DNA from: an uncultured Hormoscilla sp.
Lineage (GTDB): Bacteria; Cyanobacteriota; Cyanobacteriia; Cyanobacteriales; Desertifilaceae
Length of the DNA stretch: 64,000 nt
NCBI GenBank assembly: GCA_963921275.4
Contig: OZ001293.3
Location: forward strand, 3,520,001 to 3,584,000
Reading direction: 5' to 3'
In this document: piece after piece, positions 1 through 64,000 of the stretch
Numbering within the stretch: position 1 is the stretch's first letter
Layout of the letters: each line of letters begins with the position of its first letter
Made by a program: the position numbers and the translations under genes
Notes under the pieces: model-generated
Database searches by the model: none
What the model was told of the DNA's origin: nothing
What the model saw: the letters and a program-made list of their open reading frames with translations, nothing else

Positions 1-915
1 TCGCCCGCCTGCCAAACAATACTTGGATACTCTCCATCCGCACTGATGAGACGCTTCGCTTATGAGTTTTTTCACCCTGAAGATCGGGCGGGACTGGAAA
101 AACATTATGCCAGGATCCTTGAGGCAGCCAAAAGCTCTAGTTTAACCTATCGGATGCGCTGCCTTGATGGCAGTTATATCTGGTTGGAAACCACCAGCAA
201 GATTGTCGAACCCAGAAACAGGTGCAGTCCTCGAAATTGTCGCAGTTTCTTGGGAAGTTACAGAACGCAAGCAGGTAGAAGCAGCCTTGCGGGAAAGCGA
301 GGAAAGATTCCGTCTGGTGTTTTCAGATGCAGCGATCGGGATAGCACTCTACGATCTGGATGGCAGGTTTATCGAAGTGAATCCAGCTTTCTCGGAGATC
401 TTGGGATATACAGAGGAGCAACTGAAGCAACTAACCTTTAGGGATATCACCACTCCAGAAGATATGAAAAAAGAAATCCCATTAATCGAACAAGGGCGAG
501 CGGGTGAAATCAGTAGCTATCATATCGAAAAGCGTTACATCAAGAGTAATGGTGAAATTGTCTGGGTGAATCTGACGGTAAGTATGCTGCGAGACGGAGA
601 GGGTAAGTTACTATACAGATTGGGAATGATCGAAGATATCGGCGATCGCAAGCGGGCAGAAGCAGAAATACTAAAAGCCTTAGGGAGAGAAAAAGAACTG
701 AGCGAAATGAAGTCTCGTTTTGTTTCCATAGTATCCCATGAATTCCGCACACCCCTAACCACCATTCAGTCGGCTGCTAATATCCTAGAGGAATTCCCCT
801 GCACGGAAACAGAAAAAGAGGAATTGTTTGGTCAAATAAAAGAGGCCATTACCCAGATGGTTCGACTGTTAGAAGATGTGTTATTTATTGGTCGCGCCGA
901 AGCGAGAAAAATTGA
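1..915 (+). pseudogene. PAS/PAC-PAS/PAC histidine kinase fragment (frameshifted, HATPase domain lost; starts before window)
   Basis: PAS motifs LGYSP..FFHPED and DGSYIWLET in frame 1; frameshift near 210; second PAS (VNPAFSEILGYT) and HisKA H-box SHEFRTPLT in ORF 164-1003; similarity ends near 915. Confidence 0.8.
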
Positions 916-2069
916 CTGGAGATTTGGCGATCCAGGCGGTGGTAGAACGTCTGAGTCAATGTGTGGGCCCCCAAGACACTTTGGCCCGATTGAGTGGGGA
1001 TGAATTTAGTATCCTGCTGACACAAATGGTGCTCAAAGAAAATGTAGAGGCCTTGGTAGAGGTGATTCTGGAGACCTTAGCGAAACCCTACGAACTGAGC
1101 TCGCCCAAGGTTTCTATCCAGACGAGCATCGGTATTTCCCTCTATCCTGACCATAGCAGCAACCCAGATCAATTGTTGATTCATGCGGACACGACCAGAC
1201 GTTGGTGCCAGCAGCAAGGGGGCGGCAGCTATGAGTTCTATAGTCCTCAGATGGATGCCCAGAAGGAAGAACGGCGGTTACTGGAAATCGATCTGGGGAC
1301 GGCACTGGAAAAATCAGAATTTGAACTTTACTACCAGCCCCAGGTAGATATAATGACTGGACAGATAGTTGGCATGGAAGCCCTTCTACGTTGGTGCCAT
1401 CCCCAACGGGGGATAGTCTCTCCGGAACGCTTTATACCGGTTGCAGAAGAGACGGGATTAATTATCAGCATTGGAGAGTGGGTGCTGCAGAGGGCTTGTG
1501 CTCAAGCTCAAACTTGGCAGAAATCCAGTGGTAGGCCGCTGCAAGTTTCGGTTAATCTGTCGGCCCGTCAGTTCCAGCAGGAAAATCTGGTGGAAACCGT
1601 GGCTTTGGTATTGTCAGAAACTGGTCTAGACCCGCAACTCCTGGCGCTGGAATTGACTGAAACCAGCGTGATGTCCGATGTCAATGCTAGTATCAGCATC
1701 CTGCAAGAATTGAAAGGAATAGGAATTAAAATCTCGATCGATGATTTTGGTACGGGGTATTCCTCCCTGAACTACCTGAAATCTTTACCTATCGATACCC
1801 TAAAAATTGACCGGTCTTTTATCTCCCAAGTTACTTCAAATGACCAGGATGCGGCGATCGCCAAAGCTATCATTGGGATGGCTCATAGTTGGCAGCTCAA
1901 AGTAATTGCCGAAGGGGTAGAAACAGCAGCACAACTTGCTTTTCTCTGTCAAGAAGGTTGTCACAGAATTCAGGGTTATTTCTACAGTACGCCCCTGCTA
2001 GCAGCTGAATTTACGCAATTGTTAGCGGCAAACAAGCCCTTACATCTAATGTTTCAAGATGAAGAATGA
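916..2069 (+). pseudogene. GGDEF-EAL protein, N-terminally truncated
   Basis: Begins mid-GGDEF (GDLAIQAVVERL...ARLSGDEF); EAL domain intact (MEALLRW, DDFGTGYSS, AEGVET); no native N-terminus. Confidence 0.75.
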
Positions 2070-2246
2070 AGTGCTCGATCAATATGACTGGTAAACTACC
2101 ATATTTTTCTCTCCTATATCAGACTTTTGTTCTATTTGTAAGTCCATAATAGTAGAGTTTTTTTACACTTCATCCTCCATCTTGATTATGGGTAATTCAA
2201 CTGTATGTACCTAAATAACATGAAAATCAAGGGATTCAACAGGATA

Positions 2247-2987
2247 TCAGCGGTTAATTAATGCAGGGAAGTTGTAAGCAATGCCTAAGATAATTCCTAC
2301 ATCGGTTGTCTCTTCCTTAAGGAAAGCAACATTAATTCTGGCGGTTGCAGTCAAGTCCTTCGAGACAGGATAATCAACACCACCAGAGATCAGGGGACCA
2401 CTATAGCCCTCATCAATTTCAAAGGCGACACCACCGCCAACGAAGGGGGCTAACACTACTGATTCAAATGGTTCCCGATCGATGGGAAAGTCATAAGCGA
2501 CAGAAAGCATTAAAACTATGCCATCGCCAAATGAACTAGCGGTGCGCAAAGACAGATTGTCGGTAAATCCAAGTTTGCCGACTGTAGCAAAGCCACTTTC
2601 CCCTAAAGCCGTGTCGCCACCTAAACCTATATCGGCACCAATTCCCAGGTAGGTGTCAGCAAGGGTGCGATCGGTTTGAGGGTCTCGACGCCTTCCCAGG
2701 TAGGTGTCAGCAAGGGTGCAATCGGTTTGAGGGTCTCGACGCCGTTGAGCGATGACCGCATTATTTTCCGATGTATTTTCAGATCGGGTTTGCTGACTGT
2801 CGCTAGTTGGGGGTTGAGCTATTAGCGCCTCAGCAGTGGTTAAAGCGCTACCTGGGAAGGAAACAGTTGTACTCAATGGTGGTAATGACTCGGAAGTCTG
2901 AGCTTGAGCGGATAAGCTATTAGCAGCAGTGGCGATCGCCATGCAACTGAGTAGGGAAGCTGTACGCCATAGGTTAATAGTACTCAC
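2247..2987 (-). CDS. Secreted/outer-membrane beta-barrel-like hypothetical protein
   Basis: Signal peptide-like N-terminus, amphipathic beta strands, C-terminal GIAYNF. Confidence 0.65.
   Translation of the reverse strand: MSTINLWRTASLLSCMAIATAANSLSAQAQTSESLPPLSTTVSFPGSALTTAEALIAQPPTSDSQQTRSENTSENNAVIAQRRRDPQTDCTLADTYLGRRRDPQTDRTLADTYLGIGADIGLGGDTALGESGFATVGKLGFTDNLSLRTASSFGDGIVLMLSVAYDFPIDREPFESVVLAPFVGGGVAFEIDEGYSGPLISGGVDYPVSKDLTATARINVAFLKEETTDVGIILGIAYNFPALINR
2642..2743. repeat. 51-bp in-frame tandem duplication
   Basis: 2642-2692 and 2693-2743 differ at one base; RRRDPQTD(C/R)TLADTYLG twice. Confidence 0.95.
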
Positions 2988-3961
2988 AATTCACTCCTCG
3001 ATGATTGATTCAGGGTGCCCATCGCTTCTACCACTTGCCCAGAGATAAAAGGCAGGATGGCGGATGATTGACTTTGAGCTTTCCCCTCTGTAAACACTAC
3101 CAATAAATAGGGTTGCTTGTCTTTAATTTCTATGTAGGCGCAGTCATGGCGGACTTGGCTGTTACTGGCTTTTGGCACCAGTCTGCTGGGGCATGACCAA
3201 AGCCGGGCATCGGTGGGGAGTCCGCCGCCGAGGAAGCTGGTGTATGAATGGTTGGGGTCTGTTTCTAAATCATCTGGGTTGAGGGTCCGGTGAATTAGAT
3301 TCATCATGGCCTGGGTTGCCTGGGAGGATACGGCGACACCGCCTACTATACTATGGAGCAGGCGGGCGGTGGCATTGGTGGTGAGCATATTGCGATTTTC
3401 TTGTCTCGAGCCCAAAAAGGCCCGATCGCGTCCGTAGGCACCGTCACTCCAGGTTTTTTGATTGACGTTGATGCTCTCAAATTCTGGCCAACCGAGGGAT
3501 TGGAAGTAACGGTTGACGATATTGCGCTGGAACTTCCAGGTCTCAAAGGGTCCAGGGGGCAGTTCTGGACCGCTAGTAGTGCCAGTGAGGACATCTACCA
3601 CAAGACTGGTGGCGTCGTTGCTGTCTCGAACAATCATGTCACGAATGGCTCGTTCCAAGTCAGCTCCAGTTTCGATCATGTTTTTGTCTCGCCACTCATA
3701 GATAGCTACCAGATAAAATAGCTTGACCACATGGGCGGGGTAAATGCGTTCCACGCCACGATAGCTGAAACCTCGGACTTGGTGTCTCCAGAATTCGGCA
3801 GTAGAGAGGGCACCGCCAGTGTTGACGGGGAAAGGTGGATCGTAGAGGATCCAGGTAAGGGCAATTTGGTTGCGGGCTAGTCCTGAGAATTGTGCCCAGG
3901 TCTTCTCCAGGATGCGATCGCCCAATTTTTCTAGTTGTTCGTCTTTGCGGAAGAAAATCAT
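2984..3961 (-). CDS. Class A beta-lactamase-like serine hydrolase with degenerate active site
   Basis: YPAHVVK at the SxxK position, DSNDAT, RNMLTT, VRHD; 7-aa insert before the KxG-type motif. Confidence 0.8.
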   Translation of the reverse strand: MIFFRKDEQLEKLGDRILEKTWAQFSGLARNQIALTWILYDPPFPVNTGGALSTAEFWRHQVRGFSYRGVERIYPAHVVKLFYLVAIYEWRDKNMIETGADLERAIRDMIVRDSNDATSLVVDVLTGTTSGPELPPGPFETWKFQRNIVNRYFQSLGWPEFESINVNQKTWSDGAYGRDRAFLGSRQENRNMLTTNATARLLHSIVGGVAVSSQATQAMMNLIHRTLNPDDLETDPNHSYTSFLGGGLPTDARLWSCPSRLVPKASNSQVRHDCAYIEIKDKQPYLLVVFTEGKAQSQSSAILPFISGQVVEAMGTLNQSSRSEL

Positions 3962-5613
3962 GGTTGAATTACTGCAAGCAAGCCGAGGCTCTGCTCAATC
4001 TACCACTGTTGAGTACAGTTGCCGCGTCAATCTGGATCTGTATGATGGGTCTGAATGTGCTAGTTTAGCAACCCAGGCTGCTGCGGGGCGTCAGTTGCGA
4101 GTGCTTTCGGTGCCACCAGGCCAGGAGGCTGTAGAAGTCTGCTTGTGCGAGGATGATTATCGCTGCTGGCTGTCAGGGCTAGATTTGCCGAAGCTGTCCT
4201 TAGCAGAAATGCCTTATCGGGCGATCGCCCTTTCGGACGCTGAGATTAAAGAACGCTTGCCAGGGGCGATCGCCTTTGCGCAAGAGGCCATGCAGCAGGT
4301 TAATTATTACCTTTGGGGCGGTACAGTTGGACCTAACTACGACTGTTCTGGTTTGATGCAGGCTGCTTTTTGCTCAGTAGGTATTTGGTTGCCTAGAGAT
4401 TCTTATCAGCAGGAGGCGTTTGTGCAGGAAATCCCAATAGTAAAATTACAACCAGGAGACCTAATTTTCTTTGGTTCGGCAGAGAAGGTTAACCACGTGG
4501 GACTATATTTAGGTGGTGCGATTCGTTCAGGCGTAAACTGGCGACGGTGAAGTCTGGTCTGGTTTCATTTGCCGGATAACTCTGGTTATCATGGGGGTTA
4601 AATTCCCTCTCCCCAGGTGTGGGGGTAACACCGGTCCTTAGTGCTGCGGGGTCACATCGCCGTGGTGCGGAGCTAGGACTTAAATGTAGGATAGCTGGCA
4701 GCCTAACCCAGTGACGCCGCTAGGAAAGATGCTCATGGTTAGAACAAGCGAACCTGTTAAAGCCTCGTTACATAGAACCAGCGGAATAAGGCTTATACGC
4801 TGGCCCAAAAGGGAAAATGGTAGTTAGTGTTGGTAGTCATCTATTGCCAGCATCGCACCCAAAGAACTCCCGGGGTATAGCAGGGGCCTACAAGCATCGA
4901 GAAATGATACCAGGGAACGAAGTAACCTCACGTGAGCTGTCCCCATTTGGACCAGTTAGATGTAAAGCGCAAGCCGCGAAGAGGAAGGATGTTCTAAGAA
5001 GCCAACGCCTGGGGTAATGCCTGGGATATGCAGACGTAGGACGGATATGGTAAGAAGCCTTTGGTGAAAGTAGCCCTAACACGTCGCAAAACTTAGGAGA
5101 AATCCAAAAGTATGAATATGGACTAGAGTCTCAGCCGGGTAAAGTTCAGAGCCCCGATAAATTGCCAGAATGGGGAAATGTTAGAGAAGAGCGGCTAGAA
5201 TGGTTTGCTGAACTACCCTCCGCGATCGCGCAGCGTGCGCGCAGCGCATACCTTCCGGAGCTGAAATCATTAACGGTCCAATAGGATTGACCATAAGGGG
5301 TAAAATTACAGAGGGTAAGGGGAATACGGGGTAACCCAATAATCCTACTGATGACAACAGCTTACCAACCAGTAGCCGGATGCGGTGAAAGTCGCAAGTC
5401 CGGTTCCGAAAGGGAGGGTTGGGGAGTGATTCCCAGCTCGACCCCGACCAGGGCAAGTACATTCATAGTTCCGGCAAGGATATGGGCAGAAATGGCATCG
5501 GCATTGACCTCTTATCGGAGCAAGGAGATGCTATTAGTCAAGCTTATTATCGCCTGTTACGGGGTGCTGGGCGGGTGCTTACCAGTTATCTACCAGGGGA
5601 TGGTAATTGGTGA
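3960..5613 (+). CDS. NlpC/P60 (C40) peptidase split by a group II intron; exons 3960-4515 and 5450-5613
   Basis: YLWGG, YDCSGL, HVGLYLG in exon 1; GKYIHSSG in exon 2; removing 4516-5449 gives in-frame LGEGKYIHSS. Confidence 0.9.
4516..5449 (+). mobile_element. ORF-less group II intron (IIB-like), 934 nt
   Basis: 5' GTGCG; domain V AGCCGGATGCGGTGAAAGTCGCAAGTCCGGTT at 5374-5405; domain VI ending ACCCCGACC; EBS1 CATCTA (4838-4843) pairs with exon end TAGGTG. Confidence 0.93.
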
Positions 5614-6057
5614 GAGTCATCTCGTTCTCATTCTGTGTTATGATATTTCTCGTTACCAGGCGAGCGCCTGGTAACGCATATCCAGAGGCTCAGCCTCATT
5701 GTTAAGTATAACTAAGATGCCATGTCAAAGCAAGCCAGGAAAAGGAAAAAATTAACGAGCTGTTACGCCGGATTTTATCGAAAAAAATAAATCCCGACTA
5801 TCGGCGAAGGGATGAAATAATATTTGGGGAAGCGTAAAAGCGATCAGCGTGGGTATTTCCTCGAAAATTTCAGGATTTGATCATAGAAAAATTAGAACAT
5901 CTGTTGGCAGAGTATTTTGCCGCTCCAGAGGATTTTTTCAGAGATTCTCCGACAATCTAGGAATTCTATGACTTTGCCGCGATTTGTGCCAAAAAGTGAT
6001 TCAATACCCAATTTATGGGGTTTGTTACCTATCTGACTTATAATTAGCGGGTATATA

Positions 6058-6770
6058 TAGCATTTCTCAAAAACATGAGGTACGAGAGTCAAGAATATAT
6101 GGAGGAGAAAGCCATGAAACCCTATTCAGTATATCTACAAAAATCGGTCTATAAAAATGATAATATATCACAAAGAAAACTGGCGAGCATATTTAGGGTA
6201 GCTCGCCAGTTTTGTTACCAAAATCATCCAGCAGGATCGGCGGCAATTTGTTACCTAAGAAAAGTCCTGATCGTCCACGAAAACTTAAGGATGAAGAACT
6301 GGCAATTATTCATAATTTAGTAAAGAAAAATAATGACTGGACCTTAGAAGAATATCAATCTAGTCTTGAAAAAGAGACCGGTGGTCAGCCGTTCGACAAT
6401 AGATAGGATGATAAAGAAGTTGGGATTTACCGTCAAAAAAAAGCGTTACATCCAACAGAGAAAAGAAGTGATAGAGTCCAAAAATTAAGGGTAGACTACT
6501 GGAAAGAAATAGAAGGAATAGACCCTTTTGACTTAATCTTCTTGGACGAATCCGGTGTTAACCTGGGGTTAACACGCATTTATGGTCGCATGTGGTCAAA
6601 GAGCCCATGGAAGTAAGCCAAGTAAGCGAAGAAAAACGTTTCGATAGTCGGAGCATCTTAAGGGAGTAGTGAATTCATTCAAGATTTTAGGTTCTTATGA
6701 TAGCTTAACTTTTGAAGCTTTTATAGTTAGACATTTAGTTCCTCGTTTATGGAAAGGAGCCTGCTCATGG
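6058..6770 (+). mobile_element. IS630-family remnant
   Basis: End TAGCATTTCTCA; MKPYS.. HTH start, LIFLDESG DDE fragment; many frameshifts. Confidence 0.75.
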
Positions 6771-7370
6771 ACTGCTTACCCAACTTAGGAAACTTTTGTG
6801 GAGTTCTTCGGGTTCGAGCAATGCAAATACCCGACCGAAGGTATCGTGGGATGGTATACCATGGTTTATACGATCTCAACTACAAGGAGGGCTTGATACA
6901 GATTGGGACATCTCATGACACTTGTGAAGTGACTCAATTAGCTATTGGTGGCTCACTTACGGCTCTATACTGTATCCATTGGCAAGCTCAATTTTATTGT
7001 TATGTGATGGCGGTGGTAGTAACAGCTCCCGCTCTTACCTGTTTAAGGAAAATCTGCAAAAGCTTAGCAACAAGCTAGGCATTGAAATTCGGATGGCTCA
7101 TTATTCCCCCTATACCTCTGAGTATAATCCCATTGAACATCGGTTGTTTCCCCATGTCGAACATGTGAGGGGGTAATATTCGACAAGGTGGAAACCGTCA
7201 AAAATTTGATAGCCACAAGGACAACAAAGACAGGATTAAAGGTATTTACAACCGTAATTGATAAGGTTTATCAAACAGGAGTGAAAGTTGGCTCAAGTTT
7301 TAAGGAAAATATGCGTCTTTGACAATATTCTCCCACAATGGAACTATACAGCCAAGCCACAACCGATGTA
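6770..7370 (+). mobile_element. ISAzo13-family transposase fragment
   Basis: GLYDL..QIGTSHDT, LLLCDGGGSN, YNPIEHRLFPH; frameshifted. Confidence 0.75.
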
Positions 7371-7599
7371 GGGCGCTAGAGAGCGTTGAGGGAGCACTAA
7401 AAATCAGGCATCACGGAAAAAAGGCTCTGCTAGATCCCCTGATGGTCCAGATCGCCCCCCGCCAAATCGGAAGGATCTGACAGTATTAAAATGCAACAGG
7501 ATCAACCTTACCGCGATCGCCCCTGGAGCCCCCTCCGTTCCCCGTTCCCTACCGTTCGTAGTAAGCACTTTAGTGCTTCCCAGGCGCGATTGGCGCCTA

Positions 7600-7740
7600 G
7601 AGCGTCGGTCCATTAATAATACTTGACAAATTAAAACATCTGTGAATCAACGAAAAATCAACATATTCTCGCCTCTCCCCCATGTCCTCCCTCTCCCCCT
7701 CATGATTTTACCCAAAATTTGTTGTACTGGACCGATGCTC
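7600..7740. mobile_element. MITE, 141 bp
   Basis: TIRs GAGCGTCGGTCCA / TGGACCGATGCTC, TA on both flanks; related copy at 28538-28736. Confidence 0.85.
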
Positions 7741-7879
7741 TAGCATTCTCCAGCCAAGCAATGATAGGAGAGATTGCTGCAATCAAAGGGCGATCGCCCC
7801 TAACCCGCGCAGGCCAGCGTAAGCAGCCGCGAGATCGCCCTGGCAAAAGGCAATCGTCATTTATCTCCGAAAAGATAAC

Positions 7880-8021
7880 GGGAGCATCTCACTTTTGGCT
7901 CTGTATTTGCGAATGGTACGGTGCTAATTGCGAATGACTCAGGGAAAATGGAGCAATTCTCAATTTTATCTTCTCAATTTTCAATTTTCAATTGCTCAAG
8001 AAGCAAAACTGAGATGCACCC
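7880..8021. mobile_element. MITE with ISKra4-type ends
   Basis: GGGAGCATCTC...GAGATGCACCC, flanked by AAGATAAC/AAGATAAA; ends resemble the IS at 42119-43316; internal heptamer repeats. Confidence 0.75.
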
Positions 8022-8196
8022 AAGATAAAAGATAACACTATCACAGGCAATTATACTATCTTTAATTTCCTCTAATCCCGCCATGTAAGCTACTGCATCT
8101 TCTCCCTGCCCAAGTTGGCGTTTATTGGCATTATTTTGGATTTTGAATTCCTTAATAGGTGGGCTAATAGGTGGGCAATGCCCACCCTACTTCTGC

Positions 8197-9117
8197 TCAA
8201 CGCTTTGGTTTCTTCACCTCAGTCTGTTTAATCTGCTCTTTGGGTTTAAACCCGTAACCGAGATTTAATTTTCTGATTGAGGCATTTGCCGATTTTCTCA
8301 CATCACCCACCGCATCATTTAAGGCACGTTGCAGAAATGGTAGCACCTTGTCAGACTTAATCACCCCCAAAGCTTCCACAGCAGCTTGACGCACTTCTGG
8401 TTTGGCATCTTGACTTAACTTGCCCAAAGTCGGGATTAGTCGCTCAATTTCTGCTTTCATGCTATTAGATGCCGCAATCTTACCTAATCCTGACGCCACT
8501 AATCTCCGCACATCCCCATTCTGGTGATTAGTATATCTGGTTAACTGCCCAATAGATTTAGTTTGACTTGACTCTCCCCAGGCTGTCACATTCTGATATA
8601 ATTCTGGCAACGATGTCTCCTGGGTAGTACGAATAGTGCTCCCAGGAGACATCGAAGTCACCTCCTCTACAGGCGATCGCCTCTTTTTTTTTTCTTGCTC
8701 AATTTGTGCCAGTTCAGCTAACTGGACTTGTTTCCACATAATCTCATATTGCTGTCCCAGAAATTTGGTAATTTCTTGGCTCCGTTCTTCGGACGCCCTT
8801 TCTAATTGAGCAATTTTCTGCCGATTTTCTTCTAACTCCCTCTCATATTGACTTTGCAAAGACTCGCTTTGAGCAATTATCTGGCGACTTTCTTGCAACT
8901 GACTCTCATATTCCGATCGCACAGATTCAATTCTTTGTTGCATTCGAGACTCATGACTTCTCTCTGCTTTGGAAATTGCTTGACTAGCTTGCTTTTTGTG
9001 CTCAAGCTTTTGCTTAGCCAGTCTTTTTTCCATTAACCAGTAGGATATTGCTATTCCGGCAGCCAAACTGACAACCGCTGTCACAATTAAAATCCCTTCC
9101 ATAAGCAGCCCCTCCAT
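8197..9117 (-). CDS. Membrane-anchored coiled-coil / HEAT-repeat protein
   Basis: N-terminal TM helix, Q/E-rich coil, HEAT repeats VRRLVASGLG and VRQAAVEALG. Confidence 0.75.
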   Translation of the reverse strand: MEGLLMEGILIVTAVVSLAAGIAISYWLMEKRLAKQKLEHKKQASQAISKAERSHESRMQQRIESVRSEYESQLQESRQIIAQSESLQSQYERELEENRQKIAQLERASEERSQEITKFLGQQYEIMWKQVQLAELAQIEQEKKKRRSPVEEVTSMSPGSTIRTTQETSLPELYQNVTAWGESSQTKSIGQLTRYTNHQNGDVRRLVASGLGKIAASNSMKAEIERLIPTLGKLSQDAKPEVRQAAVEALGVIKSDKVLPFLQRALNDAVGDVRKSANASIRKLNLGYGFKPKEQIKQTEVKKPKR

Positions 9118-9382
9118 ATTTACTTCAGATTACACCACCACCACCCACCACCTACACTCAGATCATTTAACCAAAGGACTATGCACCTTGACAAATTACC
9201 ACAAACTTCCCTTAAAACAAAAAGTGTGAATTAAAAACAATATTATTAAATATAATGCTGATCGCGCAGGACTAGCGCTCCTGCGAGTCTCTAATGTGGT
9301 CAGTGGTCAGTGGTCAGCGGTCAGTTGTCAACTAACAACCCACAACTAACAACCCAGTCAAGTGACATCGGCAGGACATCTC

Positions 9383-9436
9383 GAACTGATTTCAAGCACT
9401 GGTAACTGATTACCGATCGCCGATCGCTGACACTAG
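9383..9436. repeat. 54-bp dispersed repeat (second copy 19501-19554)
   Basis: GAACTGATTTCAAGCRCTGGTAACTGAT...GCTGACACTAG in both places. Confidence 0.85.
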
Positions 9437-9631
9437 CACCTCTGCTTAACAAAACTTAACCTATCGGCGTCGGGTGTCTGTCAGGGACGATAACCCGATG
9501 GGCAGATCCCCAAAAATAAAGATTTATAAAGGTATGGTCTAATTTTGTAACTAAGGAACCTATCTTTGCTTAAAATATGAGTTTAAGTTCACAGAGCGTA
9601 TTTTCACCACAAAGAGGAGAAGCAAGCAATT

Positions 9632-10129
9632 ATGGCCGATACCGAGATTATTAAACCCTATAACGACGACCCCTTCGTGGGTCATCTGTCCACTCCGATC
9701 AGTGATTCTGATTTTACCAAGGCTTTCATCAGTAATCTGCCAGCCTACCGGACAGGGCTATCTCCCCTTCTGCGGGGGCTAGAGGTTGGGATGGCTCACG
9801 GCTATTTTCTCTATGGTCCTTTTGCTGTACTTGGTCCCCTGCGGGACTCAGACCTGTCTACCGCGGCTGGCTTGCTAGCAACAGTTGGCATGGTTATGAT
9901 TCTGACGATCGCTTTGTCTATTCACAGTGCGGCGGATGCTCCCAAACCTCCAGTGACAGCTGGTGTCCCAAATCCACCCGCAGAACTGTGGACCAAACTT
10001 GGCTGGAGCGAGTTTGCTGGTGGTTTCTTCCTTGGCGGTTGTGGCGGAGCCTTTTTTGCCTATATTCTTTGCCTGACACCTCATTTAGCGCTACTACAAA
10101 AGATTGTTAGTAGCGTATGGTCGTCTTAA
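9632..10129 (+). CDS. psaL: Photosystem I subunit XI PsaL
   Basis: DPFVGHLSTPISDS, NLPAYR, RGLEVGMAHGY, GPLRDS; AGGAG RBS. Confidence 0.95.
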   Translation: MADTEIIKPYNDDPFVGHLSTPISDSDFTKAFISNLPAYRTGLSPLLRGLEVGMAHGYFLYGPFAVLGPLRDSDLSTAAGLLATVGMVMILTIALSIHSAADAPKPPVTAGVPNPPAELWTKLGWSEFAGGFFLGGCGGAFFAYILCLTPHLALLQKIVSSVWSS

Positions 10130-10200
10130 CTAAGATATAGATATTTATTGGATGTTTGCCGGTAAGGACAGGATTCTCTCTTGTCCCTTACCATCGGCTT

Positions 10201-10244
10201 CGATGTACTCCGGGCGCACTACTCGTACTGCCCGTCGCACATCG
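10201..10244. repeat. 44-nt CGAT...ATCG hairpin micro-element
   Basis: 38/44 identical to the reverse complement of 60707-60750. Confidence 0.85.
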
Positions 10245-10339
10245 ATCGCGAATATTTTCGGATCGCATCGATAGACTTTTGGCTCTCAAACGTCATATCC
10301 TTGTGAAAACTTTGTAACTTTACAGGAGGAGAATTTGGT

Positions 10340-10450
10340 ATGGCTACTACAGCTTCATACTTGCCCTGGATTTTTGTTCCCTTAGTTGGTATGGTCCTGC
10401 CTACTGTGGCAATGGGGCTTTTCTTTATTTATGTTGAGAGCGAAGAATAA
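10340..10450 (+). CDS. psaI: Photosystem I subunit VIII PsaI (36 aa, not in the ORF track)
   Basis: [45 protein letters not shown]; follows psaL. Confidence 0.93.
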
Positions 10451-10610
10451 TCTCTCAGAGCTCTTAGCGATCAACTCAGTCTGCTGAGAATCACTCTGTG
10501 TCCCCCGGGAGCGCTAAGAGCACTTTCCCAGGCAGAGCCGTGGGAACGAGGGGGGGACACAGCACGGAAAATCCTCTGCTTTCGGGTGGGGGATTTTCTG
10601 TATCATTCAT

Positions 10611-10642
10611 CAAAATCCCCCACCTGACGGCGGGGGATTTTG
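10611..10642. terminator. Hairpin terminator between convergent psaI and psaB
   Basis: CAAAATCCCCC...GGGGGATTTTG with A/T tails; similar hairpin at about 10568-10597. Confidence 0.7.
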
Positions 10643-10671
10643 TTTAGTTACCTACAACAGTAGAAAGCCGA

Positions 10672-12891
10672 TTAACCGAACTTCCCAGACGTCGAGGCAA
10701 TTAGGAATGCCGCGTAGGTGATCACGTTGCCCGCTGTGAAGTGAACCAGACCGACCAAGCGAGCTTGGACGATGGACAGAGCAACTGGCTTGTCCTTCCA
10801 GCGAACCAGGTTCGCCAGAGGAGTGCGCTCATGTGCCCAGACCAGAGTTTCGATCAATTCTTGCCAGTAACCGCGCCAGCTGATCAGGAACATGAAACTA
10901 GTAGCCCACACCAAGTGTCCCAACAGGAACATCCAGGCCCAGACAGACAGATTGTTCGTTCCATAGGGGTTGTACCCGTTAATCAGCTGAGAGGAATTCA
11001 GCCAGAGGTAATCGCGGAACCAGCCCATCAGGTAAGTAGAAGACTCATTGAACTGAGCCACATTACCTTGCCAGACAGCTAGATGCTTCCAGTGCCAGTA
11101 GAATGTTAACCAAGCTACCGTGTTTAGCATCCAGAACATAGCCAGGTAGAACGCATCCCAAGCAGAAATGTCGCAGGTGCCGCCCCGGCCAGGACCGTCA
11201 CAAGGGAAGCTGTAACCGAAGTCCTTCTTATCGGGCATCAGCTTGGAGCCACGAGCATCCAGCGCACCCTTGACCAAAATCAGGACAGTTGTGTGCAGAC
11301 CCAAGGCGATCGCGTGGTGAACCAGAAAATCGCCAGGGCCAATGGTTAAGAACAGAGAGTTAGCACCGCTGTTGATGGCGTCGAGCCAGCCTGGTAGCCA
11401 TATGCCATTGGCCGCTGAAGTCGCTATCCCGTCAGGATTAGACAACAGCACATCAAAGCCATACAGAGCTTTACCGGAAGCCGCTTGAATCCACTGAGCA
11501 AACACCGGCTCAATCAGGATTTGCTTCTCTGGAGTACCGAAAGCTACGACCACATCGTTGTGAACGTACAGACCGAGAGTGTGGAAGCCCAGGAACAAGG
11601 ACACCCAGCTCAAGTGAGAGATCAACGCCTCCTTGTGCTCTAGCATCCGGGCCAACACATTATTCTTGTTAGCTTCCGGATCGTAATCCCGCACAAAGAA
11701 GATCGCACCGTGAGCAAAGGCCCCCACCATAATGAAGCACGCAATGTACTGGTGGTGGGTGTACAGCGCTGCCATCGTGGTTTCGTCCTGAGCCAGGAAG
11801 GCGTAGGGCGGCAGCGCATACATATGCTGGGCTACCAAGGAGGTCACCACACCCAGGCAAGCTAGTGCTAGACCCAGCTGGAAGTGCAGGGAATTGTTGA
11901 TCGTGTCGTACAGCCCCTTGTGACCTTCACCCAACATACCGCCAAAGGGCGTGCCCTTGGGGGGATTGTGGGCGCTCAGGATCTCCTTGATGCTGTGACC
12001 AATACCCCAGTTGGTGCGGTACATGTGACCCGCCACGATGAAGATCACTGCGATCGCCAGGTGGTGATGGGCCATATCCGTCAGCCACAGGGACTCGGTC
12101 TGGGGATGGAAACCACCCATGAAGGTCAGAATCGCCGTACCTGCCCCTTCTGCTGTCCCGAACACATGCTGAGCCGTATCTGGGTTCTGGGCATATACTC
12201 CCCAGTTCCCCGTAAAGAACGGAGCCAATCCTGCTGGGTGCGGCATAGTAGTCAGGAAGTTATCCCAACCCACATGCTGTCCCCGAGATTCGGGAATCGC
12301 CACATGCACCAGGTGACCAGTCCAAGCCAGAGAACTGACCCCGAACAGACCCGCCAGGTGATGATTAAGACGAGACTCAGCATTCTTGAACCAAGACAAG
12401 CTGGGACGGAACTTCGGCTGCAAGTGCAGCCAGCCTGCGAACAGCATCACCGACGCCAGCACCAAGAGGAAGATTGCCCCTTGATATAAATCGCCGTTCG
12501 TCCGCATACCGATGGTGTACCACCAGTGGTATACACCTGAGTAACAAATATTTACCGGATTAGAAGCACCAGCTTGATTGAACGCATCTACTGCTGGTTG
12601 TCCAAATTGAGGGTCCCAAATCGCGTGGGCGATCGGACGTATATTTAGCGGATCTTGAATCCACTGTTCAAAGTTACCTTGCCAGGCTACATGGAACAGG
12701 TTGCCCGAGGTCCAGAGGAATATGATCGCCAGGTGACCGAAGTGGGAGGCAAAAATCTTTTGGTAAAGATTTTCCTCCGTCATGCCATCGTGGGTTTCAA
12801 AATCGTGAGCCGTCGCTATCCCGTACCAAATCCGACGAGTTGTCGGGTCCTGAGCGAGGTCTTGGCTAAACTTAGGAAATTTTGTTGCCAT
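10672..12891 (-). CDS. psaB: Photosystem I P700 apoprotein A2
   Basis: [42 protein letters not shown]. Confidence 0.99.
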
Positions 12892-12910
12892 GTTTAAGTC
12901 CTTCTCGCTC

Positions 12911-15160
12911 TCATCCTACAGAAATGATTCGAGCCAGGAAGAATGCCCATGTTGTGACAATTCCTCCCAGGAGGTAGTGAGCTACCCCCACAGCCCGACC
13001 CTGAGTGATACTCAATGCTCGGGGCTGAATCGCTGGAGCTACCTTTAGTTTATTATGAGCCCAAACAATCGACTCAATCAATTCTTGCCAGTAGCCACGG
13101 CCACTGAACAGGAACATCAGGCTAAAGGCAAAAACAAAGTGACCCGCTAGGAACATGATGCCGTAAGCCGACAACGCTGAACCGTAAGAATTGATCACCT
13201 GGGACGCCTGAGCCCACAGGAAGTCGCGCAACCAGCCGTTGATCGTGATGGCACTTTCAGCAAAGTTGCCATCGGTAATGTGATACACCGTACCATCTGG
13301 ATCCAACGTACCCCACACATCTGACTGCATTTTCCAGCTGAAGTGGAAAATCACCACTGAGATACAGTTGTACATCCAGAACAGACCTAGAAACACGTGG
13401 TCCCAAGCCGACACTTGGCAGGTGCCGCCACGTCCCGGACCATCACAGGGGAACCGGAAGCCCAGGTTTGCCTTATCGGGAACCAAGCGAGAACTGCGGG
13501 CGTATAGCACACCCTTGAGCAGAATCAACACTGTCACATGAATCGTGAAGGCATGGATATGGTGAACCATGAAGTCTGCCGTACCCAGAGCTATTGGCAT
13601 CATTGCCACCTTGCCCCCTACAGCCACCACATCACCGCCAAAAGCTGGGCTTACGCTTGCTAGAGCATGGGGGGCTGTGGTGCCCGGAGCCAAATTGTGC
13701 AGATTTTGTACCCATTGGGCAAATATCGGCTGTAGCTGAATTGCCGTATCCGAGAACATATCTTGGGTACGACCCAGCGCCCGCATCGTGTCATTGTGGA
13801 CATATAGACCAAAGCTATGGAAGCCCAACCATATGCAGACCCAGTTCAGGTGCGAGATGATCGCATCCCTGTGCCTGATCGCCCGATCTAGTAGGTTGTT
13901 CACATTTTTAGCTGGATCGTAATCGCGCACCATGAATATGGCAGCATGTGCCCCAGCACCCACAATCAGGAATCCCCCAATCCACATGTGATGAGTGAAC
14001 AGCGATAGCTGAGTCGGATAGTCTGTAGCGATGTAGGGATAGGGAGGCATCGCGTACATGTGATGGGCCACTATAATGCTCAGAGAACCCATCATTGCCA
14101 AGTTAACCGCCAACTGAGCATGCCAAGATGTTGTGAGGATTTCGTACAGACCCTTATGACCTTCACCTGTGAACGGTCCTTTGTGAGCCTCCAGAATTTC
14201 CTTCATGCTGTGGCCAATGCCCCAGTTTGTCCGGTACATGTGGCCTGCTATGATGAACAGCACCGCCAATGCCAGGTGATGGTGCGCTGTATCCGACAAC
14301 CACAGGCCACCTGTAGTGGGGTTCAACCCACCCTTGAATGTTAGGAAGTCTGAGTACACTCCCCAGTTCAAGGTAAAGAATGGGGCTATGCCCTTGGCAA
14401 AACTCGGATACAAATCTGCCATCAAGCTGGAGTTGGTCAGGAACTCATGAGGCAGCGGAATATCTTTTGGTGCCACCCCAGCATCCAGCATCTTGTTTAT
14501 TGGCAGAGAAACATGTATCTGGTGACCTGCCCAGGACAAACAACCCAGACCCAATAATACTGACAAGTGGTGGTTCATCATCGACTCCGCATTCTGGAAC
14601 CATTCCAGTTTGGGAGCTGCTTTGTGATAGTGGAACCAACCAGCAAACAGCATCAGACCAGCCATCACTAGAGCACCTATTGCTGTGGCCAGTAGCTGGG
14701 TCGAATTTATGAAGCCTGAAGCACGCCACAACTGGAATAGGCCAGATGTAATCTGAATGCCTTGGAAGCCACCGCCTACATCAGCATTCAAAATACCTTG
14801 ACCTACCACTGGCCATACCACTTGAGCACTGGGCTTGATGCCAGTGGGGTCGGTCAACCATGCTTCGTAATTGGAAAACTTAGCGCCATGGAAATAAGCG
14901 CCACTTAGCCAGACAAAAACCACGGCTAGGTGACCGAAGTGAGCGCTAAATATTTTGCGAGATACATCTTCTAAGTCACTGGTGTGACTGTCAAAATCGT
15001 GAGCGTCGGCATGTAGGTTCCAAATCCAGGTTGTGGTTTTGGGACCCCGAGCTAAGCTGCGGTCAAAGTGTCCTGGTTTTCCCCACTTCTCGAATGAAGT
15101 TGGCACCGGATCCTTATCAACTGCAACCTTTGCCTCTTGCCCTTTTGGGGTTGTCGTCAT
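12911..15160 (-). CDS. psaA: Photosystem I P700 apoprotein A1
   Basis: [25 protein letters not shown]; start MTTTPK at 15160 with GAGGAG RBS. Confidence 0.99.
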
Positions 15161-15302
15161 TGAGACTCTCCTCTCGTTCGACAAGCTTCGACAAGCAACG
15201 TTTTTTGAGAAAGCACGAGAACTTCTAATTCCCTCGGTTATTTACTGATGTTATCACTGCATCAGCTCTCAAGTAGCTTTTCCTGCTTTTCTTTTTCCCG
15301 AA

Positions 15303-15480
15303 GTGTCTCCTGGGAGCGCGGTTGAGCACTACCCAGGAGACACCGCCCAGACATTTTTTCTTACGCCTGAGGTGCTGGAGTCCCACCTACAGATGGGAGT
15401 GCATTGCTTGCTTCCCACCACATATCTGTTGACTCCGAAAGCCAGGTTCACCACCAGAGGGCTGTTAGCGGACCTAGCAT
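15303..15480 (-). ncRNA. Structured psaA leader, candidate psaA RNA motif
   Basis: 12-bp stem GTGTCTCCTGGG/CCCAGGAGACAC at 15303-15343 plus small hairpins including a UUCG-containing loop; not tested with a covariance model. Confidence 0.35.
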
Positions 15481-15842
15481 GAACCGTCAAATCATGCTAT
15501 CAAACTTTGCCAAAAATATCAAAAATTTCCCAAAATTCCAGGGAATCTCAGAAAATGTCAAGGTTTTTGACCTCTGTCGTTAGCCCTTGCTACACCAACT
15601 CGCATCTGGTGTGGATGAGTCAGTCATGGTAACGCTTTGGTTGTCTGGTTGGTATGATTTTCCCCAGGCTGTCCGCCAGCTTACCGCTAACTCTCTCATC
15701 TTGTTTTTCGGTGCTTGTGAAGCATACTACCATATCGGCAAAGTTCCTTTGCAATCTCTTTCCACTTCTTTTTTATTATACACAATATAGATATATGTCT
15801 ATCGCATATTTCCCAGCTGCCGCAGAGGCTATAGGCTATACC

Positions 15843-15999
15843 ATAAAGCCCGACATCAAGGTACTGCACTGTGTTAAGAAATGTAAACTATCTTCAATAG
15901 GCACAGCTGCGCTGTGTTAAGAAATGTAAACAATAAAGCCCGACATTAAGGTACTGCACTGTGTTAAGAAATGTAAACTATCCTCAATAGGCACAGCTG
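15843..15999 (-). promoter_or_regulatory. 90-bp-period duplication carrying three HLR1-like (RpaB) sites upstream of psaA
   Basis: GTTTACATTTCTTAACA (minus strand) at 15872-15888, 15915-15931, 15962-15978. Confidence 0.6.
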
Positions 16000-16059
16000 A
16001 TAGGGTTTGAGGAAACTTTACAAAAGTTCATAGTGGTGACAAAAACTTCCATCTAACTA

Positions 16060-16988
16060 GGGCGTGTCATCAATTAAGCCATATTACAGCTGCCGCGAGG
16101 TAGATGGCACCCAAGAAATTGCGAGCGGTTTTATCGTAGCGTGTCGCCAGAGCCCTGTATTGCTTGAGTTTTTGGAATAGATATTCAATTAGATGCCGCC
16201 ACTTGTACATTTCTTCATCGTCTTCTCTGTGTTCTGTGCGGTTACTTTTTGGAGGAATGACAGCCATCCAATCCGCCTCTTTCAGGCGCTCGAGCACACG
16301 TTGTTCCGCATCATAGGCTTTATCTGCAAGCAGCGCGCCAATCTCACCGATTTTATCCAATAGCACGTCAGCGCCTTTCCCGTCGTGGGCTTGGCCAGGG
16401 GTAAGCCTTTCCCGTCGTGGGCTTGGCCAGGGGTAAGATGAAATCCTGTGGGATTGCCTTGGGCAATCGCAAGTGGCATGAATCTTTGTCGATAGTCCCC
16501 CTTTACTACGGCCTATGGCTTGGGTTTCGCACGTATCTGAGGGTGTTTTTTTTTGCACCCGCACGCTCGTTGATGGGCACGCAGGATGGTGGCATCAATC
16601 GCGGCGTATTCGTTATCGGCGTCTGAGGCCAAGACATCGAATACCTGCTTCCAAACTCCCTTTTCAGACCAACGGGTATGGCGGGTATGAACAACCCGAA
16701 AATCCCCAAAACACTCCGGTAAATCCTGCCAGGGAATGCCAGCACGATATCGATATAACACGGCAGAACACGAATAATCTCTTGTTCTTGGCTGTAGCGC
16801 CTGGGTCACCCTCTTTACCAGGTAAAAGGTGTTCGATCGCGTAGCGTGCGCGCAGCGCAATCCGTTCCCACTGGTCGTCTCGCAAACCATAGCGTCTCAT
16901 ATCATGCCCTCTTGATTGTTATTGCTGGATAAGGACTCCATACCGTATCCATCTACTTCTGTCAAGCAATTTGATTGATGACACACCC
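16060..16988 (-). mobile_element. IS5-family (IS427-like, two-ORF) element, defective copy 1
   Basis: TIRs GGGYGTGTCATCAA, TA flanks; [27 protein letters not shown]9 run at orfA/orfB junction. Confidence 0.92.
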
Positions 16989-17085
16989 TAATTAGTGACT
17001 GGGGTTCTAAGTCAGTAGTTATGCTTTGAAAGGGATCGACTTGAGAAGAATGGAGAAGAACGTGTCATGGCGAGGGGGGCCCTTC

Positions 17086-17142
17086 CAGTATCACTTGACA
17101 TAGCGTGATCTAAAATATTATCACGCTGGTCAAGTGATACTG
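17086..17142. repeat. 57-bp palindromic mini-element (second copy 51467-51523)
   Basis: CAGTATCACTTGAC-ATAGCGTGAT...ATCACGC-nn-GTCAAGTGATACTG. Confidence 0.9.
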
Positions 17143-17560
17143 CCCCGAGATTGCCTCAACTCCACGCCAGACTCCCCCGTTAGCCCCAGCGCGTTAGATA
17201 GGAGATTGCTTCGCTAGCGCTGCACTAACGGGGGGGAGTATCTCATTGAGCACAAATATCTCTCAATTATCCCCCCCTCGCAATAACATTCTTTACGGCC
17301 CCAAAAAAGCGCAGTTCCTGACCGTTCGCAGTATAGCAGTCAGTAGTCAGTAGACGGTCTGCCCGAAATGACCACAGATAAAGGGTTTAAGCTAGTTTAA
17401 CAAAAATTAACACAGTGACCAAAACTTGTGGGAGACGACTTAATCGGAAAATCAAGTCAGTACATGATATGAAGAAAAAAGTCAAGAGAGTGAAGTAATG
17501 GTTCTCTGAAGCTCCCTTACCTGGGAAAATTATTCTTAGGCTATGGTTTGTAAGTAGGTA

Positions 17561-19423
17561 TTGGAGTATAAAGGAGTGTTTGGCATAAATTGGCGGTGGA
17601 CTAGGGTACTCAAATTGTTTAGGTCCCTGATGGTAGTGATTCTAGTTTTGGGGGTGACCAGTTGTGGCGATCGCCCAGAACCCCCCCCTAGTTATAGTGG
17701 TAGGTATCCTGTCTGGCAGACCCAGCCAACAAACATTGAGGAGGTTGGGACTCCTCGGGTGATTCAAGATCTGCGGCAGCTATTGGAGGTTTACCAGCCC
17801 CAGGTAACTATTTTGAGTCCCCAGCCAGATGAACTATTCAACGACAGCACCGTTACCGTTGATATAGCAGTGGAGGATCTGCCGTTGTTCAAAGATCCGC
17901 AGCTGGGACTGGGGCCCCATCTGGAAGTCATCCTTGATAACCAGCCCTATACAAAAATTTACGATCTTAAAGTTCCCTTAGTTTTGACAGATTTACCTCC
18001 GGGAACCCACAGCCTGCGGGTTTTTGCGGACCGGCCCTGGGACGAGAGCTTCAAAAATGAGGGAGCCTACGCTCAAACTACCTTTCACATCTTTACTAAA
18101 ACAGAGGACAACAACCCCGATCGGGCATTGCCTCTGTTAACTTACAACAGTCCAGATGGCAGCTATGGATCGGAACCTATTCTGCTGGACTTCTATCTGA
18201 GTGATGCCCCTCTACATCTGGTAGCTCAGGAATATCCAGACGACGATATCCTAGATTGGCGGATTCGCTGCACTATCAACGGCGAAAGCTTCTATCTAGA
18301 CCAGTGGCAGCCTATCTATCTCAAAGGCTTTAAGCCTGGAAAAAACTGGGTGCAATTAGAATTTATTGATGAACTGGGTAGGGCCGTTAAGAACGAGTTC
18401 AACAATACAGTGAGACTGATTACCTACGAACCCAATGGCCAAGACACCCAATCTCGGTTGCTACGGGGAGAACTGGCAGCAGCAGCCCAAGCTATTGTAG
18501 ACCCTAACTATACTCCCTCCTCTACCCCGGAAGAAGCACCAGCTCCACCCGAAGTCCTGATTTCCGAACCAGAAACGATATCAGAGACGGAAGCGATTGC
18601 AGTCCCAGAGGCTCAACCTTCTGAGGCTGCCCAACTAGAAACTACCTCCCCAGAGCTGTCGATAGAGGCCCCAGCTACAGAATCAGAATCCCAGAATATC
18701 TCTGAAGAAACTACCACCCCTACTGAGGCGACACCATTAGTCGAGCCAGAATCTGCACCTGAACTGGTATTAGAAACGCTGAAATCTGGGGGATTGTTTG
18801 AAGGATTGTTGAGCCGCTTCCGGCGGACAGCACCGTCGGAACTTTCTCCCGCCCCGACTATCTCCGATGATGCATCCCCAGAGGTGATTTCACCATCAGC
18901 CTCAGAACCGGCATCTGAAGTAACACCGACATCAGAAACACCGAAATCTGGCGGATTTTTACAAGGATTGTTGAGCCGCTTTCGGCGGACAACACCATCG
19001 GAACTTTCTCCCGCCCCGACTATCTCCGATGATGCATCCCCAGAAGTGATTTCACCATCGTCGGTTGAAGAACAGACAACTGCTTCCGAAGAGAGACTGG
19101 CCACAGAAGAACGGACAACTGCTTCCGAAAAGACGCCCACTACAGAGGTGACACCATCAGTGGATTCTGAGCAGGCACCAGTTCTAGAGCCGACTTGGCA
19201 GGAGGCCGAAACGCTCGCACCGCCTGCTTCTAAGACGCCCGCCACGGAAGTCAAACCATCGGTGGATTCTGAGCAGGCGCCAGTTAATGAACCGTTTCCG
19301 ACAGCAACTGATGCACCTGCCATAGAGATGACACCATCAGTTGAGCTTGAGCAGACACCGGTTCGAGAGCAGATATCCTCTGAGTCTGAAACAAATGCCA
19401 CAGAAGTAAAAGCTTTGCCTTAG
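17561..19423 (+). CDS. Conserved cyanobacterial hypothetical lipoprotein with Pro/Glu/Ser/Thr-rich tail
   Basis: Lipobox VTSC; GPHLEVILDNQPY, PWDESFKNEGAYAQ; internal repeat with 162-bp period (18773-18897, 18935-19059). Confidence 0.75.
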   Translation: MEYKGVFGINWRWTRVLKLFRSLMVVILVLGVTSCGDRPEPPPSYSGRYPVWQTQPTNIEEVGTPRVIQDLRQLLEVYQPQVTILSPQPDELFNDSTVTVDIAVEDLPLFKDPQLGLGPHLEVILDNQPYTKIYDLKVPLVLTDLPPGTHSLRVFADRPWDESFKNEGAYAQTTFHIFTKTEDNNPDRALPLLTYNSPDGSYGSEPILLDFYLSDAPLHLVAQEYPDDDILDWRIRCTINGESFYLDQWQPIYLKGFKPGKNWVQLEFIDELGRAVKNEFNNTVRLITYEPNGQDTQSRLLRGELAAAAQAIVDPNYTPSSTPEEAPAPPEVLISEPETISETEAIAVPEAQPSEAAQLETTSPELSIEAPATESESQNISEETTTPTEATPLVEPESAPELVLETLKSGGLFEGLLSRFRRTAPSELSPAPTISDDASPEVISPSASEPASEVTPTSETPKSGGFLQGLLSRFRRTTPSELSPAPTISDDASPEVISPSSVEEQTTASEERLATEERTTASEKTPTTEVTPSVDSEQAPVLEPTWQEAETLAPPASKTPATEVKPSVDSEQAPVNEPFPTATDAPAIEMTPSVELEQTPVREQISSESETNATEVKALP

Positions 19424-19679
19424 AAGCTGTTGTCAAAAGCTTATAGTGCAGCATGGCGAAAATTTTTGACTACTCTGCCGCAGGCGCGGTGGGAGATATA
19501 GAACTGATTTCAAGCGCTGGTAACTGATCGCCGATCGCTGAGCGCTGACACTAGGTGGGTTACGGCGCCCAAAAAGCTAATCATCATCCAATAGGTCGAT
19601 AATTCTGCGCCTAACCCACCCTACTATATACTTTTCAAACCTTGGCTTGATTTATTGTTTATTGTTCATTATTCATACT

Positions 19680-20408
19680 TTATATTTCTAAACTACTCAG
19701 CACCTGTAGCAGTTTGTCTACATTATCCAAATCACCTACAATTCGGCGTATTGGTCGGGGCCATACTTTGACTAGGGTAGGTGTGGCTGAAACCTGATCT
19801 GCCTCTGCTTGCTCGGGATATTTGATAACATCGATCACTTTTAGGGTGTAAGGATGTCTCAGAGACTGCTCTAAAATTTCGTGTAAACTCAAGAGTGTAC
19901 GCTCGGTGGCAACATTGTTACCAGAAACAAACAGCCGCATTACATATCCTGGCGTTTCTGGTCTCGTCGGCATGTCAGAAGTAGTCTTTTCCCAGTGAGT
20001 ACCTGTCTTTTCCCAATGCACTATTAAGTCATGCTCTTCCCAGAGTTGGGGAAACAGAGTCCGATAGGTTGCCAATACTCTCGGATCGCACAACCCCTCT
20101 TGCCAAGATGCTGCTTGCCACTCTATATTACCTGTGTGAAAAACTGCATTCAGCAATGCTTGATACCGCAAAACTGGCGGATATGCTTCCGCAACAGATC
20201 TCACTTGCTGCGTTTGGGGGTCTAACCATCGATCGATCGTTGCTGTGTATCCTGGCACCAAAAAGTGGGGGGGTTCTGGCAAACCTAGCATTTCTTGCAG
20301 TGCGGCACAGAGATCTAAATGCCATCGACTTTGCTTGTTTTTGTCGATGCAATAAATTAAATCCCCCCCTGGTGTAAATAGGGCAATTCCCTTGAAGATT
20401 TCTGCCAA
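19680..20408 (-). CDS. KaiB-domain-containing protein (long form)
   Basis: C-terminal KaiB fold YVMRLFVSG...LKVIDV...ATPTLVK...RRIVGDL. Confidence 0.85.
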   Translation of the reverse strand: MAEIFKGIALFTPGGDLIYCIDKNKQSRWHLDLCAALQEMLGLPEPPHFLVPGYTATIDRWLDPQTQQVRSVAEAYPPVLRYQALLNAVFHTGNIEWQAASWQEGLCDPRVLATYRTLFPQLWEEHDLIVHWEKTGTHWEKTTSDMPTRPETPGYVMRLFVSGNNVATERTLLSLHEILEQSLRHPYTLKVIDVIKYPEQAEADQVSATPTLVKVWPRPIRRIVGDLDNVDKLLQVLSSLEI

Positions 20409-20544
20409 TTTTGGTTGGTGCCTTTCTACTGTTAATTGCTAATTATTGATGGTTAATTGAGAATTGAGAATTGCCCAGACCTCATTCGCCATTTTCTATT
20501 TTCTATTAGCCATTAGCCATTCTCTAGATCCGACCTCTGATGAA

Positions 20545-21879
20545 CTACGCCATTTCATTGGGAGTTGGGGATTTTTCTAGAGCTGTTTCTTCGGTAATCC
20601 GACCTTCAAGATAAAGGTTGTACAATGCTTTGTTCATGGTTATCATGCCGTCAAAGTCCGATCGCAGCATGATTTGAGTAATTTCCTCTAACTGACCCTT
20701 GACAACGTATTCTTTAACTGCGTCAGTGGCGATCAGGATGTCGTGGAAGGCTGCACGCTTGCCGTCTGTGGTCTTGCACAAACCTTGAGCTACGATCGCC
20801 ACCAAAGATTCCGATAGAGCAACTCGGAAAGCTAGCTGTTCTTCTGGTTTGAACATCCTCATAACTCGCTCGATAGTTTTTACAGCGCCATTGGTGTGCA
20901 GAGTTCCCATCACCAAGTGACCAGTAGAAGCAGCTTTCAGAGCGATATTCATCGTCACTTGGTCTCGAATTTCCCCGACTAGCATCAGATCCGAATCTTC
21001 CCGCAAAGCCGCCTTGAAAGCATTCTTAAATTCTAGAGTATGCCTACCGACCTCCCGGTGCTTGATCAGGGATTTTTGACTCCTATGGACAAACTCCACC
21101 GGATCCTCAATAGTAATAATGTGATAAGCCATATTCCGATTAATGTAATCAATCATCGCCGCCATCGTGGTGGACTTACCCGAACCAGTTGGTCCCGTGA
21201 CCAAGATCAGTCCTTTGTGGTAATGGCAGATGTTTTTGAAGACATCTGGAGCCTTGAGCTGTTCTAGGGAGAGGATCTTGGATGGAATGAGTCGCAACAC
21301 CATCGCTGGACCGGCGAGGGAGTCGAACACGTTGATCCGAATGCGTACAAAGCCAAAGTCATAGGCACCGTCAAAGTCTAGGTGGTTCTGAAATTGGCGG
21401 ATTTCCTCGTCGGTCATGCATTCGTGCATCCAGCTGATGAAGGTATTTAGGTCTGTGACTGGACACTCTAGGGTGGTGATGTCACCACGTTTGCGGTAGC
21501 GGGGTGTTTCATTGACTCCCAGGTGAATGTCAGAGACTCCCTCGTCATTCGCTCTGCTGACTAGCTCTTCTAGAGTGGGGTTTCCCTCGGAGGGGCTTGG
21601 ACCTTTAGGGGCTGCTGGTGCGACAGGTTGCGCCCCTGGTTGTGCTGCTTTTGTTTTTGGTGGTGGACTTGGGGGTGCTTTTGTCTGAGCAGCACCTGAT
21701 GCTGCTGGCATTGGCATCGTTTTTGGTTGCCGCGAAGGCATTTGCATAGTTTGATCTGCAATATTTTTCGTATTGGGGTTGGCCCGCGCTTTGGGTGGGG
21801 CGGTGCGGGGAGGTACGCGGGGTGGAGCTGGTGAATCTGGCGGACGAAAAGTTGGTGGGCGTTGTTGTGATTGTGTCAT
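20545..21879 (-). CDS. pilT: Type IV pilus ATPase PilT2 (Pro-rich N-terminus), probably 7 aa short at the C-terminus
   Basis: GPTGSGKST, TIEDPVE, VGEIRD, TLHT; TAG at 20545 followed in frame by FIRGRI-stop. Confidence 0.9.
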   Translation of the reverse strand: MTQSQQRPPTFRPPDSPAPPRVPPRTAPPKARANPNTKNIADQTMQMPSRQPKTMPMPAASGAAQTKAPPSPPPKTKAAQPGAQPVAPAAPKGPSPSEGNPTLEELVSRANDEGVSDIHLGVNETPRYRKRGDITTLECPVTDLNTFISWMHECMTDEEIRQFQNHLDFDGAYDFGFVRIRINVFDSLAGPAMVLRLIPSKILSLEQLKAPDVFKNICHYHKGLILVTGPTGSGKSTTMAAMIDYINRNMAYHIITIEDPVEFVHRSQKSLIKHREVGRHTLEFKNAFKAALREDSDLMLVGEIRDQVTMNIALKAASTGHLVMGTLHTNGAVKTIERVMRMFKPEEQLAFRVALSESLVAIVAQGLCKTTDGKRAAFHDILIATDAVKEYVVKGQLEEITQIMLRSDFDGMITMNKALYNLYLEGRITEETALEKSPTPNEMA

Positions 21880-22211
21880 GGCAACTGTTGAATAATAATG
21901 AGCAATCTATGTCTCCTATGCATCTGCGGCTAAAGCATCAGCCAAGTAGCAAGCGTGAAATCGGGTATAAGAGTGCCGCTATCTTACAGAGATCGATACT
22001 TTGACTAGAGTTACCCGGTTTCGGTGCCGACTATCGCTCCCAGTTTAGATCTCTTTGCCAAGGCTAGCATAGCTCTGGGCTACCCTTGCCGGTATATTTT
22101 AGGATTCCCAAATATGGTTGCGATCGATCGGTTTTGGGCAAAATTTGCTTGCGGTGCTAGCCGCATGACTTAGGATGAATCTATGTTTCCCACTTTGGAC
22201 TGTTCAATTCC

Positions 22212-23330
22212 ATGTCACAGTTTCCTGTCCGAGTTGGCATTACTTTGGGCACTCGTCCTGAAGCGATTAAACTTGCTCCGGTGATTCGACTGTTCCGTCA
22301 GTCTCCTGCTTTTGATACCCGGGTGATTTTGACGGGTCAGCATCAAGAAATGGTCGCGCAAGTGATGCAATTATTCGGTATCAGCGCTGATGAAGATCTG
22401 GAGATTATGCGGCGTATGCAATCTCTGACTGATATTACTTGTCGGAGTTTGCAGGGGTTGGATTCTATTTTTAATAAACTAGAGCTACAGATGATTTTGG
22501 TGCAGGGAGATACGACGACGGCTTTTGCGGCGGCCCTGGCGGCTTTCTATCATCAAATTCCTGTGGGACATGTGGAAGCTGGTTTGCGCACGGACGATCT
22601 GTTTAATCCTTTTCCAGAGGAGGCTAACCGGCGGCTGATTTCTCAGGTGAGTCAGTTGCATTTTGCTCCTACTGCTACTGCTGTGGCCCATTTACGCAGT
22701 TCTGGGGTGCTGGGGGAAATTCATCAAACTGGCAATACGGTAATTGATGCTTTGCTGATGGTGGCCGGAGATCGGCCAGAATGCAAGATTCCTGGTTTAG
22801 ATTGGAGTCGGCTTCGGGTATTGTTGGCTACTGTTCACCGGCGGGAAAATTGGGGTACGCCTCTGGAGCATATTGCTAAGGGTTTTCTGCAAGTTTTGGA
22901 CCGCTTTCGGGATACGGCTTTATTGTTACCTCTACACCTTAATCCTCGGGTCCGTTCTCCCCTACAGGTCCTTCTGTCCGGGCACGATCGGGTGTTTTTG
23001 ACTGAGCCTCTGGATTATGCTACCTTGGTGGGAGCGATTTCTCGCTGCTATCTGCTGTTGACTGATTCTGGCGGTTTGCAGGAGGAAGCTCCTAGTCTAG
23101 GTAAGCCTGTCCTCGTTTTGCGCAAGACTACGGAAAGACCTGAGGCGATCGCCGCTGGGACGGCTTCCTTGGTTGGTACTAACTCTACAGATATTTTTAC
23201 CGCAGCGGCTGAGTTATTGGGCGATCGGGTTGCTTACGAGCAAATGGCCACGGCGATCAATCCTTTTGGTGACGGTCATGCGGCCGAAAGGATATTACAA
23301 ATTGTCGAGAATTATTTGATCAATTCGTAG
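22212..23330 (+). CDS. wecB: UDP-N-acetylglucosamine 2-epimerase (non-hydrolysing)
   Basis: GTRPEAIK, VQGDTTT, HVEAGLR, TDSGGLQEEAP. Confidence 0.95.
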   Translation: MSQFPVRVGITLGTRPEAIKLAPVIRLFRQSPAFDTRVILTGQHQEMVAQVMQLFGISADEDLEIMRRMQSLTDITCRSLQGLDSIFNKLELQMILVQGDTTTAFAAALAAFYHQIPVGHVEAGLRTDDLFNPFPEEANRRLISQVSQLHFAPTATAVAHLRSSGVLGEIHQTGNTVIDALLMVAGDRPECKIPGLDWSRLRVLLATVHRRENWGTPLEHIAKGFLQVLDRFRDTALLLPLHLNPRVRSPLQVLLSGHDRVFLTEPLDYATLVGAISRCYLLLTDSGGLQEEAPSLGKPVLVLRKTTERPEAIAAGTASLVGTNSTDIFTAAAELLGDRVAYEQMATAINPFGDGHAAERILQIVENYLINS

Positions 23331-24099
23331 TACCTGGGTTCGTAGTAAACGCTAAAGCGTTTACCTGCCAGAGTCCCTCCGTACTGGCATGGGAAGCGAT
23401 CGCCCAAGCATCCGAATGTTAGCTTGCTGGCCCATGCACAGCAGCTCAGAAACCCGGTTTTTCCAAAAACAAACCGAGGGCGTTGCACATCTTGAGGAAT
23501 GATTGTTGCAGCGAAGCTAATTCTTTCTTCAAAATTTTTTCTTCAAAATTCCGAATTGCTAATCACAGATATTTAGCTAGATATAGATATTTATCGCCAG
23601 AACCGATGCAGGTCACTCGGCATAGTACGTGGTCACTGGTCATTTATTATCCCGCCCTTGTACAACGCCCAGAAAATATACTATCGGGCAATGATCGTCT
23701 CAATGTCGCACGTGGATGGTTGTTTTTTTGCTGGCTCCGCGTTTTGCTGGCTTTGCCAATTGTTGACATACATAAATCCTACATTCTACACTACAATCGT
23801 AATACCCTAAATAATACATTGGTCTTCTCAACTCTTACACTATCACAAATATGGGCAAATATCGCAACACAAACTCCCTTAAAATACCCAAAAAATTATA
23901 CCAATCAACAACAACAAACCTACTTCATATAAAATCACTAAAATTTCCCTTTTATTGCTCACAAGAGAGCTACTCAGAGGTAAATACCCCTCAGTTATAC
24001 TCATCACTTGAGCCTGTGTTTTCACATAATTTACGCCAGTAAATAGTAACGCTGACATGCTGGGGGAAAGAATTTCACGCGCGTGTGCAAACGCTCCTT

Positions 24100-24670
24100 A
24101 TTAATATTGGAAATCTGTTTAATACCGCGATCGACATAGATATGGCTTGAGATTTGTAGTTATGTTTGGGGAGAACGAGAGATTGTTAAAGTTGATAATG
24201 ACAGGGATCGACAAACTTCGGAATGGTGCATTGAACATTTTGACTAAGGAATTTATTGTTTTACATTACTCAAGTGGTAATAGTAAAATACTGTCAAATT
24301 TGTTGAAGAGCTTTCATTGTCGTCATCCGCATCAACAAATTATATTAATTTGGGATGGTGCTTCTTACCGAAGAAATGAAAAATATTTTAGCCAAATATA
24401 ATGATGGATTACCTAAAGAGGAATGGTTAATTACTTGTGAATTATTTGCCTTATGGACCAGCTGTGTCCCTTGCAAGGGACACAGGAAGAAAAGCCCGTC
24501 GAAGGAATAAGGTTACAAGTAAAAAATTTCATTCGACATTTTTATTACAAGTGTAAAAATTTCAAAATTGTCAAACACTTGTTTCAGTTTTTCTTTGAGC
24601 TAAAACTATTCAATTCTCCTAATTTGGAAAAATATGATGCGTTTGCACAACTCATGAACGACTCGCTATA
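24100..24670 (+). mobile_element. IS630-family C-terminal remnant
   Basis: GALNILT, IILIWDGASY, PVEGI.LQVK; frameshifted. Confidence 0.7.
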
Positions 24671-24699
24671 TACAACATTATATACAACATTTTTTCCGA

Positions 24700-24990
24700 A
24701 GTAAACGCCTCAACATCGAGCACGTTCGTTGCTAAAATAAACCTACCTGCTTATTTTTTTAACGGTGACTTCGGGACAAAGACTAACAGTTGCTTGAATT
24801 TTATAGTAGCAAGAGTCCGAACCATTCTCATTTTTTCTGAAAATAGCTTCAGTATTTATTGAGGCAAATTTATGATATGATATTTTTACTTTTTTAATAG
24901 CTGATTAGCTGCTTTAATAGCATCCGATTTACAAGCAAAGTCCTGATTGCTTAAATCTTTCAATTTCTTTTTGATAACACCCTAACAGGA
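24700..24990 (-). mobile_element. IS1634-like transposase fragment
   Basis: Minus-strand translation KLKDLSNQDFACKSDAIKAA. Confidence 0.5.
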
Positions 24991-25816
24991 CAGTGGGAAG
25001 TTCTTTCGATGTATGCCATTAGAAATACGAAGAAGGGAACAGAGGTGGGACAAAAAACACTCCCGCAGGCTTGGCCACAGGAATGTTATATACTGGTAGA
25101 GTTATGGAGACTCAACCAGTAGAAATCAATTATGGGCATTCTAGATCTCGTAGAGGAAATATTGAGCGCGCTCCGTTCGCGCAGCGTGGCGCAGCCATAA
25201 GCGTATTTAGTCTGGCTTAGGCTAACGCGCATAGCTACGCGATAGTCGCACTACCCCAGAGATATCGGTGACTCCTTATCTGAACGGGGTGAAGCGAATA
25301 CTACTACCATCAAGCATTGCACTGGTTTCATTCCCATCGATCTCTGCTCCTTGCTCTTGTCCCAAGGGACATGGCTGCGCCCCCAGCGTAGCGCCATCGG
25401 CACACAGGAGACATCGGAGCGTGGTTAAGCTATCACAGACTTGGGCTCAATACTTGATCAAACACCCCAATTTACATCGACTACTCTGAAAAGCAGCGAA
25501 TGGGGATTCAAAAATAGCGGTAGCGTGTTGCCTGTCCTGAGACTAAGGGGAAATCTCAAGGCAGACATAGCTCTTTTTATGTTGGTCAGCATCTCCAGGC
25601 TAAAACGGAGAGCAATTGTGCCCAAAAACTGTGAAGGAACTTTGGCAAATTAACCGCCGTTTCATCAAGCATTATAAAAAAGGACAACGTGCCATAGAGC
25701 TTGCCCTATCTACGTTCTAACCCGCCTTGTCCCCCGATCAGGATTAAATCACACCCGAGCTACCAGAATCTTCTTGCCTACGAGGCTATAGCATCCTAAT
25801 TTTGTCCGGAGTATTG

Positions 25817-27355
25817 CTAGGAAAACTTAGTAAGTAGTCCCAGGAATTTTTTAGTGTTAGGAGTCAGGAGAGTTCGCCTGTAAGCATCAGCAGCTTTCTT
25901 GATACCCTCCGCCTGAGTGGGATAGGGATGAATAACACTAGAAAGCTTGCTCAAACCCACTTTATTGACAATTGCTGTGCTAACTTCACTAATCATCTCT
26001 CCGGCATGGCGTGCTACTATTGTCGCACCCAGAATTTGGTCAGAACCCTGTTTGTGATGGATCTTGACAAATCCTTCTTCTTCACCATCCGCGATCGCCC
26101 TGTCCACGCTACTCATGAGAATCTTAATCGTATCGATCTCAATCCCCTGTGTGTGGGCCTCATGCTCGTACAGTCCCACATGGGCTATTTCTGGGTCAGT
26201 ATAAGTCACCCAAGGCATCACCAGACTGCTGAGTTTGTAGCGTCCGAAACCAAAGGGAGAAAACAGGGTATTCTTGATCACAATCCGGGCCGCAGCGTCA
26301 GCGGCATGGGTGAACTGCCACTTCATGCAGATATCCCCAGCGGCATAAATCTGGGGATTTGCGGTCTGGAGATGATCGTTGACCTTTACCCCCCTTTTAT
26401 CGTACTCCACGCCGACTGCTTCCAAGTTCAGTCCTTCCACGTTGGGAGCCCGACCTGCACCTACGAGAATATCATCAACTACAATTGAATCTTCCCTACC
26501 ATTTTCAGTAAAGTAGATTACCTTGCCTTCACTGGTTCTCTCTACCCGATGCAGCTTGCTGTTGAGTACGAGGCGAATTCCTTCCCGAATAAATTGCTGC
26601 TGGATAATTTCCGCTGCATCGGCATCTTCTTTATTCAAGATATGTCCGCCACGATGGAAAAGCACTACCTCAGATCCTAAGCGATGGAAGGCTTGCGCCA
26701 ACTCGCAGCCGATCGGTCCCCCGCCAATTACCGCCAGGCGATCGGGGCGTTCCGTCAGGTTAAAAACCGTCTCGTTAGTGAGAAAACCCGCCTCTTGGAT
26801 TCCCTCAACCGGGGGGCGCACTGCCCTAGCACCCGTGGCAATCACTGCTTTTTTATACTTGAGTGTTTTACCCGCAACTTCAATCGAGTTATTACCGACA
26901 AAACTCCCCTTTCCTAGAAAGACATCGATCCCCAGGTTACTGAAGCGTTCAACTGAATCGTGATGGCTAATCCCAGCCCGCAGTTTCCGCATCCGCTGCA
27001 TTACTGCTAGAAAATCTACTTCAATCTTTTCTGGCCGACGGATGCCAAAAAGTTCCGCATCCTGCATATCGGCGACTACGCGAGAGGAACGGATGAGGCA
27101 TTTGGAGGGGACGCAACCCACATTTAAGCAATCTCCCCCCATGAGATGTTTCTCAATCAAGGCAACTTTCAAACCCACATCTAATCCTGCTGCACCTGCG
27201 GCAACCACTAACCCGGCTGTGCCAGCACCAATCACTACTAAATCGTACAAATCAGCAGGGGTGGGATTAACCCAATCTGGTGGATGAACATAACCAACCA
27301 ATTGCTGGTTATATTCATCCATGGGCGGGACTGTAACTATTTGCTCATTTGTCAT
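25817..27355 (-). CDS. Pyridine nucleotide-disulfide oxidoreductase (mercuric reductase-like family)
   Basis: GAGTAG, GGDCLNVGCVPSK, GGGPIGCE, HPYPTQAE; no C-terminal Cys-Cys. Confidence 0.9.
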   Translation of the reverse strand: MTNEQIVTVPPMDEYNQQLVGYVHPPDWVNPTPADLYDLVVIGAGTAGLVVAAGAAGLDVGLKVALIEKHLMGGDCLNVGCVPSKCLIRSSRVVADMQDAELFGIRRPEKIEVDFLAVMQRMRKLRAGISHHDSVERFSNLGIDVFLGKGSFVGNNSIEVAGKTLKYKKAVIATGARAVRPPVEGIQEAGFLTNETVFNLTERPDRLAVIGGGPIGCELAQAFHRLGSEVVLFHRGGHILNKEDADAAEIIQQQFIREGIRLVLNSKLHRVERTSEGKVIYFTENGREDSIVVDDILVGAGRAPNVEGLNLEAVGVEYDKRGVKVNDHLQTANPQIYAAGDICMKWQFTHAADAAARIVIKNTLFSPFGFGRYKLSSLVMPWVTYTDPEIAHVGLYEHEAHTQGIEIDTIKILMSSVDRAIADGEEEGFVKIHHKQGSDQILGATIVARHAGEMISEVSTAIVNKVGLSKLSSVIHPYPTQAEGIKKAADAYRRTLLTPNTKKFLGLLTKFS

Positions 27356-27371
27356 TGCTTAAAACCCTAAA

Positions 27372-28118
27372 TTAAGATACTTTCTTTTCCAAAGCTTGGC
27401 GGGCGATCCGAGTCACGTAGACAGTGACAGCAACGGTGGCGATAAAACCAATAATCCGAATTGCCCATTGCACGGCGGGATTGGTGGGTTGTTCCCCAGT
27501 CCCGATCGTGGCCAGATCTTCCGCCAATGAACCAATATAAACGTACATGATCGTTCCTGGAAGCATGCCAATGGAGCCGAGGACATAGTCTTTCAGCCCC
27601 ACCCCCGTTACACCATAGGCGTAGTTTAATAGGTTGAAGGGAAACACTGGAGACAGTCTTGTGAGCAGGACGATTTTGAATCCCTCTCGGCCTACTGCTT
27701 CATCAATGGCTTTGAACTTTTCCTTCCCGGCAATTTTCTGGACCACCCGGTCCCGCGCTAGATAACGTCCAACTAGGAAGGCCGCGGTGGCGCCAATGGT
27801 TGCCCCGATGAACACGTAGATTGAACCGAAAACCACGCCAAACACGACGCCAGCACCGAGGGTGAGAATTGACCCTGGTAAGAAGGCGACGGTGGCGATG
27901 ATGTAGATGACAATAAAGGAGATCGCCCCCACCGGTCCCAAGCCTTCAATCCATTCTAAGGCGCTGCGCAACCATGCTTGGGAATTAAATCCACCACTGG
28001 TGGCGGCCTCCTGAGCTAAGGCTGCGGCCGTTGCTACCAACAGCCCGATCGCCACTATTGGCAGTATTTGCTGCCACTTTCTCCCACGACTTTTCCTTGT
28101 TTGAATCATATCACTCAC
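27372..28118 (-). CDS. TVP38/TMEM64 (DedA/SNARE-associated) membrane protein
   Basis: FLPGSILTLGAG, LTRLSPVFPFNLLNY, GMLPGT; start may be 28109. Confidence 0.9.
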   Translation of the reverse strand: MSDMIQTRKSRGRKWQQILPIVAIGLLVATAAALAQEAATSGGFNSQAWLRSALEWIEGLGPVGAISFIVIYIIATVAFLPGSILTLGAGVVFGVVFGSIYVFIGATIGATAAFLVGRYLARDRVVQKIAGKEKFKAIDEAVGREGFKIVLLTRLSPVFPFNLLNYAYGVTGVGLKDYVLGSIGMLPGTIMYVYIGSLAEDLATIGTGEQPTNPAVQWAIRIIGFIATVAVTVYVTRIARQALEKKVS

Positions 28119-28537
28119 TTTCTACTTGACTACTGGCTTGCTACCTATGTATAATCTAAGATGCCAATGCTCTTCTTATATCGAGATAGTCACAACCAGT
28201 ATCTTCATCTTTTCGGTAGCTAAGATGAGGATCTGCTGAGAACAAAATAAGAAGCTCTTATTTCCCCTTGCGTTTTCTACCGTACCGATAACAGAACGGC
28301 GTTGCACAATAACGGGATGATGAGCATCGTTGCAGAAGTTTTAAACCTAGACTACAAGACATTCGATGTGCTCGGGGCGCCCATGGCTGCGCCACGCTAC
28401 GGGATAGTCGCACGCTCTTCGGACACATCAAAGAATCAGTTGCTTGCCACAAGGTATTACAGTTAATACAAACCTGATTTATACGGCTTGGGACTTCGAT
28501 AATGTAAGTTACGCTTTGCGGTAGCTTACTGTTACTA

Positions 28538-28736
28538 GAGCGTCGGTCCATTAATAATACTTGACAAATTTAAACTACTGTGTATGTCCGAAAAATAAGT
28601 ATATTCTCGTAAAAATATCTGGCCTTCACTCCCTCTGGACATCATGATTTTATCCAAAATCTGTTCTACTGAACGGGCGAGCGGGCATATACACATTTTC
28701 TTTTTTTTGTCAACCCCCTCTACTGGACCGACGCTC
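28538..28736. mobile_element. MITE, 199 bp (same family as 7600-7740)
   Basis: TIRs GAGCGTCGGTCCA / TGGACCGACGCTC, TA flanks. Confidence 0.85.
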
Positions 28737-28799
28737 TAGCTTTCCATATAGTTTGACTGTAGAACTGATAAAGGTAGAGGTATCATCTTCGAGAGTTCT

Positions 28800-28880
28800 G
28801 TGCGATTCGTTTAGTGTAAACCACCGATGAAAACCAAGTGGGGACCACTAGCTAGGTTTCATTAGCCTAGACAACTTACA
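28800..28880 (+). mobile_element. Orphan 5' fragment of a group II intron
   Basis: GTGCGATTCGTT..GTAAAC...GGTTTCATT resembles the start of the 4516 intron; no domain V downstream. Confidence 0.55.
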
Positions 28881-28992
28881 GATATTGTCTGCTCGGAGTG
28901 CTGTTGTAATCGGTGGAATGAATGCGCCAAACTATGGGCACAGCTTCCAAAGCATCAACAGAGCCTATCGCGCAGCGTGGCCCAGCCATATA

Positions 28993-30045
28993 TAGCATTT
29001 CTCAGAGTTATGAGGTACAATATAGTAAGCCTTTCAGGAGTCGGGCAGCGATTTTTGCTCAAACAATTACCCTGCAAGGGTTTGAGCCGCAGGTGCTCGG
29101 GAGAGCGATATTTGCACAAATGATGCCCGACTCGCTATAATAAAAGTAAGTTCAAAAAGGAGTGTTAGGAAAGCGATGAAACCATATTCAATAGACTTTA
29201 GACAAAAACTAATAGAAGTTTACGAACAGGAAAAGACATCTATTCGTAAATTAGCTCAAGGTTTTCGGCCAAGAGTTTTATTCAAAACTTGATTAAGCAA
29301 TATAAAGAAACAGGCGATATTAGACCCAAACGTCGGTAGTCCACCGACTAAGTTGAATAGTGAGCAATTAGTTAGTTTAGTAGAAATTATGGAGACTAAT
29401 AATGATGCAAGGCTTGAAGAGTTATGTGAATTGCTTTATGAAAAAACGTGGGCGACAATGGGAAGAATTACTCAAAAATTAAACTACCAAAAAAAAACTT
29501 TGCACAGAAAAAGAACGATGTACTTGAAAAAAGAGTAAAATATTGGGAAAACAGACAAAATATTGGGAAAACAGACATTAACCCTAAAGACTTATTATTT
29601 GTGGATGAATGTAAATTTAGCACTGGATGTATGATAGAAGTTTAAAAGGAGAAAGGGTCAGAGGGAGTAAACCTCAAAAAAGAGGAAAAAATGTTTCATT
29701 TATTGGTGCTTTGTCATTAGAAAAAGTAGTAGCTATAAGATAATTTTACGGCGATAACTTTTGAAGCTTTTATAATAATAGATTTAGTACCGCAGGAAAA
29801 ATGCTTGTGTAGTCATGGATAATGCTAAAATTCATCAAGGTAAAATGCTTCGAGAAGCTATTGAAAAAGTAGGCAATTTATTTATCTCCTTATTCTCCTT
29901 TTCTCCAATTGAAAACTTTTGGTCTAAAGTTAAAGATTTTTTAAATAAAATTAAAGCAAGAACCTATAAAGATTTAATCGAGGCAATTGCAGATGCTATT
30001 CTACAGGTAAGTCAGCAAGACATTCACAATTGGTTTGCTCACTGC
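28993..30045 (+). mobile_element. IS630-family remnant
   Basis: End TAGCATTTCTCAG; MKPYSIDFRQK, FVDE, MDNAKIH, FSPIENFWSKVK; frameshifted. Confidence 0.8.
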
Positions 30046-30771
30046 ATCGGTATTGGTATAGGTGAAATCTAAATCATCTCCGAAGCCGAGTAAATTCCCC
30101 TGGTGGATCTCCACGCCCCGTCGCCAACTACCGACGCTGGGAGTACGACCATTATTCGTAACCACGACAAAGTTAAAATTGTCAGCTTCAGTGACATCAA
30201 CCTCAAGAAAACTCAACTCCGGGCGCGGGCCAGCAGAGAGTTGGGCCGATATATTTTCAATCAAAGGGTTCAGCTGTAACAATTGCATCGCCTCCAACAA
30301 CCGGTTTTGATTCAGAGGTTGTTTCGCAGCGATGCCCAAGCGCGATCAGACATAACTAGGATGAATTCGTCCCGTCACCCGCACATCAATATCTGCGACT
30401 CCCCCCTCAACGATCTGGATTGTAATTATCGACTCAGAGGGAGAGAAACTTTGGTCAGCGGGGATTGTCGCCCCAGAATTAACATAGCCTGCATCATTAT
30501 AGAGCTTGGTAACCACAGATTCCACTTCCAGCAGTTCCGCGAATGTCAGAGGTCTACCGGTGTAATCTTGAGTTAATTCCGCCAACTCGGCATCGCTAAA
30601 AGCTGTATTACCCTGAAAGACAAACTCTTTGACAACGATCCTGTCAGGAATGGGTGCAGGGGCGCTAGTCTGGGTCGAAGGAGCTTCCTGTGCTATCACC
30701 AAAGGAGTAGTCCCTATTACCATTAAAATCACTGGTGCTATCAGCCAGTTCCGATAATATTTTAACAACAC
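30045..30771 (-). pseudogene. ShlB/FhaC-type two-partner secretion transporter, truncated
   Basis: POTRA FQGNTAFSDAEL, LYNDAGYVNSGA, LLQLNPLIE; frameshift near 30345; cut by IS630 remnant. Confidence 0.85.
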
Positions 30772-30868
30772 TTTCGCTCACATGCTCTCATAATGTTGTA
30801 ACATTATCGCACCCTATGAACCCATTCTAAGCCCTTTCTCCTGCAAAAGTAAGGGTTTAACCCTCACC

Positions 30869-31855
30869 CTACAGCAAAGCCCCACCACAGCTAGAACCCG
30901 AACCCGCAGTGCAACCATAGCAATAGTTAGCCGTTTGCACTTGCTCGATCGCCTGCAAACTCCCCGCCGCCAACAAAGAGGCCACTGTCAGCTTTTCGCC
31001 ATCAGCAGTTACAGCTGGCAAACCCGACATCTGATTAAAATCGCAGTCGTAGACATTGCCCAGATAGTCGATCGAGAGTTGATTGCGGCACATCAAGTTC
31101 TCCACTGTGGATCGATTAAAGTTATCTGCCAAGAAATGCAGATAAGGTTCGTGCAGTTGGCGCCGTTGTAGATGTAACTTCGTCCGCCCGAGCGGGATAT
31201 TAGTAATCGTCAGCAATTGGTTAAAGCCAATATCAAAATGTTCTTGCAGATAAGCTTTATAATCCCGTTCCAACTGACGCTGTGCGGGAGGGAGAGAGAA
31301 ATTTATGTCAGTCGGTATTTTCGGATTATACACCATATCCAGGACTAGCTGCGGGTCTCGACCATAGCCCAAGCTATTCAACCATTGTAGCGCCCGAATC
31401 GAATCATGATAAACCCCAGAGCCGCGCATTTTATCCACATTATCTTCCAGATAGCAAGGCAGAGAAGCCACCACCCGCAGCTGATGTTGAGCGAAATATG
31501 CAGGTAAATCTTCAAACCCCTTGACAAAGAAAATAGTCAGATTAGAACGGACGATCGTCTCCTTTCCAGCGCTGCGGGCCGCTTCCACCAAGGGCTTAAA
31601 ACCATAATTCATTTCCGGTGCCCCCCCAGTCAAGTCAACAGTTTGAATTTGCGTAAATTCTTGAATCAGTTCAATCAATTGGCGACAAACCTCTGGAGAA
31701 AGTTCTTCAGTCCGTTTCGGCCCAGCTTCCACATGGCAATGGCTACAGGCCAGATTACAACGTTTCCCCAAATTAATTTGCAGAACGGCGATCGGCTTTT
31801 TCTTTAAGGGTGAACCCAGCCGCCTTGAGAAATTCGTTAATGCTGTCTGCATCAT
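30869..31855 (-). CDS. arsS: ArsS-family (arsenosugar-type) radical SAM / Cys-rich protein
   Basis: CNLACSHCHVEAGP, DLTGGAPE, MCRNQLS, YDCDFNQ, CYGCTAGSGSSCGG. Confidence 0.85.
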   Translation of the reverse strand: MMQTALTNFSRRLGSPLKKKPIAVLQINLGKRCNLACSHCHVEAGPKRTEELSPEVCRQLIELIQEFTQIQTVDLTGGAPEMNYGFKPLVEAARSAGKETIVRSNLTIFFVKGFEDLPAYFAQHQLRVVASLPCYLEDNVDKMRGSGVYHDSIRALQWLNSLGYGRDPQLVLDMVYNPKIPTDINFSLPPAQRQLERDYKAYLQEHFDIGFNQLLTITNIPLGRTKLHLQRRQLHEPYLHFLADNFNRSTVENLMCRNQLSIDYLGNVYDCDFNQMSGLPAVTADGEKLTVASLLAAGSLQAIEQVQTANYCYGCTAGSGSSCGGALL

Positions 31856-32433
31856 CTTTAATCTTCACTTCTAAATCTGCTGCTCTGACATCATAGCATA
31901 GCCAAATCATAAACTCAACTTAATCTAATCTGAGATTCAGCTGATAAATAGCTGAAATAACCCTGCCTAAAGGGTAGGGCTACAGAAACAAAGCCCGCCG
32001 GCGCGGGCTTGATTACTTGCATTCATATGTTGCTGCGGGCCTGGTTTCACCAGTAGCCCAGAAACCAGATTTTTCCCAGAAACCTGGTTTCTTAATTCAA
32101 GAAGATCAATCTCGCAACTTCCAACGGTGCAAGATCGCAATACTAAGTCACTTCAGTTTTCTTCGTCTGTTTAAGTTTGCGCTTGATGTTAAGCAAAAAC
32201 TGGAGCCAGAGTTGCTCAGGGCGATCGAAGAAAATAAAAATGTCTCCATTGGCATTCAGGAGTAGTGATAAACAAGAGATTGCCAAGAGGTGCAGGTGTT
32301 TGCCATTCTAAGGCAGAGATATGCCTCCAAACCTGGGGAGAATGGCACTGACGACGAAGGAGTGAAAAAAAGCTCCAAAGCATGCTAGATAAGGATTATA
32401 GCCCTGAAGCCTAGTAAGCTATTACCCATAATC

Positions 32434-32830
32434 ATGCCCAATCGAGCTGATCTTCTCAAGTGTCAATTGGCTTCGAAGCAATCGCTTTACCATTCCGACA
32501 GGTGCTGCCAGAATCAGACATTCAACAGTTATGCGGACCACGAAAACCTCCCTCGTTCGCCATCGATTGTTTTCGCCGGTGGTTACCCTGTGGATGTTCT
32601 TGCTGTGGATGCAGGTCATCGATATGGCTGCGCCCCCAGCGCAGCGCTATCAGCCTCTACTCGCACATTAGCAGTCAGTAAGGTTGTGGCCTGGTGCAGC
32701 GGCAGGCCCCCGAGGATAGCGCTGCGCATGGCTGCGCCACGCTACGCGATGGGGGCGCAGCCATGGACACGCTTTGCCGGAGGCAAAGCCAGAAAACGTC
32801 TACTCGTAGTGGAGCGCCTTTTAGCCCACA
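32434..32830 (+). mobile_element. IS4-family N-terminal remnant carrying SDR-like inserts
   Basis: MPNRADLLK..PFRQVLPESDI, RLFSPVVTLWMFL, AVSKVVAW across frameshifts. Confidence 0.6.
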
Positions 32831-33134
32831 TCCCGCACGACAGGAAGTAGTACATTTGTAATCCATGTTTTGCGCTTTTTCTGCTACATTTGTAGCAGAA
32901 AAAGCGCAAGTATTTATACTCAAAATAAATCTTGAATAAAATGGCTCTCCTGGGTTTTTGGCGATCAATGTATTGCCAGATACAAAATAGGTGGTCTAAA
33001 AAGGCTGAAACCCTTGATTTAGCGTATATATAAGTTTTACTTATCACTATAAGTACAGGAGACCCAATAAAATCTGCCCCAAGACAAGAAAAATGTGTTA
33101 AGGTAGAAAATGAAGAAAGTTAGGACATTGGCAC

Positions 33135-33645
33135 ATGGAAATTAGTAATTTAGACCATCTGGGATTAGTGGCAGGAGTAATAGATGAAATAGGCATAGAA
33201 GAAATAATTAACCGGCGATTGGGAGAACACTGGAGAAAATCAGCTCTGGTAAAGTCATAAAAGCAATGATAATTAATGCCTTGGGGTTAATTTCATCTGT
33301 ATCTGTTTGCTAAATTTTTTGAATGCCAAGCAATAGAACATTTGCTTGGAGAAGGGATAAAAATACTTGAATGATGATAGATTGGGCAGGGTCTTTGATA
33401 AATTATCTGACATGGGTATTAGAGAAATATTTGTAGAAGTAGTTTTGTCGGTTTTGAAAAACTATCAAATCTTGATGTAATCAGCAGATTTAGATACATT
33501 TAGATGCAAGTTCATTTCATATTCATGGAGAGTATAAAGTGGAGAATGTAGAGTATGAAGTTGGAGAAGCAGAATCGAGACCGATAAAGATAACTCATGG
33601 ATATTCATTCTTACCATAGACCGGATTTGAAACAATTTACAATGG
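33135..33645 (+). mobile_element. IS1634-family N-terminal remnant
   Basis: NLDHLGLVAGVIDEIG, LNDDRLGR, ITHGYS..HRPDLKQF. Confidence 0.75.
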
Positions 33646-34377
33646 AGTTATAGCATTTCTCAGAGTTGTGTGCCATATCTTCTTATCAATCACCCCGGCT
33701 TTTAACCATGCCCGTACTTGTTTACGGATTGGTGATGTAGTATTTAATTTTTCGACTAGCGCTTTGTGGTCTATCCTGTCGAAACATTTCGCAATATCTG
33801 CATCTAATACCCATTTGGGTTTCTGTTTGATGCTGCTGAATATTGCTTCAATTGCATCGTGGCATCCCCTTCCCGGTCTGAATCCGTAAGAGTTCCCCTC
33901 CATGTATGCCTCCCATTCTGGTTCTAATACAATTTTGAGGAGCCCTTGAGTCGCGCGGTCGTGCGTTGTGGGTATTCCTAAAGGACGCTTTTCATCTCTT
34001 CTTGGCTTGGGAATCCATACACGACGTGTAGGTTTAGCCTTGTTTGAGATTTCGATTTGCCTTACCAGTTCTAGTCGTTTCTCTGGGGTCAGTGACTTAA
34101 CACCGTCCACTCCTGCCGTTTTTTTACCCTGGTTTTCCTGCGTTACCCGCTGTACCGCTAAACATTTGGCAGCCCGGGAGCTTACCAGTAACCTCTGGAG
34201 TCTGCGAACTCTTTGCTTATTGCCTTCCATTGCCGCTCTGTAAATTCGTTTTTGCAACTTGAAGACTACCCTCTCCAGCTTCTGCCAGGGGATGGCCCTC
34301 CATTCATTCATCGATTCGGAAACCGTGCTCATGACGTATGCATTGCTACTTACAACTTCACAATTGACGTTACCCAT
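33637..34377 (-). pseudogene. Group II intron reverse transcriptase/maturase, truncated before the YADD domain
   Basis: KLQKRIYRA, GKKTAGVDG, RPLGIPT, SYGFRPGR, VLDADIAKCFD; start may be 34332. Confidence 0.92.
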
Positions 34378-35645
34378 CCATTATAGAAGGGCGTTAGCTT
34401 CTCCACTCAATCTTTCCCAGATACATCCTGCCGAATATAAGCAGATGTTGCGCCTTTGGTGGCTGCTCGTGCGATTCGGTCGCTCATGACCCGCAACAGG
34501 TCATGAGCGACCGGTTACATCAACCGGGAACTTTGATGTTCATGGGGGTTAAATTCCTCCCGCCCAGATGCAGGGTTGACACCGGTCGGAGGTGCTGCGG
34601 AGCGATATCACCGTGGTGCTGAGCGAGGACTCAAATGTAGGATAGCTGGTAGCCTAAATCGGTGACTCCGCTAGGAAAGATATCCAAGGTTAGAACAAGC
34701 GAACGTATAAAAACCTCGTTAACCAAAACCAGCGGAATAAGGCTATATACGCTGGTCCCAAAAGGGGAAGCAGTCAGGGCTAGCTTTGGGCAGTGGCTAG
34801 TCATGTATCCGAAAGACTGTCGGGGAATATTACGGACCTAAAGATATCGTAAAATGACATCAAGGAACGAAGTAACCTCTCGTGTGCTGTCTGGTCTCGA
34901 CCGGCTAGACAAGTTAGATATTAAGCGCAAGCCACGGGAGGAGGGATGTCCCAAAAAGCAAATGCCCAGGGTAATGCCTGGGATAACGCCCGGAGCAATC
35001 CCGGTGATGTCCACAAGGACGCTGACGTGGGACGGATATACCAGGATGCTGTTCAGATTAGTAACTCCACATATATTATGAGCCCGATTTGGACCCCTCG
35101 GGGACTGATGGAGGTATGAGTGAAGGTGTAGGTGAAACAGGGTGACTGCCGTCGGACGGCGATATAAACTAGGCGAGAGACCACAGGTTCCTTGACAACC
35201 GCTCGCTGACCTGCACATAGAAGGAGCCAACAAGTAGACAGTAAGGGCCTACGGTGGGTAACCCCTATAAAGCCTATCCATGACAAGGACCTGGTAACCA
35301 GTAGCCGTGTGCGGTGAAAGTCGCAAGCACGGTTTCGCTCTTGGAGGGTTGGGGAGCGATTCCCAGCTCGACCCCGACCAACCTATCGACCGGTGGTTGA
35401 GAGTATGTATCTGGTTTACTTCGTTCCTCTAGATGATTGGTTGTAGTTTTAGGTGGACTCTGTATGCCGGGTTTGTTGTCAGTGCTTATTGGTCGGTAAA
35501 CGAACCGCCAATGACCGTTATCCTTTCCCGTTTTGGGCCAGCGTGTAAGCCTTTCCGCTGGTTGTTAGTGACGACACTTACAAGCCTTTGTTTTACTCAC
35601 CATGACTACTTACTCGACGGTAACCGGTTTAGGCGAGCCTAAACC
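33670..35645 (-). mobile_element. RT-encoding group II intron, truncated at both ends and interrupted by an antisense intron
   Basis: Minus strand AACCAGCGGAAAGGCTTACACGCTGGCCCAAAACGGGAAAG and GGAACGAAGTAAACC match domain I of the other introns; leads into the RT ORF. Confidence 0.85.
34469..35379 (+). mobile_element. ORF-less group II intron, 911 nt, related to 4516-5449
   Basis: GTGCG start; domain V at 35303-35334; near-identical domain VI; EBS1 GGGCAG pairs with CTGCTC, EBS2 ACCAAA pairs with TTTGGT. Confidence 0.93.
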
Positions 35646-35825
35646 ACAAATATAAAAATAATTTTGCACAACTACTTAGGGGGTAAACCTTTAGACTTTC
35701 GGGATATATAATTATCTAGACAATTAATCACTTTTATCGGTTCAAACTCCCCCACTCCCCACTCCCCACTCCCCCACTCAGTTGGATATGTAAAAATAAA
35801 AAACATACCCTTATGCTGTATAGGC

Positions 35826-35866
35826 AAGCATACAGCATACAGCTGACCGCTGTATGCTGTATGCTT
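35826..35866. terminator. Perfect 18-bp hairpin downstream of apcF
   Basis: AAGCATACAGCATACAGC-TGACC-GCTGTATGCTGTATGCTT. Confidence 0.55.
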
Positions 35867-36003
35867 ACACCTAGACTACTACAGCACAAAGAGTAAATCA
35901 ACCCTCCCGGACGGCGGGTCGAAAGCCCGATCTCAAAAGACTTTTTACTCTTTACTTTTAGATTGCTTCAAACCTGGCAACGCTACGCGCTTTTTCCTTC
36001 CGC

Positions 36004-36513
36004 CTAGATGTCCTTTTCGCCGAATTCGCGGGTCATGTGGTCAAAGGGCTGGTCTACAAAATCCGTATTTTCCACCCCAGCGGCTGCTGCTTGTTCTTTG
36101 ACAATCTCTTTCATAATTTTAATTCCCCGCACCGTGGGGCCAATGGGAACTCCCAGGGAGTTGTAGGTTTCCCGCAAACCGAAGAGCACGCGCTCATCCA
36201 GCAAGTCAGAGTCGCCAGCCACTAGGGCATAGCTGGCATAACGCAGATAATAATCCATATCCCGCAGACAGGCTGCATAGCGGCGAGTTGTATAGGAATT
36301 ACCGCCCGGACGAAGCAGTTCTGGCACTTCCTCATACAACCGGGAAGCTGCCTGCTTCACAATGTTCGCTGCGTTACCATTGATTGCTGCCGCTGTCTGC
36401 ACTCGTGCCAGACCGCTATTAAAATAGGCTTTCAGCCGGTCGATCGCATCTCGGTCTAGATACCGACCGGTAACATCATAAGTGGAAATCAAGCTTGTGA
36501 CTGCGTCCTGCAT
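36004..36513 (-). CDS. apcF: Allophycocyanin beta-18 subunit
   Basis: [41 protein letters not shown]; 169 aa; divergent from glnA. Confidence 0.93.
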
Positions 36514-36593
36514 GCAACTGCTCTCCCAAAACTGCATTTTGTGGTGGTTTACTATTTTCCAGCCCGGTTGTTGCCGTCCCTCCGTCACCAGAG

Positions 36594-36812
36594 ATCGAGC
36601 CTGCTTGACTGGGCTGGGAATAACTGTTAATTTTACTACAAAACACATGATCTATTTTGGGCAATTTTCCAGCTTTTGGCTGGTCCGACTCTCATCCGCT
36701 ATCGAGCCTGCTTGACTGGGCTGGGAATAACTGTTGATTTTACTACAAAACATATGATCTATTTTGGGCAATTTTCCAGCTTTTGGCTGGTCCGACTCTC
36801 ATTTGCTATCGA
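36594..36812. repeat. 107-bp tandem duplication upstream of apcF
   Basis: Units start at 36594 and 36701, nearly identical. Confidence 0.95.
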
Positions 36813-36835
36813 CTGTATGGGGTCCGCAACCGCAG

Positions 36836-37096
36836 CTAGCACAACTGACAGGCTGGATACAGAACCTGCTTACAACCGGTCGGTACCAAGCAATCTGTGG
36901 ACTCGGACAGTATGCTCAACTCCTCTGGATATCGCGGTTGCGGGTCATTCCTTAATCAGATGGGCGGTACCATCATCCGACCGTATGCGGCAATGATATC
37001 CACCACACCGGGACGTTGCTTCAACTCCACCCGCTGTCCAGCACAATACTCGATCGCCTCTTGCCTATCCCAATCCACCTGCTTCTCTAAAGCCAT
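36836..37096 (-). pseudogene. Small hypothetical protein with in-frame TGA
   Basis: MALEKQ...GQRVELK..PGVVD..MMVPPI*LRNDPQPRYPEEL; TGA at 36956-36958. Confidence 0.55.
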
Positions 37097-37231
37097 TTTC
37101 CTTCTGCCTTTTCCAAAAAACCGTAGCCGTTAATACTATATTACCAACTTTTGGGCTGCCTAAACAAAAATATGTTAACTTCGCTACAATTTTTAACATT
37201 TGAGCGATGACGCGCAAAAGGCCAAGACTTT

Positions 37232-37273
37232 GTAGTGAAGAATACAAAATCTACCCACTGCTGTCCCTAGGAT
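37232..37273 (+). promoter_or_regulatory. NtcA-activated glnA promoter
   Basis: GTA-GTGAAGAA-TAC (37232-37245), 22-nt spacer, TAGGAT -10 (37268-37273). Confidence 0.9.
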
Positions 37274-37445
37274 GAGGCAGGTATACGGGAGCGGCCAACG
37301 GGGATGGAGGTGGGTGACGGCGTTGACGACTCCTGCTTGTCAGTCAACCCTTCGTCCGTCCAGCACGCACCTGATCGCGTAGCGTAGCGATAGCGTGTAG
37401 CCATGCAGATTATCATGATCTCGCAGAGTAAATAAGGAGTGAAGC

Positions 37446-38867
37446 ATGCCAGAGACGGCGCAAGAAGTCTTGAAGATGATTAAAGACCAAGACATCAAGA
37501 TCGTAGACCTGAAATTTATTGACATGCCAGGGATCTGGCAGCACTGCTCGTTTTATCGGGATCTCATTGACGAGGAGGCATTCACCGACGGCGTAGCCTT
37601 CGATGGTTCTAGCATTCGAGGTTGGAAAGCGATTAACGAATCTGATATGATGATGGTGCCAGACCCGAAAACAGCTTGGATCGACCCCTTCATGGAAGAG
37701 CCAACCCTAAGCATGATCTGTAGCATCAAAGAACCCAGAAGCGGTGAATGGTACAGCCGCGACTCCCGCACTATTGCCCAGAAGGCGCTAGACTACCTAA
37801 TTTCCACTGGTATTGGTGATGTGGCCTTCTTTGGTCCGGAAGCGGAGTTCTTTGTGTTTGAAGATGTCCGCTTTGACCAGACGGAGAACAAAGGGTACTA
37901 CTATGTAGACTCGGTAGAGGGACGGTGGAATTCTGGGAAAGAGGAACCGGGTGGCAACTTGGCCTACAAACCCCGCTACAAAGAAGGTTACTTCCCAGTG
38001 TCGCCGACAGATACCCTGCAAGACATGCGGACGGAAATGCTGCTGACGATGGGACAATGTGGGGTCCCGATCGAAAAGCACCACCACGAGGTAGCCACTG
38101 GCGGGCAGAATGAATTGGGTATTCGCTTTGCGCCTTTGGTGCAGTCTGCTGACAACTTAATGATCTACAAATATGCGATCAAGAATGTTGCCAAGCGCCA
38201 CGGTAAAACTGTTACGTTTATGCCCAAGCCGCTGTTTAACGACAATGGTTCGGGGATGCACACCCACCAGTCCATCTGGAAGGATGGTCAACCTCTATTC
38301 TACGGAGATGGCTATGCCAACTTGTCTCAGTTAGCACTGCACTATATTGGCGGTCTGCTCAAGCACGCACCAGCACTGCTGGCGATCACCAACCCCACCA
38401 CCAATTCTTACAAGCGGTTGGTGCCTGGGTTTGAAGCCCCTGTGAACTTGGCATACTCCCAAGGAAACCGTTCCGCCTCCATCCGCATTCCGCTCACCGG
38501 TACTAACCCGAAGGCGAAGCGGTTAGAGTTCCGCTGTCCTGATGCTACTTGTAACCCCTATCTGGCATTTGCGGCTATGCTATGTGCTGGTTTAGATGGC
38601 ATCAAGAACGAAATCGACCCCGGTGAATCCTTGGATGTGGATATCTATGACCTCTCTCCAGAGGAGTTAGCGAAGGTGCCTTCGACTCCCGGTTCTCTGT
38701 TAGATGCGCTGAAAGCACTGGAAGCGGATCAGGAGTTTCTGACCGCTGGTGGCGTGTTTACAGAAGACTTCATCAGCAACTGGATTGAGTACAAACTGGA
38801 TAACGAAGTGAACCCGATGCGGCTACGTCCCCATCCCTACGAGTTTGCTCTATACTACGATGTCTAG
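37446..38867 (+). CDS. glnA: Type I glutamine synthetase
   Basis: [41 protein letters not shown]. Confidence 0.99.
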
Positions 38868-38897
38868 CTCTTGTCAAGTAGTTTGATAACATATAGC

Positions 38898-38925
38898 AGC
38901 CACCCGACGCGGTGGCTGTTTTGCT
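38898..38925 (+). terminator. glnA intrinsic terminator
   Basis: CAGCCAC...GTGGCTG followed by TTTT. Confidence 0.7.
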
Positions 38926-38954
38926 TTCGGATGTTCTTGCTGTTGCGGTTTTTC

Positions 38955-38972
38955 GTTACAATTATTTACAGT
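38955..38972 (+). promoter_or_regulatory. HLR1-like (RpaB) site
   Basis: GTTACAAT-TA-TTTACAGT. Confidence 0.55.
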
Positions 38973-39001
38973 AGTTAAAGATTATTCATATTGCGCTAAC
39001 T

Positions 39002-39539
39002 ATGTCGGACACTTTCACCAAACTGGCCTATGAAACGGTTCAGCAGAGCCAAAGTTATTTTGCTCGAGCGCATAAAACCATTAGTTGGTGATTGCGTTCC
39101 CTGGTGGCTCCACTGGTCGAGCAGAAAACTAAACCGTTGCCGCCGCAGGTGTTATATATCGGAAATTCCCGGGGAATTGCCTCAACTTTTACAGGGGAAT
39201 GCAGAGGAGTTGCCCTATTTGGATAACTACTTCCATGCAGTCACTAGCGTTTTTCTGTTCCACGAACTGCCCGGTGGGGTGCGTCAGCGGGTAATTAATG
39301 AATGCTCTCGGGTGACTCAACCAGGGGGAGTGTTTATTATCTGCGATTCAATTCAACTGCCTGATGCGCCTGAGTTTAAGGTGATGATGGAAAACTTTGC
39401 TGGCATTTTCCACGAACCTTACTACAAAAACTATATTAGTGATGATTTGGTAGGACGCTTAGAGTCGGCAAGCTTAACTAATATTGAGACTCAGGTACAT
39501 TTCATGAGCAAGTATTTGATTGCTCGCAAGCCCGAATGA
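39002..39539 (+). pseudogene. Class I SAM methyltransferase with internal deletion
   Basis: N-terminus MSDTFTKLAYET joined out of frame to C-terminal QGNAEELPY..FLFHELP..PGG; SAM motif I absent. Confidence 0.75.
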
Positions 39540-40378
39540 TGGAACTTTACCCTCATTCCCGGTGGCGTTTAATTCCCCTGGTGCGAGCATCTGGGCGGCT
39601 CCAGATGGCGATCGACAGTTGGTTATTGGAGCAGCACAGGCTGGGTTTACATCCTCCCACTCTGAGGTTTTATACTTGGGAGTCAGCGACAATTTCTCTG
39701 GGTTATCATCAACGCCAATGGCCGGAATTCTGGAATCACTTGACTTGGCAAGGTGTCCAGGTGGAGTTGGTCAGACGCCCTAGTGGGGGCCGGGCGGTGC
39801 TGCATCAGGGCGATTTAACTTATGCTGTGGTAACTTCGGGACTTCCTCCCAGACGCCGGGAAGCCTACGAACAGATTTGTGAGTTTTTGATTGCTGGTTG
39901 GCGATCGCTCGGTTTAGAATTGCATTACGGTTCCGCTGGGCGGGGCTACATCCACAACCCCAGTTGTTTGGCTACGGCGACAGAGGCCGATCTTGTTTCT
40001 GCATGTGGCGGTAAGTTTATTGGTAGCGCCCAACTGCGACGGAGTAAAGCTATTTTACAACATGGTTCGATGCCCTTAGAACCCGATCGGGGTTTGTTTG
40101 CTAGGGTATTCGAGACTGAAGCCCCTGCTTCCGTGCAGCTACCGACAGGCGATCGGGGAGATGCCTTAATTGAAATTGTAGTGGAAGCTTTAACTGATGC
40201 TGCTAGTCGTTGTTTCGGTGTCGAGTTTATCAGACAAGCATTATCAGAGTCCGAGTGGCAGGCTATTAGGCAGATGTCTTCTCTCCTCAGAGTCGGCTGT
40301 CCGGCGCGTTCCCACCCGCAGCATGGGAACCAGATTACCGGTTCCACCCGTGGCCGCCAAATAGCCTCCATCAGCTAA
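39536..40378 (+). CDS. Lipoate-protein ligase A / octanoyltransferase family
   Basis: QMAIDSWLL, RRPSGGRAVLHQGDLTY, KFIGSAQ, LQHGS. Confidence 0.9.
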   Translation: MMELYPHSRWRLIPLVRASGRLQMAIDSWLLEQHRLGLHPPTLRFYTWESATISLGYHQRQWPEFWNHLTWQGVQVELVRRPSGGRAVLHQGDLTYAVVTSGLPPRRREAYEQICEFLIAGWRSLGLELHYGSAGRGYIHNPSCLATATEADLVSACGGKFIGSAQLRRSKAILQHGSMPLEPDRGLFARVFETEAPASVQLPTGDRGDALIEIVVEALTDAASRCFGVEFIRQALSESEWQAIRQMSSLLRVGCPARSHPQHGNQITGSTRGRQIASIS

Positions 40379-40388
40379 TTGGCCCGAA

Positions 40389-40480
40389 GTTTTCCCAAAA
40401 GCAGCACTAGGTTTTAGGAAAAGCAGCACTAGGTTTTCCCAAAGCAGCCCTAGGTTTTGGGAAAAGCAGCACTAGGTTTT
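40389..40480. repeat. Four tandem 21-22 bp repeats
   Basis: GTTTTnnnAAA(A)GCAGCACTAG x4. Confidence 0.9.
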
Positions 40481-40577
40481 ATGGAACAGCGCCTGGTGGC
40501 GGCCACTTAACTGCTCTGAAGCGGAAGGCACCCTCTACACAAGGGATAGCGCGATTTTACCCTCATCATGACTAATA

Positions 40578-40860
40578 TCATGTCCGGATGATTAACCATA
40601 ATAAAAAAGATCTCTTGCGTTTGTTGGGTAGAGCTAAGCGCGAAACCCAACAGGGCTTACTTTCGATGTCTCCCGGACGCACGGCGAAAACCTTCGATAC
40701 CTCTGGGATGCACGGCAAAACCGATGCCTTCGGGATGCTTCGCAAAAACCCCGAAGGCATCGCCCAGAGGTATCGGGGAGACATCGCGGTTGGGTTTCGT
40801 GCTCCAGACCCAACCTACGGGTGATGAAATTTTTATCTTTTGGCTATATATCGGACATGA
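40578..40860. mobile_element. MITE with internal REP-like arms and nested hairpin elements
   Basis: TCATGTCCG...CGGACATGA flanked by TA; CGAAACCCAAC / GTTGGGTTTCG arms; inverted partial copy at 41396-41610. Confidence 0.8.
40664..40786. repeat. Three nested CGAT...ATCG hairpin micro-elements
   Basis: Perfect arm pairs 40664-74/40776-86, 40695-707/40763-75, 40722-34/40750-62. Confidence 0.9.
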
Positions 40861-40862
40861 TA

Positions 40863-41211
40863 TCACGTGACTCTGCAATCAAGTCACGTGACTCTGCAAT
40901 TGAGTCAACGTGACTCTGCAATTAGTCACGTGACTCTACAATAGGTTTGCGTAACTCTACAATAGATTTACGTGACTCTGCAATAGGTTTACGTGACTCT
41001 GCAATAGGTTGCGCGACTTGGCAATAGGTTCGCGCTACTTTGACATAGAGTCAAGTGACTTTGACATAGAGTCACTTGACGAAGCTCTAGATTCATGTGA
41101 ATTTGCTCTAGAAAAATATGACAGTGTTTCTAGATAAATGTGATAGTGTCTCTAGATTCATGTGAATTGCTTGTCGGTCATATGTGATTGAGAGCGGTAT
41201 TCATGTGATGC
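40863..41211. repeat. Degenerate ~21-bp tandem array, about 16-17 units
   Basis: TCACGTGACTCTGCAATnnnn drifting to TCATGTGA...TCTAGAT. Confidence 0.85.
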
Positions 41212-41430
41212 TAGCCCTTAATCCCTATTAAACTACGAACTACAAACCGCGTAGCGTTGCTACGAAATACATTAGAGAGCACATCATTCATGTGAATAAT
41301 GGGAGAATGGGAGCGTTAGGGTCTTGTCAGCCTCACTCTTTGCCACCTCACTCCATAACTCACATTAACAAACTTGAGGTAAAAAACCTATCATATCATG
41401 TCCGATCTATAGCCAAAAGATAAAAATTTC

Positions 41431-41551
41431 GGCGTTGCACATTTTAGAGATGATGCCCTTTTTTGCACAGGCTACGCTACTGAAAATGGCTTGTAGTCTA
41501 AGTTTGAGAGTTCTGCAACTATCTCCATCATCCCGTCCGAAGTGCAACGCC
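41431..41551. mobile_element. 121-bp MITE (IS1-like ends) inside the second MITE copy
   Basis: GGCGTTGCAC...GTGCAACGCC; flanks AAAATTTC/AAAATTTT; single ends also near 23479, 28298, 56901. Confidence 0.75.
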
Positions 41552-42118
41552 AAAATTTTATCCCTTCGGCTGCGCATCTGTAGGTTGGGTCTGGAGCACG
41601 AAACCCAACCCCGCGGAATAATGTAGCGATACGGCTAGAAAAAGCTAATGTTAGCCGAAGTGGTAGTTTTATTGCTAATTTACTGATTTAAAATCGTAGC
41701 TATCGCTCTTTCAGATTTCTGCCTCTATTCGTCAAAGTGATTAATTCTGAGGGTGAAAGTGTCCCAGTAAAAATATATTTTGAAACTGAAGGTGATGGGA
41801 TAGTTCAACCAGGCGATCTGCTAGCCGCTAAGTTATTCGTCTTTGGACAACCCTAGCGTAATGCTGCTAGTCAGAACCTGACGTTAATTATCACAGAAGG
41901 AAACCGGTGGCGGTCGCCTGTTCCGAATTCCATTCTGAAGTTGATGGTTCGTTGATAAATTTCTCCCAGCGTCTACTAATAGATTGCTGGGAGAATAGCA
42001 TAAAAATCCAGTTAAGTATGCTAGCAATGATTTTTTTCTCTTCGTGAAATGCTATGCTAAATTGTCATCAAAAGAATCCCAAACCCAGGTTTCGCCTGAA
42101 TTTGGGGTTTTCGTCGAT

Positions 42119-43316
42119 GGGTGCATCTCCTTCGCTAAGTACAAATACTGAGATTTCAGAGAGAGGCTTTGAGGATAATCTATAAAAGTACTCCTCATCC
42201 TGGTAGAAGTCATGAACCCAGAAATCCAAGCCCAAATTGAAGCCCATGCTCAAGCCCGGAAGCGGCCCGACTCCATGAACAAGCTTTGGCTACCGTACCG
42301 GAGCAACTCACCACTCTTGAAGGAATCGAAGCCACGGTCCGCTCACTTGTTCTCCAATATGTCAGCCCTGAAATCGCCCTTTTTTGATCGCCAAGGAGAG
42401 CGGGACAAGCGCAGGACACTTTAGCACCGTCAAGAGCATTGTAGGGGAACTGAAGCTCACCAGTCAGCAAGCACAGTATTTTGAGGTCAAAGCCTATAGT
42501 CAGTGGAGTCCTTACCTAAAGAAATGTTGCCTAGAGTTGAGTGGGAACTCATCTGATGAACAATCGGCAAGGCAAATCAAGTTACTGACGGGGATGAAAG
42601 TCGAATCGAGGGACACAGCAGCGACTGGTGCAGCGTGATGAATTTCCCGAAGGGCAAGCGTCACACCCCGTGCAGGCATTAACTGTGGATGGAGGGAAAG
42701 TGCGGTTACGGACCGAACTGGGAGAACTCTGCCAGTGGCGAGACTACAAAGCCGTGAACTTGGATGGGGAGTGGGTAGGGGCATATTTCCGAGATCGCGA
42801 AGGACTGGTGGACTTTGTCAACCAACAAGCGCTTCTTTGTACCAGTTTTCACCCTAGGGAGATGGTCACTCTGGGCATTGGGAATATCCTGGGGAAAATC
42901 TCTAACCGAGTAGAAATACTCGATTGGTATCACTTAATGGAGAACTTAGAGAAAGTCGGCGGCTCCCAGCAGCGATTGGACCGGGTGAAGGAACTCCTGT
43001 GGAAAGGCCAGGTGAAGGAAGCCTTGAGAAAGTTTGAAGATTGGGAGCATGAGCGAGTAGACAGGTTGAAGGGCTATGTGGAGAAGCATCAGCATCGCAT
43101 CGTCAACTACGGGTACTATCAGGCTGAGGAGATTCCCATAGGATCAGGGCAAGTCGAATCAACAGTAGGCCGAGGGGCAAGGGTGAAGTTATCTGGAGCA
43201 CAGTGGAAGGAGGAGAATGTCCCCCAGGTGTTACGACATCGTTGTGCTTGCTTGAACGGAGTCTTTACAGCACTCACTATGAGTAATAATACTTACCTAA
43301 CTACTGGGATGCACCC
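42119..43316 (+). mobile_element. ISKra4-family IS, frameshifted
   Basis: TIRs GGGTGCATC / GATGCACCC; 8-bp TSD TCGTCGAT; VDGGKVRLR, ILDWYHL, IGSGQVES. Confidence 0.92.
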
Positions 43317-44537
43317 TCGTCGATCGCGATCGACGAAAACGCGAGGCTCAGCAGTGTCGGAACCTTCATTGACAGCATCTGCTGGGTTGCCAACTGGTAC
43401 AGGTGGTGGTTGTGATGCAAGGATAAAGTCTTCAATTTCAGGAGATTCGATGTTAGCGTCAAACGCTTCAATTTTATCTTCTGTCTCTACCCCCGAATAT
43501 ATGTATCTCTGTCCTGCTACAAGTGTAAATTCATCAGGATTTTTAGCCGTTCTTACAGTTGCAGATCCAGCTAGAACCTCGACAGTAATACCCGCCCCAG
43601 TGTCAAGGGTTCGAGCCATAAGTCGCTCGTTCTTAGGTGGCACAACAAGTACATCAACAAGTACATCATTAGCTCCCAAGATATGAAGTCCACAAAAGGT
43701 TGCTCCTTCGCCTTCAGCCTGCTTCCACAGTTGAACGACTTGTTCTTTGAGTTTTGAACCAGTGCCCTTGACAGTAAAGACCTGGTTATCAGCACATACT
43801 ACAGATGCAGTTAAATCTGGATTTCTAGTCCGCCACCTGTCCAACGTCACAGTCGTGCATTCACCATTAGAGGTTTCTTTTAGACATTGCTGGAGTGGTT
43901 CCCAACAGGGATTTCCCGATGATTTCATTGCTATCCAGCCACGACCTGAGTTTGCTAAAACAACACAGTGATATTGAATCCTGGGATCATAAGCCTGAGC
44001 ATTCAGTATTTCTTTAAGTCCTTGAAAACTGTAGAAATGATTTGGGCTTGGCCGTTCAGACTCCAGGTTCAAACCTTTCTGTACTCGAAGACCTTGAAGG
44101 CAGGCACGCTCTCCAGGTTGATTAGCCCACTCCATGATGAAGTCTCCTTCGAGCGTGCAGGGGAAGTAGTAAAGTGTTGTGCGTTTGTTATGCCTGATAG
44201 CTCGCACGAATAGTCCCAAGTCCTTGTCAAACTTTGCATAAAAACGTAAATCAGCAGAGGAACGTCCGCTACCAGGTACGTTTAATGTGTCGATATGGCG
44301 TTTCAGGACAGAAGTTCTCTCCGCAGGTCGATATTGAGATCCAGTACGAATACTGAGTTCAGAAAGACCGGTAACTTGGGCAATTTTGGCAGCTAAAGGG
44401 ATCTCTGCATAGCTACCAGTGCTAGTAACCAAGCTGTAGAAGGGGGCTAGGAGGATGGCGATGGCGCGCACCAATCGCTTAGAATTATAGTTTCTCTGTG
44501 CAGTATGCTGTCGTTTAGTCTCTAACATCTTCATCAA
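43293..44537 (-). CDS. Secreted Cys-containing hypothetical protein; native C-terminus displaced by ISKra4
   Basis: Signal peptide-like start; after removing the IS it continues DRRKPQIQAKPGFGILLMTI-stop. Confidence 0.6.
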   Translation of the reverse strand: MMKMLETKRQHTAQRNYNSKRLVRAIAILLAPFYSLVTSTGSYAEIPLAAKIAQVTGLSELSIRTGSQYRPAERTSVLKRHIDTLNVPGSGRSSADLRFYAKFDKDLGLFVRAIRHNKRTTLYYFPCTLEGDFIMEWANQPGERACLQGLRVQKGLNLESERPSPNHFYSFQGLKEILNAQAYDPRIQYHCVVLANSGRGWIAMKSSGNPCWEPLQQCLKETSNGECTTVTLDRWRTRNPDLTASVVCADNQVFTVKGTGSKLKEQVVQLWKQAEGEGATFCGLHILGANDVLVDVLVVPPKNERLMARTLDTGAGITVEVLAGSATVRTAKNPDEFTLVAGQRYIYSGVETEDKIEAFDANIESPEIEDFILASQPPPVPVGNPADAVNEGSDTAEPRVFVDRDRRGCIPVVR

Positions 44538-44806
44538 TTCCTCGTCTCAATTTCAAGTTGTAGATTGCTATTCAAAAGACTGACAATTATCATCATATTA
44601 GGTTATCATGGCATTTTTTAGGCAAAACATTTTTATTCACAAAAATTGAGTTAGTCTAAAACTCAATTTGAGGGTCTACGATGCCGATTTTGGAACCGGA
44701 ACTACCTGACATTGTTTGCTCAAGCGTCTCTCTATGAGATAAATAGAAGAACGAACAGATAACTTGACTATAAGGGTATGTCCTCCCAATTCACGACAGT
44801 TAGGCA

Positions 44807-47604
44807 TCAATCTTCGGTAAACTGACGCCACAACGCTTCAATTTCTGCGAGGATTTCGCAAGGCAGCAGTTCTTCCTCTCCCTCATTGATGTAGCCATCA
44901 CTGTTAATATCTGCTTTTGCCCCTTTTGGGCGCATTAAAATTGCATATGTTGTCCGAAAAGCCTCTGTGTACTGATTTTCAAATTTTAAAGTATTTGGAT
45001 CTACCAATGCCCCAAAATTACCATCCTTTAGCTCATTTTCAAGCTGCGGCAGTCGATATTTACGAATTGTGTCAACTAGAAATTTATGCGCTCGTTCGGA
45101 AATGTACTTAACTACTTGCTTATCTTCTGCAATATCCTCAAACTCTTCTGGGCTTTCTACCATCTGCTTTTGCAGTTGATTGGTTTTTGTCAGAATCTGG
45201 CGGTAGTAAGCCAGTGCCCGAGCTATATCCTCTGCTCCCTCTGCTCGCTTGTGCCTGTTTGCTTCTGTAAGGAAATCCGGTAATATTTTTAGGAGCTTTG
45301 GAGTCGGTAGCTCGATCCCAAGAGCGACATCCCGAATAATTTGTAGAGACTCTTCCGGTTGCAACCAACCAAATCCGATAAAAGCAATGATTCCGAATAT
45401 AAAAGTAGCAACACCACCACTAATTTGGCTCCGAGTCACTAAACGCGCCTTTTGACTAGCCTTGATGTATTCTCGATCCATAGAGCTGAGTTCATCTCTA
45501 TAGTTATTATAAATCTCTTCTACCTCTACCAACCAGGATCCTCGTAGTAAAGAATCGCGATGCTTACCTTTTTCTTTCCACAAGTTAGCTGCTTGCTCTA
45601 TCTCCCGCTGCTTCCGCAAACGAATTCTATTTTTATCCAACCACCAACGCAATGTTTCCCAGCGACGAATGAGAATTTCATGAGCTATTTATACTGTCAC
45701 TTTTCCTTTTATTTCCTCTATTTCTAGTGACAGTTCATCTGATTCTAGTACAGTTGCAACTGATTCCTGGCTTGGCACGCTAACCTCCTCATTTTCCTCT
45801 TGGTTCGTGACAATCAGCCTTGCGTCAGTTAAGGCTTTGAGGGTTCTCTCCACTAACTCTTCAGGATATTTCTCCCTAACCAAATCGGATTTGTATACCC
45901 GGCGTCCCGTATCCTCAGTTCCATCTCCCAAATTGGTTAGCTCCAGAAAAATTTACTGAGCGCAAGCCTGAGCTTCCGCATCTAAACTCTCGTAAACAGC
46001 TTTAGCTTTTCGATCTAACGCGCCCTCAAGACCACCAATCTTTTCCCAATATACTTGTAAAGTTAGCTTCCCTCTTTGACGTTTTTCCCACAACGTTTCC
46101 AAAACCAATTCTAGTATGGGTAAATTTCCAGACGAGTCATTGCTCCCAGACGAGTCGTTCATCTGCTGCAACAGTTCTTCTACCAGCTCTGGTTCTACCT
46201 CCAGTCCGACTTTCTCTGCAGGTTTGACGATGACCTGGCGATAGTCATCTAGACTGGGTGGCACCAACACATAAGACTGCTGTAACTTTTCATAGAGTTT
46301 TCTTACTTTGAGACAAGAGGCGATAAAATCTGCTCGGAGTGTGATTACCAGTTTGAATTTATCCGCCGCGTATTCTAAAGCTTCCAGAAGCATGTCTAAA
46401 AAACTTTGGCGCTCTGGGTCTAAAAATTTTTGGTGCTCCTTTGAAGTTTCTTGTTCTTGTAGAGTAAAAAGTTCCTCAAATTGGTCTACTAACAACACTA
46501 CCATTGGCTCTGTTCGCTGGCGCAGCCACCGGACAAATCCTTCGCCTCCAAAATGCAACAATCCTTCTATTTCCATTTGCTGGCGATTTTTTTTCTCTTC
46601 TGTTCCAGCATCTACTAATGCGGAAGCCAAGGCTTGAATAGGATGCTTTCCAGGGCGAAAGCTCTTAATCAACCACTGTTCGCTTCCAGGTATCTGTTTC
46701 CCTTGCTGCAACTGGGCGATTAATCCAGCCCGCACGACGGAAGATTTACCGCTACCAGAAGCTCCCACTACAGGTAGAAAGGACCGCTGGCTGAGTTCGT
46801 TGATGAGTCTCTGCGTCAGATCCTCTCGCCCGTAAAAGTATTTGGCATCTTTGACCCCAAAGGCTCTTAACCCCATGTAGGGACACAATCCGACATCTAC
46901 TGGTTTGGCACTTTTTTCCCCAGGTGGCAAGATTTCAATCACGCCCTGGGTTGCTGAGAGGGAGGCATCCCACCAAATTTTGCTTTCTGCAAGTTCTGTA
47001 TGGATTTGAACAATCCATTTGGCGACAGGAAGACCATTTTCTGAGTCAGCTACTTCCAAGGCTTTGAGTAAAACTTGGGCAAATTCTTCTGAATTCTGGA
47101 GGGTTGCAGCACCGGCTATCAAGCACTGACCTATTTGAGATTCGAGACGCAAGTCTTCTACCCAATCTGCTAAAGATTCTGCCCCAGGACAATCTAAGAT
47201 AATGATTTGTCGATCGATTTCTGATTGGTGCAGTTGCTGTCTTAACCAAGAACGACTGATTTCAATGCAATCGCCAATGACCAATAAGGCTTCTCCAGTC
47301 TGGGTTTGTTCGATTCGCCCTCGCAGGTATAGGAAGGCGGTTGATTTTTGTTGAGATGCTTACCAATGGAGGGTTTCAGGATGCGATCGCAAACAATCCT
47401 GAATCGCTCCTTGACATCTGGCAAGTCTGTTTTTTCTGGATGCCAATAATTAAGCTCGAATTCCCCTGCACCTTTCAACGATTTAATCAATTCCAAAGTC
47501 GTTTGACCGTCCGATAGTCCTTCTACTACCAACGCCTGTCGTGGAGGGCGAGAGTCAACATCTACAGTTTTTAAGCCCAAAACCAGTTCCCCCATTGCTG
47601 CCAC
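44807..47604 (-). pseudogene. nSTAND1-type NTPase signalling protein, multiply frameshifted
   Basis: CPYMGLRAF, GASGSGKSS, VDQFEELFT, TLRADF, GDGTEDT, W-rich repeat and TM helix across four ORF pieces. Confidence 0.85.
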
Positions 47605-47694
47605 AATCCATTTAGGTGTTTGTAATGTATATTCTTTGCAGAAAGAATCAGTTTCGCCAATTTGCTGTGGTAATTCTGATATTTCCTCCCTCAG

Positions 47695-48456
47695 CTAGTT
47701 GGGAATTGACCACTGTTCTGCCAGACCCAAACGCTTTTCATATAAGCGTTGTCTCCAGCCTCCATGTTCTAGCAAGGCTCCCCAGAGAGAGAATGGTAAT
47801 GCTCGTCTGGGAAAAGCTACAGAAGGATTTCCCAAATGCTCTAGCAAGTTGTTTGCCTGGGCTAGGAGTAAAGCTGGCAAGGGAGTAATTTCGCTGCGAG
47901 TTGCTGCTGACGGCCAGACTTGACGCCCTACCCACAGGACGTTCAAATCATCAATTAACTCCTCCGCCTCCAGGGAATAGGTGCGATCGCGAGAATGATA
48001 ACGTCCCTGATCGTGCAATTGTAAATGGGTAGAATAGCCCCAAATTCTGACAAACCCTTCATCAGGGTCTACTTGGGCCGCCAGGTAATAATCAGCAGCC
48101 CACATAGGGATATCCAGCCATTCTTGGGGAACCCGCAATTCGGTCAAATCTATTGTATCGCTAGGAATCAGTACCAATCGTTTTGTCCCCAACTGAATAG
48201 CAGTCCCATTGACAACTTCCCAGAAACTAGGGAGAGCCGAGACAACAGGCCAAATCCTGGTAACAGAATTATATTCCGCTTGCAGCCAAGCGAGGAAAGT
48301 CTGCAAGCAAAGTCTATTAAGATAGGCTCTCCAGCGACCACTTGGAGAAGAGAAGGACTGACTTTGCTTCCAAGCTTCTGCTTGTGCGGTTTCCGATATC
48401 TCCAACCACAGATGAGTTTCCTCAGTAAATAGATCCAGGGCTAATTCCATAATCAA
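47695..48456 (-). pseudogene. DUF1822-family protein, probably C-terminally truncated
   Basis: WRAYLNRLCL, WEVVNGTAI, LRVPQEWLDIP.WAADYYLA. Confidence 0.75.
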
Positions 48457-50481
48457 GTCTCCGTTTCCGGTGGTGTATCAAGATTGCCATAATGTTGTAG
48501 GAGCCATGCTTTAATAGATGTTCCCATACTGTTAAGTACGTTGGGCGCGAGATCCTTATGCAGTTTTTCCTTTCCCCACTGAGCCAGTGCCAGCAGCAAG
48601 GCTTTGTTCAACTCTCTGAGCTTGAGCGTGCGAGAAACTTTAGACTGCGATATTGCCAACTGTTCTGCAATCTCCTCTTGAGTTAACCCCTGACCGTAGT
48701 GCATCTGTAGCATTCTCTGCCTCAAGAGCCGCTGTGTTTCTGGTCCTGTTTGACAAATGTGACTGTCTAAGGCAGCCACTAAAACCGAGTTTACCTGCTC
48801 TTGCCGAGATTGCTGTCTGTGCTGTTCTTCTTCATTTATCAGTTGAGCGAGTAATGATTCTGCCTTCCCCCTGGGAGAACATCCTGTAATTCTGCCGCTG
48901 CTTCCCTCCCAGCCGGTGCATTGAGGGATGTCATCGGGGGAGCCAGATATGATCGGATCGCCCGAGCACAAGTTTCCATCCATTCTTGGAGCGTTGCAGC
49001 ATTACATTCAGGTCCTGGCGCTTGCAGTTGGCCGAGTCGTTCCCTATTGTAGAGTTGCCCGATCGCCTCCCAGGTATTGCCATCTGGAGGGGTGAGTCTG
49101 CGGTTTCCTCTGGGTTTGGTAGGAACATAAACATCCTTGAAGCACTCCCAGGCCAAAATGTAGCTATACTGCACTAGGTCATAATTTGAGCTTTGTCAAT
49201 TATTTGAAAATTCAGAGTTAGCAGAGATTGTATCTCTTCTTTGTGGAGACTATGAGCATTGTGTATCGGATCAGCAATTGCCGATTTAAATGAATCAAAA
49301 TCTTCATAATACTGGGAAGATAAACATTTCTTTTTTACCCATTTCCACAACCGCTCAATTCGGCATGATGGTAAATATAATAACCTTGAGTTCTTTAGCT
49401 TTTTCCTAAAGCAAATTGCATTTTTGATAGCGAGCATTATCTATTACTAATAAAATTGGCATATATTTTTTTTTCTGATCTTTTCCAATAGCTCGCAAAC
49501 CGTTATAGCATTTGGCATCATTTGTTACGATTATAACTTCCGAAGTAATCGCATTTAATGCCCCTAAAACATTAAATCTTTTTCTCTCTGATGCTGTTTT
49601 AATAAATATTCTCTTAAAACACCATAAAAATTCTATAAATGCACGAAATAGGCGGCATCAACAAACGACTCTTTTTCCTTCGGAAGCCTCTAACAGTCTG
49701 GGTTCTAGAGTTTTTTCTTTATATTCTTGTTGTATGTCTGAGTCGGCTTTTCCTGGTATCTGTCCTACCTTTCCCCATTCCCATCCTTAACATAAAATTC
49801 CTGACCTGGCTACGTTTAATCCCAGTTAATTCTTTTTGATTTTTATGTGAATTTAACTGAGATATCCTGTCGAAACCACCTGCCAAATATTATTTAAAAT
49901 AATCCCGCATTGTATTTTGACATACCCCAGTAAGCCGGGCTATTTCTTTATGCTTTATGTTTTGACTCTTGAACCCTGCATTTTCTTACGAACTCTCGGG
50001 TTGGGATGATAATATCTTAAATAATTCAGTTGTTCTTTTTCTTCAGCAGTAAATGATATGTTAATCATTATTACAGATGTTACTAATTCGATGGCATTCC
50101 TATCATAACTCTCACAAAAGCGCAAGTCGATCCCTATCCGAGTATATCAATAGTTGCAGGAGACAGCCTGTAATTTTCTAAAGATAAGCTGAGCTGCTGC
50201 ATGCTAGTATGGCGCAATAAGCTCCAATTAGTCTGGCCAACCGATTTATCTCGCTGGCGCAGTTCATCTTTGATCGTCCGTCTGAAGACAACAACAGCGT
50301 AATCTTTCAGGGAGCCGTACTCAGGGTCAAAGCCTGCCAGCACAGTATCTACCTTAGAACGCGCTATCTGAAAATAGTCCTCCAAAGTATATTCAGAGAA
50401 CTTAAATTTCTGCCACTCAAGGCCAGCAGCATTGTAACAAGCTTCTTCCAAGTAAGCGTACAGATGATTACCATTATACAA
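48453..50481 (-). pseudogene. Sigma-70-like (HetZ-like) regulator split by IS630 and a frameshift
   Basis: HLYAYLEEACY, WSLLRHTS, YILAWECFK, C-terminal HTH LTQEEIAEQLAISQSKVSR; removing the IS restores ATIDSYILAW. Confidence 0.8.
49167..50144 (-). mobile_element. IS630-family element, decayed
   Basis: TA duplication at 49165 and 50145; FNVLGALNA, IERLWKWVKKKCL. Confidence 0.85.
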
Positions 50482-50619
50482 TTTTGCTTTCCAGCATCAT
50501 TATATAATACGTAGGGGAGTAAGAGATTTATGCATCTCCTACTCCCCTACTCTTGAACCCTCCTCCTGTGGCGATCGACCTTTCGACAGCCGATCGCCTA
50601 CGATCGAGCGAGCTAAATT

Positions 50620-50865
50620 TTAGAACATGCCAGCGCTGCTCAGGCCCAATATAGTGCCGGCTCCTAGGATGTGACCCAAGCTAGTGGTGGCCAGCAACTC
50701 AGCCAAGCCCATACCCCCGAACAAGCCCATACCCCCGAAAAAGGGTGATGCTGGCAATCCTGGACCCACACCCTTCTGTTGGATGAAGAACTTGCCTATG
50801 GCGATCGCCACTATATTGCAGATAATCATCGTCACACCTACACCTACAGACCACTCTGAAGTCAT
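50620..50865 (-). CDS. psaK: Photosystem I subunit PsaK with 18-bp in-frame duplication
   Basis: EWS..MIICNIVAIAIG, ELLATTSLGHILGAG; FGGMGL twice (50704-50739). Confidence 0.9.
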   Translation of the reverse strand: MTSEWSVGVGVTMIICNIVAIAIGKFFIQQKGVGPGLPASPFFGGMGLFGGMGLAELLATTSLGHILGAGTILGLSSAGMF

Positions 50866-50994
50866 GCCTCTTCTCCTGTATCGATTCACTTTGACAATCT
50901 TTATAATTATAAATTACTTTTTGACAAAACAATCATTTCGTTTCATAAATTAATATAACTTAACATTCAGCGACCCAGCCAGAAGCCAAAATGG

Positions 50995-51049
50995 GTAGTT
51001 AGTTGTCAGTGGTTAGTTGTCAGTGGTTAGTTGTCAGTGGTTAGTTGTC
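50995..51049. repeat. STRR-type heptamer repeats
   Basis: Alternating TGGTTAG/TTGTCAG; similar runs near 7950, 9295, 20455, 35745, 56935. Confidence 0.8.
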
Positions 51050-51050
51050 C

Positions 51051-52011
51051 TTACCACCCCTCAGTTTTCCAGCGAGCCCATAGAGGGGGGACCGGTAGTC
51101 CATGACGAATCGCTCGAATAATCAGACGAAGTCCAGTGGTAAACAGAGAACACCAAGAACGGAAGCGTATGATGCGAGACTTGGGTAAAGGCGTCTCATC
51201 GCTCATACCAGCAGAGGTGGACCAATACATGGCTAGTGCCATAACCTTGCATCAAACGTTCGTTTGCGATCTGCATGTTCTTTTTGAGTTTCAGTAATGC
51301 CAAAACCAGAGGTTTTGAAATCAGAAAACATGAGTTCAATTCCCCAGCGAATCCCATAATCTCGTGTTTTGTATTCAGAGGCGGGACAATCGCTATGATC
51401 CAAGCTTCGCCATAGCCAGGGTCTTGAAGGATGCCAATGTTAGTTTTTACCTCTAATTTCTCCTCCCAGTATCACTTGACATAGCGTGATAATATATAAT
51501 ATCACGCATGTCAAGTGATACTGCCCTGATGTTGGAAAATTAGGTTACCCTTCAGGCGAATCCGGTAGCTCCAAGCCATGATTTTGACACCATTCCACTA
51601 AGGTGCCATAGAATCTGTCAGCCATCAACAAGATAGAAAACTCTGAAGACAGCAGATAATCTACTTTTTCAAGTAATTGCTTTTGCATAGCTACACGCGG
51701 CTATCAACTTAAGCCGGGACAGTAAGTCGGGGTAAGGGATTGGGCGATTGTGTTTTTGATGACTGTCGTGGCAGGGGGATCTCACCCATATGGTCTACAA
51801 CCCACTCAAATAGATTCTCGTGCATAGTATCCAAAGAGTCGTGGCGCTGCTGTGGTACCATCCGCTCGCCTGATGTCAAAATTGTAAATGACAGTCCCGT
51901 TCCACTAATAGCCTTAGCCAGGCGCTTCCCACCTCCGTCTCCCACCAGGAAGATTCACCGATGCGGCCCTCGACGGGCAATCCCTTGTTGATGGCCCCCG
52001 ACGCTGCTAAT
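51051..52011 (-). mobile_element. IS4-family transposase remnant
   Basis: RWGIELMFSDFKTSGF, MALAMYW; interrupted at 52012. Confidence 0.6.
51467..51523. repeat. 57-bp palindromic mini-element, copy 2
   Basis: Same arms as 17086-17142. Confidence 0.9.
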
Positions 52012-53643
52012 AGACATCTCCAAAAATAAAACCCTTGTCAGCTCTGGGTTTTAAGCTCTACCTCCATTTTCTTCTTTTTGTTTAGGGTGTGTCATCAATC
52101 AAATTGCTTGACAGAAATAGATGGATACGGTATGGAGTCCTTATCCAGCAATAACAATCAAGAGGGCATGATATGAGACGCTATGGCTTGCGAGACGACC
52201 AGTGGGAACGGATCGAACACCTTTTACCTGGTAAAGAGGGTGACCCAGGCGCTACAGCCAAGAACAATAGATTATTCGTGTTCTGCCGTGTTATATCGAT
52301 ATCGTGCTGGCATTCCCTGGCGGGATTTACCGGAGTGTTTTGGGGATTTTCGGGTTGTTCATACCCGCCATACCCGTTGGTCTGAAAAGGGAGTTTGGAA
52401 GCAGGTATTCGATGTCTTGGCCTCAGACGCCGATAACGAATACGCCGCGATTGATGCCACCATCCTGCGTGCCCATCAACGAGCGTGCGGGTGCAAAAAA
52501 AAACACCCTCAGATACGTGCGAAACCCAAGCCATAGGCCGTAGTAAAGGGGGACTATCGACAAAGATTCATGCCACTTGCGATTGCCCAAGGCAATCCCA
52601 CAGGATTTCATCTCCCCTGGCCAAGCCCACGACGGGAAAGGTGCTGACGTGCTATTGGATAAAATCGGTGAGATTGGCGCGCTGCTTGCAGATAAAGCCT
52701 ATGATGCGGAACAACGTGTGCTCGAGCGCCTGAAAGAGGCGGATTGGATGGCTGTCATTCCTCCAAAAAGTAACCGCACAGAACACAGAGAATACGATGA
52801 AGAAATGTACAAGTGGCGGCATCTAATTGAAAATCTATTCCAAAAACTCAAGCAATACAGGGCTCTGGCGACACGCTACGATAAAACGGCTCGCAATTTC
52901 TTGGGTGCCATCTACCTCGCGGCAGCTGTAATATGGCTTAATTGATGACACGCCCTAGCTGTTAATTCCTGTTTTTTCGGTTGTTTTTATTTGAGGTTCT
53001 CCAATATAGGCTTTATCCCCTGCAAAAATTTGATCTGGATCGAAAACGACGCTCGCAAGATTTATATCGCTTGCTGGGCCTCTTTCTCCAGATACAACAT
53101 CGACAAGATCTGCACGCTACCAGGTAAAACAATTAATTGATTTTTCAAAGTATTTCTTCTTACTTGAGTAAAACTTTTTCTGCTCTTCATAGTCTTTAGG
53201 TCTTGGTATGGCTTGCGCTATCGACTATCAACTCATATTCTGTGTTTGGATAAATATTCTTCATCTTCTCCATTTTTTTTGTTCAAGTAAACGGCAAAAG
53301 ATCTTGCCAATAATTAAAAATATCATTAGCTTTCACCCAAAAAGTATACCTAATACTTGAAATGTTAATCCTTGACACATCAAAGTTAAAATAATTTGCT
53401 CTTCTACTAATAATTTAGGTTTCGCCCCCACGACGTATCAATCTAGTTTTGTGTTCTTCCACCTTTTCTTTATGATTTTTATCCAACAGCAATTGCAATA
53501 AGTTGTATTAAGTTTTCATAGCTGATACCGATGAGCCGTTTTGCTTCTTTAGGCTTGGCTTGCAAATATGTCCAGGTAATACTCGTCACAAAATTAAATT
53601 TTCAAATCTTATTATAGCATAAATTTCTATTTTGGAGATGTCT
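52012..53643 (-). mobile_element. IS5-family (ISL2-like) element, decayed and interrupted
   Basis: TIRs AGACATCTCCAAAA / TTTTGGAGATGTCT; AAT duplication; FAGDKAYIGE, GPASDINL. Confidence 0.75.
52085..52955 (+). mobile_element. IS5-family (IS427-like) element, defective copy 2
   Basis: Near-identical to 16060-16988; TA flanks. Confidence 0.92.
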
Positions 53644-53829
53644 AATGGAATTGACCGGTAGCTTCGGCAATCCCTAGTCAAGCTTTTGACACCCTCTTGG
53701 AGTCGGCATTTGGCTACTAATAAACAGCTTTCCGGTATAGTAAGACTCATGGTTCCTGATTTGAAGATTTACTTCGGATACGATACCAATCCCTGTGACT
53801 TGTTGCAGGGATTTTTTTGAGAGAGGATT

Positions 53830-54176
53830 TTTTTATACATTTAATCTCCGGAGTTTTTGTCCCGCTTTACGCTGATAGCCTTTTCCCAAACTCCGTTTTT
53901 GTTCCCTCGGCTAAACCTCGTATGTACCACTTCTTTAGTCTCCAAATCTCTCGGATAAGTCTGGACACGGGATTCCCGCTTTGTACCGATACAGCACTGC
54001 TTCCACAAATAGTCGATTATTTTTTGCTGTTCGGACTACATGGCCTTCTCTTCCCGGTAGGAAATCCTTGATTTTTTCCCACTGGTCATTCAAGGGTGCA
54101 TATCTATTTTTCTGTCTCTTTCCTTTTCTTCAGTTCATCTATTCTATCCTCTCTTCTTCTAATTGATGACACGCCC
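53830..54176 (-). mobile_element. Divergent IS5 orfA fragment with one end
   Basis: TTGATGACACGCCC end; DQWEKIKDFLPG, NRLFVEAVLYRY. Confidence 0.7.
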
Positions 54177-54436
54177 TAGAGAGCCTATCGAGTCTGAAAC
54201 CCTTAATTTGGCGTGTTCATAAGTTTTACTTATCACACAAACCTAGGAGAGCCAGCGGCTTTTTTTGTGCTATTCGGAATTATAGCATAATTTTGAGGGG
54301 TGGTAAGTTAGTTGTCAGTTATCACTAGTCAGGAGACCTGGCACGTGATAACTGGTCATAACTTGTGCATTAATTATCAATAATCAATATTAATGCACAA
54401 TTGACAATTGCTCAATTTACAATTCACAATAGATAT

Positions 54437-55063
54437 ATGCGAGTCAAGATTTGCGGGATAACAATAACTTCACAGGCGATGGCGATCACCCAGTTAGGAG
54501 CAACAGCACTAGGGTTTATCTGTGTGCGGTCCTCTGAGCGTTACATAACGCCTGAAAATATCCGGGTGGTGGTAGAGCAGTTGCCAGGAGCGATCGACCG
54601 CATCGGCGTGTTTGCCAACGCCCCCTTAGAAGAAATCTGTCAAACGGTGGCAACTGCTCAATTGAGTGGCGTCCAGCTCCATGGCAGCGAGTTGCCGGAA
54701 TTTTGTCACCAATTGCGTCGTACCCTGCCGACGATAGAAATTATTAAAGCCCTGAGAGTAAAGACGGAAGAAGCCTTAAATCAGGTAGATGTGTACATTG
54801 ACTGTGTAGATGCTATATTGCTAGACGCCTACCATCCAGAAAAGCTTGGAGGTACAGGCAAAACCCTGGACTGGTCTGCCTTAAAGCAATTTCATCCCCG
54901 GTGCCCCTGGTTCCTTGCCGGTGGCTTAACGCCAGACAATGTCCAATCAGCCCTGGATCTAGTTCACCCCAATGGTATCGATCTATCCAGCGGTGTAGAG
55001 CGCCAACCTGGAGATAAGGATCTGGCGAAAATTGCCCGCCTGTTTGAGAAACTGCGGCTCTAG
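54437..55063 (+). CDS. trpF: Phosphoribosylanthranilate isomerase
   Basis: [39 protein letters not shown]. Confidence 0.95.
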
Positions 55064-55753
55064 TTTCCTTTACTGTTCTTGAGAGCCTCAAATTTATAGC
55101 CAACACCCCGCACTGTCTGAATCAGTGTTAGTTGATTATCAGTTTCCAGCTTTCTGCGAATTTGACCGATATGTACGTCCACAACTCGTGGATCCCCTTC
55201 ATATTCGTACTCCCATACTTGTTTAATCAGTTCAGCACGACGCCAAGCTCGATTGAGATGGCTAGCTAAAAAGTACAGCAAGTGGAATTCCAGGGCAGTT
55301 AAAGACAATACCTGACCATCCAGATTGACTTCCCGACTGACCGAGTCGATGGCTAGCCAGTCAAAAATTAAGGGTTGCTGCTGAGGGGGCGTCACTGTTC
55401 GCTGGCGCTTCAAAATCGCCTCCACCCGATATTTCAGTTCTTCGAGATTAAAGGGTTTGGTGAGGTAGTCATCGGCTCCCTTAGAAAACCCAGCGATTTT
55501 ATCAGTGGGATCGGCCCGGGAGGTGAGCATGAGCACAAATACATCAGTGCGACTCTGCATTTCCTGACAGAGGTTATAACCAAGCATCGGGTAGGTTCAC
55601 ATCCAGAATCACCAAGTCTGGATGAAATTGCTCAAACAGCCTCATGCCTGTCTTACCGTCGGCGGCAGACTGCATTTGATAATTTTGTTTGGCCAAAAAG
55701 CGATAGATAAGATTGCGAATGGCAGAATCGTCGAGAATTTTGGCTGGAAGCAT
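55060..55753 (-). pseudogene. OmpR-family response regulator, frameshifted in the receiver domain
   Basis: GADDYLTKPF, RVVDVHIGQIR, TVRGVGY; N-terminal MLPAKILDDSAIRN..PDLVILDVNLPD out of frame. Confidence 0.8.
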
Positions 55754-55793
55754 GTCTTATAACTCCGCAGATAACAGCTGCTTCTGATAATTA

Positions 55794-56805
55794 ACCTAAG
55801 TTGCGACCTATTAAAAAAAATATGAATTACCCACTTAGACTTTACAGATATTTGGGATATTTCGTAGCTTTTGATACAAAATTATATTTTTTTTGTGCTA
55901 GACGGCGGGTTGGCTGTTTATAGGTTATAATGTACTAAAATAATAGTTAATTGCTGGGGGATATAGATGATGGAAGATATGATTACAACAATTTTTGTTC
56001 TTTGTGACGAGCTACTAAAAGCGTTAAATATAAAAGAAGATCCACAAGTAAAAATGAACAATGCCGAAGTGATGACAGTCGGATTAGTTGCTGCATATTT
56101 TTTCGGAGGACACCACGATCGCTCTTGTCAATTTATGGTCGAACACAAGTATATAAAAAATCTGTTAAGTAAAAGTAGGTTCAATCGTCGATTACACAAT
56201 ATTGACGAACCAATTTGGATGTTTTTCTTCCAAGTTATAGCTCAAACATTTAAAGAGCTCAATCCGGGTCAAGAATATATTCTTGATAGTTTCCCGGTGC
56301 CAGTATGTGATAATATTAGGATTGATAGATGCCAAATTTATAACAAGGAAGAATATCGAGGGTATATTGCCAGTAAAAAACGTTATTTTTATGGATTAAG
56401 AGTTCATATGTTGGTAAACAAAAATGGAAAGCCAATAGAATTTTATCTAGATACTGGTAGTTATAATGATGTTAAAGTTTTGCAATCTTTTGGCTTTGAC
56501 TTACCATCAAATTCAATAGTTTATGGAGATAAAGCTTATAATGATTATCAATTAGAGGATTTACTAAAAGAGTCGTCAAGTATAATGTTAAAACCTTTGC
56601 GAAAAAAGAACTCAAAAAGAAAAGAATATTCTTGTTTTGAATATATACAAAAAGTAACAAGAAAACAAGTTGAAACCTGTTTTAGTCGAATCACCAATTT
56701 GTTTCCCAAGTCAATTCATGCTGTTACATCTAAGGGATTAGAGTTGAAAATAATTCTCTTTATCATAGCTTTTTGTATCCAATTTTTATAGGTCGCAACT
56801 TGAGT
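55794..56805 (+). mobile_element. IS982-family element, apparently intact
   Basis: TIRs ACCTAAGTTGCGACCTA / TAGGTCGCAACTTGAGT; TSD TAATTA; low GC. Confidence 0.92.
55967..56791 (+). CDS. IS982-family DDE transposase
   Basis: ILDSFPVPVC, YFYGLRVH, YGDKAY, RKQVETCFS. Confidence 0.92.
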   Translation: MMEDMITTIFVLCDELLKALNIKEDPQVKMNNAEVMTVGLVAAYFFGGHHDRSCQFMVEHKYIKNLLSKSRFNRRLHNIDEPIWMFFFQVIAQTFKELNPGQEYILDSFPVPVCDNIRIDRCQIYNKEEYRGYIASKKRYFYGLRVHMLVNKNGKPIEFYLDTGSYNDVKVLQSFGFDLPSNSIVYGDKAYNDYQLEDLLKESSSIMLKPLRKKNSKRKEYSCFEYIQKVTRKQVETCFSRITNLFPKSIHAVTSKGLELKIILFIIAFCIQFL

Positions 56806-57369
56806 TAATTATCATTTGTCAATGCCTGGGTGCCAACTATCGGCAGCGTTACCGCCACCGGAGGATAAACCCGGACCTGGCTCATAGAATTCAAAATTCT
56901 GGCGTTGCACCAACTCGGGGATGATGGTGGCTCTCTGGTTAGTCAGTTGTCAGTTGTTAGTTGTCAGTTGTCAGTTGTCATTATCCATGAAACCTGGTCC
57001 CTAGAGGCTCCCAGTAAGTGGTCAATATACATCCCGTGGTTTTGCATCTTAGAAGTCATTGCGAGGAGGGGCTGTGTCCCCCCCCTCGTTCCCACGGCGA
57101 AGCCTGGGAACGTGCGATTAAGATGTCTCTTGGGTAGTGCGACTACGATGTATCCTCTTTTGTGCGGGGATCTTGACAATGTTGGTTTGGGAACTCCCCT
57201 CGCTCCGGACAAGTTATTAACCGAGAAGTATTGGGATAACGGTCCTATTTATTATGATTAAGTTTTGTAAAGCTAATCAGCAATTGGCTCTAAGAATAGT
57301 TATAATATGGAGAATAAGCGATCTAGATAATTATTACTCAGACATAAACTTTAGAAAGGGAGTATATCA

Positions 57370-57734
57370 ATGGATCTTGCACCTCTTGTCCAAATAGTCG
57401 TTTACTGGTTAGTGACATCGGTCAGCTTGTTTATTATCTCAAAACTGCCATTTTGGGGTGTTGAAATTGACAGTTTCGAGATAGCAATGATATCAGCAGC
57501 AGCTTTTGGAATATTGAATGCGCTGCAGGTTCCCGCTTTTCAGTATTTTGGTTTGCCCTTAACATGCTTAATATTACTCTGGTCGCGATCTTAGTTAATG
57601 CCATCATCTTTGGCTTAGCCGCTGCTTTGGTCTCGGGATTTCGCTTGCGCGGGGGTATAGTTAGTGCCTTGCTGGGTTCCCTCGCCCTCGGATTTATCAA
57701 TTCCTTCCTCTTCTACGCCCTCAAGTCTATCTAA
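57370..57734 (+). pseudogene. 4-TM phage-holin-like (YvlD) membrane protein, frameshifted
   Basis: GVEIDSFEIAMISA..FGILNA then LVNAIIFGLAAALVSGFRL in another frame. Confidence 0.7.
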
Positions 57735-57794
57735 TATAACTGGCCCAATCAGCTCAATTTTTCAGGTGGGCAATGCCCAAAAAGCCCGATCGCC

Positions 57795-59585
57795 CTAAGG
57801 GGGAACCATGATTTTTTGGCCCCCAGCAAGTCCAAAGGTAGCATGGATAGCTTGTAAGGCTTTCACTCCTTCTGCTTCTGCTACGACGCAGCTAATTTTG
57901 ATTTCTGAAGTAGCAATCATTTCGATGTTAATCTGCTGTGCGGCTAAGGCGGCAAACATCTGGGCCGCTACGCAGGGATGCTTGACCATCCCTATACCAA
58001 CAGCGCTGACTTTGGCGATCGCCCTACGAACTACAATTTCACTATAGCCCCATTCCGATCGCAGTTCTGCTAAAGCCAGCCGGGCAACTTCCACATGGCT
58101 TTGTGCTACAGTAAAGGCAATATCGCGAGTCAGGACGCCATTAATCACCCGACAGCGCTGGGACTGGATAATTATATCAACGCCGATCTGATGTTGGGCT
58201 AGCAGACCGAAGATTTGAGCTGCTATTCCCGGGCGATCGGGTACAGACAGGATCGCCAAACGCGCTTGATTTCTATCCAGGGCCACACCCCGGACGGGAG
58301 TTTCTGGATATTGACTGCTTTGAGTTGCTTGATGACTGCTGACATCGAAGGCTTGGCAGAGGATCTTCACCGCCCGATCGCCTTCTTGGGCATCGATCGT
58401 GCAGCTGACTTTGATCTCCGATGCGGAAATCATTCCGATATTAATCCCCGCATCTGCTAGAGTAGCAAACATCTGGGCTGCCACGCCGGGACGCCCGATC
58501 ATCCCCGCACCCACAATACTGACTTTGGCAATATTATTGTCTGCCATCACCTCACAATTGCCCTGACTGCTTCCCAAAGCTGGTAGAATAGCAGTTGCCA
58601 CCGCTGACGCCCGACTGGCAGCATTGCTAGCAACGGTAAAGGCAATGTCATTACTATTGCCTTCGTGGATCGATTGGATAATCAGATCTACATCTATATC
58701 CTGACGCCCAATCTCGCCAAACAACTCTGCTGCTACTCCCGGGCGATCGGGCACTCGCAGCATGGACACCTTACCTTGATCGGCATCAAATTCCACCGCA
58801 TCTACAGGGTGGACGAGTTCCAAACCTTCTATAGAACGGGCGCAAGGACTTGGGGAGATTACCTTCGTACCCGCCTCATCCGTCCAACTGGATTTTACCA
58901 CTAAAGTAATGCCGTAATTGCGAGCAATCTCCACCGCCCGTGGATGCAGAACTTTCGCACCCAAGCTAGCAAGTTCCAGCATTTCATCGCAGGTTATTTC
59001 CGCCATCACCTGCGCATCCGGTATCAACCTGGGGTCGGCGGTTAAAATCCCCGGCACATCAGTGTAAATTTCGCAGCAGCATGCTTCTAGGGCCGCTGCC
59101 AGTGCCACCGCTGAAGTATCAGAACCCCCCCGTCCCAGGGTGGTAATTTCCAGTTCATCGCTGCTAGTGACGCCTTGGAAACCAGCTACCACCACCACTT
59201 TCCCCTCATCCAGGTGACCGGCTAGCCGTTCTGTAGAAATTTCCAAAATCCGGGCCCGAGAATGTTTCGCTTCCGTAACTATCCCCACTTGTGCCCCCGT
59301 CAGAGAAATCGCCTGTTGTCCCAATTCCTGTAATGCCATACTCAGCAGGGCGATCGAGACTTGTTCCCCCGTAGACAGAAGCATATCCATTTCCCGGCGG
59401 CTGGGATTTGTGGATATTTCTTTGGCTAATTTGACTAAATCATCAGTGGTTTTGCCCATGGCCGAAACCACTACAACTACCGATTTCCCTGCTTGCGCCG
59501 TTTTCTGTACCCGCTGGGCCACTGCTTGGATCCGTTCCACTGTGCCCACCGAGGTGCCACCATATTTTTGGACTATTATTGCCAT
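57795..59585 (-). CDS. lysC: Aspartate kinase (four ACT domains)
   Basis: [33 protein letters not shown] repeats. Confidence 0.96.
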
Positions 59586-59605
59586 ATATCTCCCGATTCT
59601 ACTCA

Positions 59606-59652
59606 CGATGCGCGAGGGGTAGTGCGATTAGCGCGACACCCCGACGGCATCG
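59606..59652. repeat. 47-nt CGAT...ATCG micro-element flanked by ACTCA repeats
   Basis: Matches reverse complement of 60992-61032 except for a 6-nt indel and 2 substitutions. Confidence 0.85.
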
Positions 59653-59663
59653 ACTCAACCCAA

Positions 59664-59703
59664 GACAGGAGTCCCCGCCTGTCCTCAGGCGGGGACTCCT
59701 GTC
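59664..59703. terminator. Long hairpin downstream of tRNA-His
   Basis: GACAGGAGTCCCCGCCTG-TCCT-CAGGCGGGGACTCCTGTC. Confidence 0.6.
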
Positions 59704-59711
59704 CTACGAAG

Positions 59712-59785
59712 GGCGAACGACGGGACTCGAACCCGCGAATGGTGGAACCACAATCCACTGCCTTAACCACTTGGCTACGCTCGCC
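59712..59785 (-). tRNA. trnH: tRNA-His(GTG) with G-1
   Basis: GGCGAGCGTAGCCAAGTGGTTAAGGCAGTGGATTGTGGTTCCACC...GGTTCGAGTCC...CGTTCGCC. Confidence 0.97.
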
Positions 59786-59978
59786 ATACTTTCTCAGAGT
59801 ATAACACTCTCTTCGCACAATTATCCAGATCGTAACTCAAAAATTTGGAGAGTGCTCTCCTCTCCGCACTCGCTCTCCGGCTCGTGCTCCGGGATGCGCC
59901 GGAGATTTCCTCGTTAAGAGGCTCCCGCCTGGGAACAGGCTGCGCTTGCGTTGCAGGAGATTCTAACTATAAACTGCC

Positions 59979-61325
59979 CTAGGGGAGTTTTGTCAAGCAA
60001 GTCGCGATCCGCCGAGCAGCCCCTGGTTTTCCCATCCGCCGCTGGCCATTTTCATAAATCAGCTGTAGCCCGTCTGGGTCACGCAACAGTTTTTCTAGAA
60101 AATCGGCAACCTGACCTGGCTGCTGCACCAGCACCAGAGAAGACCCTAACAGGCGAGACTGGGCTTCGGCAAATGCTGGGGTAAACTGGGGGCCTCCCCC
60201 GGGAATCGCGATCGCGGGTTTTCCTAAGCCCACAAACTGTTCTGTGGCCGTCCCCGCCATGGCGATCGCCACATCTGCCCAGTGCAAGCATTGATTATAA
60301 CCCTTTTCCGTCAGGAGCAATGTCCCATGTTTCTGGATGTAGGTCATGCTTGCATGCAGCTTATAGTATAATCGGTTCTCATCGACACGCGGAAGCCAGC
60401 CGGCTGATTCTGCCATTTCTCCCATCCTCTCTACCGTTAAGAGAGGCGCGATCGCCCCTGCAAATATCACATTTGAACGCCTCCTGCCGAGGATACAAGC
60501 AGCCGTCTGCAGCAGCAACTGCCAATTTTCATAAGCTTCTGGCGATCTCGAACCCGGCAGCAGCAGGATCGTCAGCTGGCGGTCCCGTTCCCCTTTTTCC
60601 CCATTCGGGTGCGCCAAAGCAGCAATTGGCTGTTGGGGCTGTAAATCATCCATCATCGGATTACCCAGATCGAAAACCGGTATTTTACTCTGTTTTAATC
60701 TTGCTCCGATGTGCGATGCGCAGTACGAATAGCGCGCGCGGAGCACATCGGAGGTCAGGGAATCTCTGGGAAAAACGGCCTGACAGCGGCGGCTACTCAT
60801 CAACCAGCGTTCCCAAGGTAGATATACCGAACCGGACCAAGCCTGCCATTCATATCCTGGTAGCACCCCTGCTTCATCCCTCAGGAAATATTCCGACTTG
60901 GCCGTGCCCACAAAAGCATACTTCCCACCGCTCCACCAGGCAAACAATAGCGGTACAATATCCCCTACTGCCAGTATTTTACCTTTCCTTTCGATGCCGT
61001 CGGGGTGTCGTCGCACTACCCCTCCCCCATCGAGGGATCCCCCTATCCAACGGCGTACTGCTTGCCACTGGGCGATCGTCAGGCCCAGTAAGCCACCCCT
61101 TAGATCCCGCCACAGCTGACGCCCATCCATATATATAAAGCCACCAGAAGGCATCGGCTTTACTGGACCGATTATCGGAATCCCCAGTTCGCGGTACGCA
61201 ACTCCCTCTCCTACTAAGGGCAGGGCTGCTAACTCCAGAGGCCCCGCGAAGGATTTTAGTTGGCGCAGGATTCTGACAGCGATCGCATCTTCTCCATGTC
61301 CGTTACTCAGGCAAAGTAGCTTCAT
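59979..61325 (-). CDS. Lipid-A-disaccharide synthase-related conserved protein with two hairpin inserts
   Basis: LSNGHGED, MPSGGF, GTAKSEY, LGNPMMD, LLPGSR, MAGTATEQFVGLGKP. Confidence 0.88.
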   Translation of the reverse strand: MKLLCLSNGHGEDAIAVRILRQLKSFAGPLELAALPLVGEGVAYRELGIPIIGPVKPMPSGGFIYMDGRQLWRDLRGGLLGLTIAQWQAVRRWIGGSLDGGGVVRRHPDGIERKGKILAVGDIVPLLFAWWSGGKYAFVGTAKSEYFLRDEAGVLPGYEWQAWSGSVYLPWERWLMSSRRCQAVFPRDSLTSDVLRARYSYCASHIGARLKQSKIPVFDLGNPMMDDLQPQQPIAALAHPNGEKGERDRQLTILLLPGSRSPEAYENWQLLLQTAACILGRRRSNVIFAGAIAPLLTVERMGEMAESAGWLPRVDENRLYYKLHASMTYIQKHGTLLLTEKGYNQCLHWADVAIAMAGTATEQFVGLGKPAIAIPGGGPQFTPAFAEAQSRLLGSSLVLVQQPGQVADFLEKLLRDPDGLQLIYENGQRRMGKPGAARRIATCLTKLP

Positions 61326-61355
61326 CTTCTCTTTTGGTGATTTCTGACTGGTGAC

Positions 61356-61442
61356 GGCAAACGCTTTAGCGTTTACTACGAACGGGCAAACGCTTTAGCG
61401 TTTACTACGAACGGGCAAACGCTTTAGCGTTTACTACGAACG
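61356..61442. repeat. Three tandem 29-bp REP-like units
   Basis: GGCAAACGCTTTAGCGTTTACTACGAACG x3; single inverted copy near 23339. Confidence 0.95.
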
Positions 61443-61484
61443 GGGCTTTACAATAGCTAAAAGCACAGAAACAATTCTTGCCAT

Positions 61485-63629
61485 ATGTCCAAATTTTCGT
61501 CTTTAGAACAAGCACTTAAGCATTTTTTCGGTTATGACAGCTTCCGTCCGGGACAGCGCCAGATCGTCCAAGCGGCACTCGGCCAGCAAGATTTACTCAT
61601 TGTCATGCCCACTGGTGGCGGCAAATCCCTTTGTTTCCAGCTGCCTGCCCTGCTGCAACCAGGTTTAGCTATTGTGGTCTCCCCCCTCATTGCCCTCATG
61701 CAGGACCAAGTCGAAGCCCTGCTGGATAATGGCATTGGCGCGACTTTTCTCAATAGTACCCTCAGTAATGCCGAAATGCGATCGCGCGAACGAGACATCC
61801 TCAACGGGCAGATTAAACTCCTCTACCTGGCCCCCGAACGTCTGTTAGCAGAAAGATTTCTCCCTTTCTTAGGAATGATCCAACAGAAAATTGGCATTAG
61901 CGCCTTTGCCATTGACGAAGCCCACTGCGTATCCGAGTGGGGGCACGATTTTCGGCCCGAATATCGGCAAATGCGACTGTTACGAGAGCTTTACCCAGAT
62001 ATCCCCCTCATGGCCCTAACTGCCACTGCTACTGAGCGCGTCCGCCAAGATATTATTCAACAGTTAGAATTGCGACAACCCTACATTCATATTGCCAGCT
62101 TCAATCGTCCCAATCTCTACTATGAAGTCCGCCCCAAAACTCAGCAAAGCTACGCCGAATTATTCGGGCTGATTTCTCAGACTAGCGGTGCTGTGATTGT
62201 CTATTGTCTCAGTCGGAGTCAAGTAGAGGAACTCGCCCTCCGACTGCAGGGCGATGGCATCAAAGCTTTACCTTACCATGCTGGCTTAGAAGACTCGAAA
62301 CGGGCAACTAATCAAACTCGCTTCATTCGCGATGATATCCAGGTGATTGTCGCTACTATCGCCTTTGGCATGGGTATCAATAAACCCGATGTCCGCTTTG
62401 TCATCCATTACAACTTACCCCGCAACCTGGAGGCATATTATCAAGAATCAGGTCGGGCGGGACGAGATGGAGAACCAGCACGCTGCTCCTTGTTTTTCAG
62501 TTATAGCGATCTCAAGAAAATTGAGTGGATGCTAGACCAAAAAGAAAACGAAAAGGAAAGGCGCATTGCCTATCAACAGTTGCGTCAGGTGATTGACTAC
62601 GCTGAGGGAACAGACTGTCGGCGCACCATCCAATTGGGTTATTTTGGTGAGAGTTTTCCAGGTAATTGCGACTGCTGCGATAACTGTCGCCATCCCCAAC
62701 CTACCGAAGATTGGACTGTCGAAGCGATGAAGTTTCTCTCTTGCGTCGCCCGTTCTCAAGAACGCTTCGGGATGGTTCATATTATCGATATATTACGGGG
62801 TTCTCGGAATAAGAAAGTCCTGCAAAACGGTCACGATAAACTTTCTACATACGGTATAGGTAAAGATAAAACTGTTGAGGAGTGGAAAATGCTAGCCCGT
62901 TCTCTACTTCACCAAGGTTTATTAAATCAAACCACAGATGGTTATAGCATCCTCAAGCTGAACCAACTCAGTTGGGAAGTTATGCGGCGGAAGTCTTCTG
63001 TTCAGATTGCTGTACCAAAGAAACAGGCGATCGCATCCCAGAAAAAAACTGCTGCTGCTGGAGAAATGCTATTTCAGCGGTTGCGAGTGCTGCGCAAAAA
63101 GCTAGCTGACGCCCAAGGCGTCCCACCTTATACGATCTTTTCCGACCCCAGTCTGATGCAGATGGCACAGCAGCAACCCCAAACTCTAGCAGAATTTGCC
63201 CGCCTTGACGGCGTCAACCGTCACAAAGCCAAACAATATGGCTTGTCTTTCCTGAGTGAAATTAAAGCTTACTGCCAACAGCAATCATCTGTTTCACTAT
63301 CTCAGGGCGGCAATAATAGTCGCTTGTATCTGACCAATACTTTATCCTTGACCTTAGAGTTATATCAACAAGGTCACAGTCCTGAAGAAATTGCCGAAAA
63401 GCGCAACCTCAAGTCTACCACAATCATGGGTCATCTAGCAGAATTGATCGAGATGCAGCAGCCCGTAAATGTAGACAAGATAGTCCCCCAAAAACGTCAA
63501 CAACCCATATTACAAGCAATTCAACAGGTGGGGACTTCTTCCCTCAAAACTATTTACGAACATCTCCAAGAATGCTATAGTTATGGGGAAATACGTCTGG
63601 TCCTCGCATCCTGGCGACAAAATCAGTAG
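61485..63629 (+). CDS. recQ: ATP-dependent DNA helicase RecQ
   Basis: MPTGGGKSLC, DEAHC, QESGRAGRDG, Zn-binding Cys, RQC and HRDC regions. Confidence 0.97.
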   Translation: MSKFSSLEQALKHFFGYDSFRPGQRQIVQAALGQQDLLIVMPTGGGKSLCFQLPALLQPGLAIVVSPLIALMQDQVEALLDNGIGATFLNSTLSNAEMRSRERDILNGQIKLLYLAPERLLAERFLPFLGMIQQKIGISAFAIDEAHCVSEWGHDFRPEYRQMRLLRELYPDIPLMALTATATERVRQDIIQQLELRQPYIHIASFNRPNLYYEVRPKTQQSYAELFGLISQTSGAVIVYCLSRSQVEELALRLQGDGIKALPYHAGLEDSKRATNQTRFIRDDIQVIVATIAFGMGINKPDVRFVIHYNLPRNLEAYYQESGRAGRDGEPARCSLFFSYSDLKKIEWMLDQKENEKERRIAYQQLRQVIDYAEGTDCRRTIQLGYFGESFPGNCDCCDNCRHPQPTEDWTVEAMKFLSCVARSQERFGMVHIIDILRGSRNKKVLQNGHDKLSTYGIGKDKTVEEWKMLARSLLHQGLLNQTTDGYSILKLNQLSWEVMRRKSSVQIAVPKKQAIASQKKTAAAGEMLFQRLRVLRKKLADAQGVPPYTIFSDPSLMQMAQQQPQTLAEFARLDGVNRHKAKQYGLSFLSEIKAYCQQQSSVSLSQGGNNSRLYLTNTLSLTLELYQQGHSPEEIAEKRNLKSTTIMGHLAELIEMQQPVNVDKIVPQKRQQPILQAIQQVGTSSLKTIYEHLQECYSYGEIRLVLASWRQNQ

Positions 63630-64000
63630 GAGCCGGGGCACAAATCAGTAACATTTTAATCTGAACCGAAAGATCTCTGATTTTTGCCCCTACTATATTG
63701 GCGATCGCATCCTATCAGGGCACAGGGTCCGTCACGAATAATTTGATTATTTTTATTAAGTGCGAGCGTCCAAAATCAAGTCTCTTAACACAAAATTTTA
63801 TTATATAAACTCCGATATGAAAAGAGATAAAAAATATTTATAAAACCTCTTTAACTTCAGAAGTTAATGTATTCAATTAAAAAGGAAGAGTTTCCAGGAA
63901 AGCAATGTCAGAATCACCCGAACCAACCGTCGAAAGAGAAGATGCTCAACATTCTTACACATTTCTAATATTCGGGGCTGTTTTCAGTAAAAGAAAAGGA

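Follow-up and report, generated by a model that had tools for sequence, protein, structure and literature searches.

Analysis of a 64 kb stretch of DNA from a Hormoscilla genome (hereafter the window) revealed that the gene of an SH3b–NlpC/P60 peptidase is interrupted, in sense orientation, by a group II intron that carries no RT ORF and belongs to a multi-copy family of ORF-less introns. The element is best explained as a group II intron with an intact structure that belongs to the cyanobacterial chloroplast-like/IIB lineage and has lost its RT ORF. Taken as a whole, the locus is probably best read as a peptidase gene from which this intact intron is removed with the aid of a maturase supplied in trans, so that the complete enzyme would be produced. 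The elements of the interrupted gene are as follows.

3960..4515 (+), exon 1, codons 1–185 and base 1 of codon 186, from Pfam and ortholog identity
4503..4508 (+), IBS2, CTATAT in exon 1, 5/6 pairs with ACATAG, family register −13..−9
4510..4515 (+), IBS1, TAGGTG, the six exon-1 bases next to the intron, 6/6 pairs with EBS1
4516..5449 (+), ORF-less group II intron, 934 nt, GTGCG...GACC, from Rfam, the ortholog junction, family copies and the covarying fold
4517..4924 (+), domain I, approximate, from the consensus fold mapped through alignment columns
4770..4775 (+), EBS2, ACATAG, family register CATAG at 4771–4775
4838..4843 (+), EBS1, CATCTA, in the loop of hairpin 4828–4852, the loop positions matching the EBS1 of other copies
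4926..4984 (+), domain II, approximate, from the consensus fold
4991..5042 (+), domain III, approximate, from the consensus fold
5043..5370 (+), domain IV without an RT ORF, with family-conserved basal helices, a variable interior and a GCGATCGC palindrome cluster
5372..5406 (+), domain V, AGC at 5374–5376, GAAA loop, 2 nt bulged out of the 3′ strand, from the Rfam alignment and the fold
5407..5449 (+), domain VI and 3′ tail, with a candidate branch-point A bulged at 5441, from the Rfam alignment and family 3′ ends
5450..5613 (+), exon 2, from base 2 of codon 186 to the stop codon, from the in-silico splice

The peptidase gene runs from the ATG at 3960 to a stop codon ending at 5613 and comprises 239 codons once spliced. 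Pfam assigned SH3_16 (E = 3.2e-14) and NLPC_P60 (E = 3.1e-22, profile positions 3–73 of 105) to exon 1, while exon 2 on its own gave no Pfam match. The catalytic codons are distributed over both exons, with Cys129 (4344–4346) and His179 (4494–4496) in exon 1 and His191 (5464–5466) in exon 2. After in-silico splicing the Cys-His-His triad, as defined for AvPCP/NpPCP-type peptidases (PMC2954226), is complete, and the 12-residue spacing of its two histidines equals that of His291 and His303 in the YkfC triad (PMC2954226). The spliced product is colinear with the intron-less ortholog P0002 over 239/239 residues at 91.2% identity (170/185 residues in exon 1 and 48/54 in exon 2). P0002 in turn matched the solved structure 2hbw_A over residues 5–234 (E = 6.2e-97). 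The peptidase gene is orthologous to the cyanobacterial enzymes with solved structures 2hbw and 2evr (AvPCP/NpPCP), with which it has the SH3b plus NlpC/P60 two-domain build in common; the genes of the solved enzymes are uninterrupted, whereas the window gene is split by the intron. AvPCP and NpPCP are γ-D-Glu-DAP endopeptidases that act on murein peptides whose N-terminal L-Ala is free (PMC2954226), and a predicted AvPCP-type γ-D-Glu-DAP murein-peptide endopeptidase is the best explanation of the window gene product. An initial annotation, made from the sequence of the window, had correctly recognized an NlpC/P60 peptidase; its further description as a cell-wall hydrolase is imprecise for an ortholog of AvPCP and NpPCP, enzymes that act on murein peptides.

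Both exons are free of stops and frameshifts. At the 81 columns that are at least 95% conserved in 119 homologs, the spliced product shows no violation (0/81), 19 of these columns being located in exon 2; among the homologs themselves the median is 1 violation and the highest count is 3. All 119 other homologs listed are uninterrupted proteins of 221–268 aa, and the window's own ORF alone is cut to 196 aa, in which truncated form the gene is recorded in the protein collection (P0001). No close paralog of the peptidase encoded on the 6,879,066-bp contig was found among the best 120 protein matches, and the gene is single-copy-looking.

The junction was determined to the base by comparison with intron-less orthologs. 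Joining 4515 to 5450 in silico yielded HVGLYLG-E-GKYIHSSGK, identical to 4/4 of the closest intron-less orthologs among the matches listed (P0002–P0005). Since this splice restores the ortholog sequence HVGLYLG-E-GKYIHS, the intron lies between the catalytic residues His179 and His191; it cuts codon 186 after its first base, seven codons past His179. Among three acceptors tried (5449, 5450 and 5451), 5450 alone gave an open 720-nt frame. The 3′ end was also located from the family: the identical copies L032, L037 and L106 diverge right after the fourth base past CCCC, and 13 SP12CHS1 copies likewise diverge directly after TAAC. The initial annotation had proposed a sense-oriented group II intron, devoid of an ORF, that separates the catalytic His from the third triad residue, the junction TTAGGTG|AGGGCAAG and stop-free exons. 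The intron is borne out by Rfam, covariation and the ortholog junction, the nucleotide junction is the one that the intron-less orthologs demand, and the open frame agrees with the third claim.

Two other junctions were considered and rejected. A 3′ splice site after 5448 would give a canonical ...AC terminus and coincides with the end of the Rfam alignment; the resulting joining of 4515 to 5449 introduces a frameshift and an early stop, and the family copies end one base further. Junction 4514|5449 is in frame and encodes Gly-Gln, where 4/4 of the closest orthologs have Glu. The intron would then start with GGTGCG, and the EBS1 pairing runs through position −1.

The ribozyme was recognized by Rfam model RF00029 (domain V/VI) at 5371–5448 on the plus strand, at 47.7 bits (gathering score 40; E = 2.9e-6 over the whole 64 kb; model positions 1–77 of 77). 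At a relaxed threshold, the search of 4300–5700 returned no model for domains I–IV, the extra matches being sub-threshold plastid domain V families only. A consensus fold was derived from six sequences, namely the window intron and five relatives, L002 having been left out of the initial seven. The fold comprises six domains (DI–DVI) and 226 pairs, with 94.6% of cells paired compared with 35–48% when the partners were slid. Compensatory changes were found at 97/226 pairs versus 12–20 in the slid controls, and none of 500 shuffles reached such a value. The window intron keeps 214 of the 226 pairs (6 broken, 6 at gaps) and is equally good as the best relative, L032 (217 kept, 9 broken). Covariation across the family extends to the domain IV basal helices 28–31 and 35–37. 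The 5′ end reads GTGCG (4516–4520), in accordance with GUGYG, and is invariant in 6/6 aligned family members.

The 3′ end differs from the terminal AY of group II introns, which is a consensus and not an absolute rule: the window intron ends in ...GACC. A CC terminus is also present in the second window copy (win_i2, see below), L002, L015, L032/L037, L056 and L069, and an AC end in the SP12CHS1 copies and L003; the CC 3′ end is a trait of the intron lineage. The candidate branch-point A at 5441 is located 8 nt ahead of the last intron base, the usual distance of the branch A from the end of group II introns being 6–7 nt.

The target-site pairings suggested earlier, EBS1 CATCTA with IBS1 TAGGTG and the candidate EBS2 ACATAG with CTATAT, were recovered, as was the AGC triad of domain V. 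EBS1 and IBS1 form 6/6 pairs, one G–U included. In eight copies, pairing with the copy's own site amounted to 6, 6, 6, 5, 6, 6, 6 and 5 of 6 positions, compared with a non-self mean of 2.3, so that the two elements covary. EBS2/IBS2 covaries across copies as well (non-self mean 2.07); in the family register, 4/5 pairs are formed in the window intron, against 5/5 in four copies. Two further copies, L042p and L083p, have poor EBS1/IBS1 matches (2/6 and 1/6), indicating that some family copies are not at cognate sites. The EBS2/IBS2 mismatch, the CC end and the 8-nt branch-point distance are family traits that might reduce splicing efficiency.

The intron contains five ORFs of at least 40 aa, none of which matched any Pfam family (E ≤ 0.01). 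A tblastn search with IEP P0121 for an RT ORF remnant in domain IV gave weak matches only, including a possible N-terminal remnant at E = 29. The best match within the intron (E = 4.9) falls in domain V, and the clear match corresponds to the IEP C-terminus, encoded by domain V itself. Three further intron-related elements were mapped in the window.

33637..34377 (−), truncated RT ORF, 246 aa, RVT_N and the first half of RVT_1, part of a third, degenerate intron
34469..35379 (+), second ORF-less intron of the family (win_i2), 911 nt, GACC end, from Rfam, alignment, nhmmer and pairings
35416..35634 (−), domain I fragment of the degenerate minus-strand intron, from nhmmer, profile positions 192–415, E = 3.5e-11

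The second ORF-less copy scored 45.0 bits in Rfam and has its own EBS1/IBS1 combination, GGGCAG/CTGCTC. Its antisense insertion parted the domain I fragment from the RT piece of the degenerate intron, for which neither D5 nor GTGYG was found on the minus strand. The truncated RT matches RVT_1 profile positions 1–107 of 205, and its ORF ends ahead of the YADD block; it is the sole RT in the window, as the initial annotation had stated. We considered this RT as the lost ORF of the peptidase-gene intron and rejected it, given that it is 29 kb away, on the opposite strand and within a different intron remnant. Other broken genes occur in the window, namely a frameshifted sensor gene, transposase pieces and half a response regulator. 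A CRISPR-repeat-like Rfam match at 31987–32010 (27.4 bits, below the gathering score of 35; E = 0.082) was attributed to chance, and the repeat scan detected no tandem array at this position.

Candidate maturases were identified by protein search. P0121, P0148, P0167 and P0138 each contain RVT_N, RVT_1, GIIM and HNH, with YADD present, and P0123 has the same four domains with a shortened C-terminus. These five IEPs are 71–83% identical to the RT fragment of the window and are encoded on a 6,879,066-bp contig. P0001 is also encoded on a contig of 6,879,066 bp, from which we infer that the two are the same and that full-length IEPs are apparently present in the genome of the window gene. With at least four full-length RT/maturase/HNH proteins on apparently the same contig, a maturase supplied in trans is the likely mechanism of splicing. 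A search for an intact related RT had been suggested initially; with these four full-length IEPs, placed on the same contig by inference, the problem of a missing maturase largely dissolves. The best solved relative of P0121 is 6me0_C, 'Maturase reverse transcriptase' (E = 4.1e-108), which we take to be the T. elongatus TeI4h protein.

We describe here that the window intron belongs to a multi-copy ORF-less family, with the second copy in the window and many more in Hormoscilla genome bins. Mobility is evidenced by L032, L037 and L106, which share identical 3′ parts at different sites, and by at least 13 SP12CHS1 contig ends that stop inside the intron. A domain V pattern scan of genome contigs returned at least 119 loci from many phyla, the pattern being too general; among the 119 loci listed, none comes from a 6,879,066-bp contig, and tblastn of the spliced peptidase against them gave no match. 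No RT was found within 3.5 kb of the Hormoscilla ORF-less copies fetched. An RT-encoding relative, L003, was found in a Coleofasciculus sp. S288 bin. Its domains I–III match positions 1–565 of the ORF-less family profile (E = 1.3e-24), it has the same start as the window intron, GTGCGATTCG, and ends in ...GACCCCTAAC, and its RT is 63% identical to the RT fragment of the window. L003 is about 2.5 kb long and carries the RT ORF in domain IV, whereas the window intron has none. The literature search found no publication joining 'Hormoscilla' and 'group II intron'.

Since the intron interrupts the peptidase gene, the enzyme would be obtainable only after RNA splicing; given how the gene is built, peptidase production would logically depend on splicing. 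We hypothesize that the gene would be transcribed as a single pre-mRNA, in which EBS1 (4838–4843) and EBS2 (4770–4775) would hold the end of exon 1 while a maturase encoded by another, RT-bearing intron of the genome binds the intron RNA and aids its folding. The 2′-OH of the bulged A at 5441 would attack 4515|4516, and the freed exon 1 would then attack 5449|5450. The ligated mRNA would encode the 239-aa enzyme with the Cys129-His179-His191 triad, and unspliced RNA only the 196-aa product without His191. The insertion may have originated by retrohoming or retrotransposition into an EBS-matching site, which would have been used because it matches the EBS sequences of the intron, not because it lies within the triad.

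A different reading accepts the intron and holds the gene to be dead: the insertion would be recent, the gene dispensable and splicing poor or absent, with the exons intact for want of decay time. We regard this as rather unlikely. It is consistent with the lineage-specific insertion, all 119 other listed homologs being of uninterrupted size, with the imperfect EBS2/IBS2 pairing and with the role of AvPCP-type enzymes in recycling, where they act on free murein peptides (PMC2954226) and may therefore be dispensable. The further broken genes in the window also point this way, as they suggest ongoing gene decay in the genome, and a recently killed gene would be indistinguishable by the conservation test. 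However, the intron is in sense orientation and keeps 214/226 family pairs, the exons have neither stops, frameshifts nor changes at the 81 highly conserved columns (19 in exon 2), full-length IEPs are apparently available in the same genome, and the best 120 matches include no close paralog on the 6,879,066-bp contig.

The complete ribozyme core would also be compatible with protein-free self-splicing in vivo, making a maturase needless in cis or trans, which we consider very unlikely. Self-splicing of group II introns usually needs non-physiological salt and Mg, which counts against it, and the spread of the identical ORF-less copies L032, L037 and L106 requires an RT in trans anyway. Moreover, the basal helices of domain IV, the place of IEP binding in related introns as described for Thermosynechococcus (PMC2882425), are conserved and covary in the family. 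The chance that no intron exists at all, i.e., that a D5-like hairpin and GTGCG occur fortuitously and the two ORFs represent either distinct genes or one that was rearranged, is virtually nil. The lack of a Pfam match for exon 2 alone would fit such a view, but it is already refuted by the base-exact junction relative to the orthologs, the Rfam match over the gathering score and the homology, along the full length, to a strongly covarying family.

Splicing assisted by a trans-acting maturase, the reading that we prefer, has its closest precedents in the Thermosynechococcus TeI3/TeI4 and the Trichodesmium ORF-less introns, and the arrangement is already known from other cyanobacteria. In Thermosynechococcus elongatus, ORF-less TeI3 introns are described as spliced and mobilised by IEPs that related TeI4 introns encode (Mohr, Ghanem & Lambowitz 2010, PMC2882425). 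As outlined in that study, the TeI3/TeI4 introns resemble the window family in that ORF-less introns of <~1 kb derive from RT-encoding relatives, the copies carry diverged EBS sequences, the IEP genes reside in other copies of the same genome (here, apparently the same genome) and copies are inserted within other introns. In contrast, the T. elongatus copies are, according to the same source (PMC2882425), mostly intergenic with few within genes, whereas the window copy splits the region that codes for a conserved enzyme's catalytic domain. Trans-mobilisation was demonstrated for TeI3/TeI4 in that work (PMC2882425) and is a probable feature of the window family. The domain IV interiors differ between copies of the window family, with no evidence for one shared deletion break-point. 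Furthermore, the intron at 34469–35379 sits antisense in another intron and is thus not a twintron.

In Trichodesmium erythraeum, 17 introns are reported to splice in vivo, 10/17 without an ORF (Pfreundt & Hess 2015, PMC4649490). In the account given there, ORF-less introns reside inside conserved protein genes and their splicing is thought to be trans-maturase-dependent (PMC4649490), the same situation as proposed for the window. The host genes and the organism are different, and splicing there takes place in vivo, whereas that of the window intron is predicted from DNA. The trans-maturase experiment cited for Trichodesmium is reportedly that of Meng et al. 2005. As the principle is established in Thermosynechococcus and Trichodesmium, the window case extends it and does not change it.

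Together, our results add a further clear bacterial ORF-less group II intron within the catalytic core of a conserved enzyme and suggest that ORF-less introns of one family occur in multiple copies in the Hormoscilla lineage; such cases are relevant to how group II introns came to depend on shared trans-acting splicing factors. Where such an intron is overlooked, the peptidase gene is mis-read, and annotators would label the enzyme broken. A more far-reaching view, which we consider quite unlikely, is that of an undescribed, MITE-like family of RT-less, CC-ended group II introns that has multiplied in Hormoscilla-lineage genomes via a few shared maturases and gates the production of a housekeeping peptidase through a common trans-acting splicing apparatus. 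If true, this family would capture, in bacteria, the transition of a selfish retroelement into an intron dependent on its host, and cell-wall turnover may be truly coupled to intron activity at the level of regulation.

The ORF opening at ATG 3960 reaches an in-frame stop at 4550. Within its first 185 residues Pfam recognises a bacterial SH3 domain (SH3_16, E 3.2e-14) and an NlpC/P60 domain of which the first two thirds are present (E 3.1e-22, profile 3–73 of 105). The 53-residue reading at 5452–5610 gave no domain match when searched alone. Exon 1 ending at 4515 was joined in a script to three acceptors, 5449, 5450 and 5451; only 5450 gave an open frame (720 nt), the other two producing stops or a shifted frame. 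The spliced product of 239 residues is colinear over its entire length with P0002, a C40 peptidase likewise of 239 aa and assigned to Hormoscilla sp. SP5CHS1 by its source name, at 91.2% identity (170/185 residues in exon 1, 48/54 in exon 2). The sequence HVGLYLG-E-GKYIHSSGK across 4515/5450 is identical to that of the four closest intron-less orthologs, P0002–P0005. An in-frame alternative, 4514/5449, would yield Gln and was ruled out, since Gln occurs in none of these four orthologs, the GTGCG intron start would be lost and EBS1 pairs up to −1. Because the 4515/5450 junction matches the orthologs, leaves GTGCG as the 5′ start at 4516 and allows EBS1 pairing to −1, the intron spans 4516–5449 (934 nt) and separates the first base of codon 186 (Glu) from the other two.

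The initial annotation had placed the intron after the catalytic His and before the third residue of the triad, and the two histidines indeed flank it:

4344–4346, catalytic Cys129, exon 1
4494–4496, catalytic His179, exon 1
5464–5466, catalytic His191, exon 2

Compared with solved structures, the intron-less ortholog finds the cyanobacterial enzymes 2hbw_A (E 6.2e-97) and 2evr_A (E 1e-90). The published description gives a Cys-His-His triad with the two histidines 12 residues apart (PMC2954226), a spacing shared by the window peptidase. The peptidase start codon (3960–3962) overlaps by 2 bases the divergent start (3961) of an opposite-strand ORF (2984–3962 region) for a 325-aa beta-lactamase-family protein, so each promoter must sit within the coding region of the other gene.

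The Rfam model RF00029 matched domains V/VI at 5371–5448 (+) with 47.7 bits, above its gathering score of 40 (E 2.9e-6, whole window as scope). A blastn search of the window with the intron revealed a second plus-strand copy, intron 2, with exact limits 34469–35379 (911 nt). Relatives were also sought by a domain V pattern scan of the genome collection; the pattern proved too general, returning at least 119 loci from many phyla, and those listed include at least 21 Hormoscilla loci from three bins. Full-length relatives at six of the listed Hormoscilla loci measure 925–1355 nt, and all six lack an RT ORF. With the window RT fragment as the tblastn query, 33 of the 119 listed loci were matched (34 stretches), none of them a listed Hormoscilla locus.

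A six-sequence alignment, from which locus L002 was left out as its insertions lengthened the alignment, yielded a consensus structure showing all six classical domains. Its first computation gave 215 pairs, 92 with compensatory change; the recomputed fold has 226 pairs.

Consensus fold compared with its controls
Cells paired: 94.6% observed; 35–48% with partners slid 1–3 columns; reached in 0/500 shuffles
Pairs changed on both sides: 97 observed; 12–20 with partners slid 1–3 columns; reached in 0/500 shuffles

Of these 226 pairs, 214 are retained by the copy in the peptidase gene; 6 of the remainder are broken and 6 fall at gaps, compared with 7–20 broken in the other copies. Judged from sequence, this is a real and intact ribozyme, and the peptidase-gene copy is not decayed. 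Inside its domain IV (5215–5250) there is a GC-rich cluster of palindromes, among them GCGATCGC, the cyanobacterial HIP1 motif; the cluster is absent from the other family copies at the same alignment place.

The Rfam alignment stops at the canonical AY of ...GAC (5448), and the intron ends one base on, at ...GACC. Intron 2 has an identical 3′ end; loci L032, L037 and L106 of one Hormoscilla bin share one sequence through ...GACCCCTACC, diverging immediately after it, and 13 copies of another Hormoscilla bin are identical through ...GACCCCTAAC and diverge thereafter. RT-encoding relatives from Coleofasciculus and Nostoc end in ...TAAC or ...TACC. The family end lies 4 bases past the CCCC of domain VI, with the bulged A at 5441 being 8 nt from the last intron base. 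The ...GACC end is a lineage trait, not a defect.

The place of EBS1 within its hairpin loop is constant across all copies, and its sequence covaries with that of the six bases at the end of the exon. The EBS1/IBS1 hexamers originally proposed, CATCTA/TAGGTG, pair at 6/6 positions and the candidate EBS2 hexamers, ACATAG/CTATAT, at 5/6; across the family, EBS2/IBS2 was scored out of 5 in the register −13 to −9.

Pairing of intron copies with their own exon 1 sites
EBS1/IBS1 (of 6), peptidase-gene intron: 6
EBS1/IBS1, other copies: intron 2, 6; L002, 6; L015, 5; L032, 6; L037, 6; L056, 6; L069, 5; L042p, 2; L083p, 1
EBS1/IBS1, non-self control: mean 2.3; 7/72 reach 5
EBS2/IBS2 (of 5), peptidase-gene intron: 4
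EBS2/IBS2, other copies: four copies, 5; L056 and L042p, 4; L032, L037 and L083p, 3
EBS2/IBS2, non-self control: mean 2.07; 5/72 reach 4

That the intron sits within the catalytic triad most likely reflects the presence of a site matching the EBS motifs, not function.

A Pfam search of the five internal ORFs of at least 40 aa returned no match at E ≤ 0.01, in keeping with the ORF-less designation. A full-length IEP (intron-encoded RT/maturase) used as the tblastn query gave only weak matches to the intron, the clearest in domain V, where 5372–5406 encodes the C-terminal PDxVK..SPVLK of the lineage IEPs P0121, P0148, P0167 and P0138. The ORF-less copies still "encode" this motif in frame via domain V. 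The sole RT in the window was correctly described as truncated, ending before the YADD block, and is part of a third, wrecked intron:

33637–34377, minus strand, truncated RT ORF (RVT_N and first half of RVT_1)
35416–35634, minus strand, domain I fragment of the wrecked intron

GTGYG and domain V were sought on the minus strand of the remnant, and neither was found. Intron 2 is inserted antisense into this RT-bearing element and, because of that orientation, does not form a twintron with it. The stretch 33637–35634 is a nested mobile-element wreck comprising the RT fragment and the domain I piece, devoid of a 5′ end and of domain V.

A protein search with the RT fragment, covering longer proteins only, identified seven relatives on a 6,879,066-bp contig. 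The contig of P0001, the window's own exon-1 ORF, is likewise given as 6,879,066 bp, and from this equal length we infer that the seven relatives belong to the same genome as the peptidase-gene intron. If so, the genome does contain intact related RTs, as the initial annotation suggested should be checked: P0121 (591 aa), P0148 (596 aa), P0167 (588 aa) and P0138 (558 aa) all combine RVT_N, RVT_1, GIIM and HNH with YADD. P0123 (554 aa) shares all four domains but is shortened at the C-terminus; P0135 and P0122 lack HNH. The best solved relative of P0121 is 6me0_C, "Maturase reverse transcriptase" (E 4.1e-108), which we take to be the Thermosynechococcus TeI4h protein.

To gauge whether the host gene is alive, the spliced protein was compared in an alignment, as a proxy for dN/dS, with its 119 other top-ranking homologs. 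Of the columns conserved at ≥95% among them there are 81 (62 in exon 1, 19 in exon 2), and the spliced protein departs at none, against a median of 1 departure and at most 3 in the homologs themselves. All 119 are 221–268 aa long, so none appears interrupted at the intron site, and the insertion is confined to this lineage. Exon conservation and lineage-specific insertion would be expected both of a gene that is alive and spliced and of one that received the intron very recently. A host gene already dead after such an insertion keeps some weight because the window holds other broken genes; the absence of departures at all 81 columns speaks against it, although this also fits a very recent insertion.

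Directly downstream of the peptidase gene (6212–7322) lie pieces of an ISAZ013-type DDE transposase, split over several ORFs and thus a broken IS:

6212–6406, HTH_32
6979–7176, ISAZ013-type profile 180–240
7188–7322, ISAZ013-type profile 250–292

At 1–2069, a PAS/HisKA ORF (164–1003) overlaps in a different frame a GGDEF+EAL ORF (876–2069) with a partial GGDEF (profile 54–158 of 161), probably a frameshifted or rearranged signalling gene. At 55060–56791, a response regulator ORF with only the second receiver half (profile 55–110 of 111) adjoins a DDE transposase (55967–56791) and was likely truncated by an IS. At 45953–48456, an nSTAND1 NTPase ORF (profile 1–280 of 379) and a DUF1822 ORF (1–229 of 370) look short at the C-terminus, adjoin a sigma-70 region-4 protein and may be truncated. 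A 107-bp unit repeated twice in tandem (36594–36812, 96% matches) overlaps the 5′ end of a phycobilisome-protein ORF (36004–36648, minus).

The scheme that we propose builds on the observed intron, its limits, fold, family and exon integrity, and derives both splicing and its reliance on a maturase in trans from established group II chemistry and two precedents. Transcription would run through the intron, and ribozyme folding would be helped by a maturase from an IEP-encoding intron elsewhere. With the 5′ exon held by EBS1 and EBS2, the A at 5441 would branch onto 4516, and exon ligation at 4515/5450 would give an mRNA for the 239-aa enzyme; unspliced RNA would yield a 196-aa product without His191. 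In T. elongatus, related introns supply the "driver" IEPs that mobilise ORF-less TeI3 introns (PMC2882425), and of 17 Trichodesmium introns spliced in vivo, 10 lack an ORF and many lie within protein-coding genes (PMC4649490). A survey further reports that the expansion of chloroplast-like-type introns is specific to cyanobacteria (PMC8919778).

In the Hormoscilla sp. SP12CHS1 bin, many contigs start or stop inside domain V of a near-identical intron copy (L007, L041, L042, L044, L049, L051, L068, L079, L081, L082 and L109), and a single 4-kb contig is bounded on either side by an intron end (L041/L042). This pattern suggests a high-copy repeat breaking the assembly.

Together, our results indicate that the earlier reading of the peptidase-gene intron is real and correct. 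That ORF-less group II introns reside in conserved cyanobacterial genes and are served by maturases in trans is established; the host gene and the Hormoscilla-lineage ORF-less family appear undescribed, the literature searched containing no joint mention of "Hormoscilla" and "group II intron". It is conceivable, if rather improbable, that the ORF-less family and its shared maturases constitute a splicing apparatus common to the whole genome, through which housekeeping genes are gated.

Follow-up and report, generated by a model that had tools for sequence, protein, structure and literature searches.

Introduction

How do three perfect hairpins, each with its own arms, come to lie inside one another in the loop of a MITE? 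This question is raised by a block of 123 nt at 40664–40786 of the stretch of cyanobacterial DNA analyzed here, which is 64 kb long, comes from a Hormoscilla-like host and is called the window throughout. A preliminary description of this DNA had seen in the block a family of enzyme-less mobile hairpins that lands in its own members. From the analysis presented below it is probable that the block consists of three very small (~40–47 nt), non-autonomous mobile palindromes from one lineage-specific family, the first of which entered the loop of the MITE and was followed by two successive self-insertions.

Results and Discussion

Anatomy of the nested block

Re-reading the sequence at 40664–40786 gave an exact match to the string reported before. 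A script that extends the pairing inward from the CGAT...ATCG ends resolved it into three concentric hairpins with perfect arms of 11, 13 and 13 bp and without any mismatch in these 37 bp, and after removal of each inner unit by its coordinates the layers L1, L2 and L3 measure 42, 40 and 41 nt, by which the three nested layers with perfectly complementary arms were reproduced. The outer layer L1 (40664–40694 + 40776–40786, 42 nt) has 11-bp arms, the middle layer L2 (40695–40721 + 40763–40775, spanning 40695–40775, 40 nt) has perfect 13-bp arms and surrounds L3, and the innermost layer L3 (40722–40762, 41 nt, perfect 13-bp arms, 15-nt loop) is the sole uninterrupted unit with the loop type of the nested layers; none of the three is assigned to a strand. 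Folded as single-stranded DNA the 123-nt block reaches an MFE of −42.7 kcal/mol, which corresponds to z = −8.4 in a control of 500 dinucleotide shuffles (mean −18.3, sd 2.9, best −28.3).

The arms of all layers start with CGAT-purine-pyrimidine-CT. Among their first 11 positions five vary (5, 6, 9, 10 and 11), any two layers differing at three or four of the 11, and each change is mirrored in the opposite arm. Alignment of the layers also bore out the related loops that had been noticed earlier, as GC-NNN-GC-(A/G)AAAAC is common to L1–L3. Judged by this comparison the three layers are homologous in sequence, beyond mere likeness in shape. They have one common orientation, and L2 and L3 are each placed directly 5' of the 3' arm of their outer unit, at the 3' end of the host loop, with L3 coming directly after AAAAC and L2 after AAAACCTT. 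The near-constant insertion point 3' of AAAAC given in the preliminary description was thereby confirmed, since the inner units all abut the outer 3' arm. In the folded block, one-sided bulges repeat the sequence of the apical loop.

The host MITE and its surroundings

The block is carried by a long imperfect palindrome (40575–40863, no strand assigned) with terminal inverted repeats at 40575–40586 and 40852–40863. Its part from 40578 to 40862 (285 nt) folds with −76.3 kcal/mol compared to a shuffle mean of −37.5 (z = −10.0, 0 of 200 shuffles being equal), and by this fold and the terminal repeats the host MITE, previously delimited as 40578–40860, is real. In the apical loop of the MITE the triple block occupies the 3' edge, directly against the MITE 3' arm, as about 10 bases are unpaired 5' of the block and none 3' of it, both in the fold with the block and after its removal. 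With the block taken out, the MITE flanks still fold as a hairpin that has the junction within its loop. As the block abuts the MITE 3' arm in the same way as L2 and L3 abut theirs, one placement rule is seen at three levels, namely in the MITE, in L1 and in L2.

A partial second copy of the host MITE at 41393–41610 (minus strand) has 38 nt and 31 nt in common with the first one and diverges from it one base ahead of the hairpin block. It cannot serve as an empty site and bears a different 123-nt insert, a palindrome with 10-bp inverted ends (41431–41553) that does not belong to the CGATG family. The block lies within a 2.2-kb gene-free, repeat-filled stretch between a lipoate-protein ligase-like gene (39536–40378) and an ORF starting at 42628, where the region 40380–42600 is gene-free throughout and composed of repeats. 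Directly flanking the host MITE, three tandem arrays of 21–22-nt units were found at 40389–40490, 40865–41074 and 41085–41166, with about 4, 8 and 4 copies.

In a plasmid collection no match was found for the host MITE, and likewise none for 50 kb of the window, while the 123-nt block gave three matches only, all at chance level (E = 4). A gapped hairpin pattern derived from the host MITE turned out to be too generic, as the loci that it matched came from many phyla and none among at least 126 loci carried the MITE. Translation of MITE and block in one frame gave no protein candidate, and with the other-frame translation a HMMER search against 1.84 billion representatives resulted in a single match at E = 7e-4 to a WD40-type repeat protein, which was rejected as chance.

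The wider family in the window

The 64-kb window contains six further units with CGATG...CATCG ends, whose loop differs from that of the nested layers and which make up a sister subfamily. The unit at 8611–8654 (plus strand, 44 nt, perfect 14-bp arms) is located in frame in a HEAT-repeat gene (8197–9117, minus strand), the unit at 10201–10244 (minus strand, imperfect arms, 61.8 bits) lies between psaL and psaB, and the one at 15298–15345 (minus strand, 51.8 bits), whose ends are decayed and whose inner arms equal those of 8611, is found upstream of psaA. The unit at 59606–59652 (plus strand, 53.7 bits) is placed just upstream of the start of aspartate kinase. The remaining two, 60707–60750 (plus strand, referred to as site 2) and 60992–61032 (minus strand, site 1), both reside in frame in the gene 59979–61325 (minus strand). 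Taking nested and free-standing units together, the family reaches a density of about nine units per 64 kb without a visible strand bias among these nine. It is marked by CGATG...CATCG ends, G-rich/C-rich inner arms and a loop that is specific to each subfamily. Four of the six units had been listed as copies in the preliminary description (10201, 59606, 60707 and 60992); they exist, but they have the sister loop type and imperfect arms, and 8611–8654 as well as 15298–15345 had been overlooked.

The six sister units show 74% mean column identity and the loop G(T/C)AGT(A/G)CGA...TAG(T/C)GC. Imperfect arms occur in four of them, with mismatches common to the pairs 10201 and 60707 as well as 59606 and 60992, and these mismatches shared within pairs argue that the four copies are held together by descent and not by structure. 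The idea of a family conserved by structure can thus be kept for L1–L3 and for 8611 but not for the four sister units with imperfect arms, which are held by sequence. The arms of 8611 and L1, 32 kb apart, differ at one of 11 positions.

To link the two subfamilies we used a covariance model (R2) trained on the six free-standing sister units alone. Its best non-training match in the 64 kb is L3, with 25.2 bits and E ~4e-4 on the minus strand and 22.4 bits and E ~0.002 on the plus strand, the next match having E = 0.03. As R2 ranks L3 first among all sequences outside its training set, the nested layers can be regarded as a sister subfamily of the six units. A second model (R1), built from seven units and run with filters off, revealed no new copies at E < 0.01 over the 64 kb except opposite-strand echoes of training units. 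In 68 loci from other cyanobacteria, which add up to 603,436 bases, the same model gave 0 matches at E ≤ 1, and the family is thus lineage-restricted. A free-standing unit with a GC-NNN-GC-AAAAC loop, which could be the source copy for L1–L3, was not found in the window, and a search of the window and of 1.17 Mb of loci for hairpins with the loop motif of the stack yielded none besides L3. A hairpin from a Pseudanabaena MAG (locus L053, 1216–1256; 41 nt, CGAT...ATCG, 13-bp AT-rich arms and a loop containing GGCGAAAC) looked alike by eye and was rejected, as R1 gave it no score at E ≤ 1.

Counting hairpins is less informative. The window contains seven near-hairpins of 34–52 nt with CGAT...ATCG ends compared to a shuffle mean of 0.53 and a maximum of 4, but other 4-mer ends score about as high in the real sequence (GATG 7, overlapping with the CGATG ends, and AAAA 6), and the family therefore rests on the alignment and the covariance model and not on the hairpin count.

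Empty, filled and doubly filled sites in genes

Three of the nine units (8611, 60707 and 60992) are located in frame within ORFs that are kept open and for which full-length homologues exist. Calling the units non-coding, as had been done before, is thus right in so far as they have no gene of their own, but these three are translated within their host proteins. The gene 59979–61325 (minus strand, 448 aa) encodes a lipid-A-disaccharide synthase-related protein, belonging to the TIGR03492 family by the names in the source, for which 5068 homologues were found at E ≤ 1e-10, mostly with 417–431 residues among the matches listed. For an alignment (A3) the query was combined with 12 homologues out of the 120 listed (P0003–P0010, P0012, P0017, P0034 and P0063). 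The peptide of site 1 (unit 60992) is present in four of the 13 rows, namely the window, P0003, P0004 and P0005 (90–92% identical), and missing from the other nine including P0006–P0009 at 76–81% identity. At site 2 (unit 60707) only the window and P0003 have the peptide, and the 11 rows of 13 that lack it include P0004 and P0005, which are very close. The nearest named relatives of two window proteins are, among the matches listed, from the MAGs Hormoscilla sp. GUM202 and Hormoscilla sp., with identities of 90%, 86% and 73%.

P0003 carries 15 extra residues at site 2 in the middle of the unit-encoded peptide, following those that are encoded by the end of the loop of the host unit. Comparison with six-frame translations showed that nine of the 15 match another reading frame of unit 60707 on the same strand, and the same frame of unit 59606 shares the run RANRTT with them. 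This match means that the extra residues are encoded by a second family unit nested in the first one, in the same orientation and near the same junction of loop and 3' arm as in the triple stack. Site 2 thus represents, at the protein level, a series of empty (P0004 and P0005), singly filled (window) and doubly filled (P0003) states. A check for such a series of zero, one and two layers among copies of the MITE had been proposed; the series was seen in this gene, at the protein level only, and not in the MITE. As read from the encoded peptides, it independently supports both mobility and self-targeting of the family and shows that nesting recurs independently in the same orientation near the loop/3' arm junction of the host.

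For the HEAT-repeat gene an alignment of the query with eight of 60 matches showed the 8611-encoded peptide in P0002, P0124 and P0128, and its absence from P0125–P0127 as the next closest homologues, at a site that is a variable linker where distant homologues cannot be aligned. Smaller changes were also observed: P0124 and P0128 as well as P0005 from the other gene have seven additional residues (21 nt) within unit-encoded peptides, which are either smaller insertions or duplications in unit loops or variants with a longer loop. P0009 has a 15-residue insert, one unit in size, at a third place in the 59979–61325 homologue.

Mobility, self-targeting and alternative explanations

The proposal of an enzyme-less hairpin family inserting into its own members is supported by the presence and absence of units in orthologues, by the nest in P0003 and by the R2 match on L3. 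Since the units cover 0.6% of the window, at least two of eight insertions would fall anywhere in a unit at random with a probability of ~1e-3, and with ~1e-6 if one 3-nt spot and one orientation are required. As a mechanism we propose that insertion acts on hairpin DNA, either extruded or single-stranded, so that the loop edges would be the exposed target, and that each unit would offer the same loop-edge target to the next one. For the non-nested units a host hairpin loop is clear for L1 only and none of the six sister units has a convincing one, so that the targeting of loop edges amounts to no more than a preference, seen in the nests, and not to a universal rule. In one orientation the 5' flank of the units is often pyrimidine-rich and CTT-like. 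Perfect yet differing arms could arise if a perfect stem is required in the transposing copy or if one arm is regenerated from the other during copying.

The mobilizing enzyme would act in trans and be encoded elsewhere in the genome. Among the candidates we tentatively put first the HUH tyrosine transposases, of either the IS200/IS605 or the RAYT kind. Such enzymes (IS200/IS605 TnpA, RAYT) have been described to recognize single-stranded hairpins, to join without duplications and to be orientation-specific (PMC3733652), and they are ranked first for these three properties. Genes of the HUH/Y1 type, the RAYT domain Y1_Tnp included, as well as TnpB and IS110-type genes are absent from the 68 window ORFs that were scanned against Pfam (35 ORFs of at least 150 aa and 33 more, of which 26 have 90–149 aa and seven are long ones scanned again at a looser cut-off), in which the only mobile-element matches are to fragments of DDE transposases and to a group II intron reverse transcriptase. 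The latter belongs to a truncated intron-type ORF at 33637–34377 (minus strand), and group II intron domains were matched at 5371–5448 and 35300–35366.

These DDE fragments, which are of IS4/IS5 type and located at 16070–16890, 52183–52945 and 55967–56791, lead to another possible explanation, in which the units are minimal MITEs moved as double strands by cut-and-paste through an IS-encoded DDE transposase that binds the CGATG ends, the terminal CG maybe being a duplicated target. Formally the arms are indeed terminal inverted repeats of 11–14 bp with conserved outer bases, and the unit 59606–59652 is flanked on both sides by the same five bases (59601–59657). It is however the sole one of seven units examined with a direct repeat, so that a consistent target duplication is not seen. 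The net gain in the coding genes points in the same direction: 14 residues or 42 nt were gained at site 1 with its 41-nt hairpin and 15 residues or 45 nt at site 2 with its 44-nt hairpin, and both gains, in which presence and absence are read at the protein level only, thus equal the hairpin +1 nt. A duplication of the terminal CG would give the hairpin −2 nt and was rejected on these grounds, and the observed gains fit selection for in-frame survivors. Insertion at HIP1 sites was discarded as well, since the flanks do not complete GCGATCGC and the coding gains are again the hairpin +1 nt. Furthermore, the fixed orientation of the nested units is unexpected for a symmetric cut-and-paste element, and 40–47 nt is far under the usual sizes of MITEs. 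Taken together, a DDE-driven origin appears improbable to us.

Even less probable is an origin without any transposition, in which the stack has grown locally by template switching or foldback copying and the indels of the relatives reflect slippage at palindromes. Palindromes are hot spots for template-switch mutation, foldback copying would account for the perfectly complementary arms, and the seven-residue changes of relatives within unit-encoded peptides would fit too. Duplication and drift should however leave mismatches, whereas the layers differ from each other at three or four of 11 arm positions and in their loops and each is still perfect. The arms of L1 are moreover nearest to those of unit 8611, 32 kb off, and related units are found at unrelated loci, including the two sites in a conserved gene that are empty in relatives.

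That the layers form one designed structure, such as a regulator, a terminator or a protein-binding palindrome kept by selection as functional RNA or DNA, is very improbable despite the very stable fold, the compensated arm changes and the position of units 10201, 15298 and 59606 next to gene ends or starts, because there is no Rfam family at the block (the three matches in the whole window being one tRNA and two group II intron domains), the one-sided bulges repeating the apical loop are needless in a single designed helix, units occur within genes in frame and relatives can do without them, and no match was found in the 603 kb from 68 other cyanobacterial loci.

Comparison with known repeat systems

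With serial insertion of mobile palindromes as the preferred reading, the closest kin of the units can be looked for among small repeats. REPs are short (20–40 nt), GC-rich imperfect palindromes with many dispersed copies and are thought to move as single-stranded hairpins. The REP/REPIN and RAYT system resembles our units, which are likewise short GC-rich palindromes without a gene of their own, mostly intergenic and sometimes in genes, with compensated-stem variants; in terms of size the units are palindromes of 40–47 nt, nine of them in 64 kb. They differ in the REP tag, an unpaired GTAG/CGTC at one end, as in eight of nine units both ends are CGATG/CATCG. GTAG does occur in four of the six sister units, inside the loop; L1–L3 lack it. 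Insertion of REPs into palindromic targets and their presence in genes have already been described (PMC3733652), but self-insertion with a constant junction and orientation, as seen for our units, was not found for REPs in the available text of that work.

In-frame insertion in open, conserved genes, the trait known from RPEs, is seen in three of the nine units. RPEs measure ~100–150 bp and occur in Rickettsia, in contrast to the 41–47 nt of our units, the 14–15 residues that they add and their cyanobacterial host. Both are palindromes that lie in frame in functional coding genes and add a short peptide (PMC3733652, PMC3184786), and in-frame repeat insertions in general are reviewed in PMC3184786.

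SDRs resemble the units as very small mobile repeats of cyanobacterial genomes with precise insertion. The SDRs of Elhai et al. 2008 are reportedly 21–27 nt long. That SDRs are shorter, as stated in the preliminary description, agrees with the 40–47 nt of our units, which are whole hairpins whose layers differ in arms and loops, in a comparison that takes SDRs by description only. SDR5 is known to insert between the third and fourth bases of HIP1 (PMC4390886), and in the available text of PMC5861425 SDRs are reported only in Nostocaceae; our units differ in both respects, with a Hormoscilla-like host and flanks that are not HIP1. The HIP1 octamer itself is present in 28 copies in the window.

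MITEs are 70–300+ bp long and show target duplications and ends matching an IS. In our units the inverted ends are present, but a flanking repeat is found in only one of seven and the size is under this range; here the MITE is the host. Common to the units and MITEs such as Nezha from Nostocales are the non-autonomous nature, inverted-repeat ends, stable folds and empty and filled sites between relatives (PMC3184786). No description of this family was found in the literature compared, which did not include the SDR paper of Elhai et al. 2008, and the main text of PMC6520454, which describes the Hormoscilla genome, has 0 occurrences of transposase, mobile, palindrom and MITE. We class the units as kin of REP-, RPE- and SDR-like small palindromic mobile repeats, set apart by the oriented self-nesting at a fixed junction and by the in-frame residence in conserved cyanobacterial genes.

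Implications and context of the window

If this reading is true, the family offers a clean natural series (empty to single to nested, with fixed junction and orientation) for how enzyme-less repeats such as REPs, RPEs and SDRs move. From the fixed junction and orientation one could deduce a rule for how the DNA is cut and joined, and this rule could be tested with a candidate enzyme. Repeats that are absorbed in frame into conserved cyanobacterial proteins also bear on gene annotation and on symbiont genome evolution, and in practice such units will interrupt the assembly of Hormoscilla-like genomes and give rise to spurious length variants in them. It is conceivable, and would be our guess for a bolder model that we hold with less than even confidence, that single-strand hairpin transposons of ~42–45 nt, among the smallest autonomous-looking mobile DNA, target a 3' loop edge that is recreated by every copy, build oriented 'Russian-doll' stacks in this way and seed peptides of 14–15 residues into essential proteins of a sponge-symbiont cyanobacterial lineage by means of a hairpin-specific candidate enzyme.

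Apart from the genes already mentioned, among them psaA, psaB and psaL, the window encodes glutamine synthetase and a phycobilisome protein. Together with the 28 HIP1 copies and the two group II intron domains, these genes identify the host as a cyanobacterium. Another palindromic family is represented by two 57-nt hairpins at 17086–17142 and 51467–51523, which have arms of 14–16 bp in common and a similar loop; each is near IS4/IS5-type transposase fragments, and they are possibly IS ends. On the minus strand, nSTAND1 NTPase, DUF1822 and sigma-70-like ORFs follow one another at 45953–48983 and may make up a module for conflict or signalling.
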